A stretch of 64,000 bases of DNA from Candidatus Rokuibacteriota bacterium (lineage in GTDB: Bacteria; Methylomirabilota; Methylomirabilia; Rokubacteriales; CSP1-6). The notes below the pieces were generated by a model that ran no database searches, was not told the origin of the DNA, and saw only the letters and a program-made list of their open reading frames with translations. This document shows, piece by piece, positions 1 through 64,000 of this stretch (within the stretch, counting starts at the first letter, position 1; every line of letters begins with the position of its first letter). The stretch lies in the NCBI GenBank assembly GCA_003220315.1, contig QHSA01000133.1, positions 14,843 to 78,842 of the forward strand, in the 5' to 3' direction. The translations under genes and the position numbers were made by a program.

Positions 1-784
1 GTTGGAGGAAGACCGCCCCGAGCGACTCCGCGACCGAGACGAGCAGCCCCCCGACGAACGCGCCGAGGAGGCTCCCCATCCCGCCGATGATCACGATGTT
101 GAACGAGGCCACCGAGAGCGAGAGCCCGGTCGCCGGCTCCCAGGGCAGGATCGGTGCGACCAGCGCCCCCGCCGCCCCCACGCACGCCGCGCCGACACCG
201 AACGCGACCGCGTACACCCGTCGCACATCGGTGCCGATCACGAGGGCGCCGAAGGTGTTGTCCGCCGTGGCGCGCATCAGCCGACCGAGCTCGGTCCGGA
301 ACAGAAAGAGCCAGAGCGCCGCCGTCAGGGCGAGCGCGACGCCGAAGGCGATGAGGCGCGCGACGTCCACGAACACCGGGCCGAGCCAGATCGTCGCCGC
401 CGCGAGCGTCGAGCGGGCGCGCGTGGGCTCGGGGCCGAACGCGAGCAGCGCCGTGTTCTCGAGGATCAGCGCGACGCCGAGCATCAGGAGGATCTGCATC
501 TCGTGCGGCGCGTCGAGGACGCGGTCGACGAGCCCCCGCTGGACGACGAGTCCGAGGACGAAGAGCGCCGCGGCGGCGGCGCCGAACGCCACGTAGGGGT
601 CCACGCCGGCCCGCGACGCGAGGAGGAACGTGACGTACATTCCCCACACCATCATGTCGCCGTGGGCGAAGTTCACGACGCGCATGACGCCGAAGATGAG
701 CGTGAGGCCGACGGCCATGAGGCTGTAGACACCACCGAACAGGAGCCCGCTGACCAGGGACTGGAGGACCAGCGTGAGGTCCAG
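1..784 (-). CDS. livH: Branched-chain amino acid ABC transporter permease (LivH family), 3' end truncated by window edge
   Basis: Reverse translation gives LDLTLVLQSLVSGLLFGGVYSLMAVGLTLIFGVMRVVNFAHGDMMVWG..., the typical LivH N-terminus and TM helices. Lies immediately downstream of the SBP gene stop (TAG 786-788). No in-frame ATG/GTG/TTG near the homologous N-terminus; the only candidate start is CTG at 784. Confidence 0.75.
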   Translation of the reverse strand, partial: MDLTLVLQSLVSGLLFGGVYSLMAVGLTLIFGVMRVVNFAHGDMMVWGMYVTFLLASRAGVDPYVAFGAAAAALFVLGLVVQRGLVDRVLDAPHEMQILLMLGVALILENTALLAFGPEPTRARSTLAAATIWLGPVFVDVARLIAFGVALALTAALWLFLFRTELGRLMRATADNTFGALVIGTDVRRVYAVAFGVGAACVGAAGALVAPILPWEPATGLSLSVASFNIVIIGGMGSLLGAFVGGLLVSVAESLGAVFLQ

Positions 785-785
785 G

Positions 786-2072
786 CTAGACCTTGGGCCG
801 CGGGAACACGAACTTCTGCACCGCGGCGTCTCTGGGCCACACGACGACCGGCTTCTGGCCGAGGATCTGGATCATCGCCGTCGAGGCGTTCGGGTTGTCG
901 CCGATCTCGTTGAACACGACGGGACCCGCCGCCACGGCGAGGATGTCCTTGACGTTGGTCTTCTTCATCGCCTCCACGATGGCCTCCGGACCGTCGGGGT
1001 CCGCGAGCGCCTCCCGCCCGGCGCGCTCCAGGACGTCGGCGATGGTCAGCATCCCGTCGTACGACGCGACGGAGTTCGTGTCGAAGGTCTTTCCGCCCGA
1101 TCGCTTGCGGTACTCCTCCGCGACCGCCTGCGTGCGCGCCTTCTTGAAGTTGGGCCACGACGGCACGTTGTCCATCACGTACTCCAGATCGTCCTTGAGC
1201 GCCGCGAGTTGGCCCGCCTCGTAGAGACCGGGACTGCCGGGGCCGACGATGCCCATGACCTCGACACGCTGCTTCCGGATCTCGGGCAGCAGGAGCTGCG
1301 CGCTCGCCGGGCGCGTGATCGGCGCGATGACGTCGGGCTTCGCCGCCTTCGCCCGCGAGACCTCCGTGGAGAGGTCCGAGGGCGGCTCCGACCAGGGGAT
1401 GACCTCGACGATTTCCCACGACGGGCTCGCCGCTTTGTGGGCCGCGATGAACCCCTTCGACTGGTTCTGGCCGAAGAGGTCGTTCGTGTACATGAGCACG
1501 ACCCGCCTCGGCGCGACGCGGGCCGCCGCAAAGATCTCGTTGAAGTACCGGACCGCGAGGCGGCCGAAGCTCGAGCCGGTCGGGAAGTTCCGGTAGACGT
1601 ACTGGACCTTCTGCTGCCCGTCCTTCACCGCCTTCGCGACGTTCGCCGTGATCGGGTCGGCCGCCGCGATGTCCACGAGGAACGGCACGCGCTTCTGCTG
1701 GGCGACCGACACCATGGCCGCCGTCGAGCCGGAATCGAACGATCCCATGAGCATCCGCGCGCCCTGGTTGACGACGCGCTCCGCCTCGAGGCGCCCGAGA
1801 TCGGGCTTCGTCTGCGTGTCGCCCAGCAGCAGCTCCAGCTTCATCCCGCCGAGCGACTTGATGCCGCCCGCCGCGTTGATCGCGTCCGCGGCCATCTGAG
1901 CGCCGAGGCGGCACGCCTGGCCCGGCTCGGCGAGCGGGCCCGTCACGGGATGGATGACGCCAAGCTTGAAGGTCGCCGGCTGGGCGCGCAGCGCGCGCGG
2001 CGCGAAGCCGAGCGCCGCGCCCGTCGCGGTGGTGTTGAGGAACATCCGACGGCTGAGTCGGGTCAGTGCCAT
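786..2072 (-). CDS. Branched-chain amino acid ABC transporter substrate-binding protein (LivJ/LivK family) with Tat/Sec-type signal
   Basis: 428-aa ORF; N-terminal RRMFLNTTATGAALGF twin-arginine-like signal; periplasmic binding protein type-I fold motifs; same-strand neighbour of the permease. Confidence 0.9.
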   Translation of the reverse strand: MALTRLSRRMFLNTTATGAALGFAPRALRAQPATFKLGVIHPVTGPLAEPGQACRLGAQMAADAINAAGGIKSLGGMKLELLLGDTQTKPDLGRLEAERVVNQGARMLMGSFDSGSTAAMVSVAQQKRVPFLVDIAAADPITANVAKAVKDGQQKVQYVYRNFPTGSSFGRLAVRYFNEIFAAARVAPRRVVLMYTNDLFGQNQSKGFIAAHKAASPSWEIVEVIPWSEPPSDLSTEVSRAKAAKPDVIAPITRPASAQLLLPEIRKQRVEVMGIVGPGSPGLYEAGQLAALKDDLEYVMDNVPSWPNFKKARTQAVAEEYRKRSGGKTFDTNSVASYDGMLTIADVLERAGREALADPDGPEAIVEAMKKTNVKDILAVAAGPVVFNEIGDNPNASTAMIQILGQKPVVVWPRDAAVQKFVFPRPKV

Positions 2073-2147
2073 GCACTCCTCCCCCAGTGGTGTCGGTGGA
2101 TTATAGCCCCCTCGGCGGTCGAGTCGGATTCCGCGGGCGGACGTCGC

Positions 2148-3296
2148 TCAGTCGTCGAGCAGCTCCTTGGCGATGATCAGCCGCTGGATCTGGTTCGTCC
2201 CCTCGTAGATCTGCATGATCTTCGCGTCCCGCATGAAGCGCTCGACGGGGTACTCGCGTGTGTAGCCGTAGCCCCCGAAGACCTGGATGGCGTCGGTCGC
2301 GACCTTCATCGCGGCGTCGCCGGCCCAGCACTTCGCCATCGACGCCTCGTACGTGTTGCCTCGGATCCCCGCGTCCACCTGACGGGCGGCGTGGTGGACC
2401 ATGAGGCGCGCGGCGTGGACCTGCATCGCCATGTCGGCGAGCATGAACTGGATACCCTGAAAGGCTGCGACCGCCCGCCCGAACTGGTGTCGCTCCCGGG
2501 CGTACGCCACCGCGGCGTCGAGCGCCGCCTGCGCGATGCCGACGGCCATCGCGCCGGTCGCCGGGCGCGTGACGTCGAGGGTCTCCATGGCGATCGTGAA
2601 TCCCTCGCCCTCCTCGCCGAGGCGGTTCGCGACCGGTACGGCGCAGTCGGTGAAGTGGAGCGCCACGGTGGGCGAGGCTCGGATGCCCATCTTCTTCTCC
2701 TTCTTACCCACGGCGAAGCCGGGCATGCCTCGCTCGACGAGGAACGCGGTGACGCCCTTCGCGCGCAGCTTCGGGTCGATCGTGGCGAAGACGACGATGA
2801 CGTCGGCGTGGTCGCCGTTGGTGCACCACTGCTTGGAGCCGTTCAGGACGTAGCGGTCACCCCTCCGCACCGCGGTCGTCCGGAGGCCCGCCGCGTCCGA
2901 GCCGGCGCCGGGCTCCGAGAGCGAGTACGCGGCGAGGAGCTCGCCCGTCGCCAGGCGCGGCAGGTACTTCGTCTTCTGCGCTTCGGTGCCGAAGCGGAGG
3001 ATCGGGAGCCCGCCGAGCGGCTGGTCGAGGTACTGGGTCGCCGTCGCCGCGCACGCCCACGCGATCTCCTCGCACACGAGCGCGAGCGCGAGGCACCCCG
3101 CATCGGTCCCGCCGTACCGCTCGGGCACCCAGATCCCGTAGAGCCCCGCGTCGATGAGCGCTCGGATCGAGTCCTCGGGGTACTCCTCGGCGTCGTCGTA
3201 CCGGGCCGCGTGCGGCGCCACGCGCTCACGCGCGATCGTGCGCGCGAGGTCACGGATCAGCCGCTGGTCCTCGGTCAGGTAGAAGGCGTCGTTCAC
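2148..3296 (-). CDS. Acyl-CoA dehydrogenase
   Basis: ACAD motifs ([23 protein letters not shown], [12 protein letters not shown]). Start set at GTG 3296 ([11 protein letters not shown]) preceded by GAGGGGGA; the upstream ORF-track extension is spurious. Confidence 0.9.
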
Positions 3297-3307
3297 GGGC
3301 GTCCCCC

Positions 3308-4483
3308 TCAGATGATCCGCTGGCGCCGGAGATCGACGAGCCGCTCCGGCGGGTACCCGAGCGTCTCGCCGTAGATCTTGTCGTTGTGCTCGCCGAGACG
3401 CGGCGGGAAAGTGAGCGACGGCGGGTCGCCGACCGGAGGCGCGGGCAGCGCGACGGTGAGGCCGGTGCGCGGGTCCCGGACGTGGACGAGCCGAGGAGCC
3501 ACCAGCGGGTCGGCGACCACATCGGCCAGCGTGTTGACCCGCGAGATCGGGACCCCCGCCTCGCGCAGGAGGGCCTGCGCCTCGGCGGTCGGGAGCCGCG
3601 CGACGCGCTCGCCCAGCTCCCGATGGAGCCGCCCCACATCGGCGATGCGCCCGGCGTTCGCGGCCCACTCGGGCCGGTCGAGCCCGGCGAACGCGCGGAG
3701 CTTCGCCAGCGCGGCCCACTGCGCGTCGTTGCCGACGGCGACGTACACGTAACCGTCGCGGGTCTGAAAGACCGCCACGGGGGCAAAGAATGGATGGATG
3801 GTCCCCGTCCGTGTGATCCGCTCGCCCAGGCTCGCCGACAGGAGGACCGGTGAGACCATCCAGGAGACCGCGCTTCGCAGCATCGAGACGTCGAGCCGCG
3901 CCCCCGTCCCCGTCACGGCCCGGTGGTAGAGCGCCCGCATGATCGCGCCATAGCCGTGCTCCGCGGCGCCGAGGTCCACCATCGGCAGCCCGAACACCAT
4001 GGGCGGGCCGTCGGGCGCGCCGGTGAGCTCCATGAACCCCGCGCGGGCCTGGAGGATCGGGTCGTACGCGGCCTCGTCGTGGTCGGGCCCGAAGCCGGTG
4101 ACGCCGAGCCAGATCAGGTCGGGCTTGACGGCCCGGAGCGTGGCGTCGTCGATGCCGAGCTTCGCGTAGCTCCGCGGGCGCTGGTTGGTGGCGAAGACGT
4201 CCACCCGGAGCGCGCGGACGAGCTCACGGAGGATCCGGCGCCCCTCGGCCTCGCCGAGGTTCAGGGTAACCGCTTCCTTGCCACAATTGTTCGGCAGGAA
4301 ATAGCTCCGCATGTCGGCCTCGCCCAGCACGTCACGGCCGACGAATCGGTTCGGGTCCGGGCGCCCGGCGTTCTCGACGCGGATCACGCGCGCGCCGTCG
4401 CATGCGAGCCGATAGGTGAGGAACGGCAGGACCGTCGCCTGCTCGAGCGAGAGGACCGTGACGCCCTCGAGGGCTCGCGTCAC
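3308..4483 (-). CDS. CoA-transferase family III (CaiB/BaiF-like)
   Basis: [17 protein letters not shown]...[11 protein letters not shown]-terminus typical of family III CoA transferases. GTG start 4483 overlaps the TGA of the upstream ligase gene (GTGA). Confidence 0.9.
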
Positions 4484-5751
4484 CGGACGGTGCGGCGGTC
4501 CACGACCCGGACCGCCTTGCCCTGAGATCGCTCGAGCTCGCCGAGCCTCGCGAAGCGGACCTCCGGGGAGAGCGCCAGGAGGTCGGAGAGCTCGCGGCGA
4601 ATCCGCGCGCCCACGGCGGGATCGCAGCCGGCCTCGGCCTCGACGTGGATCGTCAGGCGCTCGCCCCCGCCCTCGCCCTCGAGGACGATCTGGTACTCGT
4701 GGCTCAGGTTGGGCTGGCGCAGGAGGACGGTCTCCACCTGGCGCGGGTAGAAGTTCACGCCCTTGAAGATCACCATGTCGTCGGTCCGGCCGCGCAGCCG
4801 GTCGAGCCGGAGCGCCGTCCGGCCGCAGTCGCACCTCGCGCGCGAGAGCACGCGCGTGAGGTCGTGGGTGCGGTAGCGGACGAGCGGCAGCCCGACGCGC
4901 GTCAGCGTCGAGACGACCAGCTCACCCTCGGTGCCGTCCGGCACGACGGCGCCGGTCGCCGGGTCCACGATCTCGGGATGGTAGTGGTCCTCCCAGACGT
5001 GGATCCCCGCACGCGCCCCGCAATCGATCCCCATGCCGGGTCCGCCGGTCTCGGTCATGCCGATGATGTCGAAGCTCTGGATCGCGAGCTCCCGCTCGAT
5101 GCGCAGGCGCAGCTCGTCGGACCACGTCTCCGAGCCGAAGATCCCGACGCGGAGCGAGAGCGAGGCGAGGTCGAACTGCTCCTCGCGCGCCACCTCGACG
5201 AGCCGCAGCGGGTAGGTCGCGATCGCGGTCACGACGGTGGCCTTGAGGTCCCGCATGAGCCGCAACTGGAGGGAGGTGCGCCCCGCGCCCGTGGGAATCA
5301 CCATCGCGCCGAGGCGCTCGGCCCCGTAGTGGAAGCCGAAGCCGCCCGTGAAGAGGCCGAACGACGGCGTGATCTGGATGACGTCGCTCCGGCCGACGCT
5401 CGCCGCGACGTAGCAGCGCGCCATGACCTCGCCCCACTGCGCCACGTCCTCGGCGGTGTACGGGTTGAGGATCGGGTTCCCCGTCGTGCCGCTCGACATG
5501 TGGACCCGGCGGTAGGCCTGCTCCCGCCCGCACGCGAGGGCGAAGGGGTAGGCGTCGCGCAGCTCGGCCTTCGTGAGGAACGGCAGCCGGCGCCAGTCCT
5601 CGAGCCGCCGGAGGTCTTCCGGCCGCGCGCCGCCGAGCCGGCGTGCGTGCGCTGGGTGATCGCTGAGGCGAGCGAGCGTGGCGCGCATCCGCTCGAGGAC
5701 CAGGCGCTCGAGCCGCTCGCGGTCGAGAGCTTCGAGCTCGGGCTGGAACAT
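4480..5751 (-). CDS. paaK: Phenylacetate-CoA ligase-like adenylate-forming enzyme (PaaK / F390 synthetase family)
   Basis: MFQPELEALDRERLERL... SSGTTGNP AMP-binding motif and C-terminal PaaK-type domain. Start chosen at the ATG giving the homologous N-terminus. Confidence 0.85.
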   Translation of the reverse strand: MFQPELEALDRERLERLVLERMRATLARLSDHPAHARRLGGARPEDLRRLEDWRRLPFLTKAELRDAYPFALACGREQAYRRVHMSSGTTGNPILNPYTAEDVAQWGEVMARCYVAASVGRSDVIQITPSFGLFTGGFGFHYGAERLGAMVIPTGAGRTSLQLRLMRDLKATVVTAIATYPLRLVEVAREEQFDLASLSLRVGIFGSETWSDELRLRIERELAIQSFDIIGMTETGGPGMGIDCGARAGIHVWEDHYHPEIVDPATGAVVPDGTEGELVVSTLTRVGLPLVRYRTHDLTRVLSRARCDCGRTALRLDRLRGRTDDMVIFKGVNFYPRQVETVLLRQPNLSHEYQIVLEGEGGGERLTIHVEAEAGCDPAVGARIRRELSDLLALSPEVRFARLGELERSQGKAVRVVDRRTVR

Positions 5752-5773
5752 CCGCTCGCGGGCGACCGCCTGT

Positions 5774-6499
5774 CTACGCGGGCGTGAGGTTGCGGAGCCC
5801 GCCGAGCTTCCGGAGACCCAGCGCATAGGGAAGGGCCCGGAGCACGACGCCCAGCGTCTCGCGCTGGCGCGCGAGCCAGGTGACCTCGGGACGGGGCGGG
5901 AGCGGCGCCGCGAGCGCGGCGAGGTCGAGGTACCAGGTGCGAGCCCGACCCACGCCCTCGAGCTCCTCCTCGAGCGGCCGGGCGCCCGTGCGCAGACGTT
6001 CGTCCGCGCGCTCCCACAGCGGCTCGGACATCAGGAGGTACTCGCGAACCGGGACGGAGTTCTTCAGCATCCGATGGACGAAGATGACGTCGAAGCCCGC
6101 GAGCCTCGTGAGCCGCTTGACCCGCTGGGGCGCCACGTCGCCCAGGTGGGCGACGAACTTGACCTTGAGGTTCCCGACCTGGGCGCACCCCTGGCACGGG
6201 CAGTTGTTGAGGCAGGCGATTTTCTGCTGGAGCGCGTGAAAGGCGCCGTGCATGGCCACCGACTGGCCAAGCGCCGACTCCACCAGCTCCGGGCCCGTGC
6301 CGCCCGGCAACGGGCGGTACATGAACGCGGCGTCCCCCTCCACCTCCACGAGATCGAGGGCCGAGGTGGCGTCGATCATCGCCTCGAGCAGTCGGGCCAC
6401 GACATCCTGGGCGTGCGCCAGGTCCGTCCGGTGGAACTCCATGAAGCGGGTATAACCCGCGATGTCGGCGATGAGGAGGAGCCCGCGCTGGACCGCCAT
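5774..6499 (-). CDS. DUF2652-family protein (nucleotidyl-cyclase-like fold)
   Basis: 241 aa; LLIADIAGYTRFM motif resembling the class III cyclase core; CxxC motifs; recalled as DUF2652, moderate certainty. Confidence 0.6.
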   Translation of the reverse strand: MAVQRGLLLIADIAGYTRFMEFHRTDLAHAQDVVARLLEAMIDATSALDLVEVEGDAAFMYRPLPGGTGPELVESALGQSVAMHGAFHALQQKIACLNNCPCQGCAQVGNLKVKFVAHLGDVAPQRVKRLTRLAGFDVIFVHRMLKNSVPVREYLLMSEPLWERADERLRTGARPLEEELEGVGRARTWYLDLAALAAPLPPRPEVTWLARQRETLGVVLRALPYALGLRKLGGLRNLTPA

Positions 6500-6511
6500 G
6501 CCGCCTCCATC

Positions 6512-7267
6512 CTACACCCCGAGCCCCCCTCGACGGGCGCCGGCGTGCGCCGCCAACCCGAGGTAGGCGGCACGGACGCGCGGGTCCTCACCGAGCTCCT
6601 GGCTCGTCCCCGCGACGACGACGCGACCCGTCTCGAGCACGTAGCCGCGGCTCGCGAGCCGGAGCGCCCGGCGCGCGTTCTGCTCGACGAGCAGGACGGC
6701 CACGCCCGTCGCGTTGATCCGCTGGATGGTTCGGAAGATCTCGCGCGAGAGCATCGGCGCCAGGCCGAGCGAGGGCTCGTCGAGCAGGAGCAGGCGCGGC
6801 CGGGCCACGAGCGCCCGGGCGATCGCGAGCATCTGCTGCTCGCCGCCGGAGAGCGTGCCCGCGAGCTGGCGCCGCCGCTCGCGCAACACGGGGAAGAGCT
6901 CGAACGCGTCCTCGAGTCGCGCCGCCAGGTCGCGCCGGGGAACCGTATGGCCACCGACGAGCAGATTCTCGAGCACGGTGAACTCGACGAAGACGTCGCG
7001 CCCCTCCGGCACGTGCCCGACACCGGCCGCGACGATCCGGTCCGCGGGCTCACGCGTGATGTCGCGCCCCTCGTAGAGCACGCGGCCTTGCGCGGGCCTC
7101 ACCAGTCCCGAAATCGTTCTCAGCGTCGTGGACTTGCCACTGCCGTTCGCCCCGAGGAGCGCGACGATCTCGCCGCGGCCCACCGTGAGCGAGACGCCCT
7201 CCACCGCGCGGCGCTTGCCGTAGGACACCGCGAGGTCCTCGACCGCGAGCGTCGCCGGCATCCTCAT
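6512..7267 (-). CDS. livF: Branched-chain amino acid ABC transporter ATP-binding protein LivF
   Basis: Walker A GANGSGKST, signature LSGGEQQML, Walker B LLLLDEPS. Start ATG 7267 (MRMPATLAVEDL) preceded by GAGGCGAGCC and overlapped by the TGA of the R2 mini-ORF. Confidence 0.9.
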   Translation of the reverse strand: MRMPATLAVEDLAVSYGKRRAVEGVSLTVGRGEIVALLGANGSGKSTTLRTISGLVRPAQGRVLYEGRDITREPADRIVAAGVGHVPEGRDVFVEFTVLENLLVGGHTVPRRDLAARLEDAFELFPVLRERRRQLAGTLSGGEQQMLAIARALVARPRLLLLDEPSLGLAPMLSREIFRTIQRINATGVAVLLVEQNARRALRLASRGYVLETGRVVVAGTSQELGEDPRVRAAYLGLAAHAGARRGGLGV

Positions 7268-7391
7268 AGGCTCGCCTCGCACGGCGGGGCCGATTTGTAT
7301 CGCTCGCCTCGGGCCTGGGGGCCCCAGCCCCCGGTCGGCCCTGCGGCTCGCCCTGCGGCCCCGCGACGTGCTGCGGCTCGCACTGCCATCC
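7264..7391 (-). repeat. R2-family intergenic element forming a 41-codon mini-ORF between livG and livF
   Basis: ATG 7389 lies 2 nt after the livG stop (TGA 7392-7394). The mini-ORF MAVRAAARRG...PPCEASL ends with TGA 7264-7266 overlapping the livF ATG (ATGA). Shares CTGCGGCTCGCACTGCCATC and GGCGAGGCGAG blocks with 14117-14228 and 23602-23868. Confidence 0.7.
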
Positions 7392-8153
7392 TCAGTCGTC
7401 CTCGCGGCCCAGATAGGCCTCGACCACCGCCGGCTCGACGGCGATCGCGCGCGGCTGGCCCTCGGCGATCTTCCGCCCGTAGTTCAGCACGGCCACGCGG
7501 TCGGAGACGCCCATCACGAGCTCCATGTCGTGCTCGACGAGCAGGATCGTGAGCCCCCGCTCGTCCCGCAGCCGCACGATCAACCCCATGAGCGCCTGGG
7601 TCTCGGTGGGATTGAGGCCGCCGGCGGGCTCGTCGAGCAGCAGGAGCCTGGGCTCCGCGGCGAGCGCGCGCGCGAGCTCGAGGCGCTTCTGGAGCCCGAG
7701 CGGCAGGCTGCGCGCCTCGACGCCGGCCTGGCCCTCGAGCCCCAGGCGCGCCAGGAGCGCGCGCGCGGTCGCGCGCGCCGCGCCCTCCTCCCGAAGGACC
7801 GCGGGGAGCCCGAGCGCGCCGCGGAGCGCGCCCGCGCGGAGGTGGGCGTGGCAGCCGATCAGCACGTTGTCGAGCACGGTGAGCTGGCGAAAGACCTCGG
7901 TGTTCTGGAAGGTGCGCGCGATCCCGCACCGCGCGATCGCGTGCGGTCCCATGGCCAGGAGGTCACGGCCGAGGAAGGTGACGCGACCGGACGCGGGGCG
8001 TTCGAGGCCGGTCACGATGTTGAAGACCGTCGACTTCCCCGCCCCGTTGGGGCCGATCAGCGCCACGATCTCCCGCGCGGCGACCTCGACGGAGAAGCCA
8101 CTCAGCGCGGCGAGGCCGCCGAAGCTGATCGAGAGGTCCTCGACGCGGAGCAC
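7392..8153 (-). CDS. livG: Branched-chain amino acid ABC transporter ATP-binding protein LivG
   Basis: Walker A GPNGAGKST, LSLGLQKRLELARAL signature region, Walker B LLLLDEPAGG. Confidence 0.9.
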   Translation of the reverse strand: MLRVEDLSISFGGLAALSGFSVEVAAREIVALIGPNGAGKSTVFNIVTGLERPASGRVTFLGRDLLAMGPHAIARCGIARTFQNTEVFRQLTVLDNVLIGCHAHLRAGALRGALGLPAVLREEGAARATARALLARLGLEGQAGVEARSLPLGLQKRLELARALAAEPRLLLLDEPAGGLNPTETQALMGLIVRLRDERGLTILLVEHDMELVMGVSDRVAVLNYGRKIAEGQPRAIAVEPAVVEAYLGREDD

Positions 8154-8159
8154 CGCGCG

Positions 8160-9323
8160 CTACTCGGCCCTGAGCCAGTCGGTGAGCTGCTTGAAGCGGC
8201 CCCGCTCCACGCGCACCCAGAACCCCTGCCGCTGGGTCTCGTGGTCCGGGCCGATCGTGACCGGCGGCAGGATGCCGCTCTCGAATCCACGGATCCCCTC
8301 GAGCGCGACGACGAGTCCCTCGCGCGTGAGGCGGCGGCCCGCGCGCGTGGCGCCCTCCGTGAAGAGCATCGCCGCGAAGTAGCCCGAGAGGGAGTAGCGG
8401 TTGGGCTCGTTCTTCGGGAGGTACGTCTTTAAGTCATCGCGATATCGCTTGACGCCCGGCCGGTCCGAGGTCAGCGGGTCGGGCCAGAGCGACAGTCCCT
8501 CGACGCCCTCCGACGCGTCTCCCGCGAGCGCGAGGTAACGCTCGTCGGTGAGCGGGCCGGAGGAGACCATGACGACCTCGCTCCAGCCGATCTTCTGGCG
8601 CTCGCGGAGCGCCTGGGCGCCCGGGCCGGGCGTGAGGACGAGGAAGAGCACGTCGGGCCTGGCCGCCTGAAGCTTGGCCATCTGGGCGCTCACGTCGGTG
8701 ACGCCGCGCTTGACCGACTCCGTCGCCACCAGCTTGAGCCCGTGGCGCCCGAGGTCTTTCTCGAGGGCGGTGAGGAACGACTTGCCGTACTCGTCGTCCT
8801 GGTAGAGCGTCGCGAACTTCCCGAACTTCCGCGCGCCCACGAGGTAGTCGATCATCATGCGCGACTGCCGGTCGTAGAGCGTCATCCCGCTGAAGACCCA
8901 CTTCCGCCCGCGCGTGATCGGCGAGCCCTGGAACGGGAAGAGCAGCGGGACACGGTTCTCCTCGAGGTACTCGAGCGTCGCCACCACCGGCGGCGTGCCC
9001 TGCGGGGCGATGATCGCGAAGACTCCATCCTGCTCGAGGAGCTTCCGCGTGTTGGCGACCGCCTCCTGCGGCTTGTAGCCGTCGTCGTAGTACACCGTCC
9101 GCACCTTCCGGCCGTGGATGCCCCCGCCGTCGTTGACGGCCTTGAAGTAGAGGTCCACCCCGAACCTCGTCGCCTGCTCGCCCGTGAAGGCGAGCGGGCC
9201 CGAGAACGAGTTCGAGCCGCCGAGCAGGATCTCGGCGTCGGTCACGCCCTGCTGCGCCCGGGCGGGCAGCGGAGTGGCGCCCGTGGTGAGGCCCGCGATG
9301 ACGAGGGCCAGGAGGACTCGCAT
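8160..9323 (-). CDS. Branched-chain amino acid ABC transporter substrate-binding protein (paralog 1)
   Basis: 387 aa, signal peptide MRVLLALVIAGLTTGATPLPARA; about 75% identical to the next gene upstream. Confidence 0.9.
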   Translation of the reverse strand: MRVLLALVIAGLTTGATPLPARAQQGVTDAEILLGGSNSFSGPLAFTGEQATRFGVDLYFKAVNDGGGIHGRKVRTVYYDDGYKPQEAVANTRKLLEQDGVFAIIAPQGTPPVVATLEYLEENRVPLLFPFQGSPITRGRKWVFSGMTLYDRQSRMMIDYLVGARKFGKFATLYQDDEYGKSFLTALEKDLGRHGLKLVATESVKRGVTDVSAQMAKLQAARPDVLFLVLTPGPGAQALRERQKIGWSEVVMVSSGPLTDERYLALAGDASEGVEGLSLWPDPLTSDRPGVKRYRDDLKTYLPKNEPNRYSLSGYFAAMLFTEGATRAGRRLTREGLVVALEGIRGFESGILPPVTIGPDHETQRQGFWVRVERGRFKQLTDWLRAE

Positions 9324-9344
9324 ACGTCGTCTCCTTCTCGTCGG

Positions 9345-10505
9345 CTACTCCGACTTGAGCCAGTCGGTGAGCTGCTTGAAGCGGCCCCGCTCCACACGCA
9401 CCCAGACCGCCTGCTTTTGGGTCTCGTGGTCCGGGCCGATGGTGAGCGGCGGCAGGATCCCGCTCTCCCAGCGCTTGACGGACTGGAGGGCGGCGATCAA
9501 CGACTCGCGGGTCAGCCGGGCCCCCGCGCGCGTGGCGCCCTCCGCGAAGAGCATCGCGGCGAAGTAGCCCGCGAGGGAATACCGGTTGGGCTCGTTCCGC
9601 GGGAAGTAGTTCTGCATGTGCTCGCGGTAACGCCGCACGCCTGGCAGGTCCGAGGTGAGCGGGTCGGGCCAGAGCGACAGCCCCTCGACACCCTCGGCAG
9701 CGTCGCCGGCGAGCGAGAGATACCGCTCGTCGGTGAGCGGGCCGGTGGACACCATGAGCGTGTCGGTCCAGCCGATCTTCTGCCGCTCCCTGAGCGCCTG
9801 CGCGCCCGGGCCGGGTACGAGGACCAGGAAGGTCACCTCGGGCTTCGCGGTGTGGAGCTTGGCGATCTGGGCGCTCACGTCGGTGACGCCGCGCTTCACC
9901 GATTCGACCGCGAGCAGCCTGAGGCCGTGGCGCGCCAGGTCCTTCTCGAAGGCCGTGAGGAACGACTTGCCGTACTCGTCGTCCTGGTAAAGCGCGGCGA
10001 ACTTCCTGTACTTTCGCCGACCCACCAGATAGTCGATCATCATCCGTGACGAGCGGTCGCTCATCGTCATGCCCTGGAAGACCCAGTGCCGGCCGCGCGT
10101 GACGGTCGAGCTCTGGTACGGGAACAGGAGCGGGACACGGTTCTGCTCGAGGTACTCGAGCGTCGCCACGACCGGTGGGGCGCCCTGCGGGATGATGACC
10201 GCGAACACCTGGTCCTGCTCGACGAGCTTGCGTGTGTTTGCCACCGCGTCCTGCGGCTTGTAACCGTCGTCGTACCAGATCGTCCGCACCTTCCGGCCGT
10301 GGATGCCCCCGCCGTCGTTGACGGCCTTGAAGCCGAGATCCACCCCGAACTTCGTGATCTGCTCGCCCGTGAAGGCCAGCGGGCCCGAGAACGAGTTCGA
10401 GCCGCCGAGCAGGATCTCGGTGTCGGTGACGCCCTGCTCGGCGCGCGCCGGCGCCGCGACCATCACGACGAGGGCGAGCAGCGGAAGGAGCCATCCGGAT
10501 CTCAT
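9345..10505 (-). CDS. Branched-chain amino acid ABC transporter substrate-binding protein (paralog 2)
   Basis: Start ATG 10505 (MRSGWLLPLLALVVMVAAPARA), overlapped (ATGA) by the stop of the R1 mini-ORF; the ORF-track N-terminal extension is repeat-derived. Confidence 0.9.
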   Translation of the reverse strand: MRSGWLLPLLALVVMVAAPARAEQGVTDTEILLGGSNSFSGPLAFTGEQITKFGVDLGFKAVNDGGGIHGRKVRTIWYDDGYKPQDAVANTRKLVEQDQVFAVIIPQGAPPVVATLEYLEQNRVPLLFPYQSSTVTRGRHWVFQGMTMSDRSSRMMIDYLVGRRKYRKFAALYQDDEYGKSFLTAFEKDLARHGLRLLAVESVKRGVTDVSAQIAKLHTAKPEVTFLVLVPGPGAQALRERQKIGWTDTLMVSTGPLTDERYLSLAGDAAEGVEGLSLWPDPLTSDLPGVRRYREHMQNYFPRNEPNRYSLAGYFAAMLFAEGATRAGARLTRESLIAALQSVKRWESGILPPLTIGPDHETQKQAVWVRVERGRFKQLTDWLKSE

Positions 10506-10740
10506 GGTCGTTCTCCTTGTAGCGGGGTCCGCGAGCCCGGCGCCATCGGTGGGTGGCCTGAGACCAGGCGCGCCCCGGCTCCGGTCCCCCTGCCGCCGCT
10601 CATTCCAGTCCACGCCGCGAGCCCGGCGCCATCGGTGGGTGGCCTGAGACCAGGCGCGCCCCGGCTCCGGTCCCCCTGCCGCCGCTCATTCCAGTCCACG
10701 CCGCGAGCCCGGCGCCATCGGTGGGTGGCCTGCCCACCGT
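10502..10740 (-). repeat. R1-family tandem repeat (86-bp unit x ~2.35) forming chained mini-ORFs between livM and the SBP gene
   Basis: Units 10531-10616 and 10617-10702, plus a partial unit 10703-10732 that lies inside the livM 3' coding end. The livM TGA (10686-10688) overlaps ATG 10689 of a 28-codon mini-ORF (MSGGRGTGAGARLVSGHPPMAPGSRRGLE). Its TGA overlaps ATG 10603 of a 33-codon mini-ORF whose TGA (10502-10504) overlaps the SBP ATG 10505. Confidence 0.8.
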
Positions 10741-11651
10741 GTGCGGAGCCGCCGCACGGCACTCGCGATGCCGCCCGGCATGAACAGCATCGAGGCGATC
10801 AGGATCGCGCCAAAGATCAATGGGCGGTAGTTCTGGAAGCCCGCGAGGGAGTCGTTCAGGACCGTGAGCACCGCCGCGCCGGCCACCGAGCCAGGGACCG
10901 ATCCGAGGCCGCCGAGGATGATCATCGCCACGAAGTCCACCGACAGGAACACGTCGAAGGCGTCGGGCGAGAGGAAGCCGACGACGAAGGCGAAGAGCCC
11001 GCCGGCGACGCCCGTGTAGAGCGCCGAGATCGCGAACGCGAGCGTCTTGTACCGCGCCACGTGGATCCCGCTCGCCTGCGCCGCGACCTCGCTCTCGCGG
11101 AGCGCGAGGAGCGCGCGCCCGGTCCGCGTCCGCGCGAGGTTTCCGGCGGCCCACACCATCACCGCGCCCACCGCGAGGACCAGATAGTAGCGCGCCGTGT
11201 CGGTCGCGAGCACCCACGGCCCGAGGCGCGCGGCTGGGACCCGGAGCCCGTCGTTGCCGCGCGTGAGCCCGTCGAGGTTCAGGATCGCCTCGACGACGAC
11301 GAACCCGAAGGCGAGCGTCGCCATCGCGAGATAGAGGCCCTCGAGCCTGAGGCACGGCACCCCGAGCAGGAGTCCGACCGCCGCGGTGACGAGCGCCGCC
11401 GCGAGGAGCGCCACGACGACCGGGACGCCGGGCGAGCGCGTGGCCACGATCGCGGCGGTGTACGCGCCCACTGCGAGGAACCCCGCGTGGCCGAACGAGA
11501 GCTGGTTCGTGTACCCGGAGAGGAGGTTGAGCCCGATCGCCACGATCGCGTTGACGACGATGAGGCTCGCCAGGAAGACGAAGTAGCGCGGCGCCGCCCA
11601 CGGCCAGAGGAGCAGTCCCGCCGCGCCGATCGCCAGCGCGAGGAGCCGCAT
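10686..11651 (-). CDS. livM: Branched-chain amino acid ABC transporter permease LivM
   Basis: Start ATG 11651 (MRLLALAIGAAGLL) overlaps the TGA of livH (ATGA); LivM-type TM profile; the last ~18 codons are encoded by R1 repeat sequence. Confidence 0.85.
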   Translation of the reverse strand: MRLLALAIGAAGLLLWPWAAPRYFVFLASLIVVNAIVAIGLNLLSGYTNQLSFGHAGFLAVGAYTAAIVATRSPGVPVVVALLAAALVTAAVGLLLGVPCLRLEGLYLAMATLAFGFVVVEAILNLDGLTRGNDGLRVPAARLGPWVLATDTARYYLVLAVGAVMVWAAGNLARTRTGRALLALRESEVAAQASGIHVARYKTLAFAISALYTGVAGGLFAFVVGFLSPDAFDVFLSVDFVAMIILGGLGSVPGSVAGAAVLTVLNDSLAGFQNYRPLIFGAILIASMLFMPGGIASAVRRLRTRWAGHPPMAPGSRRGLE

Positions 11652-12529
11652 CAGACCTTCCGCCGCGCCACCCGACCGAGCATGCCGCCCGGACGGATCA
11701 GGAGGATCGCGATCAGCGCGAGGAAGGGCACCGAGTGCTTGATCGACGACGGGAGGTAGAGCGGCGCGAGGTTCTCGATCACGCCGAGCAGCATGCCGCC
11801 GACGACGGCGCCGGGCATCGAGCCAAAGCCGCCCAGGACCGCCGCGATGAAGCCGTTGATCGCGACGAGGCCCATCTGCGAGGAGAGGAAGACCACCGGA
11901 GCGATCAGGACGCCGGCGATCGCGCCGACGACCGATGCCAGGATCCACGACGCCGCGTAGACCCGCTCGACGCTGATCCCCACGAGCCGCGCCGCGCGCT
12001 GGTTCTGAGCGACCGCGCGCATCGCTCGGCCGAGCCGGGTGCGCGTGAAGAGCGCCCAGAGGCCGAGCATGAGCGCGAGCGAGGCGCCGATGATCCCGAG
12101 CGACACGGGTGCCACGCGCACGGGGCCCAGGACGATGGGGCGGGTCCCGAAGAACGACGGGAACGGGAACTCGTCGTGCGTCCACGCGAGGCCGGCCGCC
12201 GAGCGCAGCACGAGCGACAGGCCGAGGGTGATGATCAGCACGTCGAAGTGCGTCGCCCCGATCGCGTGGCGGATGATCACACGCTCGATCACCCACCCGA
12301 GGAGCGCCGCCGCGGCGACCGCGATCAACATCACGACCACCAGGGGCAGCTTCACGTGCGCGTAGACCGTGAAGCCCGCGAAGGTCGAGACCATCAGCAT
12401 CTCGCCCTGCGCAAAGTTCAGCGTGCGCGTCGCGTTGTAGACGATGACGAGGCTCAGCGCCACGAGCGCGTAGATCGAGCCGGTCGCCAGCCCGCTCACG
12501 ACGACGTGGACGAGCGCTGCGATTGTCAC
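11651..12529 (-). CDS. livH: Branched-chain amino acid ABC transporter permease LivH
   Basis: GTG 12529 (VTIAALVHVVVSGLATGSIYALVALSLVIVYNATRTLNFAQGE) overlaps the upstream TGA (GTGA); typical LivH. Confidence 0.85.
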   Translation of the reverse strand: MTIAALVHVVVSGLATGSIYALVALSLVIVYNATRTLNFAQGEMLMVSTFAGFTVYAHVKLPLVVVMLIAVAAAALLGWVIERVIIRHAIGATHFDVLIITLGLSLVLRSAAGLAWTHDEFPFPSFFGTRPIVLGPVRVAPVSLGIIGASLALMLGLWALFTRTRLGRAMRAVAQNQRAARLVGISVERVYAASWILASVVGAIAGVLIAPVVFLSSQMGLVAINGFIAAVLGGFGSMPGAVVGGMLLGVIENLAPLYLPSSIKHSVPFLALIAILLIRPGGMLGRVARRKV

Positions 12530-13014
12530 CGGACGCGCGCGACGAAGCGGCAGGCCGGCGCGCCGGTCGCCGCGCAGGCCGTCTCGGTGGCGACGGCGGG
12601 CGCGCCGAGCGCCACCTCGGCGAGCCGCTCGAGGACGCCGCGCGTGAGGTGACACACCGGCGTCACGGCGGCGCCGTACGCCCGGGCGAACGGCGAGTTC
12701 CGTACGCTGACCACCAGCTCGTCCGACCCGAGGCGCTCGAGCGCGAACGCGCCCCAGCCGATCTCGCCGCCCATCGCCAGGAGTCGCGCGACGATCTCCT
12801 CCGCCGCGCCCTCGAGAGCCTGGAGCGCCGTGCCGCCGCCCGCCCGGCCGCCCGCGGCGAGGCACGCCGCGGCGCGCTCGCCCAGCACCGCCTCGACCGC
12901 CTTCTGCAGCGCGACGAGCGTCTCGGGGCGCACGAGGAGATAGCACGACCCCTGGTAGGTGAGGCCGCCCGCGCCATCGGCCTCCACCCTCGACGGCACG
13001 CGGTCGGCGGTCAC
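12526..13014 (-). CDS. V4R (4-vinyl reductase) domain protein
   Basis: 162 aa from GTG 13014 (GTGA overlap with upstream gene); C-terminal region resembles the V4R small-molecule binding domain; start is uncertain. Confidence 0.55.
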   Translation of the reverse strand: MTADRVPSRVEADGAGGLTYQGSCYLLVRPETLVALQKAVEAVLGERAAACLAAGGRAGGGTALQALEGAAEEIVARLLAMGGEIGWGAFALERLGSDELVVSVRNSPFARAYGAAVTPVCHLTRGVLERLAEVALGAPAVATETACAATGAPACRFVARVR

Positions 13015-14120
13015 TGGATCGCCTTCCGCCACATCGGCGAGGCCCACCCGTCCCGGAGGAACGCAAGAATCTCGCGCCGGCTCAGGTCGCCGAGCCCCAG
13101 GTGCTCGAGCGCGCGGCCGCGGCCCGAGAGCTCGCGCCCGAGCAGCGCGCCGTACACGAGAAGGAGCCCCGTGATCGCGGGCGTCACCGCGCCCGCCGCC
13201 CGCGCGGCCGACTCGAGGAGCGCCAACCCGAGAACCGCGTCCTCGGTGACGTAGCGGTGCTCGAACGTGACGATCTCGCTCCAGAGGCCGCTCGCCACGA
13301 GTTTCGTCTTCGCCCCGGCGCCGTAGAGCCCCTCGGCCGCCCGCGTCTCGTCGTAGTACGTCGCGAGCTCGTAGTGGGGCGCCGCGTAGCCCCAGCCCCG
13401 GCGAGTCGCGACCCGCTCGGCGTCCACGGCGTCGATGAGCCGGCGCACGCTCGGCGTCGTGCCAGCCGCGTGGACGTCGAAGCTGCCACCGTCGATCGCG
13501 CCGGTATTCAGGAGAACGAGCGGGGGGTGGATCACGGGCCCGGCGTTGGTGAGCGCGACATCGAGGGAGTCCGCGCACGGGCGGACGGCCGGGAAGAGCT
13601 CGGCGAGCCGCGGCAAGACGCGCGGGCCCCGCGACGCGGGAAACACGCCGATCGGCAGGTTGGCGGCGCGCAGGGGCGCCTTGACGACCGCGGGCGCCGT
13701 CTTCCGCGTGAGATAGGGCAGCGTCCCGGTCTCGGCGAGGGCGAGCGGTAAGGGGCCGCCGGCGCGCGCAATCCCCCGCGCCATCGCGTAGCTACCGAGC
13801 GTTCCCGGTGTGAGCAGGATGATCTGTCGGTCGTTGAGACACGGCGCCAGGCGCTTGGCGAGCTCCTCGTGGCTCGTCGCGGGTAGCGGGACGATCAGGA
13901 CCTCCGCGCCCTCGACCGCCTCGCCGAGGTCGGTCGTGGCGCGCTCGAGCTGCGCCGTCCCGTGCCGCCCCTCGGCGTCGAGCGTGATCGTCGCGCGCTC
14001 CACGAGCGGGCCGAGCGCGTCCGCCGAGCGGCTCCAGAGCCTGACGCGGTGGCCGGCCAGCGCGAGATCGGCCGCCGTCGCGAAGCCACCATTGCCCGCG
14101 CCCAGGACTGCTAGCTTCAC
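13011..14120 (-). CDS. NAD/NADP-dependent octopine/nopaline (opine) dehydrogenase family oxidoreductase
   Basis: GTG 14120 gives MKLAVLGAGNGGFATAADLALAGHRV, a classic Rossmann N-terminus of the opine dehydrogenase family. The GTG is overlapped by the TGA of the R2 mini-ORF. Confidence 0.7.
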   Translation of the reverse strand: MKLAVLGAGNGGFATAADLALAGHRVRLWSRSADALGPLVERATITLDAEGRHGTAQLERATTDLGEAVEGAEVLIVPLPATSHEELAKRLAPCLNDRQIILLTPGTLGSYAMARGIARAGGPLPLALAETGTLPYLTRKTAPAVVKAPLRAANLPIGVFPASRGPRVLPRLAELFPAVRPCADSLDVALTNAGPVIHPPLVLLNTGAIDGGSFDVHAAGTTPSVRRLIDAVDAERVATRRGWGYAAPHYELATYYDETRAAEGLYGAGAKTKLVASGLWSEIVTFEHRYVTEDAVLGLALLESAARAAGAVTPAITGLLLVYGALLGRELSGRGRALEHLGLGDLSRREILAFLRDGWASPMWRKAIQ

Positions 14121-14228
14121 AGACTCGCCTCGCCTGTGGCTGCGGCTCGCACTGCCACGACGTTCATAAGCTCGCCTCGCACGGCGGGGCCCCAGCCCCA
14201 CGACGTGCTGCGGCTCGCACTGCCATCA
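14117..14228 (-). repeat. R2-family element forming two chained mini-ORFs (20 and 16 codons)
   Basis: The CoA-transferase TGA (14226-14228) overlaps ATG 14226 (TGATG). Mini-ORF1 MAVRAAARRGAGAPPCEASL ends with TGA 14164-14166 overlapping ATG 14167 of mini-ORF2 MNVVAVRAAATGEASL. Its TGA 14117-14119 overlaps the GTG 14120 of the next gene. Confidence 0.7.
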
Positions 14229-15419
14229 CGCCACGACTCCGGCGGCGCGCAGCTCGGCGATCCGCGCGGCGGAGTATTCGAGGACACCGCCGAGCACGGC
14301 CTCGGTGTGCTCGCCGAGTGTGGGCGGCGGCGCCGTCTCGAGCCCCATCGCGCCGTCCACCTTGACCGGCGTGCCGAGCGCCGGGAGCTTGCCGTGGACC
14401 GGATGCGCCGTCTCGAGGACCATGCCGCGCTGGCGCACCTGGGGGTCGGCGAGGACGCGATCGACGGAGCGGATGGGCGCGCCGGGCACGCCCTCCGCCC
14501 CGAGCCGCGCGAGCCAGTCGTCGGTCGTCCGCCGGCGGAAAGCGGCCTCGATCAGCGGGACCAGCACGCCACGGTTCGCGACGCGATCACGATTGGTCCC
14601 GAAGCGCAGGTCGCGCTCCCACTCCGGGTGCTCGACCACGCGGCAGAACCCCGACCAGAACTTCTCGGCGAAGACGGCGACGACCAGGTGACCATCACGC
14701 GTCGCGAGGGCCTGATAGGGGACGACCGAGGCGTGGCTCGAGCCGAGCGGCCCGGGGACGCGACCGTTCGTCCAGAAATACTGCGCAATATACGTGAGGA
14801 GCGAGACCTGGCAGTCGAGCAGCGACAGGTCGAGGTGGGCGCCCTCGCCAGTCCGCTCGCGACGGAAGAGCGCTCCGGCCACCGCAAACGCGCCGAAGAT
14901 CCCGCCCGTGAGGTCGCCCATCGGCAGGCCCATGCGCACCGGCGCCCTCCCCGGCTCGCCCGTGATGGACATCGCCCCGGCCATCGCCTGGAGCGCCAGG
15001 TCGAAGGCCGGCCAGTCGCGATACGGCCCCTCCTGGCCGTAGGCGGAGATCGAGCAGAGGATCACGCGCTGGTTGAGGGACCAGAGCTTGGAGTACGCGC
15101 AGCCGAGACGCTCCATCACGCCGGGGCGGAAGTTCTCCCAGACGACGTCGGCCCGACGGACGAGGTCGTAGAAGACCTCGCGCCCGGCATCCCTGGTGAG
15201 GTCGAGCGCGACGGACTTCTTGCTGCGGTTGATCGCGAGGAAGTACGCCGACTCGCCGTCGGCGAGGAACGGCGGACCCATGACCCGCATCGGGTCGCCG
15301 CCGTCGGGGTCCTCGATCTTGATCACCTCGGCGCCCATGTCGGCGAGCAGCATCGAGCCGTACGGCCCCGCGAGCATGCGGGAGAGGTCGAGCACGCGGA
15401 CGCCCGCGAAGAGCTTCAC
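14226..15419 (-). CDS. CoA-transferase family III (CaiB/BaiF-like)
   Basis: MKLFAGVRVLDLSRMLAGPYGSMLLADMGAEVIKIE, the canonical family III N-terminus. Confidence 0.9.
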   Translation of the reverse strand: MKLFAGVRVLDLSRMLAGPYGSMLLADMGAEVIKIEDPDGGDPMRVMGPPFLADGESAYFLAINRSKKSVALDLTRDAGREVFYDLVRRADVVWENFRPGVMERLGCAYSKLWSLNQRVILCSISAYGQEGPYRDWPAFDLALQAMAGAMSITGEPGRAPVRMGLPMGDLTGGIFGAFAVAGALFRRERTGEGAHLDLSLLDCQVSLLTYIAQYFWTNGRVPGPLGSSHASVVPYQALATRDGHLVVAVFAEKFWSGFCRVVEHPEWERDLRFGTNRDRVANRGVLVPLIEAAFRRRTTDDWLARLGAEGVPGAPIRSVDRVLADPQVRQRGMVLETAHPVHGKLPALGTPVKVDGAMGLETAPPPTLGEHTEAVLGGVLEYSAARIAELRAAGVVA

Positions 15420-15467
15420 GCTGTCTCCGCTTGACGTCGGCGTTGCAGGCCGATACCTTTACTTTCA

Positions 15468-15716
15468 ATGAGTATTGTAAAGCGCGTCCGCACGCGCGGC
15501 CGCACGCGGATCAGTGCGAAGAACCAGACGACGATCCCGGTCGCCGCGCTCAGGCGCGCCGGGCTCAAGCCCGGGGACGAGCTGCGGGTGGAGGCTGCCG
15601 GCGCGGGCCGCATCGTTCTCACCCGGGTCGAGGAGACGCTGGCCGGCTACGCCGGCCGCCTGACGGGAGTGTATCCAAAGGGATCCCTACAGAAATTGCG
15701 CCGCGAGTGGCGATAG
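15468..15716 (+). CDS. vapB: VapB/AbrB-MazE family antitoxin
   Basis: 82 aa; SpoVT/AbrB-like swapped-hairpin N-terminus (RISAKNQTTIPVAALRRAGLKPGDELRV); overlaps the downstream PIN gene. Confidence 0.8.
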   Translation: MSIVKRVRTRGRTRISAKNQTTIPVAALRRAGLKPGDELRVEAAGAGRIVLTRVEETLAGYAGRLTGVYPKGSLQKLRREWR

Positions 15717-16096
15717 TCGTCCTCGACGCGAGCATCGTCATCGCGTTCCTCGACGCGCGCGACCCGCACCACGCCGCCGCGGTCGCGGCCGTCGGCCAGT
15801 CCCGCCGGGAGGAGCTGGTCCTACCGTCGAGCGCGTACGCCGAGGTCCTCGTCGACCCCTGGCGCCGCGGACCCGACGCGGTCGCGGTCGTCAGGCGACT
15901 CGTGACCGACGTGGGCATCCGCATCGAACCGCTCAACGAGCAGATCGCCGAACGCGCCGCCAGGCTCCGGGCCCACCACCGCGCGCTCCGGCTTCCCGAC
16001 GCGCTCGTGCTTGCGACCGCGGATGCGCTCGACGCCACCGCCTTCACGTGCGACCGGTCGTGGCAGCGCCTGAGCCGTCGGGCCCGGGTCGTCTGA
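15707..16096 (+). CDS. vapC: VapC PIN-domain toxin
   Basis: GTG start overlapping vapB by 10 nt; IVVLDASIVIAFLD... PIN acidic residues (D, E, D) present. Confidence 0.8.
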   Translation: MAIVVLDASIVIAFLDARDPHHAAAVAAVGQSRREELVLPSSAYAEVLVDPWRRGPDAVAVVRRLVTDVGIRIEPLNEQIAERAARLRAHHRALRLPDALVLATADALDATAFTCDRSWQRLSRRARVV

Positions 16097-16106
16097 CCGG
16101 CCCCCA

Positions 16107-18392
16107 TCACCGGGCGTCCTTCGAGGCGACATGGCCGGCGAGCGCCGCGCGCACGCGGGCGGGCGTGATCGGCAGCTCGGTGAAGCGAACGCCGAGCGCG
16201 TCCTTCAGGGCGTTCGCGACCGCGGCGGCGACGGGGATGACGCCCGACTCGCCGAGCCCCTTGGCGCCGAACGGGCCCTCCGCGTCCACCGTCTCGATGA
16301 GGCGCACGACGATCTCGGGCATGTCGGCGGCCTTGAAAACCGCGTAGTCCATGAAGCTCTGCGTCAGGATCTGGCCCTCCTCGACGACCAGCTTCTCGGT
16401 GAGCGCGTAACCGAGCCCCATGTGGATGCCGCCGTGCACCTGACCTTCCGCGGCGCCGGGGTTGAGCGCGCGGCCGACGTCGTGCGCGGAGACGATCTTG
16501 CGCACCTCGATCTTGCCCGTCTCCGGCTCGACGTCGACGAGCACCGCCTGACACGCCGAGGCGTACGCGGCGGAGACGTTCCCCTGGAAGTCTTTGTCGA
16601 GCATCACCGTCGGCGGGTCGTAGAAGGCCTCGGCGACGAGCACGCGCCCTCCGTGCCTGAAGTGTCCCGCCCGCACCACCTGCTCGTACGGAAGCCGCCG
16701 GTGCGGCTCGCTCCGCACGAACACGACGCCGCCCGCGACGTCGAGCCGCTCCGCCGGCTCCTCGAGCTCCACGGCGGCGAACTCGAGGAGCTGCGCCTTC
16801 ACCTTCTCGGCGGCGAGTCGCGCGGCGTTGCCGGCGACGAACGTCGTCCGGCTCGCGTGCGTCCCCACGTCCCACGGCCGCACGCTCGTGTCGGAGTTGA
16901 CCACGTCCACGCGCTCGAGCGGGACGCCGAGCGTCTCGGCCACGATCATCGCGAGGACGGTCTCCGACCCCTGGCCGATCTCGCTCGCGCCGGTAAGCAG
17001 CGCGACCTTGCCGAAGTCGTCGAGCTTGACGATCGCGCCGCAGCCGTCGGAGCGGTAGATCCGCGCGCCACCACCGACGTGGAACATGCCCGCGTACCCG
17101 ACCCCGCGCTTCCAGCCGGGCCTGAGCGGCGGCGGGTCTCGCCGCATCTCCTCGGCGGCGGCGTCGATGCACTCGGTCATCGCGAACGACGTGAGCACGA
17201 AGCCCTGCGGGTTCACGTCGCCCGGCTTCGACGCGTTCCGGCGGCGCACGTCGAGCCGGTCCAGCCCGAGACGTTCGGCGAGGTCGTCCATCTGAGACTC
17301 CACGGCGAACGTGGACTCGGGGTTGCCGTAGCCGCGCATCGAGCCGGAGTACGGGTTGTTCGTGTACACGATCGTTGTATCGAAGCGGACGCTCGGGACG
17401 CGGTAGAGCCCGGCGACGGTCGCGAGCATCACGTACGGCGTCGTCGAGCCCCAGGAGGTGTACGCCCCGTTGTCGATCGTCACGTGCGCGTCGCGCGCGA
17501 GCAGCCGGCCGTCCCGGTCGGCCGCGGTGCGCAGCCGGATCGTGCAGGGCTCACGCCCGGGGCACGCGATGAATTCCTCCACGCGGTCGAACTCGATCTT
17601 CACCGGACGGCGGCAGTGGAGCGCCAGCAGCGCGGCGATGACGTCGATCGGGTACAGGTCGAGGCCGCGGCCGAAGTTGCCGCCCACGGGGGGCTGCAGC
17701 ACCCGCACGCGGTCACCGCCGATCCCGAGCGCCTCGCCGAGATCGCGCCGGTAGAGGAACGGCACCTGGGTCGTCGTCCACATCGTCAGGTTCCCGGCGG
17801 GGTCCCAGTCGGCGAGCGCGACCATCGTGCCCAGGCACGCCTGCGTGACGAAGGGGAGCCGGTAGGTGTCTTCGACGACCACCGCCGCCTCGGCGAGCGC
17901 GCGGTCCACGTCGCCGCGGCTGAACTGATAGCGCAATGTGTGCGCGTTCCTCCCGAGCTCCTCGTGCACGAGCGGCGCGCCCGGGACCAGCGCCACGCGC
18001 GGGTCGAACACCGCCGGGAGCTCCGCGTACTCGACGTCGATGAGCGCGAGCGCCGCCTCGGCGAGCTCGGGCGTCTCGGCGGCGACCGCGGCCACCTCGT
18101 CGCGGACCGAGCGCACCTTGCCCCGCTTGAGCGCGGTCTGGTCCTTGGCGACGCCGAACAGACGCGGCTCCACGTCGTCCCCGGTCAGCACGGCCAGGAC
18201 GCCGGGGAGCGCGCTCGCGCGGCGCGTGTCGACCCGGACGAGGCGCGCGTGCGGGTGCTGCGATCTCAGAATCTTGCCGTGGGCCAGGCGCGGCAGGACA
18301 AGGTCGTGGAGGTAACGCGTGCGGCCGGTGACCTTCTCCGCGCCGTCCCGCTTCGGGACCGTCGTGCCGATGACGTCGAAGGAGCGCGTCAT
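16107..18392 (-). CDS. Xanthine dehydrogenase/aldehyde oxidase family molybdopterin-binding subunit
   Basis: 761 aa; a/b hammerhead and MoCo-binding domains; no adjacent FeS or FAD subunit genes. Confidence 0.85.
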   Translation of the reverse strand: MTRSFDVIGTTVPKRDGAEKVTGRTRYLHDLVLPRLAHGKILRSQHPHARLVRVDTRRASALPGVLAVLTGDDVEPRLFGVAKDQTALKRGKVRSVRDEVAAVAAETPELAEAALALIDVEYAELPAVFDPRVALVPGAPLVHEELGRNAHTLRYQFSRGDVDRALAEAAVVVEDTYRLPFVTQACLGTMVALADWDPAGNLTMWTTTQVPFLYRRDLGEALGIGGDRVRVLQPPVGGNFGRGLDLYPIDVIAALLALHCRRPVKIEFDRVEEFIACPGREPCTIRLRTAADRDGRLLARDAHVTIDNGAYTSWGSTTPYVMLATVAGLYRVPSVRFDTTIVYTNNPYSGSMRGYGNPESTFAVESQMDDLAERLGLDRLDVRRRNASKPGDVNPQGFVLTSFAMTECIDAAAEEMRRDPPPLRPGWKRGVGYAGMFHVGGGARIYRSDGCGAIVKLDDFGKVALLTGASEIGQGSETVLAMIVAETLGVPLERVDVVNSDTSVRPWDVGTHASRTTFVAGNAARLAAEKVKAQLLEFAAVELEEPAERLDVAGGVVFVRSEPHRRLPYEQVVRAGHFRHGGRVLVAEAFYDPPTVMLDKDFQGNVSAAYASACQAVLVDVEPETGKIEVRKIVSAHDVGRALNPGAAEGQVHGGIHMGLGYALTEKLVVEEGQILTQSFMDYAVFKAADMPEIVVRLIETVDAEGPFGAKGLGESGVIPVAAAVANALKDALGVRFTELPITPARVRAALAGHVASKDAR

Positions 18393-18399
18393 GCTCGCG

Positions 18400-19995
18400 T
18401 CAGAACTTCACGGGCTCCTTGTGCTCCCCGAAGACGTCCTTCAGGGCGCGCGCGATCTCGCCGAGCGTCGCGTACGCCTTCACGGCCTCCACGATCGGGT
18501 CCATGAGATTGCCCGCGGCCCGCGCTTCGTCACGGAGGCGCGCGAGCGCGCGCGCCACGGCGCCCCCGTCCCGGTCCCGGCGAATCCGTTCGAGTCGTGC
18601 GATCTGGGCGGCGGCGACCTGCGGGTCGGAGGCGTACAGCTCGACCTCGCGGTCGGCCGCGGCGGGCGTGTCGCCGACGTGGCAGTTGGCGCCGACCTTC
18701 GGGATCTCACCGGAGGCGAGCTTCTGCTCGAAGCGGTACGCCTGGCGCGCGACCTCGGCCTGGAGGGCGCCGCTCTTCACGGCCTCGACGATGCCGCCCA
18801 TCCGTTCGACCCGGGCCATCTCCTCGAGGATCTCCGTCTCCATGGCGCTCGTCAGCGCCTCGACATAGTACGAGCCCCCGAGCGGGTCCACCGTGTCTGC
18901 CGCGCCGGACTCCTCGGCACAGATCTGCATGGTGCGGAGCGCGATGAGCTGCGCCTTCGCCGACGGGATCGTGTACGCCTCGTCGTAGGTCGGCAAGGCC
19001 ATGGTCTGCGCGCCGGCCAACGCCGCGGCGAGCGCGATGTACGCGCCCCGGACGATGTTGTTCTCGGGCTCCTGGACCACGAACGCCGAGCCGCCGCCCC
19101 CGATCAGCGTCCGAAACATCCACGACTTCGGATTCGTCGCGCCGAACCGCTCGCGCAGCATGCGCGCGTACAGGCGCCGGCCCGCGCGGAATTTCGCGAC
19201 CTCCTCGAAGATCTTCCCCCATGCCGTGAAGTTGAACGAGATCCGCGGGGCGAAATCGTCGACGGAGATCCCGCGCGCGAGCATGCGCTCGATGTACGCG
19301 GCCGCGATCAACAGCCCGTACGCCATCTCCTGCGCCGTCGTGCAGCCCGCCTCGCGGATGTGGTAGCCGCACACCGAGACCGGATTCGAGCGCGGATAAC
19401 GCTTCGCCGAGAACTCGACGAGGTCCGCCACGAGCCGCAGGGACGGCTCGACGGGGTAGATCCACGTGCCCCGCGCGACGAATTCCTTGAGGATGTCGTT
19501 CTGGGGTGTCGTGACGACCCGGTCGGCCGCGGCGCCCTGCTTCTCGGCGACGACGTAGTACATGGCCGTGATCGGCGCCGCCATCCCGTTGATCGTGAGG
19601 GAGACGCTGACGCGGTCGAGCGGAATGCCAGCGAACGCGTCCTCCATGTCGGCCAGCGTGTCGATCGCCATCCCGACCCGGCCCACCTCGCCCTCGGCGC
19701 GCGGGTCGTCGGAGTCGAGACCCAACTGAGTGGGCAGGTCGAAGGCGACGTTCAGGGCGTCCTGTCCGTGCGCCATCAAGTACTTGAATCGGCCATTCGT
19801 CTCCGTCGGTGTGCCGAAGCCGACGTACTGGCGCATCGTCCAGAGGCGCTCGCGGTACATCGTCGAGTGGATGCCCCGCGTGAACGGGTACTCGCCGGGG
19901 CGGCCGATGTCGCGCCCGACGTCGACGTCGGCCAGGTCCTCGGGCCCGTAGAGGGGCTTGATCGGAAAGCCCGCGTGCGTTCGTAGCTCCTTCAT
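18400..19995 (-). CDS. Methylmalonyl-CoA mutase family catalytic (substrate-binding) subunit
   Basis: 531 aa; MCM N-terminal TIM-barrel motifs (RGIHSTMYRERLWTMRQYVGFGT); lacks a B12 domain, which is supplied by the upstream gene. Confidence 0.9.
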   Translation of the reverse strand: MKELRTHAGFPIKPLYGPEDLADVDVGRDIGRPGEYPFTRGIHSTMYRERLWTMRQYVGFGTPTETNGRFKYLMAHGQDALNVAFDLPTQLGLDSDDPRAEGEVGRVGMAIDTLADMEDAFAGIPLDRVSVSLTINGMAAPITAMYYVVAEKQGAAADRVVTTPQNDILKEFVARGTWIYPVEPSLRLVADLVEFSAKRYPRSNPVSVCGYHIREAGCTTAQEMAYGLLIAAAYIERMLARGISVDDFAPRISFNFTAWGKIFEEVAKFRAGRRLYARMLRERFGATNPKSWMFRTLIGGGGSAFVVQEPENNIVRGAYIALAAALAGAQTMALPTYDEAYTIPSAKAQLIALRTMQICAEESGAADTVDPLGGSYYVEALTSAMETEILEEMARVERMGGIVEAVKSGALQAEVARQAYRFEQKLASGEIPKVGANCHVGDTPAAADREVELYASDPQVAAAQIARLERIRRDRDGGAVARALARLRDEARAAGNLMDPIVEAVKAYATLGEIARALKDVFGEHKEPVKF

Positions 19996-20378
19996 GTCTC
20001 CCTCGCCTCCTTCGTGAACGCGGCGACGATGTCCGGCAGCGGTGTGCCCATCGGGAACACGCGCGCGACGCCGAGCTTCCGGAGCTCCTCCACGTCGCGC
20101 GGCGGGATGATGCCGCCCACGACGACCCTGACCTCCCCGGCGCCGTGCGCCCGCAGCCCCTCGAGCACGCGGCGCGAGAGGAGCACGTGGGCGCCCGACA
20201 GCACCGAGAGCCCGACCACGTCTACGTCCTCCTGGATCGCCGCCCGCACGATCTCGTCCGGCGTCCGCTTGAGCCCCGAGTAGACGACCTCGACCCCCGC
20301 GTCGCGGAGCGCCTGCGCCACGACCTTCGCGCCGCGGTCGTGGCCGTCGAGCCCCGGCTTGGCGATCAGGACCTTCAC
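19992..20378 (-). CDS. Cobalamin (B12)-binding domain subunit of acyl-CoA mutase
   Basis: 128 aa; DGHDRG B12-binding motif; GTG start 20378 overlapped by the TGA of the R1 mini-ORF; its TGA overlaps the mutase ATG (ATGA). Confidence 0.9.
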   Translation of the reverse strand: MKVLIAKPGLDGHDRGAKVVAQALRDAGVEVVYSGLKRTPDEIVRAAIQEDVDVVGLSVLSGAHVLLSRRVLEGLRAHGAGEVRVVVGGIIPPRDVEELRKLGVARVFPMGTPLPDIVAAFTKEARET

Positions 20379-20652
20379 TGTAGCGAAGTCCGCGAGGCCG
20401 GCGCCATCGGTGGGTGGCCTGAGACCAGGCGCGACCCGGCTCCGGTCCCCATGTCGTGTCTCATTCCAACAGGGTCCGCGAGGCCGGCGCCAGCGGTGGG
20501 TGGCCGTCGGACTGACCGCCCTTCGAGCGCGGGCTTCGCCCGCGCAACCGATCCTGGGGGAGGCTCGGAGGGGGCCGTCGAGGCCCCCTTCGATGAGGTG
20601 GGTGGCCTGAGACCAGGCGCGACCCGGCTCCGGTCGTCCCGGCGCTATTCAT
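20375..20652 (-). repeat. R1-family element (two units, the distal one interrupted by a nested R3 element) forming 63- and 29-codon chained mini-ORFs
   Basis: ATG 20652 lies 2 codons before the metallophosphoesterase TAG (ATGAATAG). Mini-ORF1 reads through R1-partial, R3 and R1 to TGA 20461-20463, which overlaps ATG 20464 of mini-ORF2 (MRHDMGTGAGSRLVSGHPPMAPASRTSLQ). Its TGA 20375-20377 overlaps GTG 20378 of the B12 subunit. Confidence 0.75.
20496..20607. mobile_element. R3 MITE-like element (92 bp) with 10-bp direct target duplication GTGGGTGGCC, nested in R1
   Basis: Insert 20506-20597 flanked by GTGGGTGGCC at 20496-20505 and 20598-20607. Two internal hairpins (GCGCGGGC-TTC-GCCCGCGC; GGGGGCC-GTCGA-GGCCCCC). 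A near-identical copy (3 differences) sits at the same position of a diverged R1 at 27445-27556. Confidence 0.7.
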
Positions 20653-21124
20653 TCGGGAGCTCGAGGATGCGGCCCCGCACGCGCCCATCCTCGACGGTGA
20701 GTCGTCCCACTGCCACGGGAAGCTTGAAGCGGCGGGGGCCGGCGCTTCCCGGATTGAAAAACAGCACGCCGTCCCGCTCCTCCTGCCGCGGCTGGTGACT
20801 GTGGCCGGAAATGACCACGCCGAACCCCGCCGCGCGCGGGTCAAGGCCCAGCGCCGTCACGTCGTGCAGCACGTACAGGAGCACGCCCCCGATCTCGAGA
20901 ACCTGAGTGGACGGAACCTTCTCGGCCCACGCGCCGCGATCATTGTTGCCACGAACGGCCGTCACCGGCGCGATCGCGCCGAGTCGCTCCAGCACGTCCG
21001 GCGTGCCGATGTCCCCGGCGTGGACGATCGCATCGACGCCCCGGAGCGCCACGACCGCCTCGGGCCTCAACCGTCCGTGAGTGTCGGAGATAACGCCCAC
21101 CGATCGCACGCGCGAGCCGCTCAT
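20645..21124 (-). CDS. Metallophosphoesterase (YfcE/MJ0936 family)
   Basis: 159 aa from ATG 21124 (ATGA overlap with upstream DUF35 gene); GVISDTHG ... GDIG ... GNND ... GHSH motifs. Confidence 0.8.
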   Translation of the reverse strand: MSGSRVRSVGVISDTHGRLRPEAVVALRGVDAIVHAGDIGTPDVLERLGAIAPVTAVRGNNDRGAWAEKVPSTQVLEIGGVLLYVLHDVTALGLDPRAAGFGVVISGHSHQPRQEERDGVLFFNPGSAGPRRFKLPVAVGRLTVEDGRVRGRILELPNE

Positions 21125-21549
21125 GCCGGGGCGAACGCCGGCAGCCATCGGGCGTTGCCCTTGGGGTCGTCGGCGACGCGAAGCGGCGCGAGCCGGACGC
21201 GCTGGCCGATCCTGAGCGCCGCCGGGTCGGCGTCGACGAGGGCCGTGAAGACCCGATGGACGTCGACCTTCACGATCGCAAAGACGCGCGGCCCGTCGAA
21301 GCCCGCGGGAAGCCCCGCCTCCTGCAGCGTGAAGGCGTGGAGCGTTCCCTCGCCCGGGAGGTCCACCCATTCGAACCGGTCCGACGCGCACTCGCCGCAG
21401 AAGCCGCGGGGTGGCCACGCCGTCGTGCGGCAGTCGCGGCAGCGGGTGGTCATGAGCCGCCCCGACGCCAGGCGCGTGTAGAACTCGTGAAGCTTCGTGT
21501 GGTCCGCCGACTCCAGCGGGAAGGGGTCGACCGCGCGGAAATAGGTCAC
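21121..21549 (-). CDS. Zn-ribbon/OB-fold protein (DUF35 family, thiolase-associated)
   Basis: GTG 21549 (GTGA overlap); CRDCRTTAWPPRGFCGEC zinc ribbon followed by an OB fold; the family normally partners SCP2-type thiolases. Confidence 0.75.
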   Translation of the reverse strand: MTYFRAVDPFPLESADHTKLHEFYTRLASGRLMTTRCRDCRTTAWPPRGFCGECASDRFEWVDLPGEGTLHAFTLQEAGLPAGFDGPRVFAIVKVDVHRVFTALVDADPAALRIGQRVRLAPLRVADDPKGNARWLPAFAPA

Positions 21550-22645
21550 GCGCCGACCACCGGCCACTTCGACTCGATGGGGAGTCCCGCGCGCGCGATC
21601 TGCCGCCGGGCGAGCTCTTCCACACGTGCGTAGAGCGCCTGCTCGTCGAGCGTCGTGAGCCGCCCCTCGTCGAGGACGATCCGCCCGTCGATCAGCACGG
21701 TCCGCACACTCGCGCCCGTCGCCGCGTAGACGAGGTTGTTCAACGGATTGAGGAGCGGGCGCCACTCGGGAGTGTCCAGGTCGTAGAGCACCAGGTCGGC
21801 GCGCTTGCCCCGCTCGATCGAGCCGATCTCGCGCTCGAGCAAGAGCGCCGCGGCGCCGTGGAGCGTCGCCATCTCGAGGACGCGCTCGGGGCCCATCACG
21901 CCCACGTCGAGGCGCGCGTCCTTGGAGATCGTGGCGGTGAGGTACATGAGCCGCAGCATGTCGAAGTGGTTCGAGCCGTTCCCGCTGTCGCCCCCGAGCG
22001 AGACCGAGACGCCGGCGTCGAGCATCTCGGGGAACCGGCCGTGGGCGACGAGCCCCTTCGTGTGCTTGAGCGCCGCCGACGGGCAGTGAGAGACCTTCAC
22101 GCCACGCGGACCGCGGCGAGCATCTCCTCGTTCGCGCGGAGCGCGTCGGCCGTGGTCTGGCGCATCCGTCCGGATCCGCCCGCGAGGTCCCACGACCAGC
22201 GCCCGAGGATCGCGCGCATCCCGATCGCCTCGACCGCGTCGGCGACCGCCGCGACGTCGAAGAGCGTGCCCGCCTCACAGAAGGTCGTCGTCCCCGTGCG
22301 GATCATCTCGACGCACGCGAGCTGCGCGGAGACCTGCTCCTCCTCCGGGGTCATGACCGCGTAGAGCGGGATGAGCCAGTCGGGGAGGTAGCGGTCCACC
22401 GGGATGTCGTCGAGGAGGAGGCCGCGATTCAAGTGCTCCGAGAGGTGGACGTGCGTGTCGACGAAGCCGGGGAGCACGAGGCGTCGGCGACCGTCGATCA
22501 CCCGGTCGGGCGCACGCGGCGGCCGCACGTCGACGGCGGGGCCCACGTCCACGATGTCCCGGCCGTCCACGAGCACGGCGCCGTCGCGCAGGATGCGCCG
22601 CTCGCGGTCCACGGTGACGACGGTCGCGTGCTCGATGAGGATCAC
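21546..22645 (-). pseudogene. Amidohydrolase (chlorohydrolase / MTA-SAH deaminase family) disrupted by an internal ~75-aa deletion with frame change
   Basis: Frame A 22097-22645 encodes the N-terminal half, from the HxH metal site region (FVDTHVHLSE) to ...RANEEMLAAVRVA*. Frame B resumes at GTG 22100 with VKVSHCPSAALKHTKG (the HxPxSNxKL region) and continues to 21546. The segment that should carry two metal-ligand His motifs is absent. The fragment junction is a GTGA overlap. Confidence 0.5.
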
Positions 22646-23604
22646 TGGTACGCAGCGTCCTCTCGCACCCGCCTGAGCTGCCGGAGCAGCGCACGGACCT
22701 TGGCGGTCTCGAACGTCTCGCGCCGGTCGCCGGCGTAGTCGAAGAACCCGCGCCCCGTCTTCGGGCCGAGCTCTCGCCTCGCGATCTTCTCCTCGACCAG
22801 GCGCGCCGGCTTGAAGCGGTCGTCACCGAGCGCGTCGGCGAGGAAGCGGCTCGCACGGTGGAGGATGTCCACGCCGCCCCAGTCGATGAACTCGAAGATC
22901 CCGACCTGCGCGTAACGGAAGCCCATCCCCGCCCTGAACGCCCGGTCCACGTCCTCGGGCGACGCGACGCCCTCCTCGACGAGGCGGACCGCCTCGTTCA
23001 TGAGCAACGCCTGTAGCCGCGGCCCGATGAACCCCGGCGAGTCGGCGCACCGCACGGGGACCTTCCCGAGCGCCTCGAGGACCTCGATGGCGCGGTCGAC
23101 GACGGCGGCCGTGGTCGCCTGGCCGGCGACGACCTCCACGAGCGGGACGATGTGGGCGGGGTTGAGCCAGTGCGCGACGAGGAAGCGCTCCGGACGCTCT
23201 ACCGCGTCGGCGAGGTGCCTGGGCGCGATCGTCGAGCTCGTCGAGGCGATGATCGCCCCGGCGCCGACGCGGGTCGAGAGGCGCCCCAGCACCTCGCGCT
23301 TGAGGTCGAGCAGCTCCGGCAGCGCCTCCTGCACGAAAGCGCACGCGTCGAGGCCGTCGAGCCCCGTGCGGTCCTCGATCCGGTCGAGCGCCGACGCGAC
23401 GTCGCCGCCCGCGATCACACCCTCCTCGGTCATGAGCCGGAGGTCGCGGGTGATCTCGCGCCGCGCGTCGGCGAAGACGGCGCGCCGCTCCTCGGGCGTG
23501 CGGGCCTTGACGTCGACGAGGAGGACACGGCGCCCGCCCAAGGCGAAGGCGAGCGCGATCTGGCGCCCGATCCTCCCGGGGCCGAGAACCGCGACTGTAT
23601 TCAT
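22642..23604 (-). CDS. 3-hydroxyacyl-CoA dehydrogenase (NAD-binding, HBD/FadB-type)
   Basis: MNTVAVLGPGRIGRQIALAFALGG Rossmann N-terminus; C-terminal 3HCDH dimerisation domain; ATG 23604 is the last start of the R2 tandem array. Confidence 0.9.
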   Translation of the reverse strand: MNTVAVLGPGRIGRQIALAFALGGRRVLLVDVKARTPEERRAVFADARREITRDLRLMTEEGVIAGGDVASALDRIEDRTGLDGLDACAFVQEALPELLDLKREVLGRLSTRVGAGAIIASTSSTIAPRHLADAVERPERFLVAHWLNPAHIVPLVEVVAGQATTAAVVDRAIEVLEALGKVPVRCADSPGFIGPRLQALLMNEAVRLVEEGVASPEDVDRAFRAGMGFRYAQVGIFEFIDWGGVDILHRASRFLADALGDDRFKPARLVEEKIARRELGPKTGRGFFDYAGDRRETFETAKVRALLRQLRRVREDAAYQ

Positions 23605-23868
23605 AGACTCGCCTCGCCGGCGGCTGCGGCTCGTACGACCACGTTCATAGACTCGCCTCGCCGGCGGCTGCGGCTCGTACGACCACGCTCATAGACTCGC
23701 CTCGCCGACGGCTGCGGCTCGTACGACCACGTTCATAGACTCGCCTCGCCGACGGCTGCGGCTCGTACGACCACGTTCATAGACTCGCCTCGCCGGCGGC
23801 TGCGGCTCGTACGACCACGTTCATAGACTCGCCTCGCCGACGGCTGCGGCTCGTACGACCACGTTCAC
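23602..23868 (-). repeat. R2-family 44-bp tandem array (6 ATG units plus 1 GTG unit), each unit a 15-codon mini-ORF
   Basis: Unit CATAGACTCGCCTCGCCG(G/A)CGGCTGCGGCTCGTACGACCACG(T/C)T at 44-bp period, with start codons at 23604, 23648, 23692, 23736, 23780, 23824 (ATG) and 23868 (GTG). On the minus strand each unit reads (M/V)NVVVRAAA(A/V)GEASL-TGA, with the TGA overlapping the next ATG (ATGA). The thiolase TGA (23865-23867) overlaps the first GTG; the last TGA overlaps the dehydrogenase ATG. Confidence 0.85.
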
Positions 23869-25034
23869 GCCGGTTCGCGCCCGTAAATCATCACGACGTG
23901 CTCGCCCATCCCGCTGTTGTTGTGCGTGAGCCCGATCGCCGCGCCGGGCACCTGGCGGGCGCCGGCCTCGTCGCGGAGCTGGACGAAGACCTCCGCCGCC
24001 TGGGCGACGCCGGTGGCGCCGAGCGGGTGACCGCATCCGATCAGCCCGCCGCGCGGGTTCACGACCACGTCGCCGCCGTAGTCGCCGCGCCCCGCGGCGA
24101 CGAACGCGCCCGCCTCGCCCTTGCCGCAGAAGCCGAGCTCCTCGCACGCAATGAGCTCCGCGATCGCGAAGCAGTCGTGTACCTCGGCGAGGTCGACCTC
24201 GCGCGGCGCGATGCCGGCCATCCGGTACGCGGCCTGCGCCGCACGCCTGAGCGCGGGCCACTGGGCGTAGTCCTCGTGGAGCGAGGTGAGCTGGAAGCCG
24301 TCCAGCGCCTGGCCCGTCCCTCGGATCCAGACCGGCTTGTCGGTCAGCCCGCGCGCCCGCTCCTCGCTCGCGAGGATCACCGCCGCGGCGCCGTCGGTGA
24401 TCGGCGAGCACATGAACAGGCGCAAGGGCGTCGCGATCATCCGCGAGCCGAGCACCTGGTCGAGCGTGGCGCCCTTGTTGAAGTGGGCGTTCGGGTTCTT
24501 GGCGGCATGGGTATGGTTTTTCACGCCGACCATCGCGAGCTGCTCCTCGGTCGTCCCGTACGCGGCCATGTGGCGCTGGGCCGCGAGCGCGAAACAGGGC
24601 GGCGCCGTGAGCCCGAAGGCCGCCTCCCACTCGCGGTCCACCCCGGTGCCCATGTTGAGGATCGCCTCCTCGCCCGTCGGCGCGTTGAGCTTCTCGACGC
24701 CGAGCACCATGACGAGGTCGGCGAGCCCCGCGGCGATGAAGGCGTACGCGTAGCGGATCGCGACGGTGCCCGAGGCGCACATGTGCTCGGTCCGCGCGCT
24801 GAGCGCGCTCGGCTTGATTCCGAGCGCCTCGGCGGCGAGCGAGGAAATATGGGACTGGAAGGCCGTGCGCTCCGGCATCACGGAGCCGACGACGAGACCC
24901 TCGACGTCCTTCGGCTTCACCGCAGGGATCGAGTCGAAGCACGCCTTGCCCGCCTCCCAGATGAGGTCGCGGTAGCTCGCCCGGCGCACGCCGAACTTCG
25001 AGACCCCCGCGCCGACCAGCGCGACTCGTCTCAT
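23865..25034 (-). CDS. Thiolase-like protein (SCP2-type thiolase / lipid-transfer protein family)
   Basis: 389 aa; MRRVALVGAGVSKFG N-terminus; active-site Cys region (EHMCASGT); C-terminal GCGHPLGATG. Confidence 0.9.
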   Translation of the reverse strand: MRRVALVGAGVSKFGVRRASYRDLIWEAGKACFDSIPAVKPKDVEGLVVGSVMPERTAFQSHISSLAAEALGIKPSALSARTEHMCASGTVAIRYAYAFIAAGLADLVMVLGVEKLNAPTGEEAILNMGTGVDREWEAAFGLTAPPCFALAAQRHMAAYGTTEEQLAMVGVKNHTHAAKNPNAHFNKGATLDQVLGSRMIATPLRLFMCSPITDGAAAVILASEERARGLTDKPVWIRGTGQALDGFQLTSLHEDYAQWPALRRAAQAAYRMAGIAPREVDLAEVHDCFAIAELIACEELGFCGKGEAGAFVAAGRGDYGGDVVVNPRGGLIGCGHPLGATGVAQAAEVFVQLRDEAGARQVPGAAIGLTHNNSGMGEHVVMIYGREPA

Positions 25035-25711
25035 CTCATCCTCCCGCGCGCACCCGCGTCGATCGCTTCGGCGATCGCCGCGTGTCCGGCCTGGCGGGCC
25101 ACATCCGCCGGCGTTTGCCCCTCGTGGTTCCCGGTCTCTGGATCCGCGCCCGCCGCGAGCAGCAGCCGCACGACCTCGGCGTCGCCGCCGAGCGCAGCCT
25201 CGTGCAGTGGCGTGTGTCCGCCGCTCTGCCGCGCGTTCACGCGCGCGCCCGCGTCGAGCAGGCGACGCATGAGCGCGGCGCCAGCGCGACCGGCTGCGGC
25301 CGCGTGCAACGGCGCGTTGGCGTGGCCGTTGCGCGACGTCGCGTTCACGTCGGCGCCACGCGCCAGCAACACGTCCACCATCGCCGTGTGGCGAAAGTGA
25401 CCCGCGAGGTGCAGCGGCGTCCAGCCATCCGGCGCATGCGCGTTCACGAGCGTCGGGTCGGTGTCGAGCAGCGCGCGCACGCGGTCGACGTCGCCCGCCG
25501 CGGCGGCCTCGAACACGTCGAGCGTGGCGCCCCGGGCGCGCAGGAGCGTCAGGACGTCGGGCGCCCGATGATAGATGGCGAGCAAGACCGGGGTCTCACC
25601 CGACGCGGTGCGCGCGGTCACCAGGCTCGGGTCACGGTCGAGGGCGGCCACCGCCGCCGCTCGATCCCGACCCCTGACCGCCGCCAGCAGTTCGTCCACC
25701 GGGCGCGTCAC
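25031..25711 (-). CDS. Ankyrin-repeat protein
   Basis: GTG 25711 (GTGA overlap); 4-5 ANK repeats (GWTPLHLAGHFRHTAMVDVLLARGADVNA..., GHTPLHEAALGGDAEVVRLLLAAGADPE). Confidence 0.8.
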   Translation of the reverse strand: MTRPVDELLAAVRGRDRAAAVAALDRDPSLVTARTASGETPVLLAIYHRAPDVLTLLRARGATLDVFEAAAAGDVDRVRALLDTDPTLVNAHAPDGWTPLHLAGHFRHTAMVDVLLARGADVNATSRNGHANAPLHAAAAGRAGAALMRRLLDAGARVNARQSGGHTPLHEAALGGDAEVVRLLLAAGADPETGNHEGQTPADVARQAGHAAIAEAIDAGARGRMR

Positions 25712-26184
25712 GGGCGCCTCCGCATGAGGACGCTCTCCTCGTAGCCGCACACGGTGTCGCCCCGCTGGTTCTTCACGACCGCGCTCAAGATCACGACGCC
25801 ACGGTCGGGCCTGGACGTCTCGCGGCACGCCGTGACGGTCATCTCGGTGTGCACGGTGTCGCCGAACTTGACGGGCGCGGTGAAGCGGACCCGGTCGAGC
25901 CCGAGGAGCGCGAGCGTCGTCCCCTCGAACCAGCCCGCGAGGTTCTGCGCGCCGTTGGAGACCGCGAGCGTGAGGATGCCGTGGGCGACGCGCGCGCCAA
26001 ACGGCGTCGTCGTCGCGTACTCCTCGTCCGTGTGGAGCGGGTTGAAGTCGCCCGTGAGCCCGGCGAAGCGCGAGACGTCGCCGCCGTCCACCGTGCGCCG
26101 TCCGGTCACGAGCACCTCGCCGACCTCGAAATCCTCCCAGTAGCGTCCGCGTGGTCGCGACGTCCCTCCCCGTGTCGTCGTCAT
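25708..26184 (-). CDS. MaoC-like (R)-specific enoyl-CoA hydratase / hotdog dehydratase
   Basis: 159 aa; DFNPLHTDEEYA hydratase motif. Confidence 0.85.
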   Translation of the reverse strand: MTTTRGGTSRPRGRYWEDFEVGEVLVTGRRTVDGGDVSRFAGLTGDFNPLHTDEEYATTTPFGARVAHGILTLAVSNGAQNLAGWFEGTTLALLGLDRVRFTAPVKFGDTVHTEMTVTACRETSRPDRGVVILSAVVKNQRGDTVCGYEESVLMRRRP

Positions 26185-27344
26185 CACGCGAACGCCTGAC
26201 CACGGTCCCAGTCGAGGTCGCGGTCGATCACGACGCGCAGGATCTCCGAGGTCCCGCCACCGGGCAAGAGGAAGCGCGCGTCACGGAAGTAGCGCTGGAT
26301 CGGGTACTCCATCGCGAGTCCGTACGAGGCGAAGATGCGCGCCGCCTCGTCCGTGACGCGCACCGCCATCTCCGACGCGAAGAGCTTCACCATCGCCGCC
26401 TCACGGGTGATCGCGCGTCCGGCGTCGAGCCGGGCCGCGGCCTGGTAGGTCATGAGCGTCGCCGCGTGGAGCCGGGTGAGCATGTCGGCGAGCTTGAAGC
26501 CGATCGCCTGGTGCTCGACGATCGGCTTCCCGAACGCGACCCGCTCCCGGGCGTAGGCGAGCGCGGCCGTGTACGCGGCGCGCGCGATCCCGACGGAGAT
26601 CGCCGCGGTCATCACCCGGATCTCCGAGAGGACGGACCCGATCTTCTCGACACCACCCGTTTCACCACCGAGGAGATACTCGGGAGGAACTTCCACGTCG
26701 TCGAGCCGGATCTCCCCCGTCACGGAACCACGCACCGCCATCTTGTCGATCGACTTCCCGAGCGCGATCCCGCGCATCGCCGAGCGGTCCAGGAGGAAGA
26801 GCGCGATGTTCTTCATGCCGCGCTCGGCAGAGGTCTTCGCCGCGACCGTCAGGACGTCGGCCACCGGCGCGTTGGTCACCCAGGTCTTGCCCCCGCGGAG
26901 CACCCAGCGGTCGCCGCGTCGCTCGGCGCGCGTGGTGATGTTGGCGACGTCGGAGCCGGCGCCGGGCTCGGTGAGCGCGAAGGTCGCGACCAGGTCGCCC
27001 CGGAGCGCGGGCACGAGGTACTTCCGGCGGAGCTCTTCGGTGCCGTACTTGTAGATGAAGTAGGTCCCCATCAGCGACTGCATGGCCACCGTCGCGGCCA
27101 CCGAGAGCGAGCCCCGGGCGAGCTCCTCGGCGAAGAGACAATAGGTGACCATGTCCGCGTCGGCGCCGCCGTACGCCGCCGGGTAGCGGAGACCGAGATA
27201 GCCGAGCTCGCCGAGGCGCTTGAACAGCGTCCACGGGAACTCCGCGCGCTCGTCGATCGCCTCTGCGGCCGGCACCACCTCGGCGTCGACGAGCCGCGCG
27301 ACCGCCTTGCGAAATTCTTCTTGCTCTGGCGTGAAGGCGATCAT
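26184..27344 (-). CDS. Acyl-CoA dehydrogenase
   Basis: ATG 27344 (MIAFTPEQEEF) overlapped by the TGA of the R1 mini-ORF; ACAD motifs throughout. Confidence 0.9.
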   Translation of the reverse strand: MIAFTPEQEEFRKAVARLVDAEVVPAAEAIDERAEFPWTLFKRLGELGYLGLRYPAAYGGADADMVTYCLFAEELARGSLSVAATVAMQSLMGTYFIYKYGTEELRRKYLVPALRGDLVATFALTEPGAGSDVANITTRAERRGDRWVLRGGKTWVTNAPVADVLTVAAKTSAERGMKNIALFLLDRSAMRGIALGKSIDKMAVRGSVTGEIRLDDVEVPPEYLLGGETGGVEKIGSVLSEIRVMTAAISVGIARAAYTAALAYARERVAFGKPIVEHQAIGFKLADMLTRLHAATLMTYQAAARLDAGRAITREAAMVKLFASEMAVRVTDEAARIFASYGLAMEYPIQRYFRDARFLLPGGGTSEILRVVIDRDLDWDRGQAFA

Positions 27345-27625
27345 TGTAACGGGGGCCGCGGGGCCGCCACACTCCGTGGGTGGCCTGAGACAAGGCGCGA
27401 CCCGGTTCCGTTCCGTAACGGGGGCCGCGGGGCCGCCACACTCCGTGGGTGGCCGTCGGACCGACCGCCCTTCGAGCGCGGGCTTCGCCCGCGCCACCGA
27501 TCCTGGGGGAGGCTCGGAGGGGGCCGTCGAGGCCCCCTTCGATGAGGTGGGGGGCCTGAGACGAGGTGCGACCCGGGCCCGTTCGGCACGCCGCCGCGTT
27601 TCATTCCACCGGGCGCGGCACTCAT
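27341..27625 (-). repeat. R1-family element (two units, the distal one carrying a nested R3) forming a 94-codon mini-ORF
   Basis: ATG 27625 overlaps the hyuB TGA (ATGA); the ORF reads through R1, R3 and R1 (…HLVSGPPPHRRGPRRPPPSLPQDRWRGRSPRSKGG…RLVSGHP…) to TGA 27341-27343, which overlaps the ACAD ATG 27344. Confidence 0.75.
27445..27556. mobile_element. R3 MITE-like element (92 bp) with 10-bp target duplication (GTGGGTGGCC / GTGGGGGGCC), nested in R1
   Basis: Insert 27455-27546; differs from the 20506-20597 copy at 3 positions, whereas the flanking R1 sequences differ extensively. Confidence 0.7.
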
Positions 27626-29427
27626 GACGTCTTCCGCTCCGCTCTCATCGCGCCGCGGAGCTCGCGCGTGGCGTGCTCGTCCACACGAAGGTCGACCCCC
27701 GTCCCCGCGATCACGACGCCGTAGTCCGCGCGCGCCGCCGCGATCGAGACGTAATCGTCCAGGACGTCCTCGAGCACGCGCCGGGGGTCGCGCTCGAGCG
27801 GGTCACCGTAGCCCCCGGCGCCGGGCTGCTGGAACGAGATGACGTCACCGAACGCGAACTCGCGAGAGGCCTTCCCGTGGACGAGCTGTTCGTCCGGGCC
27901 GGGATTGATCACCGTTCGGCCGAGCGTTCCCGGCCGGCCACCGAACAGGCCGTATGGCGCGAACGTCTGCCGGTCGGCGAGATTCGTGAGCTTGCCGTCG
28001 TCGGCGAGGAAGCGCATGTCGCGGCGGACGCCGCAGCCGCCCCGGAACTTCCCCGCGCCGGCGGAGTCACGGAGCAGCTCGAAGCGCTCGACGATGATCG
28101 GCAGGTTCGCCTCCTGCGCCTCGACGGGGATGTTCGAGGCGTTGAACGCCCACGCCATCGCCTCGCACCCGTCCCGCGTCGCGCGCGCGCCCGTGCCCGA
28201 GAGCACCAGCTCGTACGCGACGAAGCGGCGCCGACGCGCGCGGTCCGAGCCGCCGAAGGTCGGATTCGCCATGTGCGACGCGGCCGCCGCCACTCGGTCG
28301 GGCACCGCCCGCGCGAGCGCGCCGATCACCGACTCGAACGTGCGGTAGCAGATGATCGCGCGCGGCCCCCCGCCCGCCGGCGGCCGCGGGTTGAGGAACG
28401 ACCCCTCGGGCGCCGTCACGGTGATGGGGCGCAGCGCGCCGTCGTTCATCGGGCCGAACGGGTCGGTCAGGCACTTGACCGCGGCATACGAGTAGGAGCG
28501 CGTGTAGTTGATGTAGGAGTTCATGCCCGACGCGGTCTGCGGGCTCGAGCCCCCATAGTCGATCACCATGCCGTCGCCCGCGACCGTCACCGCGACGGCC
28601 ACGCGGAGCGGCGCGGTCCCCGGCCCCGAGTCGTCCATGAAGTCCTCGAACGTGTAGACGCCGTCCGGGACGGCCCGGATCGCGGCGCGCATGTTCGCCT
28701 CGGTCCGCTCGATGATCTCGTCCATCGCGCGGACGAGCAGGTCGCGGCCGTAGCGCGCGCCGAGCTCTTGGAGTCTCAGCTCCCCGACGCGCAACGCGCT
28801 CCGCTGGGCGCGCAGGTCGCCGAGGACCTTCTCGGGCGTGCGCGTGTTCGCGGCGATGATCCCGACGATCCCAGCGTCCTCCTCGTACGCCCTCCACACC
28901 TTGGTCGGCGGGATACGGAGCCCTTCCTGGAAGTAGTCGAAGATGCCCTCGACGCCCTGGCTGCCGGGGCGCTGGCCGCCGACGTCGGTGTGGTGGAGGA
29001 TGTTCACCGCGAAACCGACCAGCTGACCCTCGTGGAACGCGGGCTGCGTGACGAAGAAGTCCGGCAGGTGCCCCGAGCCGAGCAGCGGATCGTTCATGAG
29101 AATGGCATCGCCCGGACGCAGCGACTCGACGGGGTGCGCGGCGAGCGCGTTCTTGACGGCGACGGACATGGCCCCCATGTGCCCGGGACTGTACGGCCCC
29201 TGAGCGACCATGCGCCCCTCGGGGTCGAAGACCGCCACGGAGAAGTCCTGGCCCTCACGCGCCTGCTCGGAGTAGGCGGTCTTATGGACCGTCGTCCCGA
29301 TCTCGACCGCGATCGACTGGAGCGCGCCCCAGATGACGCCGAGGGTGATCGGGTCCGTTGTCGCGGAGGCGGCGAGGCCGGCGCACTCCGTAGGTGGCGT
29401 GCTGTGGGTGCGGTCTGGCTCCGTCAT
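27622..29427 (-). CDS. hyuB: Hydantoinase B / 5-oxoprolinase subunit (HyuB family)
   Basis: 601 aa from ATG 29427 (ATGA overlap with hyuA); DPITLGVIWGALQSI... HyuB N-terminal motif. The first ~20 codons (MTEPDRTHSTPPTECAGLAAS) are encoded by a partial R1 unit. Confidence 0.85.
   Translation of the reverse strand: MTEPDRTHSTPPTECAGLAASATTDPITLGVIWGALQSIAVEIGTTVHKTAYSEQAREGQDFSVAVFDPEGRMVAQGPYSPGHMGAMSVAVKNALAAHPVESLRPGDAILMNDPLLGSGHLPDFFVTQPAFHEGQLVGFAVNILHHTDVGGQRPGSQGVEGIFDYFQEGLRIPPTKVWRAYEEDAGIVGIIAANTRTPEKVLGDLRAQRSALRVGELRLQELGARYGRDLLVRAMDEIIERTEANMRAAIRAVPDGVYTFEDFMDDSGPGTAPLRVAVAVTVAGDGMVIDYGGSSPQTASGMNSYINYTRSYSYAAVKCLTDPFGPMNDGALRPITVTAPEGSFLNPRPPAGGGPRAIICYRTFESVIGALARAVPDRVAAAASHMANPTFGGSDRARRRRFVAYELVLSGTGARATRDGCEAMAWAFNASNIPVEAQEANLPIIVERFELLRDSAGAGKFRGGCGVRRDMRFLADDGKLTNLADRQTFAPYGLFGGRPGTLGRTVINPGPDEQLVHGKASREFAFGDVISFQQPGAGGYGDPLERDPRRVLEDVLDDYVSIAAARADYGVVIAGTGVDLRVDEHATRELRGAMRAERKTS
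29381..29427 (-). repeat. Partial R1 unit fused to the 5' end of hyuB
   Basis: GCCGGCGCACTCCGTAGGTGGC... encodes the PPTECAGLAA peptide shared with other R1 frames; ends with ...CATTCCA at the hyuA stop. Confidence 0.6.
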
Positions 29428-31487
29428 TCCAACTCCACCAGGAGACTCGCGTACTCGTCCACAGCCGCCGAGGCGCCGGGCGGAAGGACGGTCGTGGACT
29501 CGCGCTCCTCCACGATCGCCGGCCCCGTGAGGCGCGCCCCTGCCGCGAGCGCGTAGCGGTCGTAGACCGGCGTGTCCACGTAGCCGCGCGCCTCGGGAAA
29601 GTAGGCGCGACGGCTCCCCTTCACCGCGCGGCCACGGTCCTCGGTCTGCGCCTTCGCGAGCGCGATGCGGGGCGAGCCGCCGACCGCCGAGAGCTTCCAC
29701 GTGACGACCTCCACGGGCTCGCGCGGGTTCGCATAGCCGTAGCGGGCGGCGTAGACCTCGTCGAACGTCGCGCGCACCCGGGCGAGCGCGGCGGCGTCGA
29801 GCTCGCCCGACGGCACGGGAACGGTCAGCTCGTACCCCTGGCCCACGTAGCGCGCGTCGGCCGAGCGCGCCACGTGGATCTCACCGGCGACGGCGGACTC
29901 GCGGACGACCTCCGTCGCCTGCCGCGCCATCTCCGCGTACATCCGACCGAGCTGCGCGAGATCCACGGCGTCGAGCCGGCGGACGTAAGTGCGCGCCACG
30001 TCGAACCGGAGCTCCGCGGCCAGCAGGCCGATCGCGGCCGTGACCCCGGCGGCCGCGGGGAGAATCACGCGCGGGATGCCGAGCGCCTGGGCGAGTCGGC
30101 AGCCGTGCACGGGGCCCGAGCCGCCGAAGGCGACGAACGTGAGGTCGCGCGGGTCGCGGCCGCGCTCGATCGAGACCACGCGGGTCGCCAGCTCCATGTT
30201 GGTGGTGACGATCGCGTGGATCCCCCACGCCGCGTCCTCGAGCGACAGGCCGAGCGGCGCCGCGACCTTCGTCTCGATCGCCCGCGTCGCCGCCGCCGGC
30301 TCGAGCTTGACCGAGCCGCCCGCGAAGTAGTCGGGGTTGATATAGCCGAGCACCACGTTCGCGTCGGTGACCGTGGGCTCGACACCACCGCGCCCGTAGC
30401 AGACGGGCCCCGGCACCGACGAGGCGCTCTCCGGGCCCACGGCGATCACGCCGAGCCGCGCGCGGGCGATCGAGCCGCCGCCCGCACCGATCTCGACGAG
30501 GTCGATCGCCTGAATGTTCATCGGCAGGCCGCTGCCCGGGGCGTTGTTGACGCGGTGGAGCTCGAACGCCGTCGTCGTGGAGGGCCGCCCGCGCTCGACG
30601 AGTGCGAGCTTGGCGGTCGTGCCCCCCATGTCGAACGCGATCAGGTCGCGGTGGCCGGTGAGCTCGCCGTACGCCGCCGCCATCAGGGCGCCCGCGGCGG
30701 GACCCGACTCGATCATCCGCACGGGGTAGCGCTGCATCGCCTCCGCCGTCGCGACGCCGCCGGAGGACTGCATGACGAAGAGCCGGCCCCGGTAGCCGCG
30801 CTCGGCCAGGGCGGCGGCGAGCCCGCGCAGGTACTCGCGCACGGCCGTCATCACGTAAGCGTTGACCACGGTCGTCGAGGTCCGCTCGTATTCGCGGAAG
30901 GTCGGCGACACCTCGTGCGACATCGTCACCGTCACGTGCGGAGCCTCTTCTCCGACGATCTCCGCCAGGCGCCGCTCGTGGAGGGGGTTCAGGTACGCGT
31001 GCAGGAGGCAGATCGCGAGGGTCGTGACCTCGCGCGCGACGAGCTCGCGGACGGCCCGACGGGCGTCGGCCTCGTCGAGCGGGCTCCGCACCGAGCCGTC
31101 CGCCAGGACGCGCTCGGTCACCTCGCCGATCAACCGGCGAGGGATCAGCGGCGCGGGCTTCTCGATCTGGAGGTCGTAGACCTGGTAGCGCTTCTCGCGC
31201 CCGATCAGGAGCACGTCGCGGAAGCCCCGCGTGGTGAGGAGCCCGACGCCTCGCGCCTTGCGCTCGATGACGACATTGGAGCCGAGTGTCGTCCCGTGGA
31301 CCGCCTGGGCCACGTCGCGCCACGTGACACCGCTCCGGGCGACGAGCTCGTCGAGCCCCGCGAGGCAGGCCTCGGAGGGGTCCGGGTAGGTCGTCAGCCG
31401 CTTCGCGATGAGGAGCTCCCCCGACGGCGACTGCAGCACCAAGTCGGTGAACGTCCCCCCGACGTCGAACCCGATCCGGTAGGGCAT
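29424..31487 (-). CDS. hyuA: Hydantoinase A / 5-oxoprolinase subunit (HyuA family)
   Basis: 687 aa; MPYRIGFDVGGTFTD N-terminus; ATG 31487 overlaps the TAA of the R1 mini-ORF (TAATG). Confidence 0.9.
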   Translation of the reverse strand: MPYRIGFDVGGTFTDLVLQSPSGELLIAKRLTTYPDPSEACLAGLDELVARSGVTWRDVAQAVHGTTLGSNVVIERKARGVGLLTTRGFRDVLLIGREKRYQVYDLQIEKPAPLIPRRLIGEVTERVLADGSVRSPLDEADARRAVRELVAREVTTLAICLLHAYLNPLHERRLAEIVGEEAPHVTVTMSHEVSPTFREYERTSTTVVNAYVMTAVREYLRGLAAALAERGYRGRLFVMQSSGGVATAEAMQRYPVRMIESGPAAGALMAAAYGELTGHRDLIAFDMGGTTAKLALVERGRPSTTTAFELHRVNNAPGSGLPMNIQAIDLVEIGAGGGSIARARLGVIAVGPESASSVPGPVCYGRGGVEPTVTDANVVLGYINPDYFAGGSVKLEPAAATRAIETKVAAPLGLSLEDAAWGIHAIVTTNMELATRVVSIERGRDPRDLTFVAFGGSGPVHGCRLAQALGIPRVILPAAAGVTAAIGLLAAELRFDVARTYVRRLDAVDLAQLGRMYAEMARQATEVVRESAVAGEIHVARSADARYVGQGYELTVPVPSGELDAAALARVRATFDEVYAARYGYANPREPVEVVTWKLSAVGGSPRIALAKAQTEDRGRAVKGSRRAYFPEARGYVDTPVYDRYALAAGARLTGPAIVEERESTTVLPPGASAAVDEYASLLVELE

Positions 31488-31567
31488 TATTGGTGGCCTG
31501 AGACGAGGTGCGCCCCGGCTCCGTTCCGCCCGCCGCTTCCCATTCCAGCGAGCCGCAAGGCCGGCAT
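31487..31567 (-). repeat. Single R1 unit forming a 26-codon mini-ORF between the GntR gene and hyuA
   Basis: ATG 31567 lies 1 nt after the GntR TAG (31569-31571); MPALRLAGMGSGGRNGAGAHLVSGHQ-TAA, with the TAA overlapping the hyuA ATG. Confidence 0.65.
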
Positions 31568-31568
31568 G

Positions 31569-32294
31569 CTAGCTCCGGCGTTCGGCTCGGGAGAGGACGA
31601 GACGATAGGGGTAGCGCCGGGGCGTCTGGTAGGTCATCGCGTACTCGACCGGCTCACCACTCGCCGCAAAGTACGTGCGCTCGAAGAGGAGCAGTGGCGT
31701 GCGCGGCCGCACCTGGAGCAGCTCGGCGATCTGCCGCGGCGCGAGGGCCGCGTCGACCACCTGCTCCATGAGCTTGATCGGCACGCCGAGCACGCGCTCG
31801 ATCGCGCCGATGAGCGAGGTCTTCGAGAGGTCCTCGTCGGAGAGCGCCGTGCCGATCGTGAGCGGCACGTACGCGGTCACGTGCTGGAAGGGTCCGTTGT
31901 CCGCGTGGCGGACGCCGCTGATCTGGTAGACCGACGAGCGCGGCGGCAGACGCAGCGCGTGCGCGATGTTTGCCGGGACCGGGACGATCTCGCGCGCCAC
32001 CAGCTTGAACCACGACTCGTCGCCGAGCGCCATCATGTCGCCGACCGAGCCGATCACGCGGAGCTTCGGGTCGGCTCCCGCCGACGGCGTCGAGAAGGTC
32101 CCGCGCCCGGCGTGACGGTAGAGGAGCCCCTCCTCCACGAGGACGTCGAGCGCCTGCCGGATGGTCGGCCGGCTGACCTTGAAGCGCTTGCAGAGCGCGT
32201 GCTCGGAGGGGATGCGCTCGCCCTCCCCGCGCAGATCCTGGCGGATCGCGTCGGCGATCTGGAGGTACCGGGGAATCCCTGGACGGTAGTTCAC
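31569..32294 (-). CDS. GntR-family transcriptional regulator (HutC/UTRA subfamily)
   Basis: N-terminal wHTH (RIPSEHALCKRFKVSRPTIRQALDVLVEEGLL) followed by a UTRA effector domain. Confidence 0.9.
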   Translation of the reverse strand: MNYRPGIPRYLQIADAIRQDLRGEGERIPSEHALCKRFKVSRPTIRQALDVLVEEGLLYRHAGRGTFSTPSAGADPKLRVIGSVGDMMALGDESWFKLVAREIVPVPANIAHALRLPPRSSVYQISGVRHADNGPFQHVTAYVPLTIGTALSDEDLSKTSLIGAIERVLGVPIKLMEQVVDAALAPRQIAELLQVRPRTPLLLFERTYFAASGEPVEYAMTYQTPRRYPYRLVLSRAERRS

Positions 32295-32317
32295 GCGCCG
32301 AACCTCCCGCTGTCAGG

Positions 32318-32329
32318 ATGTCTAGACAT
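32318..32329. promoter_or_regulatory. Perfect 12-bp palindrome ATGTCTAGACAT (candidate GntR/HutC operator)
   Basis: Located 24 bp upstream of the GntR start codon; matches the GT-N-TA-N-AC logic of HutC-subfamily operators. Confidence 0.5.
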
Positions 32330-32382
32330 CTAGCACCCCGCCTCTACGTCGTCAACGACCGAGACGGATGCCACCGTGCGGA

Positions 32383-33012
32383 TCACCCACACGCGAGCAT
32401 CGCGCGCACCTCGTCGTCCGGCACGGGCGAGAAGTCGAGGTAGTACTGCCCGACGGCCTGGAACTCCGGGTCGACGACGAGGCTCACGAAGCGATCGGCG
32501 GCGCGCTCGAATTCTCCCGCGGCCTGCGCGGAGGCGCAGGGCACCGCCACGGTAACGTCGCGCGCCCCGTGTCGGCGCGCGTACGCGAGGGCGACGCGCA
32601 TCGTGAGGCCAGTGGCGAGGCCGTCGTCCACCAGCACCACGCCGGGGCCCGGGAGGTGGGCGCCGAGGGACCGCGCGCCGTACGCCGCCATCCGGCGCTG
32701 GATCTCTCCGCGCACCCGGGCCTTCGCCTGCTCCACCTCCGCCGGCGAGAGCCCGAGCATCGCGACCGACTCGGCCTTGACGTACGCCTCGCCGTCCTCG
32801 TCGAGCGCGCCGAAGGCGAACTCGGGCGCGACCGCCGCGGTCAGCTTGCCCGCGTAAACGAGCGCGAGCGGCGCGCGGAACCGCTCGACAAGGGGCAGGG
32901 CGACCGTCACGCCGCCCCGCGGGATCGCGCCGACGACGAAGGGCGGCGCCGGCGTCGGGACCAGCGCGTCGGCGAGCGCTCGCCCGGCGTCGGCCCGGTC
33001 CCGGAAGGTCAT
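32383..33012 (-). CDS. Phosphoribosyltransferase-domain protein
   Basis: 209 aa; PRTase type-I motif (VVLVDDGLATGLTM). Confidence 0.75.
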   Translation of the reverse strand: MTFRDRADAGRALADALVPTPAPPFVVGAIPRGGVTVALPLVERFRAPLALVYAGKLTAAVAPEFAFGALDEDGEAYVKAESVAMLGLSPAEVEQAKARVRGEIQRRMAAYGARSLGAHLPGPGVVLVDDGLATGLTMRVALAYARRHGARDVTVAVPCASAQAAGEFERAADRFVSLVVDPEFQAVGQYYLDFSPVPDDEVRAMLACG

Positions 33013-33051
33013 GGCGCCTCGGCGTTCATCGGCTCGCTTCGGACGGCGGGG

Positions 33052-34200
33052 CTAGGCGCGCACCAGCTCGCGCGCGATCACGACCCGCTGGATCTGGTTC
33101 GTGCCCTCGTAGATCTGCGTGATCTTGGCGTCGCGCATGAAGCGCTCGACGGGATACTCGCGCGTGTAGCCGTAGCCGCCGAAGATCTGCACGGCGTCCG
33201 TCGTGACCCGCATCGCCGCGTCGCCCGCGAAGCACTTGGCCATCGACGACTCGAACGCCGTGCGGGGAGCGCCGCGGTCCAGGAGCGCTGCGGCGTGGTG
33301 GACCATGAGGCGCGCCCCGTGCGTCTGCATCGCCATGTCCGCGAGCATGAACTGAATCCCCTGGAAGGCCGCGATCGGCTGGCCGAACTGCTGCCGCTCT
33401 TTGGCGTAGGCGACGGCGGCGTCGAGCGCGGCCTGGGCGATCCCCACGGCCTGGGCGCCCACGGCCGGGCGCGAGCCGTCCAGGACGCGCAGCGCGATCC
33501 TGAACCCCTCGCCCTCGTCGCCGAGACGGTTCTCGACGGGCACCTCGCAGTCGCTCAGATGGAGCGCAACCGTCGGGGACCCGCGAATCCCCAGCTTGCG
33601 CTCGAGCTTGCCGAGGGCGAACCCGGGGAACGTCGGCTCGACCAGGAACGCGGTGACCCCGCGGTGGCCCTTGCCGCGGTCCACGGTGGCGAAGAGGGTG
33701 ATGACGCCGGCGTGACTGCCGTTCGTGACCCACATCTTGGTCCCGTTGAGAAGGTAGCGGTCGCCCCGGCGCACGGCGGTCGTCGTGAGCGCGCCGGCGT
33801 CGGACCCGGCGCCAGGCTCCGAGAGGGAGAACGCCGCGGTGATCTCGCCCGCAGCGAGCCGCGGCAGGTAGCGCCGCTTCTGCGCCTCGCTGCCTGCCGT
33901 GACGATCGGGAACCCGCCGGTGTACTGGACGAGATAGATGACGGCGGTGGACGCACACGCCCAGGCAATCTCCTCGACCGCCAGGCAGAAGGCGAGCGCG
34001 CCGAGCCCGGCGCCGCCGTAGGCCTCGGGGATGTAGAGCCCCATGAGCCCCTGCTCGCCGAGTGACGTGAGCTGGTCGGTCGGATACGTCTCCGTCTCGT
34101 CCACCTGCGCGGCGAGTGGCGCGACCCGTTCGCGGGCGAGAGCCCGGACGAGGTCGCGCACCTGGCGCTGCTCGGCGGTCAGATCGAAGAGGTCGCGCAT
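33052..34200 (-). CDS. Acyl-CoA dehydrogenase
   Basis: Start ATG 34200 ([14 protein letters not shown]); about 65% identical to the ACAD at 2148-3296. Confidence 0.9.
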
Positions 34201-34361
34201 TCCGGAAGCATTATCGGCCACACCGGGCCCGCTGACAATTCTCGTCACGCCGGCCGTGTAACTTTGGGTCATGCGCGAGGCGGCCGGTGCGGCGCCCTCG
34301 GGCAAGTGCTTGAGTTCCCGAACCCCCCATCGTTGGCACCGGCCGTGCATTTTTCGCTGAC

Positions 34362-35162
34362 GTGAAATCAGACGCGAAGGTCATCGTGGTCATGCCCGCG
34401 TACAACGCGGGCCGCACCCTTCGGATGACGTACGAGGAGCTGCCCAAGGACGCCGTCAGCATGGTGATCCTCGTGGACGACGGCTCGACCGACGCGACGC
34501 TCGAGATCGCCCGGCAGCTCGGGCTGGAGATCTTCGTCCACAACCGGAATTACGGCTACGGCGCCAACCAGAAGACCTGCTACGCGGAAGCGCTCCGCGC
34601 CGGAGCCGACGTCGTCGTCATGGTTCACCCCGACTATCAGTACGACCCGCGGCTCGTCCCTCAGATCATCGAGCCGATCCTCCGCGGCGAGGCCGACGTG
34701 GTGCTGGGCTCACGGCTCAAGACGGGCTCGGCGCTCCGGCAGGGGATGCCGTGGTGGAAGTACGTCTCGAACCGCTTCCTCACGGCGCTCGAGAACCGGG
34801 CGTTCCGCCTCCGGCTCTCGGAGTTCCACACCGGATACCGCGCGTTTCGCCGCGAGGTGCTCGAGCGCGTGAACTTCGTCCTGAACTCCGACGGCTTCGT
34901 CTTCGACCAGGAGATCATCGCGCAGGTCGTGGCCGCGCGCTTCCGGATCGCCGAGATCGCGGTCCCGACGCGCTATTTTCCCGAGGCGTCGTCGGCGAGC
35001 TTCTGGGCGTCGATCACGTACGGGCTCTCCATCCTCGTCCTGCTCGCGCGCTACGTCCTCCACCGTCGAGAGCTCCTGCGGACCCGCCGCTTCGACAGCC
35101 TCCGTGGCCGCTACACGCGCCTCGCGCCGCCGGAGCGCGTCGCGGCCCGCGCGCGCTCTTGA
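34362..35162 (+). CDS. Family-2 glycosyltransferase (dolichyl-phosphate mannosyltransferase-like)
   Basis: [11 protein letters not shown]...VDDGSTD...DAD; GT-A fold motifs with a C-terminal TM helix; GTG start. Confidence 0.85.
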
Positions 35163-35290
35163 CGATCCCCCGCCCCTAGACGATCATCGGGCGTCGCTCG
35201 GTCGTCCCACCCGACGCGGAGCCCGTGCACCTCCGGCAGGCCACCTGCCGTGGAGGTGGGCACCCGGCCCCCGCGACAAGGAGACGCGCC

Positions 35291-36418
35291 ATGGCGGAGC
35301 TCGCGGCGACGAAGCGTCTGGTCACGACCCTCGCGATCCTCGTCCTCGTCCTCGCGGCCGGCTTCTATGCGGTCGCCCAGCAGATGGACGAGTCGAAGCG
35401 CGACCGCACCGTCCCCGTGCTCGGCGGTAAGTACCACGTGCTGCCGGCGACGCTCGAGACGACGCAGTGGGGCTGGCTCGACCCCAAGGAGCCGCCCAAG
35501 CTCGTCGTCAACTCCGGCGACACGGTCGCGGTCGAGACGATGATGCACGCGCACAACAAGATCCAGCCCGGGACGACGATGGAGGAGATCGTCGCCCTCC
35601 GCAAGGCGAACCCGGGGGGCGGGCCCCACTCCCTGACCGGGCCGATCTACGTGAACGGCGCCGAGCCCGGCGACGTGATGGAGATCCGGATCCTCAAGAT
35701 CACTCCCAAGGCGTTCGGCGTGAACTTCAACCTCCCCGGCAGGGAGTTCCCGACGATCGGCGCGCTCGCCTCAGAGATGCCCGACGGCTTCGTCAGGTAC
35801 TTCTACCTCGACTGGGACAAGCGTCAGGCGGAGTTCAAGCCCGGCATCGTCGTCGACCTCCAGCCGTTCCCGGGGACGCTGGCCGTCGGCATCGACCCCA
35901 AGGACCCCTCGCCGCGCAAGGGCGGCGCGACCGATCCGATGGCGCCGGTGTCGACGCTCCGGCCCTGGAAGAACGGCTCGAACATGGACATCAACGAGCT
36001 GCAGGAGGGCACGACGATCTACATCCCGATCTTCCTCAAGGGCGGCCTCGTCTGGACGGGCGATTCCCACTGCCGCCAGGGCAATGGCGAGGTCAACCTC
36101 ACCGCGCTCGAGTGCGCCTACCGCGAGATCGTGATGCAGCTCATCGTGCGCAAGGACCTGAAGCTCGACTGGCCGCGCGTGGAGACGAAGACGCACTGGA
36201 TCATGCTGGGCTTCGACGAGGACCTCAACCGGGCGATGGTGAGCGCCGTCCGCGAGACCGTCGACTTCCTCGCGAGCCAGAAGATGGCGCCGCTGACCCG
36301 CTACGAGGCTTACTCGCTCGTCTCGATGGTGGGCGACTGCCGCGTGACGCAGGTGGTGGACGTGCGCAAGGGTGTCCACTGCATGATCCCGAAGTCGATC
36401 TTCGTCAAGCCGTCGTAG
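35291..36418 (+). CDS. Acetamidase/formamidase (FmdA/AmdA family), membrane-anchored
   Basis: N-terminal TM helix followed by the FmdA_AmdA fold (HAHNKIQPG, DxCRQGNGEV). Confidence 0.85.
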   Translation: MAELAATKRLVTTLAILVLVLAAGFYAVAQQMDESKRDRTVPVLGGKYHVLPATLETTQWGWLDPKEPPKLVVNSGDTVAVETMMHAHNKIQPGTTMEEIVALRKANPGGGPHSLTGPIYVNGAEPGDVMEIRILKITPKAFGVNFNLPGREFPTIGALASEMPDGFVRYFYLDWDKRQAEFKPGIVVDLQPFPGTLAVGIDPKDPSPRKGGATDPMAPVSTLRPWKNGSNMDINELQEGTTIYIPIFLKGGLVWTGDSHCRQGNGEVNLTALECAYREIVMQLIVRKDLKLDWPRVETKTHWIMLGFDEDLNRAMVSAVRETVDFLASQKMAPLTRYEAYSLVSMVGDCRVTQVVDVRKGVHCMIPKSIFVKPS

Positions 36419-36419
36419 G

Positions 36420-37319
36420 GTGCGCGCCGCGCTGCTGGTCCTGCTCGCGGCCGTCCCGGCCTGGGCGGGCGGCGCGCTCTCCGTCGTGACGACCTCGACC
36501 GACCTCCAGGCCCTCGTCGAGGCCGTCGGCGGCGACCGCGTGCGGGTCGAGAGCCTGGCGCCCGCCGCGCACGAGCCGCACGCGGTTACAGTCACGCCCG
36601 GGCAGTTCGAGAAGCTCAAGGCCGCCGCGCTCCTCGTGCGGATCGGGCTCGACCACGAGCCCTGGCTCGCCCGCGTCCTCCGCGCCGCGAACGATCCCCG
36701 CTTCGCGCCGGGGAGCGCGCACGACCTCGACGTCTCGAAGTCCGTCGACCTGCTCCAGACGGCGACCGCGCGCGTGAGGGGCGAAGGGGTTGCCCACGTC
36801 CACGGCTTCGGCAACCCGCACTACTGGCTCGATCCCGCGAACGCGCGGCCGATGACCGGGGCGATCCTCGAGGCCCTCGTCCGGCTGGCGCCGGACGGCC
36901 GCGACGTCTTCGCCAAGAACCGCGCGCGCTGGCTCGCGCGGCTCGACGACTCGCTCGCCCGCTGGACACGGGCGCTGGCGCCCTATCGCGGCACGCGCGC
37001 CGTCGTCGTGCACGACAGCTGGCCGTACTTCGCCCGACGCTTCGGGCTCGTCGTCGTCGCCGCGGTCGAGCCCGCGCCCGGCGTGCCCCCGTCGGCGGCG
37101 TCGCTCGCTGCGCTCACCGCGAAGATGCGCCAGGCGCGGGTCCGGCTCGTGATCGGCGAGCCGTCGTCGAACGCGTCACTCGTGAGTCACGTGGCGGCGC
37201 GCGGCGGCGCCCGGGCGGTCGTGCTCGTCCCCTCCGTCGGGGCCGACCCCGAGGCGGGCGACTACGTAGCCCTCTTCGAGCTCGACGTGCGGCGCCTCGT
37301 CGAGGCGCTCGGACCGTGA
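36420..37319 (+). CDS. Metal ABC transporter substrate-binding protein (ZnuA/TroA family)
   Basis: Signal peptide; His-rich metal site (AHEPH, HVHGFGNPHYWLDP); GTG start 1 nt after the formamidase stop. Confidence 0.8.
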   Translation: MRAALLVLLAAVPAWAGGALSVVTTSTDLQALVEAVGGDRVRVESLAPAAHEPHAVTVTPGQFEKLKAAALLVRIGLDHEPWLARVLRAANDPRFAPGSAHDLDVSKSVDLLQTATARVRGEGVAHVHGFGNPHYWLDPANARPMTGAILEALVRLAPDGRDVFAKNRARWLARLDDSLARWTRALAPYRGTRAVVVHDSWPYFARRFGLVVVAAVEPAPGVPPSAASLAALTAKMRQARVRLVIGEPSSNASLVSHVAARGGARAVVLVPSVGADPEAGDYVALFELDVRRLVEALGP

Positions 37320-38593
37320 TCGAGTTCCTCGCGCTCCCGTTCCTCGCCTGCCTCGTGCTCACCGCGATCCACGTCTACCTCGGGCTCCACGTGCTCGCGC
37401 GTGGCGTCATCTTCGTGGACCTGGCGCTCGCCCAGACGGCGGCCCTCGGGATCACCGTCGCCCTCCTCGCGGGCCACGCGATCCAGAGCGACGCGGCGTA
37501 CTGGTACGCGCTCGTCTTCACACTGGCGGGCGCCGGGCTCTTCGCCGTGAGCCGGACACATCGCGGACGTGTTCCGCAGGAGGCCCTCATCGGTATCGTC
37601 TACGCGGTGTCGGCTGCGGCGGCCGTGCTCGTCGTGGATCGGGCCCCGCAGGGGAACGAGCACATCAAGCAGCTCCTGGTGGGAAGCATCCTGACGGTCA
37701 CGGGGGACGAGGTGCGCGCGCTCGCCCTCCTCTACGCCCTGATCGGCGCCATTCATTGGGTCGTGCGCCGCCCGCTCCTCCGCATCTCGTTCGACCCGAA
37801 CGGCGCCGCCGGGCGGCACGCGGTCCGCGCGTGGGACTTCGTTTTCTACGCCTCGTTCGGGCTGGTGGTGACCAGCTCGGTGCGAGTCGCGGGCGTGCTC
37901 CTCGTCTTCTCGTACCTCGTCGTGCCCGCGACGGTGGGGGCGTTGCTCACGGGCTCCGTGCGCGGCCGCCTCCTCCTCGGCTGGGCCGCGGGCGCCGGGG
38001 TGAGCGCCGCAGGGCTCGCGGCCTCCTACGCCTGGGACCTCCCGACCGGCGCCACCGTGGTCACGACCTTCGGCGCGTTGCTCGCCGTGGTCGGGCTGGC
38101 GCTCGCGGCGCGCGGGCTCGGCCGCGCGGTCCGGACGCGCGGCGCCTCGGCGCTCCGCTCGCTCGGCGCCGGCGCGTGCGCCCTCGTCGCGCTTGCCGGA
38201 CTCCTCGTGGCGCTCTTCCCGCGAATGGACCATGTCTGGCTCGACTGGATCGAGGCGCCCCTGCCCGTCGTCGAGCTCGCGTTCCTCACGCCGCGGGAGC
38301 GCGAGACGTACCGCGAGAGCCACGCGGCGATCGCGCAGGCCACCGCCGACCTCGCGCGGCTACGCGCGCTGCAGCAGGAGGTCCTGTGGGGCGCCCGAGC
38401 GATGCCCGAGGAGACGACGGAGCGGCTCAGGCAGTTCGTGGCGGGCCGGAGCGAGCTCACGGCTGGCGACCGGATGGTGCTACGCACCCTGCGGACCAGG
38501 GCCCGCGAGCGCCAGCGCTACTGGATCGGCGTCCCGTTGCTCCTCGCCGGTGCCGTCGGCGCCCTCGTCCTCGCGCGCGCCCGCCGCGTCTAA
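37316..38593 (+). CDS. Metal ABC transporter permease (ZnuB family) with ~140-aa C-terminal cytoplasmic extension
   Basis: GTGA overlap with the SBP gene; 8 predicted TM helices followed by an Arg/Glu-rich helical tail; no ATPase gene adjacent. Confidence 0.8.
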   Translation: MIEFLALPFLACLVLTAIHVYLGLHVLARGVIFVDLALAQTAALGITVALLAGHAIQSDAAYWYALVFTLAGAGLFAVSRTHRGRVPQEALIGIVYAVSAAAAVLVVDRAPQGNEHIKQLLVGSILTVTGDEVRALALLYALIGAIHWVVRRPLLRISFDPNGAAGRHAVRAWDFVFYASFGLVVTSSVRVAGVLLVFSYLVVPATVGALLTGSVRGRLLLGWAAGAGVSAAGLAASYAWDLPTGATVVTTFGALLAVVGLALAARGLGRAVRTRGASALRSLGAGACALVALAGLLVALFPRMDHVWLDWIEAPLPVVELAFLTPRERETYRESHAAIAQATADLARLRALQQEVLWGARAMPEETTERLRQFVAGRSELTAGDRMVLRTLRTRARERQRYWIGVPLLLAGAVGALVLARARRV

Positions 38594-38597
38594 CCCG

Positions 38598-38690
38598 TGC
38601 GTCGGAATCACCGCTGTTCGAGCGCCGGCTCCGCCGGCGCAACCGATCCGGGGGGAGGCATCGGAAGGGGGGCGAAGCCCCCCTCCGAGT
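38598..38690. repeat. R3-like hairpin element at convergent gene ends (probable bidirectional terminator)
   Basis: GTCGGAATCACCGCTGTTCGAGCGCCGGCTCCGCCGGCGCAACCGATCCGGGGGGAGGCATCGGAAGGGGGGCGAAGCCCCCCTCCGAG; same architecture as R3, with compensatory stem changes (GCGCCGGC/GCCGGCGC versus GCGCGGGC/GCCCGCGC). Confidence 0.6.
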
Positions 38691-38693
38691 TAC

Positions 38694-39548
38694 CTAGCCC
38701 GTGTAGGCGTAGAAGCCGCGGCCCGTCTTCCGTCCGAGGTGGCCCGCGATCACCATGCGCTTGAGAAGCGGCGGCGGCGCGTAGCGAGGCTCGCGGAACT
38801 CCTCGAACATCACCTCGGCGACGTACATCGCGGTGTCGAGCCCGACGAGGTCCAGGAGCGTGAACGGCCCCATGGGGTAGCCACAGCCGAGCTTCATCGC
38901 CGTGTCGATGTCCTCGAGCGAGGCGAGGCCGCTCTCGTAAAGCCGGACCGCGTCGAGCAGGTACGGCACGAGCAACCGATTCACGATGAACGCCGTCGAG
39001 TCCTTCGTCTGGACCGGGGTCTTGCCGACCGCGCGGACCCACTCGGTCGCCGTCGCGACCACCGCCTCGTCGGTCAGGATCGTCCGCGCCACCTCCACGA
39101 GCTTCATCAGCGGCACGGGGTTGAAGAAGTGGAGCCCGAGGACCTGGCGGGGGCGCGTGGTCGCCGCGGCCAGGGCCGTGACGTTGCACGACGAGGTGTT
39201 GGTCGCCAGGATCGCGTGGGGCGGGCAGATCCGGTCGAGCTTCGCAAAGGTCTCGTTCTTGAGCTGCTGGTTCTCCGTCATGGCCTCGACGACGAGGTCG
39301 CACCCCTTGAGGTCCTCGAGTCGCGGCGTGCCGCCGATGCGCGCGAGCGCGGCGTCTTTCGTGGCGGCGTCGAGCTTGCCCTTCGCCGCGAGCCCCTCGA
39401 AGACCTCACGGAGCCGGCTGAGGCCCCGCTTGACCAGCTCGGCACTCGCCTCGACGAAGAGCACGGGGAACCCCGCCTGGGCCGCGACCTGGGCGATGCC
39501 CGAGCCCATGAGACCACAGCCGATGACGCCGACGTTTTTGATGGTCAT
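38694..39548 (-). CDS. 3-hydroxybutyryl-CoA dehydrogenase
   Basis: MTIKNVGVIGCGLMGSGIAQVAA Rossmann N-terminus; full-length 3HCDH. Confidence 0.9.
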   Translation of the reverse strand: MTIKNVGVIGCGLMGSGIAQVAAQAGFPVLFVEASAELVKRGLSRLREVFEGLAAKGKLDAATKDAALARIGGTPRLEDLKGCDLVVEAMTENQQLKNETFAKLDRICPPHAILATNTSSCNVTALAAATTRPRQVLGLHFFNPVPLMKLVEVARTILTDEAVVATATEWVRAVGKTPVQTKDSTAFIVNRLLVPYLLDAVRLYESGLASLEDIDTAMKLGCGYPMGPFTLLDLVGLDTAMYVAEVMFEEFREPRYAPPPLLKRMVIAGHLGRKTGRGFYAYTG

Positions 39549-39574
39549 GAGCGTCTCCCGGGGGCCGGCGGAGG

Positions 39575-39937
39575 CTAGTTGCGCGCGCGACGACCCGGCA
39601 GGGACGGCGGCTCGTAGTGGGCCGTCCCCGGCGGGCACGGATTCCGCACGGTGACCGCCACGGAGCCGGCGCCGGTGCCGCAACGGACGCTGCCATCGGC
39701 CTGCGGTGTGCACTCGGCGGCGCGAGGTGGCGGACCGTCCTCTCTGAGCGCCTGATCGAACGCCGACACGCGCGGCTCGATGGGCTGCGCGAAAATGCTC
39801 AGGATCATCGACGCGCTGACCGGCGTCTTCGCCTCCTCGGCGGAGGCGCCGGGCGCCCACGCGCCGAGCGTCAGGAGGGTGCCGGCCAGGAGCGTGGCGC
39901 CACCGCGCACGAGAGCGATCCGTGTCGAGATTCCCAC
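39575..39937 (-). CDS. Hypothetical small secreted protein
   Basis: 120 aa; signal peptide (LLAGTLLTLGAWAPGASA); several Cys residues; no recognisable family. Confidence 0.4.
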   Translation of the reverse strand: MGISTRIALVRGGATLLAGTLLTLGAWAPGASAEEAKTPVSASMILSIFAQPIEPRVSAFDQALREDGPPPRAAECTPQADGSVRCGTGAGSVAVTVRNPCPPGTAHYEPPSLPGRRARN

Positions 39938-39950
39938 CTGTGATGCCTCC

Positions 39951-40475
39951 TCAGTCGTAGACGATGAGGGAATGGAGCGGGAAGCTCTTGAGCTTGTCGC
40001 GGCCGTGGAGGAAGGCGAGCTCGATCAGGAACGCCACGCCGACGATGTGGCCCCCGAGCTGCTCGATCAGCCGGAGCGTCGCGGCCATCGTGCCGCCCGT
40101 GGCGAGCAGGTCATCGACGGCGAGTACGCGCTGCCCCGGCTTGACCGCGTCCTCGTGGATGGCGAGCGCGTCGCGCCCGTACTCGAGCTCGTACTCGACC
40201 TCGATGGTCTTGCCCGGGAGCTTGCCGAGCTTCCGCACGGGGACGAAACCCGCGCTCAGCTCGTGGGCGAGCGCCCCGCCGAAGATGAACCCACGCGACT
40301 CGACGGCGACCACGACGTCCACGCGCTCCTTCTGATAGCGGCCCGCGAGCACGTCGATCACGTAGCGGAACGCCGGACCGTCCTTGAGAAGGGTGGTGAT
40401 GTCCTTGAAGAGGATCCCCTCGGTTGGGAAGTCCCTGATGTCACGGATCTTCGCCCTGAGGTCGGCGATGTTCAT
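39951..40475 (-). CDS. apt: Adenine phosphoribosyltransferase
   Basis: 174 aa; PRPP-binding motif VLAVDDLLATGGT; Apt-length with matching N-terminus. Confidence 0.9.
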   Translation of the reverse strand: MNIADLRAKIRDIRDFPTEGILFKDITTLLKDGPAFRYVIDVLAGRYQKERVDVVVAVESRGFIFGGALAHELSAGFVPVRKLGKLPGKTIEVEYELEYGRDALAIHEDAVKPGQRVLAVDDLLATGGTMAATLRLIEQLGGHIVGVAFLIELAFLHGRDKLKSFPLHSLIVYD

Positions 40476-40774
40476 CGCGCGCCTATCTTACGCGCTCCAT
40501 GTCGCAGCGCGCAAGACGCCGCATCACATCAAAATTTAGGTTACCGAGCGGGAGGTCGTACATCCTGAATTATGAGTTCCTACGGACGCCGCGCGACGGC
40601 GCCGACGTGCCCGCGTGACACCCAATGGACGGCCATCCGTCAGGTCACCGACGAGCGTCCGACGAGCGCCGCCGCTCAACCCACGAATTTCCTAGCGCCG
40701 ATGCCACGTGGAGTTCTACGTGGCACTCAACTTGCTTCGTTCGAGGGTGAGGCAAGTTTCGACACGAGACACCC

Positions 40775-41143
40775 ATGCTGCTCCCGGAGCAAGTCCACCG
40801 GCTCTTCCAACTCGCCCTGGTCGAGTTCGCGCCCGACTGGGAGATCAGCGGAGCCTGCACGGAGCTCAGTCTACACAGGGCGGAGCACTGGGCTTCCGGC
40901 CTCGGGACATTCGGGCTCGTCCTCCACAACCGGGTGACCGGCGCCACGAAGGTTCTCGGCCGGCGGACGGGAGAGCTCCCGAACGCGACCTACCACCGTG
41001 GCATCTCGTATCGCGTCCTCGAGGCATACGCCGACCGGATCACGGACCCGATCCGGCGCTACTTCGAGGAGATCGGCGTCGTCGCCCCGCCGGAGGCGCG
41101 GTTCCAGAAGCCGCCGGCGGGCTCCGGCCTCAAGCACGCCTGA
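40775..41143 (+). CDS. Hypothetical protein
   Basis: 122-aa ORF downstream of a ~300-bp lower-GC, ORF-free region; no family recognised. Confidence 0.4.
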   Translation: MLLPEQVHRLFQLALVEFAPDWEISGACTELSLHRAEHWASGLGTFGLVLHNRVTGATKVLGRRTGELPNATYHRGISYRVLEAYADRITDPIRRYFEEIGVVAPPEARFQKPPAGSGLKHA

Positions 41144-41187
41144 CGCGTCGCCCGCGCGCCGACTTCCCCACCGCCCGACTGCCACGC

Positions 41188-41934
41188 TCATGACTCGAGC
41201 CGTGCGATCGCGTCGGGCAAGCCGCCGAGCCGCGGGATCGCGTCGTCGGGACGCCACAGGCCGACCGCCCGCGGCGCTTCGCTCGTGACGTGGATGACCC
41301 GCATGCCGGCGGCGCGCGCGCCCTGGATGTCGAGCACCTCGTCGTCGCCGACGTGCACCGCGCTCTCGGGGACGGCGCCGACGGCGCGCAGCGTGAGGGC
41401 GAAGATCTCGGGGTCCGGCTTGCGCACGCCCACTTCGTCCGAGAAGGTCGTATGCCGGAAGTAGCCGAGCAGCCCGAAGCGCTCGAGGAGCTTGCGCAGC
41501 GTGACGCCGGGCGTCCGCATGATGTTCGACACGACGGCGAGCGTGTATCCGCGCGCCGCGAGCGCCTCGAGGGCCGCGCGCGCGGACTCGTCCACCGCCG
41601 GCGGCACCAGGAGCGCGGGGCGCGCGTAGGCCTCGACGAGCATCGCCATCGTCTCGCTGGTCACCCGGCGGGGAAGTCCGGCATCGGCCGCGGCGAGGAT
41701 CGCCCGGACGTGCTCCGTCACCGGCACGTCGCGGTTCCGACTCCAGACTTTCGAGAGGAACGCGCCCGACTCCTCGTAGCCGCGCTCGAGCGCCCTGGCC
41801 GCGACGCGCAGGCCCGCCGCGGCGAGGACCGTCCCGAAGTCGGCCATGCGGCGCTTCTTGTAGCGGTTGTCGCTCGATGGCGGGTCGTGGAGCAGCGTTC
41901 CCCAGAAGTCGAGCGTGACCGTCGTGATCTTCAG
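41188..41934 (-). CDS. HAD-family hydrolase
   Basis: Homologous N-terminus LKITTVTLDFWGTL (motif I DxxG as D-F-W-G) ... VGDDEVLDIQGARAAGM (motif IV). The only start candidate is CTG 41934, overlapping the ECH TGA (CTGA). Confidence 0.65.
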   Translation of the reverse strand: MKITTVTLDFWGTLLHDPPSSDNRYKKRRMADFGTVLAAAGLRVAARALERGYEESGAFLSKVWSRNRDVPVTEHVRAILAAADAGLPRRVTSETMAMLVEAYARPALLVPPAVDESARAALEALAARGYTLAVVSNIMRTPGVTLRKLLERFGLLGYFRHTTFSDEVGVRKPDPEIFALTLRAVGAVPESAVHVGDDEVLDIQGARAAGMRVIHVTSEAPRAVGLWRPDDAIPRLGGLPDAIARLES

Positions 41935-42707
41935 CGTCGGCTCCTGAACTTCGGCGGCCGCTTCTCGAGGAACGCGCTCATCCCCTCGAAGGGCTCGTCG
42001 GTCGCGTAGGCCGCGACAAACGCGTCGACCCCCGAGCGCACCGCCGTCCTCAGGTCGGTCGCGCGCCAGCGGACGATCAGCTCCTTCTGCAGGCGGACCG
42101 CCTCGGGACCGCACGCGAGGATCGCGTCCACGCGCGCCTGCACGGTCGCGCGCAGGCGCTCGGCCGGCACGACGTCGTTGACGAGCCCCCACTCGTGCGC
42201 CCGCTCCGCCGTGATCGGCTCGCCGGTGAGGAGCAGTTCCGCGGCGCGGCCGGGACCGACCAGGGGCGGCAGGAGCGCCGCCTGGATCACGGACGGCACG
42301 CCCACGCGGACTTCCGGCAGGCCGAGGGGCGCCCCCGCGACGGCCACGCGCAGGTCGCACGCGAGCGCCAGCTCGAAGCCGGCGCCGAGGCACGCGCCGT
42401 TCACCGCGGCGATCACCGGGCACGGCGCCCGGTGCACGGCGTCGATCGCGTCGTGCAACGCGGTGATCAGCTCCATCGCCCGCGCCGCGTCGAGATCGCG
42501 CAAGACCCGCACGTCCATGCCCGCCGTGAACGCGCGCCCGCTGCCGGTCAGGACCACCACGCGCGTGGCGCGATCGGCGGCGAACGCGTCGAAGGCCGCG
42601 CGCACGGCGTGGATCACCCCGGGGTCGAGGAGGTTGAGCGGCGGACGGTCCAGCGTGCACCAGACGGCGACACCGGCCCGCTCGACGTGGAGCCCCGCGT
42701 CCGCCAC
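41931..42707 (-). CDS. Enoyl-CoA hydratase/isomerase
   Basis: 258 aa from GTG 42707; crotonase-fold motifs (VVVLTGSGRAFTAGMDV, AAVNGACLGAGFELALACDLRVA). Confidence 0.85.
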   Translation of the reverse strand: MADAGLHVERAGVAVWCTLDRPPLNLLDPGVIHAVRAAFDAFAADRATRVVVLTGSGRAFTAGMDVRVLRDLDAARAMELITALHDAIDAVHRAPCPVIAAVNGACLGAGFELALACDLRVAVAGAPLGLPEVRVGVPSVIQAALLPPLVGPGRAAELLLTGEPITAERAHEWGLVNDVVPAERLRATVQARVDAILACGPEAVRLQKELIVRWRATDLRTAVRSGVDAFVAAYATDEPFEGMSAFLEKRPPKFRSRR

Positions 42708-42802
42708 TAGTCGCTTGCCGGGCTTGGATCTCGCACGGAGCGGACCCAGCGGTGTCGCGCCGAATGGCGAGCCAGGGGCCGCCCGAGGGAGGAGCCCGAC
42801 AC

Positions 42803-43120
42803 TTAATACCGGCGCATGGTCGGGTCGACCGTCCGCGCCCAGTGATCGAGGCCCCCGACGAGGTTCTTCACGTTCTTGAAGCCGAGCTGGCGCAGGTAGT
42901 CGGCGACCGCCGCGCTCCGCACGCCCTGATGGCAGTAGACGACGATCTCGTCGTCGGAATTGAGCTCGCCCGCCCTGACCTCGATCTCCTCGATCGGGAT
43001 GTGCACCGAGTTGTCGAGGCGGCAGAGCCGCGTCTCCCAGTCCTGGCGCACGTCGAGCAGGAGGGGCCGGTCGTTCCGGTCCAGTCGCGCTTTCAGGTCT
43101 TGCGGCGTGATGCCGTCCAT
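42803..43120 (-). CDS. Rhodanese-domain protein
   Basis: 105 aa; active-site loop CHQGVRS. Confidence 0.8.
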   Translation of the reverse strand: MDGITPQDLKARLDRNDRPLLLDVRQDWETRLCRLDNSVHIPIEEIEVRAGELNSDDEIVVYCHQGVRSAAVADYLRQLGFKNVKNLVGGLDHWARTVDPTMRRY

Positions 43121-43132
43121 GACGATCTCCGC

Positions 43133-43984
43133 TCAGCGGGGCGCGGGCCGCCCGACCAGGAAGTCCACGAGCCAGCGGTTCACGGTCTCGGCCTGCTCGA
43201 TCTGGGGGAAGTGCCCGCACTCGTCCACCCAGCGGACCGTCGCGTGCGCGAAGCCTTCGGCGACCAGCGCGCAGTGCGCCGACGGCACGACGCGGTCCTG
43301 GCGGCCGTGGATCAGCAGGACGGGGAGGTCGAGGGTCGCGATCGCGCGGCGGTAGTCCTCAGCGTGGACTTCGAAGTCCGTCCGCACGTGGCGGAGCGTG
43401 GCGAGGTACGCCGCGCGCGCCTCGGCGGCGGTCCGCGCCGCGAATCCGAAGTCGACGAAGAAGTCGACCTCCTCGCGGACCGGCCGGTGGAAGCAGCGCG
43501 CGAGCGCGGCTTTGTAGAGCGCCGCCGAGCCGCAGCGCGCGAGCGCCTCACCGATGAGCGGTAGGGCGACGAGCCGGTAGACCCATGAGGGGCGATAGCC
43601 GAAGCCAGGGACGACGCCGCCCACGAGGGCGAGCCGCTCGACCCGCGCCGGATGGGTGACCGCGTACGTGACGGCGACGGCCGCGCCGAGCGAGTGGCCC
43701 ACGAGCGAGGCCCCCTGGATTCCGAGCGCTTCCATGAACCCGTGGAGCGCGCCGGCGAAGTAGGGCAGCCGGTAGCGCGTGCGGGGCTTCGCGGAGGCGC
43801 CGAAGCCAGGGAGGTCGAGCGCGTACACGGTCGTCCGCGCCGCGAGCCCGCGCAGGGTGTGGCGCCAGGACTCGGCGAACCCGCCCAGGCCGTGCACCAG
43901 GACGACGGCGGGCCCACGCCCCTCGACGAGGTAGTGGAGATCGAGCCCGTCGACTTCGCCGCCCCGAAGCCGGAGTTCTGGCAT
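43133..43984 (-). CDS. Alpha/beta-fold hydrolase
   Basis: HGLGG oxyanion motif, GHSLG nucleophile elbow, C-terminal His. Confidence 0.85.
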   Translation of the reverse strand: MPELRLRGGEVDGLDLHYLVEGRGPAVVLVHGLGGFAESWRHTLRGLAARTTVYALDLPGFGASAKPRTRYRLPYFAGALHGFMEALGIQGASLVGHSLGAAVAVTYAVTHPARVERLALVGGVVPGFGYRPSWVYRLVALPLIGEALARCGSAALYKAALARCFHRPVREEVDFFVDFGFAARTAAEARAAYLATLRHVRTDFEVHAEDYRRAIATLDLPVLLIHGRQDRVVPSAHCALVAEGFAHATVRWVDECGHFPQIEQAETVNRWLVDFLVGRPAPR

Positions 43985-44061
43985 GAGGCTACGATTCTAC
44001 CAAACCGCCGCCGCCCGACTCGGGACATCGGAGGCGCGCCGGCCGCCCGGGCGTCACTCTC

Positions 44062-45006
44062 TCAGGCGAACAGGTCGGGAGGCGAGGAATCGGCCGCCGG
44101 GCTGAGCGGCCGTCCGAGGAGCCGCCTCAGCATGAGCGCGTTCCGGACCGGGTAGTCGCGGTTGTTGTTGTTGAAGGAGATGAAGACCTGCTCGGCCTCC
44201 TCTCCGATCCGCCCGATCTCGGGGACGAGCTCCCGGAGCTCCGCCTCGCTGTAGAGGTAGTCGTACTTCTCACGCACGGTCGGCTCCTCCCCTCGGAGCT
44301 GGCGGAGCCATCCCTCGGCGTTCCGCCCGTGCAGACGGAACACGGCGCTCGGCGCGGTCGCGGCCGTCACGCGCGGCACCGCGCCGGCGGCGACCGGCGC
44401 GTCGACGATCACGTGGGCGAGCCGCGCTCCAGCGAGCGCCGCGAGCGTCTCGGCCGCGTGCTCGGGGAACCACGAGCGATGGCGGAACTCGACCGCGATC
44501 GTGAAGCCCGGCAGGCGCTCAACGAGGGAGGCGAGGTAGTCGAGCCACGCGGCGCCGAAGCGAACCCACGGCGCGAACTGGAAGAGGACGTAGCCGAGCT
44601 TCCCCGCCTCGGCCAGCGGTGCCACGGCCGCGCGGAAGAGCCGCACCGCGGCGTCCACCGCCTCGGGCGGAAAGCTCGTGGCCTCGATCTCCCCGCGCCG
44701 CGTCCGCCGGGGCTGTCGGGGCAGGAGGGCCACGAGCTCCGCCGGGAGGCTCTCGGGCTTCGGGTGGTGCCCCGTCAGCAGCGCGTAGGCCTTGACGTGG
44801 AAGACGAACCCGGGGGGCGTGCGCTCGACCCAGCGGACGGTGTTGCGGACGTCGGGAATCGCGTAGTAAGAGCTGTTCACCTCGACGGTGTCGAAGACGC
44901 TCGCGTAATAGCGCAGGCGCGCCTCCGCCGACATGGACCGCCTCGGATAGAAGCCGCCGCTCTCGATGAGCGCAGGATCCGCCCAGGAGCAGATCCCGAC
45001 TCGCAC
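44062..45006 (-). CDS. DUF72 (YecE-like) family protein
   Basis: 314 aa; conserved DUF72 N-terminus (MRVGICSWADPALIESGGFYP...YYASVFDTVEVNSSYY). Confidence 0.85.
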   Translation of the reverse strand: MRVGICSWADPALIESGGFYPRRSMSAEARLRYYASVFDTVEVNSSYYAIPDVRNTVRWVERTPPGFVFHVKAYALLTGHHPKPESLPAELVALLPRQPRRTRRGEIEATSFPPEAVDAAVRLFRAAVAPLAEAGKLGYVLFQFAPWVRFGAAWLDYLASLVERLPGFTIAVEFRHRSWFPEHAAETLAALAGARLAHVIVDAPVAAGAVPRVTAATAPSAVFRLHGRNAEGWLRQLRGEEPTVREKYDYLYSEAELRELVPEIGRIGEEAEQVFISFNNNNRDYPVRNALMLRRLLGRPLSPAADSSPPDLFA

Positions 45007-45019
45007 GCGCTCGGTGGGG

Positions 45020-45568
45020 CTAGAGGATCTTTTCGTAGATGCCGGGTGAGATGACGCGGTAGACGTGGATCGGCTGCGAGACGTTCTTGAAGGTCTTCTC
45101 CCCGACGCTCTCGAGGACGAAGTGATGACGGATGCGCTCGGCCGTCGTCGGGTCGAGCGCCTGCGCGAAGAGCGGCCCGCTCATCGGCGCACCCGGCGCT
45201 CGTTGCATCTTCGAGATGTTCGCGAGGACCTCGGGCGCGAGGCCGGCCCTCCGTGCGACATCCCCCGCGGTGGCGAGGTCGGTGAACGCCTCGACGCCGT
45301 TGCGACGGTAGATGGTGAACCCTTCGACGAGCGACGAGGACTTGAGCTCCTGGATCATCGTGCGCGTGACGTCCGGACGCTCCTGCAGCATGGCGCCCTC
45401 GATGGACGCGACCACGGCCGTCGTGAGCCGGCGGGCCGCGATCTTGTTCTGGTCGATCAAGGCATCCGACTCGCGCCGGATCGTGACGATCGTCGAGGCG
45501 CCGAAGCCAAGGATGAGCACGATCACGATGAGCAGCCCGATCTTGATCGCGAGCCGGGAGCGGAACAT
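45020..45568 (-). CDS. Hypothetical membrane-anchored protein
   Basis: 182 aa; N-terminal TM helix; C-terminus GEKTFKNVSQPIHVYRV resembles the last strand of class III cyclase domains, but no cyclase core is present. Confidence 0.5.
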   Translation of the reverse strand: MFRSRLAIKIGLLIVIVLILGFGASTIVTIRRESDALIDQNKIAARRLTTAVVASIEGAMLQERPDVTRTMIQELKSSSLVEGFTIYRRNGVEAFTDLATAGDVARRAGLAPEVLANISKMQRAPGAPMSGPLFAQALDPTTAERIRHHFVLESVGEKTFKNVSQPIHVYRVISPGIYEKIL

Positions 45569-45578
45569 CGCGGAGCGG

Positions 45579-46064
45579 TCAGCGCTGCGCGGCCTGCGCG
45601 ATCGCCTGCGCGAGCTCGTCCGCCTCTTTCGGATCGAGCGGCCTGAGGCGCGCGAGCACCTCTCGCGCCTCCGCGAGCCGGCCCATCCGCACGTACGCCT
45701 CGCCGAGGTACTCGAGCGCCTGCGGGTACTGCGGGCGGAGTCGCAGCGCTTCCTGGTAGGCCTTCACGGATTCCTCGAACTTCCCCCGCTTCCGCAGCGC
45801 GTGGCCGAGCCCGTTCCACGCCTCTGGAAACGCGGGCCGGACCCGGGTCGCCTCGCGGTAGGCCTGCTCGGCTCCCGCCCAGTCGCTCTGGCGCGCGAGG
45901 GCCTGGCCCTGGTTGAAGTATGACTCGGCGGTGACGGCAGCGGGCTGGCCGGGTGCGGAGGCGTCGTCGTCGGGGTTCGCCGCGACCCCGGTCGCCAGGA
46001 GGAGCACGAGCGACACGAGGGCGAGACGCATGGCCGATCCTACCATGAAGGAGGCTCCGGTCAC
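45579..46064 (-). CDS. Secreted TPR-repeat protein
   Basis: Signal peptide followed by 3 TPR motifs (AEQAYREATRVRPAFPEAWNGLGHAL...); start could also be ATG 46031. Confidence 0.7.
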   Translation of the reverse strand: MTGASFMVGSAMRLALVSLVLLLATGVAANPDDDASAPGQPAAVTAESYFNQGQALARQSDWAGAEQAYREATRVRPAFPEAWNGLGHALRKRGKFEESVKAYQEALRLRPQYPQALEYLGEAYVRMGRLAEAREVLARLRPLDPKEADELAQAIAQAAQR

Positions 46065-46144
46065 GGACCGCCCGCCGCACCGACCCCGCGTGCGGCGCGC
46101 GCGGGGCGGCGCGCGCGGTCAGGGTCTGCTAGAATTCGTCTCCG

Positions 46145-46372
46145 ATGGCGCGAGCCGACAACTTCGAGGAGTTCGAGGCGACGAGCCTCTTCTGTCCGCG
46201 CTGCCGGCGCGCGACGCCGGTGCGCAAGAAGCTGCTCCTCGTCCTCCCGAGCGGCAACAAGTACGACTACGTCTGCGCCGAGTGCGGTGCGACGGTCGGT
46301 GGCAAGACGGACAACGACGCGAGCGCGTTTCACACGACGATCCCTCCCGCGTCGCCGCGCGATTTCCGGTAG
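46145..46372 (+). CDS. Small zinc-ribbon protein
   Basis: 75 aa; CPRC...CAEC four-Cys ribbon. Confidence 0.45.
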   Translation: MARADNFEEFEATSLFCPRCRRATPVRKKLLLVLPSGNKYDYVCAECGATVGGKTDNDASAFHTTIPPASPRDFR

Positions 46373-46462
46373 CAGCTAACTCCGCGCCAGATCAGTCGCG
46401 CAGGTCTCGGGTGTCAGCCCGTTGACACCGCCCGTTGTGGTCGTCGTCCTCATCTCAACATC

Positions 46463-46497
46463 CTGTTGCATAACACGACGCGTCTTGGCATACTCTC
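46463..46497 (+). promoter_or_regulatory. Candidate sigma70-type promoter (TTGCAT-17-CATACT) in a low-GC island upstream of the transglycosylase gene
   Basis: ~200-bp region of ~50% GC versus ~70% overall. Also contains TTGACA at 46423 and a perfect SD (AAGGAGG) 7 nt before ATG 46576. Confidence 0.35.
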
Positions 46498-46575
46498 TCA
46501 ACTTCATTCTTCTTTTTTCCTTCCCGCGTCCATCGAACAGCGGACTCCGTAGTTGAAATAGTAAGGAGGAACCGT

Positions 46576-47223
46576 ATGAGTAGGTACGGCAAGGCGGTTC
46601 TCGTTTTGGCGTTCGCGCTCACCGTCGCGGTGGGTGGGCTCATCCTCACGCGCCAAGTCATCGCCGTCGCAGGAGAAGCCGACGCCGAGCGGCTCAGCCG
46701 CGCGGTGCTCGAGTACATCGCCGAGAAGAACCCGCAGGCGCCGATCAAGGCGTTTCAAAAGTTTCCCGAGGTGCTCATCGCCGAAGCCCAGCGCGCGAAC
46801 ATCGACCACTGCCTGGTGCTCGCGCAGGCGGAGGTCGAGTCCGAGTTCCGTCACGATGCGGTCGGCCGGGCCGGAGAGGTCGGCCTGTTCCAGATGCTGC
46901 CGTCCACGGCGGTGCTCTTCGAATCGACCGTCGGTCCCTTCCGGCGCCCGGTGCTCAAGGGCCAGCGCGATCTCGGCGACCTCGCCGACCCGCGGGTCAG
47001 CGCGCGCTTCGCGTTGGCCTACCTCCGCGACATCATGAGCCGCAAGCCGAACATCAAGGACGCACTCACCGAGTACAACGGGGGTCCTGCGGGCCGTCAC
47101 CCGCACTACTATCGGATGGTCATGGGCGCGTACGTCGAGATTCTGGAGCGGAGTGAGCTGCGGTGCCGCCTGCAGCCCGCGCCGAAACGGCTCCCGGTCC
47201 TCGCGTTCCTGACTCGCGTCTGA
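46576..47223 (+). CDS. Lytic transglycosylase (SLT domain) protein, membrane-anchored
   Basis: SLT catalytic motifs (AQAEVESEF...GLFQMLPSTA); N-terminal TM helix. Confidence 0.8.
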   Translation: MSRYGKAVLVLAFALTVAVGGLILTRQVIAVAGEADAERLSRAVLEYIAEKNPQAPIKAFQKFPEVLIAEAQRANIDHCLVLAQAEVESEFRHDAVGRAGEVGLFQMLPSTAVLFESTVGPFRRPVLKGQRDLGDLADPRVSARFALAYLRDIMSRKPNIKDALTEYNGGPAGRHPHYYRMVMGAYVEILERSELRCRLQPAPKRLPVLAFLTRV

Positions 47224-47276
47224 TCCGTGCCGCGGCCCCCGGACGCGCGTGATCGGGGAGCGCTCGCGCCCGCCGT

Positions 47277-47640
47277 CTACGTGCGGCTGGCGCTCGTGAT
47301 GAAGACGAAGCCGGCGCGGCCGGTCGCGAGCACCCGACTGCTCGAGAACTCTTCGATCCGTCCCTCGCCGTCCGCGTAGCGACCGTGATCGGCGACGAGC
47401 CGGGCGCGGCCGACGTCGCGACGATCCCTCCATGGGCCGTGCCCGGCGGGCCCCCGTACTGGCGGCTGACGATGCTGGGCGAGACGCCGCCGTCGTCCTT
47501 GAAGGACCGGACGCGAAGTCCGACCGGGTGGCCCGGTCCGCAGCCGAAGCAGTGATAATAGAGGTCGGCGGGCGTGCGGTGAAACGCTGCGCCTCGAGCC
47601 CGGCGAGTCGCTCGCGGACGACGCGGAGATCGGTGAGCGC
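47277..47640 (-). pseudogene. Hotdog-fold (PaaI-type) thioesterase remnant: frameshifted and internally deleted
   Basis: One frame encodes ...DLYYHCFGCGPGHPVGLRVRSFKDDG...GTAHGGIVAT (HGG motif). A -1 frame continues with GRARLVADHGRYADGEGRIEEFSSSRVLATGRAGFVFI-TAG (stop 47277-47279). About 20-50 residues between the two pieces are missing; no start codon is present. Confidence 0.45.
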
Positions 47641-47686
47641 CGTACGGCCGAGCCGCAGAGACGCTCCCGGCCTGGAGGGAGGAGAA

Positions 47687-48109
47687 ATGCGAACCCGACG
47701 GTCCCTGACGCTCGTTCTCGCCGGTCTGCTGGCGCTTGGCGGGTGCGCCTCGAGCCAGTCGCCAGTGCTCTACCCCAACGAGAAGCTGAAGCAGGCCGGC
47801 CGGGAGCAGGCCGACCGCGAGATCACGGAATGCCGCAAGCTCGCGGACGCCTACGTGCAGAGCACCGCCGGCAAGGACGTCGCCAAGGGTGCGGCCGTCG
47901 GCGGAGCGGCGGGCGCGGCGATCGGCGCCGTCGGTGGCGCGGTCAGCGGCCGCGGTGCCGGAACCGGGGCGGCGGTCGGGGCCGCGACCGGTGCGACGGC
48001 GGGCGCCGCCCACGGCGTCGTCAAGCAGACGGCGCCGAGCCCGGTCTACAAGGCCTACGTAAACCGCTGCCTGCGGGAGCGGGGCTACGAAGTCATCGGC
48101 TGGCAGTAG
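47687..48109 (+). CDS. Glycine-zipper lipoprotein (SlyB/YMGG-like)
   Basis: Lipobox LALGGC followed by a Gly/Ala zipper (GAAVGGAAGAAIGAVGGAVSG); SD GGAGGGAGGAG upstream. Confidence 0.7.
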   Translation: MRTRRSLTLVLAGLLALGGCASSQSPVLYPNEKLKQAGREQADREITECRKLADAYVQSTAGKDVAKGAAVGGAAGAAIGAVGGAVSGRGAGTGAAVGAATGATAGAAHGVVKQTAPSPVYKAYVNRCLRERGYEVIGWQ

Positions 48110-48112
48110 GCG

Positions 48113-48394
48113 CTACGCCAGGACCGCGTCGATCTTGCGCGCGAGCGCAAAGTCCTTGGCGGTGAGACCGCCCGCCGAGTGCGTCCAGAGGGAGAGCGTG
48201 ACCGCGTTCCCGTGGATCGCGATGTCCGGGTGATGTCCGGCGCTCTCCGCGAACGCCGCGACGGCGTTGACGAAGAACATCGCGTCTTTGAAGCTCTGGA
48301 ACCGGTACGTGCGATCGATCGTCTTGCCCACCCGCGTCCAGTCCGGCGTCCGCTCGAGCTCGGCCACGACCGCCGCATCGCCCAGGAGGGTCAT
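48113..48394 (-). CDS. Pterin-4a-carbinolamine dehydratase
   Basis: 93 aa; HHPD...THS motifs (ESAGHHPDIAIHGNAVTLSLWTHSAGGLT); ATGA overlap with the upstream HD gene. Confidence 0.85.
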   Translation of the reverse strand: MTLLGDAAVVAELERTPDWTRVGKTIDRTYRFQSFKDAMFFVNAVAAFAESAGHHPDIAIHGNAVTLSLWTHSAGGLTAKDFALARKIDAVLA

Positions 48395-48957
48395 CGGTCG
48401 AACCAGCACCGGATCAGCGGCGCCCACGCGCTGAGGGGGCGGGCGGCTTTGCCGACCGCCTTCGCGTCGTCGTCCCAGCGCCTGAGGGCGAGCGCGGCGG
48501 CGAGCCACGGATGCCCGGCGAGCCGCGCGATCTCCGCGGCCGCCATGACCCCGCCCTGGAGCCGCAGCGTGTGCCGCGAGCCCGCGGAGAGCCGGCCGAA
48601 GTAGTCGGGCTCGGTCGCGCACAGGTAGCGTTTGGCGTCGGCGTGCATGCGCACGCACCACGCGACGCGCTCGGGCACCCACGGCGCGATCAGCTCGGCA
48701 CCGACCTCGTGGTGCCCACGGGCGTCCGGTCCCGCGCGCGTCGGCTCGGTGGCGTCGGAGACGAGCGATTGATCCACGGCATAGCGGCCGACGTCGTGCA
48801 GGAGGCACGCGAGCTGGAGCTCGTCGTCGGCGCCCGCGTCCCACGCGAGCTCGGCGCACTGGAGGGCGTGCTCCAGCTCCGACACGGCCTCGCCTCCATA
48901 GCCGCGCGCCGCGGCGCGCGCCATGGCGTCGAGCAGCCGGTCGGCCATCGTGCTCAC
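48391..48957 (-). CDS. HD-domain phosphohydrolase
   Basis: LQCAELA...LLHDVGRY HD motif; ATGA overlap with the NHL gene. Confidence 0.75.
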   Translation of the reverse strand: MSTMADRLLDAMARAAARGYGGEAVSELEHALQCAELAWDAGADDELQLACLLHDVGRYAVDQSLVSDATEPTRAGPDARGHHEVGAELIAPWVPERVAWCVRMHADAKRYLCATEPDYFGRLSAGSRHTLRLQGGVMAAAEIARLAGHPWLAAALALRRWDDDAKAVGKAARPLSAWAPLIRCWFDR

Positions 48958-49877
48958 ACGCGGATGAACTTCTGCAGCGAGCGGATCTCGCGCGGCGGCG
49001 TCTCGTTCCTCCCCTGCGCGGTCCAGGACACCTCGGCCACGTAGAGCGCGCCGCGCGAGTCGACGGCGCAGCCGTGCGGCGCCACGAACTCACCCGGCTT
49101 CTCGCCCGCGAAGGGGCCACCGAGCCGCCCCACCAGATCGCCCTTGAGGGTGAGGATGCTCACGCGCGCGCCGAGGTTCGGCACCTGAGCGTTCACGGCG
49201 AGGTGCGTCGGCAGCTCGCCGACGTAGAGCAGCCCGCCGTCGCGTCGCTCCGCGAAGAGCCCGCACGGGCGATGCAGGTTGCTGAGCTGCGCGAGGTACT
49301 GCCCCTTCCCGTCGAAGACCTGCACGCGGTGATTCTCGCGATCGGCGACATACACCAGGCCGTCCGCGTCGGTGGCGAGGTTGTGCGGGACGTTGAAGCA
49401 GCCGGGGTCGGTGCCCGGCGCGCCCCACGAGTGGAGGTGCCGGCCCGTGGGGTCGTACTTGTGCACGCGCGAGTTGCCGTAGCCGTCGGAGACGTAGACG
49501 TCGCCGCTCTTCGGGCAGAGCGCCACGTGGGTCGGCCGGTTGAACGGCTTGCCGCCCTGGAGCGTGGACGGGGTGTCGGGATCACCGATCGTCAGCAGCA
49601 GCTTCCCCGCGGCGGTGAACTGGCGGATCGTGTGGTGCAGATCGTCCGTCAGCCAGAGCGTGTCGTTCGGGCCGATCGTGATCCCGTGCGGCCGGCGGAA
49701 GATCCCCTCGCCCCACGAGCGGAGGAAGTTCCCGTCCCGGTCGAAGACGATGACCGGGTGCGCGCCGCGGTTGAAGACGTAGACGTTGTCTGCCGCGTCG
49801 ACGGCCACGCTCGTGGCCTCGACGTAGGACCACCCCTCGGGCAGCCTGCCCCACCCCGCCACCGGACGGTAGTTCAT
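48954..49877 (-). CDS. NHL-repeat beta-propeller protein
   Basis: Repeated ...VYV(S/A)D... blades (six-bladed NHL type). Confidence 0.75.
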   Translation of the reverse strand: MNYRPVAGWGRLPEGWSYVEATSVAVDAADNVYVFNRGAHPVIVFDRDGNFLRSWGEGIFRRPHGITIGPNDTLWLTDDLHHTIRQFTAAGKLLLTIGDPDTPSTLQGGKPFNRPTHVALCPKSGDVYVSDGYGNSRVHKYDPTGRHLHSWGAPGTDPGCFNVPHNLATDADGLVYVADRENHRVQVFDGKGQYLAQLSNLHRPCGLFAERRDGGLLYVGELPTHLAVNAQVPNLGARVSILTLKGDLVGRLGGPFAGEKPGEFVAPHGCAVDSRGALYVAEVSWTAQGRNETPPREIRSLQKFIRV

Positions 49878-49983
49878 GACCGACCCTCCCCCGCTCGGAG
49901 CCCCATACTGCCACAAGCGGACCACACGGGCCATCGCCGGACGGAGCCGGAGTCACGCCGTCCGCTCGCGTAGAATATCCGGG

Positions 49984-52900
49984 ATGCGGTGCCCCGCGTG
50001 TCGAACCGAGAACCGCCCCGGCGTGAGGTTCTGCGAGGAGTGCGGCGCGACGCTCGACGTGCTGTGTCCCGCGTGCGGCGCCGGCGTCCCGACGGGAAAG
50101 AAATTCTGCGGCGCGTGCGGCGCCCCGCTCGCCGCCGCCGTCCCCCCGGCGCCCGCCGTGGCGTCCCCGCGGTTCGAGTCGCCGCGTGCGTACACCCCCG
50201 CGCATCTCGCGGCGCGGATCCTGAAGGACCGCGCGGCGCTCTCGGGGGAGCGCAAGCAGGTCAGCGTGCTCTTCGCCGACGTCTCCGGCTTCACGTCCAT
50301 CTCCGAGCGCCTCGACCCCGAGGAAGTCCACGCGCTCATCAACCGCGCGTTCGAGCTGATGCTGGCCGAGATCCACCGCTACGAGGGCACGGTCAACCAG
50401 TTCCTGGGGGACGGACTCATGGCGCTCTTCGGCGCACCGATCGCGCACGAGGACCATGCCCAGCGCGCCGCTCACGCCGCGCTCGCCATGCAGCAGACGC
50501 TTTCGCGCTACCGCGACGAGCTCCAGGCGACGCGCGCGATCGACTTCCGCGTCCGCCTGGGCCTCAACACGGGGCTCGTCGTCGTGGGCGCCATCGGCGA
50601 TAACCTCAGGATGGACTACACGGCGGTCGGGGACACGACGAACACGGCGGCCCGGATGCAGCAACTCGCCGAGCCCGGCGCGATCGTGGTGGCCGAGGCC
50701 AGCCAGAAGCTGATCGCGCCGTACTTCGCCACGCGGGCGCTCGGCGCAGTCCCCGTGAAGGGCAAGAGCCAACCCGTGGCCGCGTACGAGCTCCTCAAGG
50801 CGCTCGAGGGGGTCACGCGTCTCGACGCCCGCGCGGCACGCGGCCTGTCGCCGTTCGTCGGGCGTGACGACGCGCTCGAGACCCTGGCGCGCGCCTGGGC
50901 GCAGGTCCGGAGCGGCCGCGGGCAGGCCGTTTTCGTCCTCGGCGACGCGGGCATCGGCAAGTCGCGGCTCCTCTTCGAGTTCCGGCGGCGAATCGGGGAC
51001 ACGGTGACGTGGATCGAGGGCGACTGTATCTCGTTCGGGCAGTCGATCCCGTTCCTCCCGATCGTCCAGATGCTCAAGCGGAACTTCGGTATCGAGGATC
51101 ACGACTCCGAAGAGCGGATCGTCGCCCGGGTCCATCACGGCGTCGCGTTCCTCGGCGAGGAGGCCGCGAGCGTCGAGGCCCTGCTGCGGTACCTCCTCGC
51201 CGTCGATCCGGGCGATCCGGCCGTCGCCGCGCTGGACCCGGTGCAGCGGCGTGCCCGCGTCGTCACCGCGATCCACCGGCTGACCGCGACGGGCAGCCGC
51301 CGGCGCCCGATCGTGCTCGTCGTGGAGGACGCGCACTGGATCGACGGCGCCTCGGAGGACTTCCTGAAGTCCCTGACGGAGAATCTGCCCGGCATGGCGG
51401 TGCTGCTGATCGTCACGTATCGCCCGGTCTACGCGCAACCGTTCGGCGATCGCACCTACTACTGGCGCATCGGGCTTCAACCGGTCGATGAGGGCGCCGC
51501 GACGCACATCGTGCGCGCGACGCTCGGCGTCGCGGAGCTCCCGCGCGAGCTGGCCGTCACCATCGCGGGCAAGGCGGAAGGCAATCCGTTCTTCCTCGAG
51601 GAGATCGGCCGCACCCTCGAGGAGACGGGCGCGGTCCGGGTCGAGAATGGCCGGCTCGTGCTGGCGCAGGCGGCGTCGACGATCACCGTGCCCGAGACCG
51701 TGCAGGACGTGATCGCCGCGCGCCTGGACCGACTCGCGGACTCGCAGAAGCGGACCGTGCAGACGGCGTCCGTCATCGGCCGCGAGTTCGCGCTGGCGCT
51801 CCTCAAACGCGTCTCCGATCTCCAAGAGCAGCTCGAGCAGAGCTTGAGCGAGCTCAAGCGAATCGAGTTGATCTACCAGAAGGGCGGCTTCGGCGAGCTC
51901 GAGTACGTCTTCAAGCACGCGCTGACCCAGGACGTCGCCTACGCCTCGCTGCTCCAGTCCGAGCGGCGTCGCTTGCACGCGCTGATCGGTGCGGCGATCG
52001 AGGAGGTCTACGCCGGTCGCCTCGAGGAGCGGACCGAGGAGCTCGTCTACCACTTCACCCGCGGCGAGGTCTGGGACAAGGTCGTCCGGCACGCGCGGGT
52101 GGCCGCCGAGCGCGCGGCGGCGCTCTGCGTGGACGACAAGGCCGTCGAGTTCTACGAGATCGCCCTCGAGGCGCTGCGGCAGGCGGCAGAGACGCCGGAG
52201 ACGGCGCGGGCCGGCATCGACCTCCGCCTGGCCATGCGAGCGCCGCTCTGGCGGGCCGGACGACTCGATCCGCTGTATGAACGGTTCCGGGAGGCGGAAG
52301 ACCTCGCCACACGGCACGGCGTGGCGGAGGTCCTGGACACGATCTACGCCTATCTCGTCCAGTATCACTGGGCCAAGGGCAACCCCGACGAGGCCTTGAC
52401 GTACGGGCGGCGCTGCCTCGAGCGGGCCGCGGCGCGAGACGATCTGGGGCTCGCGGTCACCGGGCACTACTACCTCAGCCGCACCTACCAGACGGTGGGG
52501 CGACACCGCGAAGCCGTCGGTGAAGCCGAGGCGCTGCTGTCCCTGCTCGCCGGCCGGGAGCACGAACGGTTCGGGTTGTCCGGTCTACCCTTCTCCGGCG
52601 CCTGCGCCCTGGCGGCCTTCTCCCTCGCCGAGCTCGGGGACACCACCGGAGCCCTGGCGATGATCGAGCGAGGGAGGGCGGCCGTCGACGCGGCCGGGCA
52701 CCAGTACAGCGCGGCCGTCATCGACGTCAATCACGCGTTCGTCCTCGCGCGGGCTGGCCGTCTCGAGGAGGCGGTTCGGATCGGCGAGTCGGTGGTCGCC
52801 ACCTGCCAGGAGAAGAAATTCGCCGGTCAGTTCATGCTGGGCGCCTGCGCGTTGGCGCACGCGTACGCGGCGCTCGGCCGCGGGCGGGAGGCGGCCGCGC

Positions 52901-53229
52901 TGGCGGGCGCGGCGATCGAGCGGCAAGACACGGCGCAGGCCTTCTCCGACCGCGCGTGGATGCACTCCACCAAGGCGCTCGGGCACGTCGCAGCGGGCGA
53001 ACTGGACGAGGCCGCCCGCGACGTGGCGCGCGGACTCGAGTTCGCCGAGCGTCACCGCGAGCGCGGCTGGGAGGCGTGGACGCGCTACGTCGCCGGACTC
53101 ATCGCCGAGCGGCGTGGTGATCGTGCCGGCGCCGCGCGCGACGTCGACGAGGCACAGGAGATCGCGGAAGAGCTCGGGATGCGGCCCCTCCTCGAGCGCT
53201 GTCGCGCGGCGCTCGCGAAGCTCGGCTGA
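49984..53229 (+). CDS. Multidomain adenylate/guanylate cyclase: double zinc-ribbon, class III cyclase (CHD), AAA/STAND ATPase and TPR domains
   Basis: N-terminal CPACRTENRPGVRFCEECGA / CPACGAGVPTGKKFCGACGA ribbons. CHD motifs (VLFADVSGFT, FLGDGLMALFGAP, VGDTTNTAARM, LGAVPVKGKSQPVAAYEL). Walker A GDAGIGKS and Walker B LVVEDAHW. Long C-terminal TPR/helical region. Confidence 0.85.
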   Translation: MRCPACRTENRPGVRFCEECGATLDVLCPACGAGVPTGKKFCGACGAPLAAAVPPAPAVASPRFESPRAYTPAHLAARILKDRAALSGERKQVSVLFADVSGFTSISERLDPEEVHALINRAFELMLAEIHRYEGTVNQFLGDGLMALFGAPIAHEDHAQRAAHAALAMQQTLSRYRDELQATRAIDFRVRLGLNTGLVVVGAIGDNLRMDYTAVGDTTNTAARMQQLAEPGAIVVAEASQKLIAPYFATRALGAVPVKGKSQPVAAYELLKALEGVTRLDARAARGLSPFVGRDDALETLARAWAQVRSGRGQAVFVLGDAGIGKSRLLFEFRRRIGDTVTWIEGDCISFGQSIPFLPIVQMLKRNFGIEDHDSEERIVARVHHGVAFLGEEAASVEALLRYLLAVDPGDPAVAALDPVQRRARVVTAIHRLTATGSRRRPIVLVVEDAHWIDGASEDFLKSLTENLPGMAVLLIVTYRPVYAQPFGDRTYYWRIGLQPVDEGAATHIVRATLGVAELPRELAVTIAGKAEGNPFFLEEIGRTLEETGAVRVENGRLVLAQAASTITVPETVQDVIAARLDRLADSQKRTVQTASVIGREFALALLKRVSDLQEQLEQSLSELKRIELIYQKGGFGELEYVFKHALTQDVAYASLLQSERRRLHALIGAAIEEVYAGRLEERTEELVYHFTRGEVWDKVVRHARVAAERAAALCVDDKAVEFYEIALEALRQAAETPETARAGIDLRLAMRAPLWRAGRLDPLYERFREAEDLATRHGVAEVLDTIYAYLVQYHWAKGNPDEALTYGRRCLERAAARDDLGLAVTGHYYLSRTYQTVGRHREAVGEAEALLSLLAGREHERFGLSGLPFSGACALAAFSLAELGDTTGALAMIERGRAAVDAAGHQYSAAVIDVNHAFVLARAGRLEEAVRIGESVVATCQEKKFAGQFMLGACALAHAYAALGRGREAAALAGAAIERQDTAQAFSDRAWMHSTKALGHVAAGELDEAARDVARGLEFAERHRERGWEAWTRYVAGLIAERRGDRAGAARDVDEAQEIAEELGMRPLLERCRAALAKLG

Positions 53230-53242
53230 GCTCGGACGGAGC

Positions 53243-53551
53243 CTACTTCCCGTACGCCGTCGACAGGTACCGGACGATCGCCTTCGCGTCCTCGTCGCTG
53301 ATCGAGGCGCCGAAGACCTTGATCATCTTCGTGACGACCGCTTCCCACTGCTTCGCGTCGCCCCGTGGCTGCATCACGATGTAGTCCGTCGAGTGGCACG
53401 AGCGGCACGCGCGCTGCGCCACCTCGACCCCCGGGCCGGGCGTGAGATCCCCGTACGCGTGGTCCGGCGGGAGCGTGATCGCCTTGGTCTGCGCCGCGGC
53501 CGTGAGCGGGAGCGCCGTCACGAGCGCCGCGAGGACGAGCGTGCGTCGCAT
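53243..53551 (-). CDS. Monoheme cytochrome c (SorB-like)
   Basis: Signal peptide; haem-binding CRSCH motif; immediately downstream of the molybdoenzyme gene. Confidence 0.7.
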   Translation of the reverse strand: MRRTLVLAALVTALPLTAAAQTKAITLPPDHAYGDLTPGPGVEVAQRACRSCHSTDYIVMQPRGDAKQWEAVVTKMIKVFGASISDEDAKAIVRYLSTAYGK

Positions 53552-53561
53552 GGCGCGCCTC

Positions 53562-54782
53562 CTAGCCCGCGTGAACGCCGCAGTGCTCGACGACGTTGCG
53601 CAGGTAGCCGGCGGGGTTCCAGAGGGGCTCGGACCCCTGCGACTCGCCGATCGCGTTGAGCGCCCGGACCATGAGCGTGTAGTCGCCCGCCCCTGGCGGC
53701 GTCCAGACCGCGCTCCACTCACGGAACGAGCACCGGCCGAGGTCCGGCCCGAGCTGCGCGCGCCGCCATGTGGCGCCGCCATCGTCGGAGACCTGGACCT
53801 CGCGGACGCCATAGCCTCCGTCGAACGCGATACCCTTGAGCGCCACGGGTCGCCCGGCGGCGACGCGCGCGCCGCTCGGGGGCGCGACGATGAAGGAGCG
53901 GACCGTCATGCGGTGGATCGGCACGGTGCTCTTCGGCGCCGTGCCGGGCTCGACGCAGCCGCACGGCGTGTCGGGAATGCGGTAGGCCGGTTTCATCCAG
54001 AACTTCTCGAACACGTGGTCGACGACCGCGATCTCCGAGAGATTCTTCACCCAGTAGGTCGCATACCACCCGGGCACGACCAGGCGGGCCGGGAAGCCGT
54101 TCAGCATCGGGAGCTCGCGCCCGTTCATCTGGTAAGCCACGATGACGTCGGGATCCTCCATGATGCGCCGGAGGTCGAGGCTCTTCACGAAGTGGGGGAC
54201 GCTCGGGAAGGCAGGCTTGTCCAGGCCCTCGAACGTCGCCTGCACGGCCCCCTGGCGGACGCCGGCCGCGGCGAGGAGATCCCTGAGGCGCGCGCCCACC
54301 CATTCGGCATTCCCCATGGCGCCGTCACCCCACTCCCCGCCGAGGACGCGGGGCGAGAACCGTCCCCGGCTGTTGCCGGCGCACTGGGTGACCGCGGTCA
54401 CCGCCGCCTTCGGGAACCTGGTCTTGAGGTCCTCGAACGAGAGCTCGAGGGGCCGCTCCACGAGCCCCGTCACCCGCAATCGCCAGGTCCCGAGGTCCAC
54501 GCCGGTCGGCACGGGGAAGGTGTGGTAGCGGACGAAGAACGCCTCGTTCGGCGTGATCGCCCGGTCGAAATACGTCATCGGGGTCTCGAGTTGCGGGGGT
54601 CTCGACGTCATGAGGATGAGGTCGGTCTTCTCGGGATAGCGGACGAGCGGCCGCCCGGCGAGGATCGGATCTGCCTGCTGCGAGAACGCCCGGGGCGCCC
54701 GCCAGAGCATCTCTGCCGAAACGGCGAACGCGCCGAGTCCGCCAACTGTTCTCAGGAAGTCCCTGCGAGGGCTCCGCGCCAT
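53562..54782 (-). CDS. Sulfite-oxidase-family molybdopterin oxidoreductase (SorA/YedY-like), Tat-exported
   Basis: Tat signal (RRDFLRTVGGLGAFAVS); Mo-Cys motif (VTAVTQCAGNSR); C-terminal dimerisation domain. Confidence 0.85.
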   Translation of the reverse strand: MARSPRRDFLRTVGGLGAFAVSAEMLWRAPRAFSQQADPILAGRPLVRYPEKTDLILMTSRPPQLETPMTYFDRAITPNEAFFVRYHTFPVPTGVDLGTWRLRVTGLVERPLELSFEDLKTRFPKAAVTAVTQCAGNSRGRFSPRVLGGEWGDGAMGNAEWVGARLRDLLAAAGVRQGAVQATFEGLDKPAFPSVPHFVKSLDLRRIMEDPDVIVAYQMNGRELPMLNGFPARLVVPGWYATYWVKNLSEIAVVDHVFEKFWMKPAYRIPDTPCGCVEPGTAPKSTVPIHRMTVRSFIVAPPSGARVAAGRPVALKGIAFDGGYGVREVQVSDDGGATWRRAQLGPDLGRCSFREWSAVWTPPGAGDYTLMVRALNAIGESQGSEPLWNPAGYLRNVVEHCGVHAG

Positions 54783-54880
54783 GGCTCCCCTCCTGATCCG
54801 GGTGAACGCCCCCCGACTCTATCCGGACTCGAGATCGTCTTCCACCCTCTCGAATTCCCTCGTGCGTATACCCTTTCAGC

Positions 54881-55360
54881 ATGGACGAGCGCGCGTTCAG
54901 CCGTGTGGCCGAGGCGTACGCCGGCCGGCTCTACGCCGTCGCCTACCGGCTCCTCAGGAACCGTGCGGACGCCGAGGACGCCGTGCAGCGCGCCCTCATG
55001 AAGGCGTTTGCGGCGCGCGCGTCGTACTCGCCGCGCTGGGCGGTCTCCACGTGGCTCTACCGCGTGCTCTCGAACGTCTGTATCGACGAGCTGCGCCGGC
55101 GCCGCCCCCCGCCCGACCCGGCGCCCGCCCACGGCGGCCGTGACTCGGGCGACGTCGAGCGCGTGGACCTGGCCCGCGCCCTGGACGCCGTGCCGCGAGA
55201 GGCGCGGCTCCTGTTGGCGCTCCACTACGTCAACGGTCTCTCGTACCGGGAGCTCGCCCGGGTCCGCGGAATCTCGGTCAACACGGTCAAGAGCCAGCTC
55301 GCCCGGGGCAAGACGATTCTCCGGCGGGCGCTGGGGGATCGGCGATGGATCTCGACCTGA
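54881..55360 (+). CDS. ECF (sigma-70 family) RNA polymerase sigma factor
   Basis: Region 2 (DAEDAVQRALMKAF... WLYRVLSNVCIDELRRR) and region 4 (YRELARVRGISVNTVKSQLARGKTIL). Confidence 0.85.
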   Translation: MDERAFSRVAEAYAGRLYAVAYRLLRNRADAEDAVQRALMKAFAARASYSPRWAVSTWLYRVLSNVCIDELRRRRPPPDPAPAHGGRDSGDVERVDLARALDAVPREARLLLALHYVNGLSYRELARVRGISVNTVKSQLARGKTILRRALGDRRWIST

Positions 55361-56052
55361 CGCTCAGGGAGTTCTTCACGGCCGCGGCTCCGCCACGCCA
55401 CGCGCTCGCCCGCCTGTTTCGGGGACTCGGGGGTCGCTCGCCACGGCTCGAACCGCTCGCCGATCGATTCCGCATTGAGGCGAGCGACCACGGCGTGACG
55501 CGCCTCCGACCGGGGCGGGGCCTCGGCGCGGCGTCCCCACGCGCCCGCGGCCACGCCGAGCAGGCGCGCGAGGAGCTCCGCGAATACCTCGCGGGCCGCC
55601 GGACGTTCTTTCGGGTCCCCCTGGACCTCGACGGGGTGCCCGAGTTCCAGGCCACGGTGCTGGCGGAGGCCGCGCGCATCCCGTTCGGCGAGGTCGTCGC
55701 GTACGCGACGCTCGCGCGGCGCATCGGCCACCCACGCGCCGCGCGCGCCGTCGGCAACGCCCTCGGCAGGAATCCGGTGCCCGTGATCGTCCCCTGCCAC
55801 CGGGTCGTCCGCGGGGACGGGAGCTGGGGGCACTACGCCTTCGGCCACGCGATGAAGACGTTCCTGCTCGGGCTCGAGCGCGCGACGCCGCTCCTCGTCG
55901 GCTGCGCGACGAGCCGGATCGTCTGCCGACGCGGCTGCGCGCACGAGCGGCGTGTCGCCGAGGGGAATCGCGTCGTCTTCGCCTCGCTCCGCGACGCGCG
56001 GAGCGTCGGCTACCGCCCCTGCCGCGTGTGCCGGCCGGCCCGCGTCGCGTGA
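55345..56052 (+). CDS. Methylated-DNA-protein-cysteine methyltransferase (Ogt) fused to a C-terminal Ada-type Cys4 zinc domain
   Basis: Overlaps the sigma gene by 16 nt (anti-sigma position). Ogt DNA-binding domain with PCHRVV active site. C-terminal CRRGC...GYRPCRVCRP matches the Ada N-terminal methylphosphotriester-repair zinc motif. Confidence 0.7.
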   Translation: MDLDLTLREFFTAAAPPRHALARLFRGLGGRSPRLEPLADRFRIEASDHGVTRLRPGRGLGAASPRARGHAEQAREELREYLAGRRTFFRVPLDLDGVPEFQATVLAEAARIPFGEVVAYATLARRIGHPRAARAVGNALGRNPVPVIVPCHRVVRGDGSWGHYAFGHAMKTFLLGLERATPLLVGCATSRIVCRRGCAHERRVAEGNRVVFASLRDARSVGYRPCRVCRPARVA

Positions 56053-56090
56053 TCGGCGGCTTGCCGTGATCGGCCGCGTGCTAGGAGCGT

Positions 56091-56220
56091 GTCGGAGAAA
56101 GGGCTGTCGACCGGGGTTCGAGCGCCGGCTTTGCCGGCGCACCGATTCCTCGGGGGTTCGCTCCCTCTCGGGAGCGCTCCCCCGGCCTCGGAGGGGGCCG
56201 TCGCGCCCTTAGGGCGCGCC
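56091..56220. repeat. R3-like hairpin element (extended variant)
   Basis: GTCGGAGAAAGGGCTGTCGACCGGGGTTCGAGCGCCGGCTTTGCCGGCGCACCGATTCC...CTCGGAGGGGGCCGTCGCGCCCTTAGGGCGCGCC; shares the TTCGAGCGCCGGC-loop-GCCGGCGC-ACCGAT core and GGAGGGGGCC hairpin with other R3 copies. Lies in frame with the downstream gene, giving a spurious N-terminal extension. Confidence 0.55.
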
Positions 56221-56250
56221 TGTGAAGTCGCCCCCGCCGACTCTGCTAGG

Positions 56251-57084
56251 ATGCCGACGATGACGGCCCGCGGCTCGCTCGTCTCGTTCGCCGTCGCGCT
56301 GCTCCTGGTCGGCGGCCCACGGCCGGCCGCCGCCCAGTACCCGGTCTTCGACGCCCACATCCACTATAGCCGCCCCGACTGGGACGCGTACCCGCCGGAG
56401 CGCGCGCTCGCCCTCCTCGCTCGGGCGGGTGTGCGTCGCGCGCTCGTGTCGAGCACGCCCGACGACGGCACGCTCAAGCTCTACGAGCGCGCGCCGACGG
56501 TGGTCGTGCCGTTCCTCCGGCCCTACCGCAGGCGCGAAGACATGGGCGGCTGGCACGCAGACGCGGGCGTTGCCGAATACGTGGAGGAGCGACTCAAGCG
56601 CGGTATCTACCGCGGCATCGGCGAGTTCCACCTCGGTGGCGCCGACGTGGACGCGCCCGTCGTCCGGCGGATCGCCGAGCTGGCGGCGGAGCGCGACCTG
56701 TTCCTGCACGCCCACGTGGACGCCGACACGATCGAGAAGCTCCTGGCGCGCTACCCGAAGGTCCGCTTCCTCTGGGCCCACGCGGGCATGTCGGCGGACG
56801 CCAGGACCGTCGGCCGGCTGCTCGACCGATTCCCGAAGCTCTGGGTGGAGCTGGCGCTCCGCAGCGACGTCGCGCCGGGCGGCCGGCTCGACCCCGAATG
56901 GCGCGCGCGCTTCCTGCGTCACGCCGATCGTTTCATGGTCGGGACCGACACGTGGGTGACTTCTCGCTGGGAGGCCGTCGAGTCCTCCACGCGGGACGTC
57001 CAGGAGTGGCTCGCCGAGCTCCCGGCGGAGGTCGCCGAGCAGATCGCGTGGAGGAACGGCGCGCGTCTCTTCCCGGCGCCTTAG
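56251..57084 (+). CDS. Amidohydrolase-2 family (TIM-barrel metal-dependent hydrolase), secreted
   Basis: Signal peptide; FDAHIHY metal motif; HAHVD and WAHAG motifs. Confidence 0.7.
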   Translation: MPTMTARGSLVSFAVALLLVGGPRPAAAQYPVFDAHIHYSRPDWDAYPPERALALLARAGVRRALVSSTPDDGTLKLYERAPTVVVPFLRPYRRREDMGGWHADAGVAEYVEERLKRGIYRGIGEFHLGGADVDAPVVRRIAELAAERDLFLHAHVDADTIEKLLARYPKVRFLWAHAGMSADARTVGRLLDRFPKLWVELALRSDVAPGGRLDPEWRARFLRHADRFMVGTDTWVTSRWEAVESSTRDVQEWLAELPAEVAEQIAWRNGARLFPAP

Positions 57085-57121
57085 TTGAGGTCAGGGGGAG
57101 CGGCGCTGGCGCCCGACACGC

Positions 57122-57541
57122 TCAGCGGCCCTGAGCCTCGACGAGGTGGCGGTCCGAGTCGTAACGGAGCCGGCCGAGCGCCGCGTCGCGCTCGAGCCAC
57201 GCGACTTCGTCCACCTCGTGGTCGTGCTCGCCGACCTTCTCGAGCGGTCGCATGAGGAACCAGCGCACCGTCTTCCGGATCCGCTGCCCGTCGCGCTGAA
57301 ACCAGTACGTCGCGGTGTCCAGCTCGCGCACGACCTCGCAGCGGTACCCGGTCTCCTCGCGCACCTCGCGGAGGGCCGCGTCCGCGCTCGACTCGCCGGG
57401 GCCGAGCGTCCCCTTCGGCAGCGTCCACACGGGCTGGTTACGCAGATCACGCGCGCGGATCAGCAGCACCCGGCCACGCTCGTCGACGACCAGCCCGCCC
57501 GCCGAGAACTGCAGCACCGGCCGCGTCTGCTTCTCCGCCAT
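57122..57541 (-). CDS. NUDIX hydrolase
   Basis: Nudix box GPGESSADAALREVREETG. Confidence 0.85.
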   Translation of the reverse strand: MAEKQTRPVLQFSAGGLVVDERGRVLLIRARDLRNQPVWTLPKGTLGPGESSADAALREVREETGYRCEVVRELDTATYWFQRDGQRIRKTVRWFLMRPLEKVGEHDHEVDEVAWLERDAALGRLRYDSDRHLVEAQGR

Positions 57542-57555
57542 ACGCCCATGATACG

Positions 57556-59238
57556 ATGCGACGCGAGACCCAGCTCGAAGGGAGAACGGACGCGCTCGAC
57601 CTTCTCGCGCACTTCCCGGCGGGCGTGACGCCGCGTCCCGAGCAGGCGCGTCTGCTCGCCGCCGTCGCCGATGCGATCGCGGAGGCCCTGGACGACCCGG
57701 CGGCCGCGCGCGTGGTCCTCGTCGAGGGGCCGCCGGGCGTGGGCAAGAGCCACATCGCGATGACGCTCGCGCGGTGGAGCGGTGACGCCTACCTGCTGAC
57801 CTCGCAGAAGCTGCTCCAGGATCAGTACGAGCGCGAGTTCGGCGCCGAGCTCCAGATCGTGAAGGGCCGCGACAACTACGCGTGCGACCGCTATCCCGGC
57901 GCGCACGTCCCGACCTCGCGCGGCGCCTGCCGCCGGCCGCGCGGCCCGCTCTGCCAGTGCCCGTACGTCCGCGCCAAGACGGCCGCCCTCGGGGCGCCGA
58001 TCTTCTGCGCCAACACCACCTACTTCGCCACGCTCCGCCACTGGCACGCCGAGCGACTCCGGCGGCGCCGTCTCTTGATCGTCGACGAGGCGCACAACCT
58101 CGAGGCGCAGCTCGCCGGCGTCTACACCGCCGGCTTCCCGCCGGCCGAGATGCGCGCGTGGTTCGGCGGGCCGCTGCCGCACCTGGCCTCCGCCGACGAC
58201 TACCGCGCGCTGCTCGTCGAGCACCTCGACCGGCTCGAGGCGCGACGCGCGGCGATCGGGCGCGAGCTGGAGGCGCTCCGTCCGCCCGAGCTCGCCGCCG
58301 ACCTCTTCCTGCGCATGCCCCCGTCCCGGGCCGAGCAGGAGCTGATCGCGCAGCGCGATAATCTAGAATCGGCGTTCGCGCGCGTCCGCTTCTTCCTCGA
58401 CGATGCGGGAGAGTGGATCATGCGCTACCCACCCGATCCCGACGCCACGCTCGAGCTCGTGCCCCTGAGCGTCGCCGTGATGGCGCGCGAGCTGTTCGCC
58501 GAGTCCGCGGAGCTGGTCGTGCTCTCCTCGGCGCACCTCGGCCCGAAGAGCGTCCTGGCGGAGTGCTTCGGCCTCGACGCGGGCGGGATGCGCGCCTTCG
58601 CCAGCCCCTCCCCCTTCCCCGTCGAGCAGCGCCCCATCGTGTACCGTCCGGTGGGCGCGCTCTCGCGCTCAAGCCTCGCCGCGCTCGAGCCCGCCCTCTT
58701 CGCGGCGATCGCCACGATCCTCGACGTCCATCGCGCCGAGAAGGGGCTCATCCACGCGCCCTCGTACGCCGCCGGCGCCCGCCTGGTCCGCGACCTCGCG
58801 GCGCGCGCGCCGGCCCACGCGCGCCGTCTGATCTGGGTGGAGTCGACCGAGGCGAAGGCGCGTGCCCTCGACGCGCACCGCGCCTCGTCGGTCCCGACCG
58901 TCCTCGTCTCGCCGTCCCTCCGTGACGGCGTGGACCTGCCGGACGATTTCCTGCGCTTCCAGATCGTGACGAAGATGCCGTTCCCCGACCTCGGTGATCC
59001 GTGGACCGCGGCGCGGCGGGAGCGCGATCCGCGCTGGTACGCGCTCGAGACCGCCAAGGCGCTCGTGCAGGCGTACGGGCGCTCGTGCCGCCACGCCGGC
59101 GACCACGGGGTCAGCTATGTCCTCGACGCGCAGTTCGAGCGCTTCCTGGCCCGCTATCGTGTGCTCCTGCCCGAGTGGTTCCTGGACGCCGCGGAGCCCG
59201 CGCTCCGCGCGCGGGGCTCGTCGGACGGGACCGAGTGA
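57556..59238 (+). CDS. XPD/Rad3/DinG-family Fe-S ATP-dependent DNA helicase
   Basis: Walker A GPPGVGKS; four-Cys FeS insert (C-D-R ... C-R-R-P-R-G-P-L-C-Q-C-P); DEAH box LIVDEAHNLE; HD2 motifs near the C-terminus. Confidence 0.8.
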   Translation: MRRETQLEGRTDALDLLAHFPAGVTPRPEQARLLAAVADAIAEALDDPAAARVVLVEGPPGVGKSHIAMTLARWSGDAYLLTSQKLLQDQYEREFGAELQIVKGRDNYACDRYPGAHVPTSRGACRRPRGPLCQCPYVRAKTAALGAPIFCANTTYFATLRHWHAERLRRRRLLIVDEAHNLEAQLAGVYTAGFPPAEMRAWFGGPLPHLASADDYRALLVEHLDRLEARRAAIGRELEALRPPELAADLFLRMPPSRAEQELIAQRDNLESAFARVRFFLDDAGEWIMRYPPDPDATLELVPLSVAVMARELFAESAELVVLSSAHLGPKSVLAECFGLDAGGMRAFASPSPFPVEQRPIVYRPVGALSRSSLAALEPALFAAIATILDVHRAEKGLIHAPSYAAGARLVRDLAARAPAHARRLIWVESTEAKARALDAHRASSVPTVLVSPSLRDGVDLPDDFLRFQIVTKMPFPDLGDPWTAARRERDPRWYALETAKALVQAYGRSCRHAGDHGVSYVLDAQFERFLARYRVLLPEWFLDAAEPALRARGSSDGTE

Positions 59239-59252
59239 TAGCATAGGCGGTC

Positions 59253-60143
59253 GTGAACGCGCGCGACGTCGACGCGGTCCTCCAGGCGGTCCGCTTCGAG
59301 CTCTATCGGGAGAACGTCTCCGGCGCCCTCGAGCTGGCCGAGCGCGCTCACGCCGCCCATCCCGACCCCCGGTACGCCGAACAGGCGGCGCGGATCCGGT
59401 CGTGGCTCACGCACCTCGAGAGCCGCGAAGCCTATATCGCGGCCCAGGAGGCGCAGTACAGGCGGCTCCGCTGGCGGGTCGGGCTGAAGCTCCTCGAGCG
59501 GCGGATCCGGATCCTCCTCGGCCGGAAGACGCGCAAGATGATCGGGCGACGCGGGCGTGATCCCGAATTCCAGGAGCTCGAGCGCGAGGTCGCCAGCGTG
59601 CGGCCGCGGCGCGCGCTCGACGCCGGAAGCGGCGAGGGGGGCGTGGCGATGGCGCTGGGCGCCCGCCACCCCGACGTGCGCGTCGAGGGCGTCGAGGTGT
59701 CGGCGACGAACGTCAGGATCGCGCGGCAGCTCAACCGGTTCAAGAACGTCGACTTCCGCCCGGGCCTCGCCGAAGAGGTCCACCTCCTCTTTCCGGCCGC
59801 GTCGTTCGACCTCGTGTACTCGTTCGCCGTCCTCGAGCACGTGCGCGACGTGAACGCGACGGTGCGCGCGATCGAGACGGTGCTGCGTCCAGGCGGGCGC
59901 TTTGCGTTCGTCGTTCCCATGCACGAGCTCCGCGCGCGGGGCCCGATCCCCGACTATGCGCCGGTCCACGGCTACGCCGACCACTGTCGCGTCTTCACGG
60001 AGGCGGAGCTGCGCGCGCGCTTCGGCGGTCGGAAGGGTTTTCGACTGGTGAAGATCCCGGGAGCCTGGAAGCACGGCGAGCTCCCGGACTGCTTCGAGCC
60101 GATCGAGTTCGGCTCGTTCTTCGTGTCGTACGCGACGGATTAG
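59253..60143 (+). CDS. Class I SAM-dependent methyltransferase with ~100-aa N-terminal helical extension
   Basis: Motif I LDAGSGEGG; small-molecule MTase type (no DNA-MTase catalytic motif); GTG start. Confidence 0.8.
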   Translation: MNARDVDAVLQAVRFELYRENVSGALELAERAHAAHPDPRYAEQAARIRSWLTHLESREAYIAAQEAQYRRLRWRVGLKLLERRIRILLGRKTRKMIGRRGRDPEFQELEREVASVRPRRALDAGSGEGGVAMALGARHPDVRVEGVEVSATNVRIARQLNRFKNVDFRPGLAEEVHLLFPAASFDLVYSFAVLEHVRDVNATVRAIETVLRPGGRFAFVVPMHELRARGPIPDYAPVHGYADHCRVFTEAELRARFGGRKGFRLVKIPGAWKHGELPDCFEPIEFGSFFVSYATD

Positions 60144-60149
60144 TCGTCG

Positions 60150-60200
60150 GGTGGAGCGGCGCCGCTCCCCCCAACGCCCCCCACCAGATCAGAGGGGGCG
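60150..60200. repeat. Partial R3-like hairpin element at convergent gene ends, overlapping the 3' coding end of the flavoprotein gene
   Basis: GGAGCGGCGCCGCTCC palindrome, then GAGGGGGCG-AGG-CGCCCCCTC hairpin and CCGAGCCGGCGCTCGAC (reverse of the R3 core); the last ~15 codons of the TcuA-like gene lie in it. Confidence 0.5.
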
Positions 60201-61691
60201 AGGCGCCCCCTCCGAGCCGGCGCTCGACGCCGCCGAGCGCCCCGCGATCCGGCCGAACACGGCGCCCGCCATGAGGCCGGCGCCACCCGGATAGTTGTGG
60301 TAGAAGAGCCCGCCCACGAGCTCGCCGGCCGCGAAGAGCCCGGGAATCGGCCGCTGCTCGGTGTCCACGACCTGCGCGACGTCGGTGATGCGGACGCCGC
60401 CGAACGTGAACGTGATGCCGGTCGTGACCGCGTAGCCGACGTAGGGCGGCGCGTCGAGGGGGAGCGCCCAGTTCGACTTGGGCGGCGCGATCCCGCGCGT
60501 GCGCTTGCCGTCCTTGATCGCCGGGTTGAACGCGCCGGGCATGACGGCGGCGTTGAAGGCCGCGACCGTGCGCAGGAACCCCTCGACGTCGATCTCGAGC
60601 TTCCGCGCCAGGCCCTCGAGCGTCGGGTCCTCGGCCTTCGTCACCTCGCGGATCCGGTACTCCTCCCGCAGCAGGTGGAGAACCTTCGCGTCGAAGATCT
60701 GAAACGCGGCGCGCCGCGGCTGCTCGATGACCGCGCGTCCGTACTTCACGTAGGTGTAGTTGCGGAAGTCGGCGCCCTCGTCCACGAAGCGCTCGCCGCG
60801 GAGGTTCACGATGAGTCCCAGTGGGTACGAATGCTTCTGAAAATTGTCGCCGACCTTCCGGTCGCCGTGCCACGGCGCGTTTAGATCCCACTGGACGGCG
60901 TGGCAGCCGCTCCAGTGGCCCCACGGGAGCGCGCCGATCTCGAGCGCCATCCGGATGCCGTCGCCCGTGTTGTACGGCGTGCCGCGGACGCGGGCGAGGT
61001 CCCAGTTGCGGCCCAGATAGCGCGTGCGCATCTCGGGGTTCGCCTCGAAGCCGCCCGCCGCAAGCACGACGGCCCGCGCCGGGATGGTCTCCGCGCCCGC
61101 CGGCGTCCGCACGGCGATGCCGGTCACCGCCCCACGGTCGTCCGTGAGAAGCCGTATCGCCTTCGTCTCGAAGCGCACGTCGATCCCGGCCTTGGCCGCC
61201 GCCTGGTACTCCATGTCGATGAGTCCGGGCCCGCCGCCCACCGCCTCGAGGACCAGCCCGCCCCAGAACCTGAATCGCCCGTCGACCTTGTAGGCCTGAC
61301 GGCCGAACATCGGGATCCAGCGGACGCCGCGGTCCCGCATCCACCGGACCGTCGGCTGCGACTGGCGCACGAGCAGCATCGCCAGGTCGGGGTCGGCGCA
61401 GTCCTCGGTGACGCGCATGAGGTCGTCGTAGAACGTCTCCTCGGTGTACGGATCGACCTCCATCGACGCCTTCTCCTCGTCGGACAGATCGCCGACGAGG
61501 TCACACAACTCCTCGAAGCTCTTGAAGGCGAACCGGAAGCCGCCCGCCGTGAAGAAGCCGTTGCCCCCGCGCCACGCCTCCGGCGCCTTCTCCACGACGA
61601 GCACGCGCGCGCCCGCCTCGCGCGCGGAGAGGGCGGCGCACATGGCGGCGTTGCCGCCCCCGACCACGACGACGTCGTACACGGCGGGCAC
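60189..61691 (-). CDS. FAD-dependent oxidoreductase (tricarballylate dehydrogenase TcuA / fumarate-reductase flavoprotein-like)
   Basis: N-terminal VVVVGGGNAAMCAALSARE dinucleotide fold; 500 aa. Confidence 0.85.
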   Translation of the reverse strand: MPAVYDVVVVGGGNAAMCAALSAREAGARVLVVEKAPEAWRGGNGFFTAGGFRFAFKSFEELCDLVGDLSDEEKASMEVDPYTEETFYDDLMRVTEDCADPDLAMLLVRQSQPTVRWMRDRGVRWIPMFGRQAYKVDGRFRFWGGLVLEAVGGGPGLIDMEYQAAAKAGIDVRFETKAIRLLTDDRGAVTGIAVRTPAGAETIPARAVVLAAGGFEANPEMRTRYLGRNWDLARVRGTPYNTGDGIRMALEIGALPWGHWSGCHAVQWDLNAPWHGDRKVGDNFQKHSYPLGLIVNLRGERFVDEGADFRNYTYVKYGRAVIEQPRRAAFQIFDAKVLHLLREEYRIREVTKAEDPTLEGLARKLEIDVEGFLRTVAAFNAAVMPGAFNPAIKDGKRTRGIAPPKSNWALPLDAPPYVGYAVTTGITFTFGGVRITDVAQVVDTEQRPIPGLFAAGELVGGLFYHNYPGGAGLMAGAVFGRIAGRSAASSAGSEGAPRPL

Positions 61692-61700
61692 AGCCGGGCT

Positions 61701-62015
61701 CTACCCGATGATCTCGCTGATCTGGACCTGCGGCTGGATGTTCGTGTAATTCGGGATGTCGCCCATGATCTCCTTGCCGTGCTCGCCCATCCCCTTCTGG
61801 AAGTCGGCGACCCTGTTGAAGTAGACGTGCGCGACGGCGACGTAGGGCGCCGGCGCGCCGGGCGCGCCGCCCGCGACGCCCTTGTCCGCCTCGGTCCGCA
61901 CGAGGCCGAACTTGCCGAGGCGCTCGCGGACCAGCGCCAAGTGCTTCCGGACGAAGTAGTCGTGGTCGAACTTCTTGCCCTCGCCGGCAGGGTACAGGAC
62001 CGTGATGCGGACCAT
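61701..62015 (-). CDS. EthD/Dabb-like small alpha+beta barrel protein
   Basis: 104 aa from MVRITVLYPA...; start inferred by homologous N-terminus. Confidence 0.6.
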   Translation of the reverse strand: MVRITVLYPAGEGKKFDHDYFVRKHLALVRERLGKFGLVRTEADKGVAGGAPGAPAPYVAVAHVYFNRVADFQKGMGEHGKEIMGDIPNYTNIQPQVQISEIIG

Positions 62016-62062
62016 GGGAACCTCCTCGTCTGGGGATTCTCGCTCCAGGGAGTGGCAGTGTA

Positions 62063-63304
62063 CTACGGAACCGCGTTCACGCCGGCGGGCGCTGCGCGCT
62101 CGGCCCTGAAAAGACCTCGCAGCCGGACGCCGAGCGGCGTACCGGCGAGCGCCGCCCCTGCCCAGAGCCAACCGTGCAGGCTCGTCGACGCGATCCCGCC
62201 GAAGAGCGCGCCGATGTTACAGCCATAGGCGATCCGTGAGCCGTACCCGAGGAGGAGCCCGCCCAGGACCGCCGCGGCGACGCGGCGCGCCGGGACGCGA
62301 CGCCGCGGGGCGAAGCGGCCGGCGAGCCCCGCGCCGAGCAGCGCGCCCAGGACCAGCCCGAGGTCCATGACCGACGTGACGTCGGCGAGGATGGGCGCCG
62401 CGAGCGCCGTCTGCTGGAACTCGCCCGACCAGAACGCGACGCCCGAGAGGTCGTATCCCATCGCGACGAGCGCCTTCGCGCCCCAGAGCGCGAAGGCCCA
62501 GGTGATGGACCACGGCGTGCCCGCCACGACGAGCGTGACGAGGTTGAGGAGCGCGAGGAGGACCGCGCCCACGCCGAGCGGCCACGGCCCCTGAACGACC
62601 CGCCGCCACCCGGTCACCGGCACCGGGAGCGACGAGCGCGCGTCGACGCGCCGGCGCTCGACGGTCCAGGAGACAAGGGCCAGCAGTGCGCACGCGGCGA
62701 GCTGGAGGACGACGGCGCCGGTCCAGCCGAGGCTCTCGGCGAGGGAGACGTCGCCCAGCGACGGCGTCGCCCACCAGAACGGCATGTGGAAGGTCGCGAG
62801 CACCGCGCCCGCGACGAAACCGACGAGCGTGGCCAGCATCGGCGTGACGCCCGCGCCGAGGTGGTAGAGCATCCCGGACCCGCACCCGCCGGCGATCTGC
62901 ATCCCGACTCCGAAGACGAACGCGCCCACGAGCACCGACACGCCCGCCGGGGCGACCGCGCCGGCCACGGAGGCGCCGAAGATCTCGCCGGCGGCGAGGA
63001 CGGGCGCGAAGAGCACGGTCGCCACCGCGAGCATCAAGAGCTGCGCCCGCACGCCGCGACCGTCGCCCACGGTCACGAGGGCGCGGTACGCCGCGGTGAA
63101 GCCGAAGACGGCGTGATGGAGCGTGAGGCCGAGCGCGGCGCCGACGAGGAGGAGGGCGCCCTGCCGTGGGCCGTAGCGCGCCGCGAGCCAGAGGGCGCCG
63201 ACCGTGAGGAAGCCTGCGGCGCCCGTGGCGACCGACACCTGGACGGGCCCGTTGGCGAGCGCGGCCGGCGGGGCGGCGACGGGTGGGGCGACGACGCGGC
63301 TCAT
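62063..63304 (-). CDS. YeeE/YedE-family sulfur-compound (thiosulfate) transporter
   Basis: Duplicated 4-TM units with conserved Cys (GGCGSG, YGCNIG). Confidence 0.8.
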   Translation of the reverse strand: MSRVVAPPVAAPPAALANGPVQVSVATGAAGFLTVGALWLAARYGPRQGALLLVGAALGLTLHHAVFGFTAAYRALVTVGDGRGVRAQLLMLAVATVLFAPVLAAGEIFGASVAGAVAPAGVSVLVGAFVFGVGMQIAGGCGSGMLYHLGAGVTPMLATLVGFVAGAVLATFHMPFWWATPSLGDVSLAESLGWTGAVVLQLAACALLALVSWTVERRRVDARSSLPVPVTGWRRVVQGPWPLGVGAVLLALLNLVTLVVAGTPWSITWAFALWGAKALVAMGYDLSGVAFWSGEFQQTALAAPILADVTSVMDLGLVLGALLGAGLAGRFAPRRRVPARRVAAAVLGGLLLGYGSRIAYGCNIGALFGGIASTSLHGWLWAGAALAGTPLGVRLRGLFRAERAAPAGVNAVP

Positions 63305-64000
63305 CGCGACGGCGCGTCGCCTCGCGCGCGGCGAAGCATCTCGATCAGCACCTCACGGCTCTCACCCGCAGTCCGCACCTCGCGCGGGAAGGCGATGCGC
63401 ACGCTCGAGAGGCGATCGCCCCGGCGCACGCGCAGCTTGAAGCCGAGGCGGTCGACCGCGACCATCGTCGCCGCGTCGGCCTCCTCGCCCGCGTAGAGGC
63501 GCGCATAAGCGACCAGCGCGTCGGCGTGGTCGCGGTTCATGTGCTCCACGATCCCGTCTGCGACGTCGGCGAGCGGATCGGGCGCCGCCGCAAAGTAGGC
63601 CGCCGCGGACACCCAATCCATCGCCGCGAAGCCGCCGACGAAGTAGAGGTCCGTGACCTCGAGGCGCCAGAACGCAAAATCCTCGAAGTCCACCCAGTAC
63701 GCGGCCCGCGCGTGGCGCGCGAGATAGGCGGCGCGCGCCGCGCTCACCTCCGCCGGCGGCACGACGCGCGCGTCGCCCATCAGCGTGAGGCGCGCGCGGG
63801 CGAGCGGGTCGTCCGATTCTTCACGCTGGGGGCCCAGGCCGGGCTGGGTCACGAGGAGGCTCGCGCGCGGGTCGGCCTGGAGGTTCTGGGTGTGCATGGC
63901 CATCGAGCTGATCAGGACGGCCGGCCGCCCGGCGTCATCGAGCGCGTACGGCATGACCGATGCGAACGGGTGGCCGGGGTGCCGCCGCGAGAGCGTCGCG
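63301..64000 (-). CDS. Pyridoxamine-5'-phosphate-oxidase-like FMN-binding / HugZ-family protein, 5' end beyond window
   Basis: Frame is open to the window edge (…HPGHPFASVMPYALDDAGRPAVLISSMAMHTQNL… is the conserved split-barrel region); C-terminal DUF2470-like part. Confidence 0.7.
   Translation of the reverse strand, partial: ATLSRRHPGHPFASVMPYALDDAGRPAVLISSMAMHTQNLQADPRASLLVTQPGLGPQREESDDPLARARLTLMGDARVVPPAEVSAARAAYLARHARAAYWVDFEDFAFWRLEVTDLYFVGGFAAMDWVSAAAYFAAAPDPLADVADGIVEHMNRDHADALVAYARLYAGEEADAATMVAVDRLGFKLRVRRGDRLSSVRIAFPREVRTAGESREVLIEMLRRARGDAPSR

Follow-up and report, generated by a model that had tools for sequence, protein, structure and literature searches.

The DNA analysed here (the window) is a stretch of 64,000 nucleotides from a Candidatus Rokuibacteriota genome. 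On its minus strand, a gene for a hydantoinase B/oxoprolinase family protein, hyuB (27622-29427; PF02538, E = 1e-165), is followed downstream by an acyl-CoA dehydrogenase gene, ACAD (26184-27344; Pfam Acyl-CoA_dh_N), and the two are bridged by a mini-ORF of 94 codons plus TGA (27341-27625, minus strand), whose conceptual peptide is MSAAPGGMKRGGVPNGPGSHLVSGPPPHRRGPRRPPPSLPQDRWRGRSPRSKGGRSDGHPRSVAAPRPPLRNGTGSRLVSGHPRSVAAPRPPLQ. The ATG of the mini-ORF (27625-27623) shares bases with the hyuB TGA (27624-27622), forming an ATGA overlap at 27622-27625, while its TGA (27343-27341) shares bases with the ACAD ATG (27344-27342), forming a second ATGA overlap at 27341-27344 (context GTTACAATGATCGCC). 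An earlier note on this DNA had described one mini-ORF linking hyuB and ACAD through 4-nt overlaps at both ends, and these coordinates confirm it. The hyuB product terminates in the residues K T S directly before the stop codon, an ending which is identical at the repeat-free (unfilled) junction of relative L064 (CCGACGTCATGATCGCG). Support for the ACAD start comes from the Pfam Acyl-CoA_dh_N match, which begins at residue 5, and from an N-terminus, MI.FT.EQEEF, that is conserved in the ACAD of 80 relatives. No Shine-Dalgarno match lies upstream of the ACAD ATG, the anti-Shine-Dalgarno duplex energy being -1.7 kcal/mol.

Two repeat families of Candidatus Rokubacteria, R1 and R3, make up the composite hyuB-ACAD spacer, and the passage of the mini-ORF through R1, R3 and R1 again, as previously proposed, is borne out by the repeat architecture. 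Along the mini-ORF, on the minus strand throughout, a partial R1 is followed by a 91-nt double-hairpin R3, a further partial R1 and a full 69-nt R1. The left part of R1 (27546-27621) carries the motif GGAATGA (27601-27607), which is read as G-M-K in the mini-ORF frame, and the R1 core TCTCAGGCCCCC (27550-27561). R3 (27455-27545) is nested in R1 and comprises two GC-rich hairpins with stems GGGGGCC/GGCCCCC and GCGCGGGC/GCCCGCGC; it is flanked by 11-nt direct repeats, i.e., GGCCCCCCACC on the left (27546-27556) and GGCCACCCACG on the right (27444-27454), also written GGCCACCCACC, which are arranged alike around R3 in a second composite at 20.5 kb. R3 together with one 11-nt repeat adds 102 nt, i.e., 34 codons, and the frame is kept. 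The right part of R1 (27415-27454), with a 3' arm ending ...CCCCGTTAC, belongs to a 40-nt exact repeat with a spacing of 69, and the full R1 unit (27346-27414; core at 27379-27390), which is present in some strains and missing from others, is read through in frame as 23 codons.

R3 at 27.5 kb shares 98% DNA identity with the copy at 20505-20593. The only two differences (L/W and Q/R in translation) are both second-position and non-synonymous, and the hairpins exhibit compensatory stem changes (GCGCGGGC/GCCCGCGC versus GCGCCGGC/GCCGGCGC, and GGGGGCC/GGCCCCC versus GGGGGGC/GCCCCCC); the near-identity of the R3 segments remarked upon in the earlier note therefore holds for hairpin-repeat DNA, and not as conservation of a peptide. 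Both hairpins were predicted in four R3 copies, which are thus stable palindromes, with z = -1.7 at 27.5 kb and z = -2.0 to -4.8 in the others, and with a stability of -50 kcal/mol. R3 is dispersed, being located just after stop codons, where solitary copies sit, or between convergent genes. The predicted fold of R1 is weak: RNAalifold returned four weak pairs, z is about -0.8, and two stems drawn by hand were likewise weak, GAGCC/GGCTC being 85% paired with almost no covariation. A search of the 64-kb window against Rfam returned no match at the gathering score, and when it was repeated at E up to 10 the best sub-threshold hit reached 15.5 bits (E = 1.5). No tRNA or tmRNA was detected, blastn against plasmids returned no match, and a promoter and terminator scan returned none in the spacer; the coding strand of the spacer is devoid of an intrinsic terminator (GC hairpin plus T tract), the sole match being on the other strand, inside ACAD.

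The same junction was compared in ~75 syntenic soil-metagenome relatives (ACAD identity 79-90%), in ~45 of which hyuB and ACAD overlap directly (NNNATGATC), the hyuB TGA overlapping an ACAD ATG or GTG, as in L064. The direct overlap in these relatives indicates that a 4-nt overlap of stop and start was ancestral and that the repeats were inserted into it; such an insertion, into a sequence of the type ..ACG TCA TGA TC.., would have left an ATGA on both sides. Indeed, ATGA is single at unfilled sites and stands on both sides of the insert at filled ones, and the two ATGAs at 27.5 kb most plausibly derive from a single hyuB/ACAD overlap of the ancestor, present today on either side of the repeats, and not from two independent coincidences. 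With the repeats precisely removed, the 27.5-kb junction would read ...GTCATGATC....

Among the 33 filled relatives, 29 retain an unbroken overlap chain from hyuB through one or more mini-ORFs to ACAD, across unrelated architectures and spacers of about 50 to 457 nt. The chain survives indels of 3, 24, 45, 69 and 168 nt. Contigs with 99-100% identical ACAD have spacers ranging from 203 to 319 nt, and a clade in which ACAD is at least 99% identical has spacer lengths of 205, 208, 232, 274, 277 and 319 nt, every one of which keeps the frame. Of ten simple length changes, eight are divisible by three (binomial estimate ~0.003, the events not being fully independent). In relative L005 a 1-nt indel is rescued by the internal GGAATGA, yielding ORFs of 22 and 63 codons. 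Four of the 33 filled variants do not chain, one of which (L010) instead fuses the frame to ACAD. The mean anti-Shine-Dalgarno duplex energy at the ACAD start is -2.7 kcal/mol where R1 precedes it (n = 14) versus -5.4 kcal/mol at unfilled junctions (n = 38).

Further chained junctions occur on the minus strand of the window. The composite at 20375-20652 consists of an R1-left + R3 + R1-right ORF of 63 codons followed by an R1 ORF of 29 codons, and its links run from an 8-nt overlap of an ATG with the upstream TAG, via ATGA, to the GTGA at which it meets the start of a mutase B12-binding subunit (GTG 20378). Two 86-nt R1 units at 10502-10689, with ORFs of 29 and 33 codons, are joined ATGA-ATGA-ATGA to a downstream binding-protein gene (ATG 10505), while a truncated R1 at 31487-31567 carries a 26-codon ORF that begins 1 nt past the upstream TAG and whose TAA overlaps the hyuA ATG (TAATG). 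All R1 junctions examined in the window, i.e., those at 10.6, 20.5, 27.5 and 31.5 kb, therefore chain, and its R1 copies all lie on the same strand as their genes (7/7, minus). A second family, a 44-nt repeat, forms six chained 15-codon ORFs in the window; among relatives its array spacers measure 41, 85, 129, 173 or 261 nt, and the unit occurs in one to six copies.

R1 was found almost only in Rokubacteria/Methylomirabilota MAGs. The gene downstream is co-oriented with R1 in 75 of 86 arrays, and both flanking genes are on the same strand in 59 of 78. R1 normally finishes ...GCTACA, abutting the start codon of the next gene, and its units measure about 54-86 nt (69 and 86 in the window, 54-80 in other genomes); the units are of two kinds, read-through units with a length divisible by three (24, 54, 66 and 69 nt) and stop/restart units of 2 mod 3 with their own ATGA (44, 65, 80 and 86 nt). 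In 52 of 128 R1 copies the first stop in one frame, frame a, shares bases with the start of a long coding-like ORF, as opposed to 6 and 14 copies in the other frames, when counted within a distance limit of 130 nt, since distant gene ends confounded the unlimited count; the core-to-TGA distance in this frame has its mode at 47 nt. A frame-to-frame walk through arrays with same-strand coding flanks, the gene models of which are crude composition-based calls made with no trained gene finder, followed an unbroken stop/start path in 44 of 56, 39 of these relying solely on RTGA/TAATG overlaps, and in 42% after a simulated random deletion of 1-2 nt. A composition-based chain walk (34/64) was dropped, most of its ‘broken’ cases being missed small genes or wrong upstream genes. 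Frame continuity is kept in 21 of 27 adjacent R1 pairs, so that exceptions amount to 12/56 arrays and 6/27 pairs. Some R1 copies are 5' UTR elements that have an AAGGAG Shine-Dalgarno sequence, and no ATGA, after them, and coupling is thus not the only context of R1. The 5' UTR copies also disfavour TCAT, the reverse complement of ATGA, as a strict IS200/IS605-like target.

As an open frame the mini-ORF is genuine, yet it does not resemble a protein gene. That it encodes a functional Pro/Arg/Gly-rich small protein might be suggested by an intact ORF with a start codon in most strains and by an SGHP-containing motif that recurs, but this motif corresponds to the conserved DNA core and is also present in copies outside any ORF. 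The GC content at the three codon positions is 0.76/0.75/0.73, against ~0.70/0.50/0.92 in neighbouring genes (GC3 0.88-0.95), so GC3 is not raised and the pattern of the host genes (GC3 > GC1 > GC2) is absent. The signs by which purifying selection on the peptide would be recognized, i.e., a third-position excess of variability, a constant length and homologues, were likewise not found: variability by codon position is 0.89/0.53/0.65, the length varies from 22 to 108 codons across strains with identical ACAD, and the two changes between the R3 copies both alter the residue. Moreover, a Pfam search with the peptide returned no family, and exact look-ups among 15 billion predicted proteins found neither the peptide nor any of three variants, no pipeline having called it among them. 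A protein-coding role is accordingly the least credible of the explanations considered. Scarcely more credible, and already disfavoured, is an open frame that arose by chance over REP-like repeats of an ordinary, non-coding kind in a genome of 72-76% GC, with overlaps that are coincidental. In its favour, 41% of dinucleotide shuffles of the spacer remain open in frame, the ACAD frame is likewise open over the entire spacer, and the whole spacer folds no more stably than its shuffles (z = -0.22). An open frame across the spacer is by itself unremarkable, and, as random spacers with random flanks yield a bridging ORF with a double overlap in 0.9% of trials, a single case per 64-kb window is only mildly surprising. 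What exceeds chance is recurrence, both at this junction, in further strains and species, and throughout the family of repeats: against the roughly 1% expected stand the 29/33 chained relatives and the 44/56 R1 arrays elsewhere, to which the frame-specific overlaps and the chaining of each R1 junction examined in the window are to be added. The claim that the double overlap is not expected by chance thus withstood the simulation of random high-GC spacers that had been proposed as its refutation.

A more serious, though still unlikely, explanation is that of an insertion footprint only, whereby R1, as a small mobile element, either targets RTGA or bears a terminal ATGA, both overlaps and the frame relation arise mechanically as units insert and duplicate in tandem, the frame stays untranslated and without a role, and ACAD is translated independently. 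The doubling of ATGA at filled sites fits such a footprint, the unit lengths are properties of the family, and the R1 3' end in reverse complement, TCAT|TGTAGC, resembles a GTAG-headed REP beside a tetranucleotide target. Furthermore, all three minus-strand frames across the GC-rich repeats are open except at ATGA motifs, every frame thus being open regardless, and the ‘ORF’ therefore hinges only on length modulo three. What an insertion footprint accounts for less readily is the persistence of the chain through secondary indels unrelated to insertion (3, 24, 45 and 69 nt), through expansions of a 24-nt sub-repeat and through the 102-nt R3 insertion, as well as the rescue of a 1-nt indel by stop/restart and the ACAD start that stands behind R1 without a Shine-Dalgarno sequence. 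The 5' UTR copies with no following ATGA also argue that RTGA is not an obligatory target.

The preferred explanation, which we consider probable, is that the spacer holds a MIRU-like repeat between cistrons, the frame of which maintains translational coupling. A ribosome finishing hyuB at its TGA would restart on the overlapping ATG, translate the repeats, thereby melting the R3 hairpins, halt at the TGA that overlaps the ACAD ATG and restart there, so that re-initiation would drive ACAD synthesis. GGAATGA may serve as a frame reset, being read as G-M-K in one frame and as a stop plus restart in another. The peptide would be a by-product, and the feature maintained would be the unbroken path that brings ribosomes to an ACAD start lacking a Shine-Dalgarno sequence, a path presumably kept by selection and not by insertion mechanics alone. 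Set against coupling is the consideration that the frame statistics are partly inherited with the repeat unit, the same periods recurring in events that are non-independent, and that selection need not be invoked for a fresh insert, which would chain anyway if its length is fixed and ATGA borders it at either end. Translation might also be hindered by the R3 hairpins, given their high stability.

Repeats with coupling ORFs have been described, in the literature found, for mycobacterial interspersed repetitive units (MIRUs; Supply et al. 1997, as presented in PMC12548453 and PMC2734929) only, and their function is still debated. According to the account in PMC12548453, citing Supply 1997, MIRUs insert at start codons and carry an internal ORF coupled at -4 nt. 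As outlined there, the likeness extends to 40-100 bp units that are often tandem, lie between co-directional genes and are oriented with them, to an internal ORF overlapping the stop and start of its neighbours, and to a copy number that varies by strain, as do the spacers of 203-319 nt and the one to six copies of the 44-nt unit reported here. Unit size, co-orientation, a double-overlap ORF and length/copy polymorphism were all found at the present loci. The hosts, however, are MAGs of uncultivated Rokubacteria, a different phylum, and the likeness is one of layout; given these hosts, R1 falls outside the strict definition of a MIRU, which is bound to the taxon. The Rokubacteria system also differs in that at least two families occur in this one window (R1 and the 44-nt unit), read-through (3n) and stop/restart (3n+2) units coexist, GGAATGA probably resets the frame, a hairpin repeat is nested in R1 and probably translated through, and some units become C- or N-terminal extensions of real proteins.

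REP/BIME elements are RAYT-associated extragenic palindromes, REPs having a GTAG head. R3 resembles them as a short, dispersed, GC-rich hairpin with compensatory stems, located past stops or between convergent genes, while the R1 3' end, which in reverse complement begins TGTAGC/TGTAAC, recalls the GTAG head. Unlike these elements, R3 here lies within an open, frame-preserving intercistronic unit instead of a 3' UTR, and the stem of R1 is weak and predicted only. To our knowledge, REPs do not carry coupling ORFs. Bicistronic-design leaders, and coupling ORFs in general, bring ribosomes to a start codon farther downstream (reviewed in PMC12548453); they share with the present mini-ORFs a short frame with an irrelevant product that ends on the start codon of the gene served, so that this start depends on neither a Shine-Dalgarno sequence nor the local RNA structure. 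They differ in that the ORF here derives from a dispersed, copy-number-variable repeat and is linked to the upstream gene through its 5' end as well, giving chains of up to six ORFs.

A literature search returned no description of such repeats in Rokubacteria. The system of this uncultivated soil phylum has several families, with read-through units, stop/restart units, a frame-resetting motif and a nested hairpin element. Richer than MIRUs and apparently independent of them, it would suggest that taking up a stop/start overlap without halting the flow of ribosomes is a general route of persistence for small repeats in operons. A bolder, speculative proposition, to which we attach rather little confidence, is that Rokubacteria harbour several mobile, copy-number-variable ‘coupling cassettes’ which specifically colonise RTGA overlaps and act as heritable rheostats, or translation-dependent attenuators, of the ratios of neighbouring operon proteins in natural soil populations. 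If so, cassettes would tune by changing how many mini-ORFs are chained and of which kind, a translated double-hairpin R3 among them, and would constitute a regulatory layer and not a neutral passenger. The one to six units and the spacers of 203-319 nt provide a natural allele series for testing spacer-ORF length against coupling. The system accounts for unusual C- and N-terminal extensions and for wrongly called starts in the annotation of Rokubacteria, and the repeats can serve as strain-typing markers for soil metagenomes.

The 94-codon ORF claimed in the earlier note to bridge hyuB (27622-29427, minus strand) and the acyl-CoA dehydrogenase gene ACAD (26184-27344, minus strand) was borne out: it runs on the minus strand from ATG 27625 to TGA 27341-27343, sharing TG with the hyuB stop (TGA 27624-27622) at its 5' end and with the ACAD ATG (27344) at its 3' end. 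The ends of both genes are well placed, since the hyuB product matches the Hydantoinase_B protein family (Pfam, E = 1e-165) and ACAD has three domains, with the Pfam N-terminal domain starting at residue 5. The 277-nt spacer is occupied, all on the minus strand, by the left part of a polar intercistronic repeat, R1 (27546-27621, in which GGAATGA occupies 27601-27607 and the core TCTCAGGCCCCC 27550-27561), a nested 91-nt double-hairpin element, R3 (27455-27545), the right R1 part (27415-27454) and a complete 69-nt R1 unit (27346-27414). R3 stands between two direct-repeat copies of 11 nt from the R1 core (GGCCCCCCACC / GGCCACCCACG), and with one of these copies it amounts to 102 nt, i.e., 34 codons. 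As a promoter and terminator scan of the spacer found neither, hyuB and ACAD are presumably on one transcript.

The mini-ORF was rejected as a protein gene, as composition, family searches, entropy and gene calls gave no coding signature. Its GC content at codon positions 1/2/3 is 0.76/0.75/0.73, while neighbouring genes have a GC3 of 0.88-0.95 and a GC2 of ~0.5. A Pfam search of the mini-ORF returned no family, Rfam and tRNA searches yielded neither a family nor a tRNA, no gene is called in the spacer of the six retrieved contigs with the exact ACAD, and three variant mini-ORF peptides were absent from 15 billion predicted proteins. Column entropy over 56 canonical R1 copies (0.89/0.53/0.65 by codon position) shows no third-position excess. 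Of the two nucleotide differences that separate the R3 copies at 20.5 and 27.5 kb, neither is synonymous. The minus strand of the repeats is open in all three frames, interrupted only at ATGA motifs, and 41% of dinucleotide-shuffled versions of the in-frame spacer stay open; openness is therefore uninformative, and the information lies solely in the distance between ATGA motifs modulo 3. The double overlap had also been held to exceed chance expectation. A random spacer of the same composition with random flanks gave such a bridging ORF in 0.9% of trials, which favours that claim, but a single case in the window is not compelling at this rate, so that recurrence must supply the test.

The identical ACAD protein was found on at least 23 soil-metagenome contigs, and a metagenome scan added 80 ACAD loci at 80-100% identity, almost every one of which has hyuB upstream. 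Because the hyuB TGA directly overlaps the ACAD ATG/GTG in ~45 loci (NNNATGATC), and the unfilled junction of one locus, L064, consists of both window flanks joined (CCGACGTCATGATCGCG), the ancestral junction is a 4-nt overlap into which the repeats were inserted, with ATGA now on either side. R1-type units fill the junction in 33 loci, in very different architectures and with spacers of ~50 to 457 nt. Passage of translation from hyuB to ACAD by overlaps only is possible in 29 of these, the chain being absent in the other four. In L016, L018, L021, L039, L059 and L065 the hyuB frame continues through a partial R1 and terminates at the ACAD ATGA; the remaining chained junctions contain one or two mini-ORFs joined by ATGA/GTGA. 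Within the clade of at least 99% ACAD identity, the bridge is kept in spacers of 205, 208, 232, 274, 277 and 319 nt. In L005 a 1-nt indel is rescued, as an internal GGAATGA ends the shifted frame and its ATG provides the restart (22 + 63 codons); in L010 the frame has become fused to ACAD by a deletion of 74 nt. Of ten simple length changes, eight are multiples of 3 (binomial estimate ~0.003, for events that are not fully independent). The expansions in L046 (2070-2449) and L068 (2185-2443) are 24/48-nt sub-repeats upstream of the R1 units, which enlarge the mini-ORF in frame to 106-154 codons. Also upstream of R1, L130 (~3790-3915, minus strand) carries a short tandem repeat of 16-nt period with TAG and ATG (AAGCGATAGACATGCC).

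The window contains seven copies of the R1 core, each on the strand of the genes, where 0.37 would be expected. A scan of species-representative genomes, using a pattern without the R1 3' end, detected at least 111 R1 stretches, nearly all in MAGs of Candidatus Rokubacteria/Rokuibacteriota/Methylomirabilota, and in 75 of 86 arrays the downstream gene shares the strand of R1. When the first stop within 130 nt was required to overlap an ATG/GTG of a long coding-like ORF, 52 of 128 copies qualified in the S-G-H-P core frame versus 6 and 14 in the other two frames. The modal core-to-TGA distance is 47 nt, and R1 thus ends ...GCTACA right against RTGA. Walking each array from the frame of the upstream gene to that of the downstream gene gave an unbroken path in 44 of 56 arrays, 39 of them by RTGA or TAATG overlaps alone, and a broken chain in 12; a random 1-2 nt deletion within the array lowered the unbroken fraction to 42%. 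Adjacent R1 pairs preserve frame in 21 of 27 cases (spacing 0 mod 3 without a stop, or 2 mod 3 with RTGA). R1 itself folds into a weak, non-covarying stem only. In L127, L129, L090 and the window (~10505-10530), R1 leads not into RTGA but into AAGGAG and, past a spacer, a start codon; these copies belong to 5' UTRs that have a normal ribosome-binding site, and R1 is therefore not confined to coupled junctions.

We infer translation and coupling, for which the simplest account would be termination and re-initiation: ribosomes ending hyuB would restart at the overlapping ATG, translate across the repeats and arrive at the ACAD ATG, the thing maintained being the frame and not a peptide. Were the repeats a mere footprint, an insertion flanked by ATGA at either end would form a chain from the outset, with no need for selection, and the repeat unit itself does hand down part of the frame signal. 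Yet the chain outlasts secondary indels and a Shine-Dalgarno sequence is missing, the anti-Shine-Dalgarno duplex before ACAD starts averaging -2.7 kcal/mol behind R1 (-1.7 in the window) versus -5.4 at unfilled junctions; we consider the footprint explanation unlikely.

All R1 junctions examined in the window are chained: at 10.7-10.5 kb (29 + 33 codons), at 20.65-20.38 kb with the sister R3 composite (63 + 29 codons) and at 31.57-31.49 kb (26 codons, TAATG overlap). Between the thiolase and 3-hydroxyacyl-CoA dehydrogenase genes, a 44-nt tandem array (23601-23868, minus strand) forms six 15-codon ORFs, one per unit (MNVVVRAAAxGEASL*): the thiolase TGA overlaps a GTG, ATGA joins unit to unit, and the final TGA shares bases with the dehydrogenase ATG at 23604. 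Strains carry between 1 and 6 copies (spacers of 41, 85, 129, 173 and 261 nt; L001-L006), and the array represents a second putative coupling-repeat family, unrelated in sequence to R1. Two units related to it (14117-14228, minus strand; ORFs of 20 and 16 codons) are chained by TGATG, ATGA and GTGA between a 410-codon ORF upstream and a 369-codon gene downstream.

Mycobacterial interspersed repetitive units (MIRU) are described as 40-100 bp long with 41 loci in H37Rv, 12 of them polymorphic (PMC2734929), and as inserting at start codons and carrying an internal ORF, coupled at -4 nt, that keeps the effect on expression to a minimum (PMC12548453, citing Supply 1997). The Rokubacteria system works alike and shares the four structural features checked. 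It differs in belonging to another phylum and adds read-through units, a frame-resetting motif, a nested hairpin repeat and units that have become part of protein termini. A literature search for Rokubacteria and intergenic repeats found no paper linking them.

At 10686-10740 (minus strand) the upstream membrane protein ends ...RTRWAGHPPMAPGSRRGLE*; a partial R1 encodes its last ~15 residues and its stop falls within a GGAATGA motif, so the repeat is absorbed as a C-terminal tail, as likewise in hyuB of L016, L018, L021, L039, L059 and L065. At 29345-29427 (minus strand) the hyuA stop lies within GGAATGA and shares bases with the hyuB ATG. hyuB opens with ~26 codons (MTEPDRTHSTPPTECAGLAASAT) that resemble a degenerate R1, with ACAACG in place of the usual ACAATG, which points to a repeat taken up as an N-terminal extension; in the NCBI assembly of L006, the hyuB call (575 versus 601 aa) begins ~25 codons past the hyuA stop. 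Long direct repeats within coding regions (2160-2685 vs 33064-33589; 8159-8597 vs 9344-9782; 78-90% identity) are probably paralogous genes, e.g., duplicated transporter components, with no apparent relation to R1 or R3.

Standalone R3 copies lie 2-5 nt past a stop codon and all face the same way with respect to the upstream gene (window 38594-38693; L152, L135, L106); the window copy, on the minus strand, occupies the 100-nt gap of convergent genes, beginning 5 nt past TAG. R3 copies fold into two GC hairpins (z -1.7 to -4.8), with compensatory changes in one stem (GCGCGGGC/GCCCGCGC vs GCGCCGGC/GCCGGCGC) and in the other (GGGGGCC/GGCCCCC vs GGGGGGC/GCCCCCC). Given the post-stop position, the two hairpins and these changes, R3 is a REP-like 3'-UTR element that has probably landed twice in the R1 core in this species. 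In both composites (20501-20598 and 27450-27547, minus strand) R3 lies between the same 11-nt direct repeats of the R1 core (GGCCACCCACC). The reported near-identity of these R3 copies holds at 98%, the adjoining R1 parts being much less alike, which points either to gene conversion or to a site-specific insertion that duplicated its target. A diverged variant at ~56090-56210 (minus strand) has only the second hairpin in common (GCGCCGGC AAA GCCGGCGC TCGAAC).

Follow-up and report, generated by a model that had tools for sequence, protein, structure and literature searches.

A repeat family of Rokubacteria that resembles mycobacterial MIRUs in architecture may provide a bridging reading frame ahead of hyuA and an N-terminal extension of HyuB

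What is a short DNA repeat doing at both ends of a single gene, once as a small reading frame of its own and once, apparently, as part of the next protein? The question is raised by the hyuA locus in the window that we have analyzed, a stretch of 64,000 nucleotides from a Candidatus Rokuibacteriota bacterium. An initial annotation of this DNA had proposed that a repeat, R1, occurs as a single unit between a GntR-type regulator gene and hyuA, where it forms a 26-codon relay, and as a second unit fused to the beginning of hyuB. The reading that we consider likely is that R1 colonises junctions of co-transcribed genes in a MIRU-like manner, with a bridging ORF that would act as a relay at hyuA and a predicted 23-residue extension of HyuB. 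The features on which the discussion rests are the following.

31569-32294, minus strand: GntR/UTRA-family regulator gene (Pfam GntR and UTRA; read directly, cgccGGAGcTAGcATG)
31487-31567, minus strand: 26-codon bridging ORF MPALRLAGMGSGGRNGAGAHLVSGHQ, from ATG 31567 to TAA 31489-31487, by direct reading
31490-31549, minus strand: R1 long-form unit, head and core only (nhmmer 46.5 bits, E=1.6e-13, independent profile)
29424-31487, minus strand: hyuA, hydantoinase/oxoprolinase A family (Pfam Hydant_A_N, Hydantoinase_A, Hydant_A_C)
29424-29427, minus strand: ATGA stop/start overlap of hyuA and hyuB, -4 spacing, by direct reading
29358-29431, minus strand: short-form R1 unit (nhmmer 28.3 bits, E=7.5e-8, profile without the window lineage)
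29356-29358, minus strand: ACG codon, HyuB residue 24, at the former hyuB start position, directly after the R1 terminal ...GCGACA
27622-29427, minus strand: hyuB, Hydantoinase_B (Pfam PF02538)
27341-27625, minus strand: third operon junction, between hyuB and an acyl-CoA dehydrogenase (ACAD) gene, with R1 head, nested R2, R1 tail and a further R1 unit

The R1 core pattern has 7 matches in the window where 0 are expected, one of them at 31492-31523, and its 35-nt core, GGAGCCGGGNCGCNCCTNGTCTCAGGCCACCC, is kept at the nucleotide level without codon periodicity. Units range from about 53 to 86 nt (53, 66, 69, 77 and 86 nt) and fall into long and 5'-short forms. A search of 185,579 species recovered the exact core at 18 loci in 4 species-representative genomes, all of them Rokubacteria/Methylomirabilota MAGs, which is also the phylum indicated by the HyuB orthologues; R1 is thus a repeat family that in these searches is limited to Rokubacteria. 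For the assignment of individual copies an independent profile was built from other genomes only, leaving out the window and its near-identical relatives, and in its final form it includes short-form units taken from other lineages. With an earlier profile made of long forms only, the hyuB copy reached no better than E=0.005-0.1 and most short forms went unrecognized; that profile was rebuilt. R1 occurs in single or tandem copies, the number at orthologous junctions differing by lineage, and the genes downstream of it are unrelated (LivK-like, a B12-binding mutase subunit, acyl-CoA dehydrogenase, hydroxyisourate hydrolase-like and others); most of them have no GntR gene nearby. One 3'-end variant of R1 has its own Shine-Dalgarno motif, AGGAGA. 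A second element, R2, is found nested inside R1, the two making composites, and a 44-nt repeat family unrelated to R1 shows the same architecture.

The orientation of R1 follows that of its neighbors. In 72 of 73 distinct contexts it is co-oriented with the downstream coding frame, as judged by GC3 frame analysis, and at all 18 unbiased genome loci found through the core pattern it runs in the same direction as the downstream gene; within the window the minus copies precede minus genes and the one plus copy (35219-35281) precedes a plus gene. The 3' end of the repeat meets the downstream start codon; of 22 distinct junctions, about 15 read TAC[AC]+RTGA there. Junction spacings in the window are +1/-1 at GntR/hyuA, -4 at hyuA/hyuB and -4/-4 at hyuB/ACAD.

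At the GntR/hyuA junction the regulator gene ends in TAG (31571-31569), and a GGAG (31576-31573) lies within its final codons. The ATG of the bridging ORF follows the TAG after 1 nt (C, 31568), 5 nt downstream of this GGAG, and at the other end its TAA shares one A with the hyuA ATG (31487-31485), giving TAATG with -1 spacing; these relations, which had been described before, can be read directly. The single R1 unit claimed here is recovered by the independent profile at 31549-31490 (E=1.6e-13). Its tail is short by about 33 nt and the junction-typical end ...AATAATG is retained, while the flank at 31550-31567 (ATGCCGGCCTTGCGGCTCG) looks like a collapsed partial R1 unit. No Shine-Dalgarno motif was found in the sequence upstream of the hyuA ATG, CTCAGGCCACCAATA followed by ATG. 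Relatives likewise have a GntR gene upstream of hyuA, and in most of them the junction is empty, with the GntR stop, 2-12 nt and then the start (GntR TGA-gggcgg-ATG hyuA in L001); a further 30 or so metagenome loci have no unit at either GntR/hyuA or hyuA/hyuB. Across lineages this junction carries 0, 1, 2 or 3 R1 units, L003 having two complete 86-nt units, and the filled variants place 35-223 nt between GntR stop and hyuA start. A relay, that is, an ORF that opens within 10 nt of the GntR stop and ends at -1, 0 or -4 relative to the hyuA ATG, is present in 14 of 14 filled variants, as against just 7-15% of composition-matched shuffles of the spacers, a count that overstates the number of independent events because many variants are kin by common ancestry (roughly 5-10 types are estimated). 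In L020-L022 the ORF and its TAATG are kept, 4 amino-acid changes notwithstanding.

At the hyuA/hyuB junction the hyuA TGA (29426-29424) overlaps the hyuB ATG (29427-29425), exactly as had been claimed, with a GGAG (29436-29433) 5 nt upstream of the ATG; the same overlap exists at the empty junctions of relatives. The R1 identity of the beginning of hyuB is borne out (E=7.5e-8), and the length needs correction, from about 20 codons to 23 plus a decayed ACG. Over its full length, 29431-29358 can be aligned to the R1 family, as a unit of the 5'-short subfamily, from ATGA-CGGAGCC, and not as a decayed long unit, and it makes up codons 1-23 of HyuB, predicted residues MTEPDRTHSTPPTECAGLAASAT. The PF02538 profile (1-519 of 519, E=7e-166) aligns at full length to HyuB residues 25-543, the domain beginning DPITLGV. 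There are only three in-frame canonical starts, GTG 29700, ATG 29427 and GTG 29238, of which the first lies 91 codons inside hyuA and the last 39 residues inside the conserved domain. The predicted HyuB residues 1-23 are repeat sequence within an intact, conserved protein-coding frame that has no other usable start.

Comparison with orthologues points in the same direction. Most HyuB proteins start with M, 2-6 residues and DPITLGV, without an extension and with an empty hyuA/hyuB junction, as the initial annotation had anticipated (in L001 a GTGA overlap gives VSAPDPITL). One HyuB clade has the same 69-nt unit as the window, and orthologous N termini that match turn out to be R1 DNA (E=1e-8 to 1e-12 in L023, L024 and L091) and not a conserved non-repeat sequence. 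The junction forms a series, from two units and GTG (L023) through 1.5 units and ATA (L091), one unit and ATC (L024) and one unit and ACG (the window) to a head remnant alone (L069). The boundary codon at the unit end is ATG in P0019, GTG in L023, ATA in L091, ATC in L024/26/28 and ACG in the window and L020-22; in L019, a paralogue, the boundary sequence is gctacaATGGACCCGATCACG. By this comparison the hyuB start codon, once redundant, would have been lost on several occasions, in keeping with translation that comes in from upstream, and with ATG 29427 as the sole fitting start and the boundary start decayed across lineages, the earlier suggestion that R1 can be absorbed as an N-terminal extension is well supported as a prediction. 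Broken down by codon position, the differences number 45:62:54 within the extension, against 50:34:351 over the 462 nt of hyuB next to it, so that all codon positions of the extension change alike and at the synonymous rate, the divergence being about 25%. Among 5 lineages it has zero indels and zero stops, and its first 11 nt, ATGACGGAGCC, are invariant. Selection would accordingly act on the reading frame of the extension alone and not on its sequence, and the R1-encoded tail is probably disordered. (P0005 and P0006 are extension-bearing HyuB orthologues; the DNA-level comparison was made via a metagenome scan.) Peptides specific to the predicted extension are the N-terminal (M)TEPDR..., THSTPPTECAGLAASATTDPITLGVIWGALQSIAVEIGTTVHK and a tryptic span over ASATTDPITLGV. 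No clean target-site duplication was found at GntR/hyuA or hyuA/hyuB when empty and filled sites were compared (RTGCC / ATGYC), and the hyuB R1 site is without 9 nt (codons 2-4) that empty sites possess.

At the hyuB/ACAD junction the composite is crossed by a single 94-codon ORF with ATGA at both ends. The empty site reads CGATGATC and the filled site CGATGA...ACCATGATC, i.e., a clean 4-nt direct repeat, ATGA, which stands at each end of filled sites. The window has 281 nt from ATG to ATG (2 mod 3), and nine distinct lengths of this interval, 77-461 nt, are every one 2 mod 3, a count that, as for the relay, overstates independence because of common ancestry among variants. With ends and length fixed, shuffled sequences contain a bridging ORF in 20-86% of cases and so do not discriminate; the G+C content is 72%, making open frames common, and the informative regularity at this junction is the length mod 3 only.

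From the sequence we infer that both the 26-codon ORF and the HyuB extension are translated, that termination-reinitiation couples the cistrons and that R1 is mobile, and the following scheme would connect these points. R1 is open in its sense frames, so a ribosome could pass through it. Its insertion ahead of hyuA would have moved that gene about 80 nt from the GGAG in the last GntR codons, which would now serve the ATG of the 26-codon R1 ORF, and ribosomes terminating at the TAA of this ORF could restart on the overlapping hyuA ATG (TAATG, -1). With the 5'-short unit at hyuA/hyuB, the ATG of the ATGA overlap would be read through R1 into hyuB; the unit is 69 nt, 0 mod 3, so that this ATG is in frame with hyuB throughout. 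The original start at the unit end would thereby have become redundant and decayed to ACG, and the HyuB now produced would carry 23 R1-encoded residues at its N terminus. The minus strand of 27200-32400 showed no terminator-like or promoter-like site. A compensation between unit period and TGA loss had also been considered and was dropped because all three R1 sense frames give a productive outcome anyway.

How well does this scheme stand against other accounts? R1 might be purely selfish or neutral DNA, its relay ORFs a by-product of high G+C and NTGA target duplication, with hyuA initiating independently and the 26-codon ORF irrelevant to expression. We regard this as unlikely. The bridging of hyuB/ACAD by 20-86% of shuffles that keep length and end motifs, the lack of codon periodicity in R1 conservation and the relatedness by descent of the junction variants all speak for it. 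Against them stand a hyuA left without a Shine-Dalgarno motif after insertion, the GGAG being inherited by the bridging ORF, and the stops at -1, 0 or -4 in every GntR/hyuA variant even though length changes are not multiples of 3 (full shuffles, 7-15%); so do the strict tie of orientation to the downstream gene, the hyuB/ACAD spacer lengths, all 2 mod 3, and the recurrence of the same architecture in the unrelated 44-nt family. It is still less probable that translation of HyuB begins with the ACG at 29358, a non-canonical start, or with some other internal codon, R1 being an untranslated intercistronic spacer. Rare non-AUG initiation exists in bacteria, the ACG sits at the ancestral start position and gene callers favor the longest ORF, but no Shine-Dalgarno motif precedes it (GCCTCGCCGCCTCCGCGACA directly before ACG), and a boundary codon that varies between ACG, ATC, ATA, GTG and ATG is the mark of a relaxed site and not of a conserved unusual start. 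Moreover, the upstream frame is open without indels at about 25% divergence, ATGACGGAGCC does not vary, and both the GGAG 5 nt ahead of the ATG and the -4 overlap are in place.

Nucleotide-level conservation of the core GGAGCCGGGNCGCNCCTNGTCTCAGGCCACCC without codon periodicity, together with a small palindrome in it (GCCTG-N4-CAGGC), could also be expected of a cis-regulatory RNA with a defined structure, or of an operator bound by a protein such as the neighboring GntR regulator, the coding frames being incidental. We consider such a role very improbable: single-sequence fold energies are no better than those of shuffles (z -0.7 to +2.7), RNAalifold on 21 R1 copies gives -6.7 kcal/mol with no compensatory pairs, and R1 precedes unrelated genes, mostly without a GntR gene nearby. 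Rfam 15 gave 0 matches at the gathering threshold for the whole window and 0 at E<=1 for 27200-31700. Finally, a functional micropeptide (MRSDMRNGAGSHLVSGHPP...) encoded by the R1 ORF can hardly be credited. The peptide core NGAGxHLVSGHP does recur in many R1 copies, but the three codon positions are equally variable (conservation 0.53/0.56/0.45) and copies are read in differing frames or truncated; the R1 peptide had no match in Pfam. MIRU-like colonisation of junctions, with relay and extension, thus remains the reading that we prefer.

Should it hold, HyuB would be a clean natural example of N-terminal gain, in which an overlap ATG in frame via the repeat takes over and the old start decays, the new segment drifting at a neutral rate with the frame alone kept. 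For annotation the consequence is that bridging ORFs and R1-derived N- or C-terminal extensions will be miscalled or inflate counts of "hypothetical proteins". More tentatively, and as a possibility short of even likelihood, we suggest that Rokubacteria harbor a guild of sequence-unrelated, "translation-transparent" operon parasites (R1 of 53-86 nt, the 44-nt family and 24-nt sub-repeats) that have converged on 2 mod 3 lengths and NTGA at both ends. If so, such elements would spread into stop/start overlaps and have no polar effects there, neighboring cistrons could be coupled more or less tightly according to copy number, and the slip of a unit to 0 mod 3 would create new, neutrally evolving N- or C-terminal protein sequence; the MIRU strategy would then have evolved independently in this group, and one way in which new coding sequence arises would be visible. 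MIRUs have so far passed for a curiosity of mycobacteria, of use mainly as typing markers. Their architecture in an uncultured soil phylum suggests a general way of life for selfish DNA in operons, the common features being start-codon insertion, co-orientation, -4/-1 coupled ORFs and variable tandem number.

It remains to place R1 among known systems. REP/BIME elements of enterobacteria fold into stable hairpins, lie mostly 3' of genes and occur in either orientation; R1 shares with them that it is short, abundant and mosaic, and differs in having no stable fold, in lying 5' of start codons and in its single orientation. MITEs are defined by terminal inverted repeats and a target-site duplication; no terminal inverted repeat was found in the R1 unit alignment or folds, and the 4-nt duplication is seen at one junction only. 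In-frame repeat insertions are known from Rickettsia RPE (Ogata 2000) and pneumococcal RUP/BOX/SPRITE (Croucher 2011), reviewed in PMC3184786. As in those cases, a dispersed repeat joins the coding frame, including as a 5'-terminal extension, and leaves the gene intact. Those elements, however, are palindromic or MITE-like and occur in either context, whereas R1 is non-palindromic and orientation-locked and would enter the protein by capturing an upstream coupled start codon; an RPE-like palindrome with a stable hairpin was not found in R1 (z -0.7 to +2.7; consensus -6.7 kcal/mol, no covariation). The relay is reminiscent of bicistronic-design or leader-ORF coupling, in which a short ORF delivers the ribosome to a downstream start (PMC12548453). 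Here too a short ORF with a Shine-Dalgarno motif ends -1 or -4 from a gene that has none, but the leader ORF comes from a repeat and tandem copies form a chain.

The closest known kind is the MIRU, the mycobacterial interspersed repetitive units of Supply et al. 1997, which PMC12548453 and PMC3184786 summarise: mobile intercistronic repeats of mycobacteria with start codons as their insertion sites and with an ORF that is translationally coupled. A literature search found no paper on Rokubacteria repeats or on MIRU-like elements outside mycobacteria. Like MIRUs, R1 is built of direct repeats some tens of bp long, which stand alone or in tandem and whose copy number at one locus varies by lineage; it sits between co-oriented operon genes in their orientation, the ends of its ORFs overlap the neighbors' stop and start (-4 NTGA), and it is inserted at start codons; a 4-nt direct repeat (ATGA) that sets filled sites apart from empty ones is seen cleanly at hyuB/ACAD only. 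Unlike MIRUs, R1 has 5'-short forms whose length is in frame with the downstream gene and would give protein extensions, it hosts nested R2 insertions, and one 3'-end variant brings the AGGAGA motif. Its host is Candidatus Rokubacteria/Methylomirabilota and not Mycobacterium, so R1 is not a MIRU in the strict sense, and the likeness is probably one of architecture without kinship in sequence. Placed by that architecture, R1 is best described as an element of the MIRU kind in another phylum.

Every gene from about 3 kb to 34 kb of the window lies on the minus strand, and the genes of the operon considered here are arranged as follows.

31569-32294, minus: GntR/UTRA regulator (Pfam)
31571-31569, minus: TAG stop codon of the GntR gene
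29424-31487, minus: hyuA (Pfam)
27622-29427, minus: hyuB (Pfam)
next after hyuB in operon order, minus: acyl-CoA dehydrogenase gene (ACAD)

A 26-codon ORF, MPALRLAGMGSGGRNGAGAHLVSGHQ, starts with an ATG at 31567, one base beyond the GntR TAG, and the last A of its TAA is also the first base of the hyuA ATG (31487). The hyuA TGA and hyuB ATG overlap as ATGA (29427-29424), and the Hydantoinase_B match begins no earlier than HyuB residue 25 (Pfam). Read from these positions, the initial annotation described both hyuA-flanking junctions correctly; its observation is confirmed and its interpretation, as detailed below, is supported.

R1 is a real repeat family. Repeat finding in the window returns ∼86-nt units at 10.5, 20.4-20.6, 27.3-27.6 and 31.5 kb, and a 32-nt R1 core pattern is matched 7 times versus 0 expected. 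The exact core occurs at 18 loci in a 185,579-species genome collection, all within four Rokubacteria/Methylomirabilia MAGs; HyuB orthologues of 85-99% identity belong to soil metagenomes and to MAGs of Candidatus Rokubacteria/Methylomirabilota. A profile limited to long forms gives E=2e-15 for 31489-31548 but no better than E=0.005 for the hyuB stretch. We rebuilt it with 26 long forms taken from other genomes and 12 short forms from other lineages, excluding the window and its near-identical relatives (loci L020-L022), and this independent profile bears out the assignment of both stretches to R1, with 31549-31490 at E=1.6e-13 and 29431-29358 at 28.3 bits (E=7.5e-8), the latter alignment spanning ATGA to the terminal ...GCGACA. 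It also detects a plus-strand copy ahead of a plus-strand gene, 35219-35281, a short form whose downstream gene starts at ATG 35292. This copy ends GCGACA-AGGAGA-CGCGCC-ATG and that at 10516-10608 similarly, GCTACA-AGGAGA-ACGACC-ATG, a variant 3' end supplying its own Shine-Dalgarno (SD) motif.

At each of the 18 unbiased genome loci R1 shares the orientation of the gene that follows it, as it does in 72 of 73 distinct contexts. Its 3' end reads TAC[AC]+RTGA at about 15 of 22 distinct junctions and TACA-AGGAGA-N6-ATG, with its own SD motif, at 2. Conservation lacks codon periodicity, there is neither a stable or covarying fold nor an Rfam match, and no promoter or terminator signal was seen on the minus strand. 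All three sense frames are open, save for the TGA of the ATGA motif: frame 1 terminates at the RTGA downstream, frame 2 reaches a stop with restart possible at ATGA, and frame 3 fuses with the downstream gene. In ATGA-chained units the ATG-to-ATG distance is 2 mod 3 (86, 77, 53 or 44 nt).

The fate of R1 at the hyuA-hyuB junction emerges from relatives. Locus L001 (GCA_003221495.1) carries the same operon without the repeat, with GntR TGA-gggcgg-ATG hyuA, a GTGA overlap of hyuA and hyuB, and HyuB beginning VSAPDPITL. Among 80 metagenome loci with HyuB 90-99% identical the junction is mostly empty (...ggcATGAgccgagtcGAC, giving MSRV-DPITL). Protein N-termini agree with this DNA pattern of empty and filled junctions, the majority being M plus 2-6 residues plus DPITLGV and one clade carrying a 24-residue extension that begins MTEP....

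R1 sequence at the hyuA-hyuB junction and its boundary with hyuB
L023: filled, two short units (53 + 69 nt), end ...gttacaGTG-GAC
L091: filled, 1.5 units, end ...ctacaATA-GAC
L024/26/28: filled, one unit, end ...cgacaATC-GAC
window and L020-22: filled, one unit, end ...cgacaACG-GAC
L069: duplicated head remnant only (MTEPGRVTEPGRAL-DPITL)
P0019 (orthologue known from protein only): M retained at boundary

A paralogous hyuA-hyuB pair in L019 holds a full R1 ending gctacaATGGACCCGATCACG. This boundary-codon series across lineages places the R1 3' end exactly on the hyuB start codon, which has decayed independently in several of them.

Where, then, does HyuB start in the window? The canonical in-frame starts are, in full, GTG 29700, deep within hyuA, ATG 29427, with GGAG 5 nt upstream and a -4 overlap, and GTG 29238, within the conserved HyuB domain; the ACG at the R1/hyuB boundary has no SD motif. 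In the family alignment the start of the hyuB unit (ATGA-CGGAGCC...) is shifted downstream by 8 nt, and the unit spans 69 nt, so that the ATG of the overlap reads into hyuB. Comparison of five lineages gives ∼25% divergence for the 72-nt extension, with changes at codon positions of 45:62:54, as against ∼10% and 50:34:351 in the adjoining 462 nt of hyuB; the extension thus changes at roughly the synonymous rate, its amino acids unconstrained. It shows zero indels, zero stops and an invariant first 11 nt, which fits a presumably translated tail indifferent to its sequence. The R1 match, the boundary codons and the start-codon options together support, at the sequence level, the proposal that R1 was absorbed as an N-terminal extension of HyuB. 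Another R1-family copy, L019 4821-4891 (E=1e-10), lies within the coding region of the paralogous hyuA, in a variable linker ahead of the C-terminal domain, and may be an internal in-frame insertion.

At the GntR-hyuA junction about 30 loci are empty, with 2-12 nt between stop and start, and 14 sequence variants are filled, separating GntR stop and hyuA start by 35-223 nt; L003 has two full 86-nt units. In every filled variant an ORF starts ≤10 nt from the GntR stop and ends on the hyuA start through TAATG, TGATG, TAAATG, TAGATG or ATGA, whereas composition-matched shuffles reproduce such an ORF in 7-15% of trials; the variants are non-independent and represent an estimated 5-10 distinct types. 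This contrast supports the annotated 26-codon relay with its TAATG junction as a predicted feature. The window unit has lost ∼33 nt of tail with the frame preserved, and its ...CCACCAATAATG is an ending typical for this junction (cf. GCGACAATAATG in L040). A GGAG in the final GntR codons lies 5-12 nt ahead of hyuA at empty sites and 5 nt ahead of the bridging ATG at the filled one, and hyuA after insertion has no SD motif. Termination-reinitiation at -1 spacing (reviewed in PMC12548453) would be the simplest mechanism for hyuA translation. In six loci (L049, L055, L059, L064, L075 and L078) the GntR TGA is followed after 5 nt by the conserved HyuA TAT codon (TGACCGCC|TAT) with no canonical start between; hyuA there may start at CTG or at a codon overlapping GntR.

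At the hyuB-ACAD junction the empty site is CGATGATC, and filled sites have ATGA at each end, a 4-nt direct repeat; the ATG-to-ATG distance takes nine values between 77 and 461 nt, each of them 2 mod 3. L021, at 207 nt (0 mod 3), carries a fusion in frame with the dehydrogenase. Its array (7732-7941) differs from that of the near-identical population L022 (7732-8012) by a 71-nt deletion that takes 278 nt (2 mod 3) to 207, placing the ATG that overlaps the hyuB stop in frame with ACAD, a potential 69-codon extension. In L040 (7732-8195), L098 (5246-5565) and L052 (7732-7883), sub-repeats of 24 nt (GACTGCGGACCGGAGCCGACGGTT and similar) have multiplied into arrays on the 5' side of the terminal R1 unit, with increments over the single-unit form of 72, 240 and 384 nt, each a multiple of 24. 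Elsewhere R1 is absorbed C-terminally: at 10700-10760 (minus) a permease-like gene that precedes the 10.5-kb array reads into an R1 tail (...WAGHPPMAPGSRRGLE-stop), and in L006 (3260-3352) the upstream gene runs through an entire unit up to GTGA.

Other repeats accompany R1 in the window.

23556-23907, gene sense minus: 44-nt tandem array (single copy at 14116-14159)
20505-20593, 27454-27542, 38600-38688, 56110-56155: R2, an element 89 nt in length that contains two G+C-rich hairpins

Each 44-nt unit is, in gene sense, a 15-codon ATGA-chained ORF (44+1=45), and the chain bridges two genes, beginning at the GTGA stop of one that is thiolase-like and ending at the ATG of another that is 3-hydroxyacyl-CoA dehydrogenase-like (ATGAATACAGTC). 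With no evident similarity to R1, it is a second family sharing the architecture of length 2 mod 3 plus NTGA. A ∼49-nt element (GACTCACGCAGGCTCGCCTCRCGCGTCGGACGCGCTGCGGCTTCGCAC...), nested in R1 units directly after CAGGCC in L008 (3279-3643), L004, L011 and L013 and giving 135-nt periods with in-frame read-through, resembles, by eye only, the complement of the gene-sense 44-nt unit, in conflict with that family being unrelated to the R1 system. R2 is twice nested in R1 units, with GGCCACCCAC(C/G) on either side and bridging ORFs reading through; its solitary copy at 38.6 kb, immediately after a stop codon, marks it as an independent REP-like element.

Repeats absorbed in frame at gene ends are already known, for example RPE, RUP and BOX (PMC3184786), and the chief value of the present case lies in a comparative series showing a repeat turning into protein sequence. 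The literature searched gave no account of such elements in Rokubacteria, nor of MIRU-like ones elsewhere. The mycobacterial interspersed repetitive units (MIRU) are 40-100 bp repeats in operons with polycistronic transcription, with tetranucleotide direct repeats at filled sites and ORFs that overlap adjacent genes, and they insert at start codons at -4 spacing (PMC12548453, PMC3184786). Compared by description, R1 matches MIRU in all structural criteria that could be tested; its host belongs to another phylum, and strictly speaking R1 is therefore no MIRU.

Follow-up and report, generated by a model that had tools for sequence, protein, structure and literature searches.

R3, a family of short mobile repeats found beside stop codons in Candidatus Rokuibacteriota

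At 38.6 kb in a 64-kb stretch of Candidatus Rokuibacteriota DNA (hereafter the window, 64,000 nucleotides with a G+C content of 70–74% throughout), two strong hairpins lie between the convergent stop codons of an ABC-3 family permease gene and a 3-hydroxybutyryl-CoA dehydrogenase gene. The original prediction saw in them a bidirectional terminator, present in the window in five copies whose stems carry compensatory substitutions. The locus thus raises the question of whether these hairpins are kept by the host as a structured RNA, or whether the repeat to which they belong, which we call R3, came to lie between the two stop codons for another reason.

Copies of R3 in the window and beyond

We searched the window, with filters off, using a covariance model (R1) that was built from 24 metagenome copies and describes both hairpins plus an outer helix of 3 bp. 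The model recovered three full-length copies (R3c, R3a and R3b, in order of score), one rearranged copy (R3d) and one borderline diverged relative (R3e) in place of the five copies originally counted, giving a density of three full and one rearranged R3 per 64 kb (Table 1). A pattern search for R3 likewise returned 6 matches where 0.48 were expected, a similarity far above chance. At 38.6 kb both hairpins are present as described, the copy does lie between convergent stops, and the C/G exchange on both arms that distinguishes it from the nested copies is real, with R3a and R3b carrying GCGCGGGC-TTC-GCCCGCGC as hairpin 1 and GGGGGCC-GTCGA-GGCCCCC as hairpin 2. The linker and G-run are common to the full copies of the window, with one mismatch in the 27.4-kb copy, and recur with small variations in Rokuibacteriota genome copies. 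The variant at 56.1 kb, R3d, keeps the left end and hairpin 1 and has the extra hairpin that had been reported for it, nested within the element; its hairpin 2 is split by another hairpin, and its extent, as set by empty sites in relatives, is that of Table 1 rather than 56091–56220.

Table 1. Positions of R3 copies, their parts and their flanks in the 64-kb window
Feature	Position	Strand	Description
R3a	20506-20596	+	91 nt, inserted in 86-nt repeat R86; R1 score 65.4 bits
R3a 11-bp target-site duplication (TSD)	20495-20505 and 20597-20607		GGTGGGTGGCC
R3b	27455-27545	+	91 nt, equivalent position in another R86 unit; R1 score 61.4 bits
ABC-3 family permease gene, stop codon	38591-38593	+	TAA
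R3c left TSD copy	38590-38599		CTAACCCGTG; now provides the TAA stop of the permease gene
R3c	38600-38693	+	94-nt full-length R3; R1 score 97.5 bits
R3c layout		+	left arm CGTCGGAATCACCGCTG, TTCGA, hairpin 1, AACCGATCC, GGGGGGAGG, hairpin 2, GTTAC
R3c hairpin 1	38622-38640	+	GCGCCGGC-TCC-GCCGGCGC
R3c linker and G-run	38641-38658	+	AACCGATCC then GGGGGGAGG; unpaired
R3c hairpin 2	38661-38688	+	TCGGA-A-GGGGGGC-GAA-GCCCCCC-TCCGA; 12 pairs, one bulged A
3-hydroxybutyryl-CoA dehydrogenase gene, stop codon	38694-38696	-	TAG (CTA on the + strand)
R3c right TSD copy	38694-38703		CTAGCCCGTG; stop and last codons of the dehydrogenase gene
R3d	56087-56243	+	157-nt rearranged R3; R1 score 31.7 bits over the 5' (hairpin-1) half only
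R3d 8-bp TSD	56079-56086 (left) and 56244-56251 (right)		TGCTAGGA
R3e	60147-60218	-	probable diverged R3-like element; R1 score 18.3 bits, whole-window E 0.026

Outside the window, a search with the linker only, in which the hairpins were left free, found at least about 95 distinct R3 copies on at least 120 soil metagenome contigs; since these copies were chosen by the linker motif, linker conservation among them is by design. Several of the listed contigs are 98–99.8% identical to the window and so represent the same population. R1 detected 130 copies in 0.86 Mb of the listed contigs, which were preselected for holding a copy, and about 30 of the 130 lack the exact linker. The two hairpins (19 and 28 nt) always occur together in a conserved core of about 77 nt; the left arm is of variable length and sequence. 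The consensus ends are GYGTCGGAG... on the left and ...CCCCTCCGAGKTAM on the right, the latter also written ...CCCCCCTCCGA-GKTAM. In 7 of 78 distinct copies among the matches listed, a further hairpin separates hairpin 2 from the G-run. Inverted doublets, with a spacer of 66 nt that is itself conserved, account for some copies, and others stand in tandem arrays together with gene ends. Locus L201 also has two R3 copies in inverted arrangement.

The first pattern used on a genome collection (TTCGAGCGC N9-13 GCGC N1-2 CCGATYC) was too loose, with real copies at 4 of its 118 loci and chance matches in unrelated GC-rich genomes at the rest. The four real loci belong to three Candidatus Rokuibacteriota assemblies (3/3 matching loci) and one unclassified assembly, and the sources assign the closest relatives of the flanking proteins to Rokuibacteriota or Rokubacteria. 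No Rfam 15 family matched anywhere across the window at gathering score, the best weak match at the locus reaching 13.9 bits against a threshold of 52; a plasmid blastn search with R3 returned no match, and literature searches found no description of Rokubacteria repeats. R3 is an abundant, previously undescribed family of short mobile repeats in Candidatus Rokuibacteriota.

What keeps the hairpins paired across this family was approached by counting pairs on 98 distinct aligned copies among the matches listed. Standard pairs fill 97.0% of cells, compared with 91.1 ± 0.3% after shuffling and 34–56% with slid partners, and both sides change in 12 of 23 pairs, compared with 3.7 ± 1.1 after shuffling and at most 6 with slid partners, where the structural alignment was fitted to the R1 model, which limits the covariation counts, and where the copies are related by descent, so that the shuffle control overstates significance. 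The 8-bp stem of hairpin 1 is perfect in 76 of 95 copies and its loop is variable (TTC 28, TTT 27, TCC 26); with loops free and stems nearly fixed, the hairpins themselves are under constraint. The two exchanges that distinguish R3c from the nested copies are the common ones of the family: at the swapped hairpin-1 pair, 59 copies have C-G and 32 G-C, and at the swapped hairpin-2 pair 62 have G-C and 25 C-G. These two swaps are biallelic subfamily markers, not site-by-site evolution at the window loci, and the occurrence of all four combinations of hairpin-1 and hairpin-2 types (33, 15, 12 and 5 copies) implies recombination among copies or repeated change.

Covariation had been taken to indicate selection on secondary structure, and the constraint on pairing is borne out by these counts, but a constraint at the level of RNA is not. 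Mismatches of the G-U and A-C kinds are balanced overall (23 vs. 26) and give no usable strand signal: the small outer helix leans to the minus strand (16 A-C), the main stems a little to the plus strand (19 vs. 9). Folding of either strand is about equal as well, with two strong hairpins at -51 to -56 kcal/mol (z -1.7 to -2.7). Covariation within a repeat alone does not imply a host regulatory RNA, and a false lead is thereby removed.

Empty and filled sites in related lineages

We compared R3 loci of the window with homologous loci that have no element. For R3c, the gene order of the window recurs on six long contigs (L239–L244, including one of a Rokuibacteriota assembly) whose dehydrogenase has 94% amino-acid identity; on these the permease gene shares 4 nt with the dehydrogenase gene, such that CTAG is the stop of both. 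The target is present once in this empty site (...gcggCTAGCCCGTGTAGG..., also given as ...gctgcggCTAGCCCGTGTAGGCG...). BLAST alignment to the window yields two blocks of 91–92% identity, which share 10 nt of the relative and between which 38600–38693 has no counterpart, and an R1 search found no R3 in the six contigs. The filled site reads CTAACCCGTG-(94 nt)-CTAGCCCGTG, that is, a 10-bp TSD with one later G-to-A change, with which the permease gene retains a stop codon.

Two further sites behave in the same manner. For R3d, two syntenic relatives (85–89% identity) hold empty sites, gcgtgATAGGAtcc in L248 and gcgtgGTGAGGAgac in L247, with about 25 nt between the called Ada-like and amidohydrolase genes, and the filled site in the window reads TGCTAGGA-(157 nt)-TGCTAGGA. 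For R3a and R3b the empty state is given by uninterrupted R86 units (...GGTGGGTGGCCTGAGACC...), and filled units have GGTGGGTGGCC on either side; in R3b the flanking repeats, cGTGGGTGGCC and GGTGGGgGGCC, are 9/11 identical. At the level of sequence, these comparisons show that R3 copies at three independent sites are insertions, with TSDs of 8, 10 and 11 bp. The lineages with empty sites are 86–92% identical to the window in nucleotide sequence, and we consider it very likely that R3 has been active recently in this lineage, a judgement that we make jointly with its identity as a mobile repeat and with the CTAG/stop-codon target described below.

Across the family as a whole, TSDs are less evident. 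A general search for flanking repeats gave a distribution near that of the mismatched-flank control, a stop-anchored TSD test gave only weak enrichment (6/30 vs. 10% expected), and a recognisable TSD is absent from most other R3 copies. With family-wide tests this weak, the duplications are demonstrated for individual sites and not for the whole family.

Gene ends, target preference and the terminator question

The position of R3 at gene ends proved to be tightly defined on one side. In 30 of 74 distinct right flanks, the reverse-strand stop codon of a long, high-GC3 frame lies 2–8 nt past the right end of the element, mostly at 5–6 nt, and less refined gene calls agree with this; the left end has no comparably tight stop spacing. 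A pyrimidine comes directly before that stop in 29 of the 30 cases and in 233 of 588 genes of the background (Fisher p = 1e-10), and when evident orthologues are collapsed by eye a pyrimidine is still found at about 21 of 22 sites. The same preference appears when gene calling is left aside, with CTAG at most 9 nt from the right end in 19 of 71 flanks (27%, vs. 0.4% background) and YTAR within the same distance in 38% (vs. 0.7% background). That R3 itself carries the stop codon was considered and rejected, as stop usage beside R3 (TAG 17, TGA 9, TAA 4) is near background (TAG 249, TGA 303, TAA 36) and the stop sits in the duplicated target.

The simplest reading of these flanks is that the insertion machinery would prefer CTAG-like sites (YTAG/YTGA/YTAA) with fixed polarity, the right end coming to lie beside the motif. 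CTAG occurs only 17 times in the window, and several of these sites coincide with called gene ends. At a G+C content taken as 72%, CTAG-like motifs would hardly occur except where a pyrimidine comes before a stop codon, so that R3 would collect directly 3' of genes, at operon junctions and between convergent stops. The gene does not lose its end in the process, since the stop codon is where the duplicated target starts. A CTAG-like target also explains what the original prediction called a classic bidirectional terminator position, without invoking a terminator. The elements had further been placed at operon boundaries, of which the position at gene ends stands; copies are also found inside co-expressed pairs, and the CTAG-like target explains the position at stop codons.

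The element at 60.2 kb is a more doubtful case. It had been described as a partial copy, which we find to be R3-like only on the minus strand, where R3e aligns to R1 over its full length with both stems replaced by different complementary sequences, in the order TCGGA, hairpin, C-GATC, G-run, hairpin, CCGA; the plus strand of the region reaches 8.5 bits (whole-window E 3.4), which is not significant. The element is at best a diverged R3 relative on the opposite strand, and its score in the model is borderline. On the minus strand CTAA directly follows its right end (CCCGACGA); here the methyltransferase gene has its TAG stop with a T before it, in line with the rule of a pyrimidine before the stop. 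It does overlap the end of the TcuA-like gene, as proposed, although over the stop and last 9 codons rather than 15. The C-terminus of TcuA reads ...GRIAGRSAASSAGSEGAPRPL*, in which SEGAPRPL and the stop are encoded by the left hairpin of R3e. Among 58 TcuA homologues, which end 11–20 residues past the GRIAG motif (most 11–16), the tail is found in none, and it otherwise occurs only in one 99%-identical protein, suggesting that an insertion replaced the original tcuA stop. A syntenic empty site for R3e was not found, the relatives compared carrying other genes downstream of tcuA.

Could R3 nonetheless be conserved mainly because the host selects it as a structured RNA, either a bidirectional factor-independent terminator or a 3'-end stabiliser? 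Two strong hairpins fold on both strands with pairing conserved through compensatory changes, the element starts 2–8 nt past a stop in the 30 of 74 flanks described above, and 23 of the 58 copies with both neighbours called sit between convergent genes. Moreover, mobile REP elements stabilise mRNA (PMC3184786), so that a secondary role would fit with mobility. Against this, a U-tract is missing downstream of both hairpins whichever strand is read: the plus strand continues with AACCGATCC and GAGTTACC and the minus strand with TGCCTCCCC and TCGAACAG. A consensus terminator scan found no site at 38.6 kb. The balanced G-U and A-C mismatches show no strand preference either. The remaining contexts of the 58 copies are 23 (-,-), 10 (+,+) and 2 divergent. 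Copies also occur between sucC and sucD and within the overlapping junction of two ABC ATPase genes, where a strong terminator would be harmful. Stop adjacency depends on the preceding base, which fits a DNA target rather than termination. Orthologous sites also get by without any hairpin, with stops overlapping by 4 nt or genes set 25 nt apart, and these empty sites in relatives imply that a transcript effect is not needed at these loci.

The bidirectional terminator proposed for 38.6 kb is therefore not upheld, in view of the missing T/U tract, the empty scan, the occurrence in both orientations and the relatives that do without the element, and we judge it quite unlikely that a host RNA function is the main reason for the conservation of R3. 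A weak effect on 3'-end stability or partial termination is possible by analogy with REP elements.

What kind of element R3 is and what it implies

We regard R3 as very probably a non-coding, non-autonomous mobile repeat family of about 90–160 nt, MITE-like with REP/BIME-like mosaic behaviour. Such an element would insert with its right end beside a CTAG-like motif and duplicate 8–11 bp of target, and the duplication would regenerate the stop codon, and sometimes the start region, such that both neighbours survive. The hairpins would then be conserved since transposition-competent copies need them, most likely acting as folded DNA or as protein-binding palindromes for a putative transposase supplied in trans.

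MITEs are defined as short non-coding repeats, mostly below 200 bp and in some cases up to about 400, with TSDs and stem-loops (PMC3184786). With 91, 91, 94 and 157 nt between its TSDs, R3 is too short to encode a transposase; it has empty sites and TSDs of 10 bp (R3c), 8 bp (R3d) and 11 bp (R3a/R3b), and it occurs in many copies, three full and one rearranged in the window and 130 in the listed contigs. Terminal inverted repeats are confined to a 5–6-nt subterminal TCGGA...TCCGA, and 17 of 87 left arms contain TCGGA (vs. 2.8% background). R3 shares with bacterial MITEs such as Correia/CREE of Neisseria, ERIC/IRU, RUP and MITEAba12 a length below 200 nt, the lack of coding capacity, dispersed copies flanked by TSDs, folding into stem-loops, a position at gene ends, and presence or absence between related lineages. 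Unlike them, it has no long terminal inverted repeats, contains two different internal hairpins instead of one fold-back, makes a duplication that varies between 8 and 11 bp, and has no related insertion sequence identified.

The other likenesses are partial. Like REP/BIME elements of Enterobacteria and Pseudomonas, R3 consists of GC-rich extragenic palindromes, often between convergent genes, that form mosaics and doublets, whereas it differs from them in making TSDs and in having a unit of about 95 nt with two hairpins and a conserved unpaired linker. REP/BIME elements may affect mRNA 3' ends (PMC3184786, PMC2817692).

Insertion sequences and coding palindromes offer further points of comparison. 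Compared by description only, R3 has CTAG at one edge of its 8–10-bp duplication. Insertion sequences of the IS481 and IS5 families likewise target CTAG-like sites (NCTAGN, YTAR), which are scarce in GC-rich genomes and fall mostly on stop codons, and duplicate the target; they are autonomous, with terminal inverted repeats and mostly shorter duplications (4–6 bp). Rickettsia palindromic elements (RPE) and enterobacterial RU contribute coding sequence, RPEs typically lying in frame inside genes. R3e resembles these in being a palindromic repeat in a reading frame, where it supplies the last 8 TcuA residues and the stop, but R3 overall is unlike RPEs in lying overwhelmingly just outside the stop codon.

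Two other routes of spread must be weighed against a mobile repeat served by a transposase in trans. R3 might need no transposase of its own to spread: at stalled hairpins, illegitimate recombination or replication template switching would copy an R3 in from another place and duplicate a target stretch of variable length. A few copies are flanked by longer duplications of gene junctions, sometimes tandemly amplified, which keeps this route alive as a minor rival: duplication lengths then span 8, 10, 11, 28, 28 and about 59 nt, R3 is amplified together with its flank, its left arm varies in length and sequence, and it has no real terminal inverted repeat. The strong, polar preference for a CTAG-like motif at a fixed distance of 4–6 nt looks instead like sequence-specific enzymatic targeting, and the three best-defined events have similar short duplications, so that we find this route improbable. 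A single DDE transposase would not usually produce duplications of such varying length, which may hint at a different mode of insertion.

On the second route, R3 would be of the REP/REPIN type and a RAYT (IS200/IS605-like Y1) transposase would move it as single-stranded hairpin DNA, which would agree with its GC-rich extragenic palindromic units, many of them between convergent genes, with its mosaics and BIME-like inverted doublets with a conserved spacer, and with the conservation of hairpin pairing in place of a long terminal repeat. The clear 8–11-bp TSDs at three independent sites speak against it, as Y1 transposases (IS200/IS605 family) are not known to make target duplications; the two hairpins are also unlike each other, the unit has about 95 nt where a REP has 20–40 nt, and no conserved GTAG-type 5' tetranucleotide was seen in R3 alignments. 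We hold it to be very improbable. An integron attC or tRNA-like element was also considered and dropped, as copies are scattered among housekeeping genes and have no matching core-site or tRNA-like pattern.

R3, as a MITE-like mobile repeat, is a new family of a known kind, an ordinary element with an unusual target preference. Whether it could represent a new type altogether, namely a non-autonomous transposon without terminal inverted repeats that is recognised via its internal hairpins and acts as a CTAG-stop-targeted mobile 3'-UTR module, is a more far-reaching proposal that we think rather unlikely.

For the study of this uncultured phylum, a repeat family is now described with a covariance model, boundaries, a target motif and a duplication length. 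R3 repeats break or mis-join metagenome assemblies and produce spurious open reading frame extensions and altered C-termini, such as the TcuA tail, and their targeting of CTAG-type stops accounts for their build-up at gene ends where genomes are very rich in G+C. Filled and empty sites in close populations constitute a natural experiment on how a strong hairpin 5 nt past a stop codon affects expression. If the proposal of a mobile 3'-UTR module were true, R3 insertions would separate overlapping genes and give the upstream gene a structured 3' end, would occasionally create new C-terminal tails (as in TcuA), and would reshape operon boundaries across Rokuibacteriota.

R86 and a 44-nt tandem array

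Both nested copies of the mobile two-hairpin repeat R3 in the window (R3a and R3b) have as their host R86, an 86-nt repeat containing ...GGTGGGTGGCCTGAGACCAGGCGCG...CTCATTCC... and resembling mycobacterial MIRU-type junction repeats. R86 occupies the upstream spacers of minus-strand genes, and every unit ends in TCATTCC, which on the minus strand reads GGAATGA, a stop and a start codon overlapping.

Features located in the window and in other loci
Feature	Locus	Position	Context
R86 unit pair, perfect tandem	window	10529-10700	
R86 unit	window	20390-20475	
R86 unit	window	20476-20663	R3a inserted
R86 unit	window	27356-27594	R3b inserted
R86 unit	window	31469-31554	
44-nt tandem array, ~8 copies	window	23556-23907	between two minus-strand genes
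Single units related to the array	window	near 14116-14190, 7254-7290, 33016-33052	
Two overlapping ORFs	window	21546-22193, 22097-22645	22106 site
Tandem duplication, ~17 nt, cgtgatcggcggcttgc / cgtgatcggccgcgtg	window	56044-56079	directly upstream of R3d
TcuA homologue C-terminal tail SEGAPRPL (8 residues)	window	60189-60218	encoded by repeat hairpin
R3 with long flanking duplications	L153	2500-2680	
R3 with long flanking duplications	L177	1530-1700	
R3 with long flanking duplications	L206	1400-1900	
R3 with long flanking duplications	L125	6760-6990	
Inverted R3 doublets	L164	5600-5850, 6205-6455	also in L120, L159, L174, L119
R3 copy	L087	5590-5760	start of phosphomannomutase-like gene

The units of the 44-nt array are mutually 82-98% identical and similar to the sequence immediately upstream of several other minus-strand genes, a likeness by which the array appears to be a repetition of a gene-start region. 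Elsewhere, at 22106, the window is missing 263 nt of coding sequence found at L145 9408-9670 and present in contigs L145, L221 and L227, which match the window at 99% identity; with two overlapping ORFs at this site, the window gene is probably broken, either by a deletion or by an assembly difference.

Duplicated and switched flanks of R3, and inverted doublets

The sequence duplicated directly upstream of the window copy R3d is single in the relatives L247 and L248, and the TGA stop of an Ada-like gene falls within the duplication. In L153, L177, L206 and L125, the duplicated flank comprises 28 to ~59 nt of the gene junction holding R3 (the overlapping stop/start of ABC ATPase genes, or the sucC-sucD junction), far exceeding the 8-11-bp target-site duplications around window R3 copies; R3 and its flank together form a tandemly amplified unit in L206 and L125.

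The inverted doublets run from an R3 with a GAA hairpin 2 loop (minus strand) through a 66-nt conserved spacer to one with a GTCGA loop (plus strand) and then GCAGATGGGCCCTTATC, and may constitute a larger composite repeat. In L164, two of them bracket a 350-nt segment.

The metagenome contigs L146 and L162 have the right flank of the window copy R3c at 99% identity, but within R3 (relative to window 38600-38620) they continue with the left-hand arm and flank that belong to another R3 site, of the L171/L198 type. The switch is due either to recombination between R3 copies or to chimeric assembly at the repeat.

Repeat insertions and protein ends

The L087 copy separates a possible ATG from the conserved IFRAYDVRG motif. 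No stop codon was seen in that frame over the short stretch read by eye, so translation may run through this R3, or the start codon may have been displaced by it. In the window, the SEGAPRPL tail, encoded by a probable diverged R3-like element (R3e), is missing in 58 TcuA homologues, and is likely a case in which an inserted repeat has rewritten the C-terminus of a protein.
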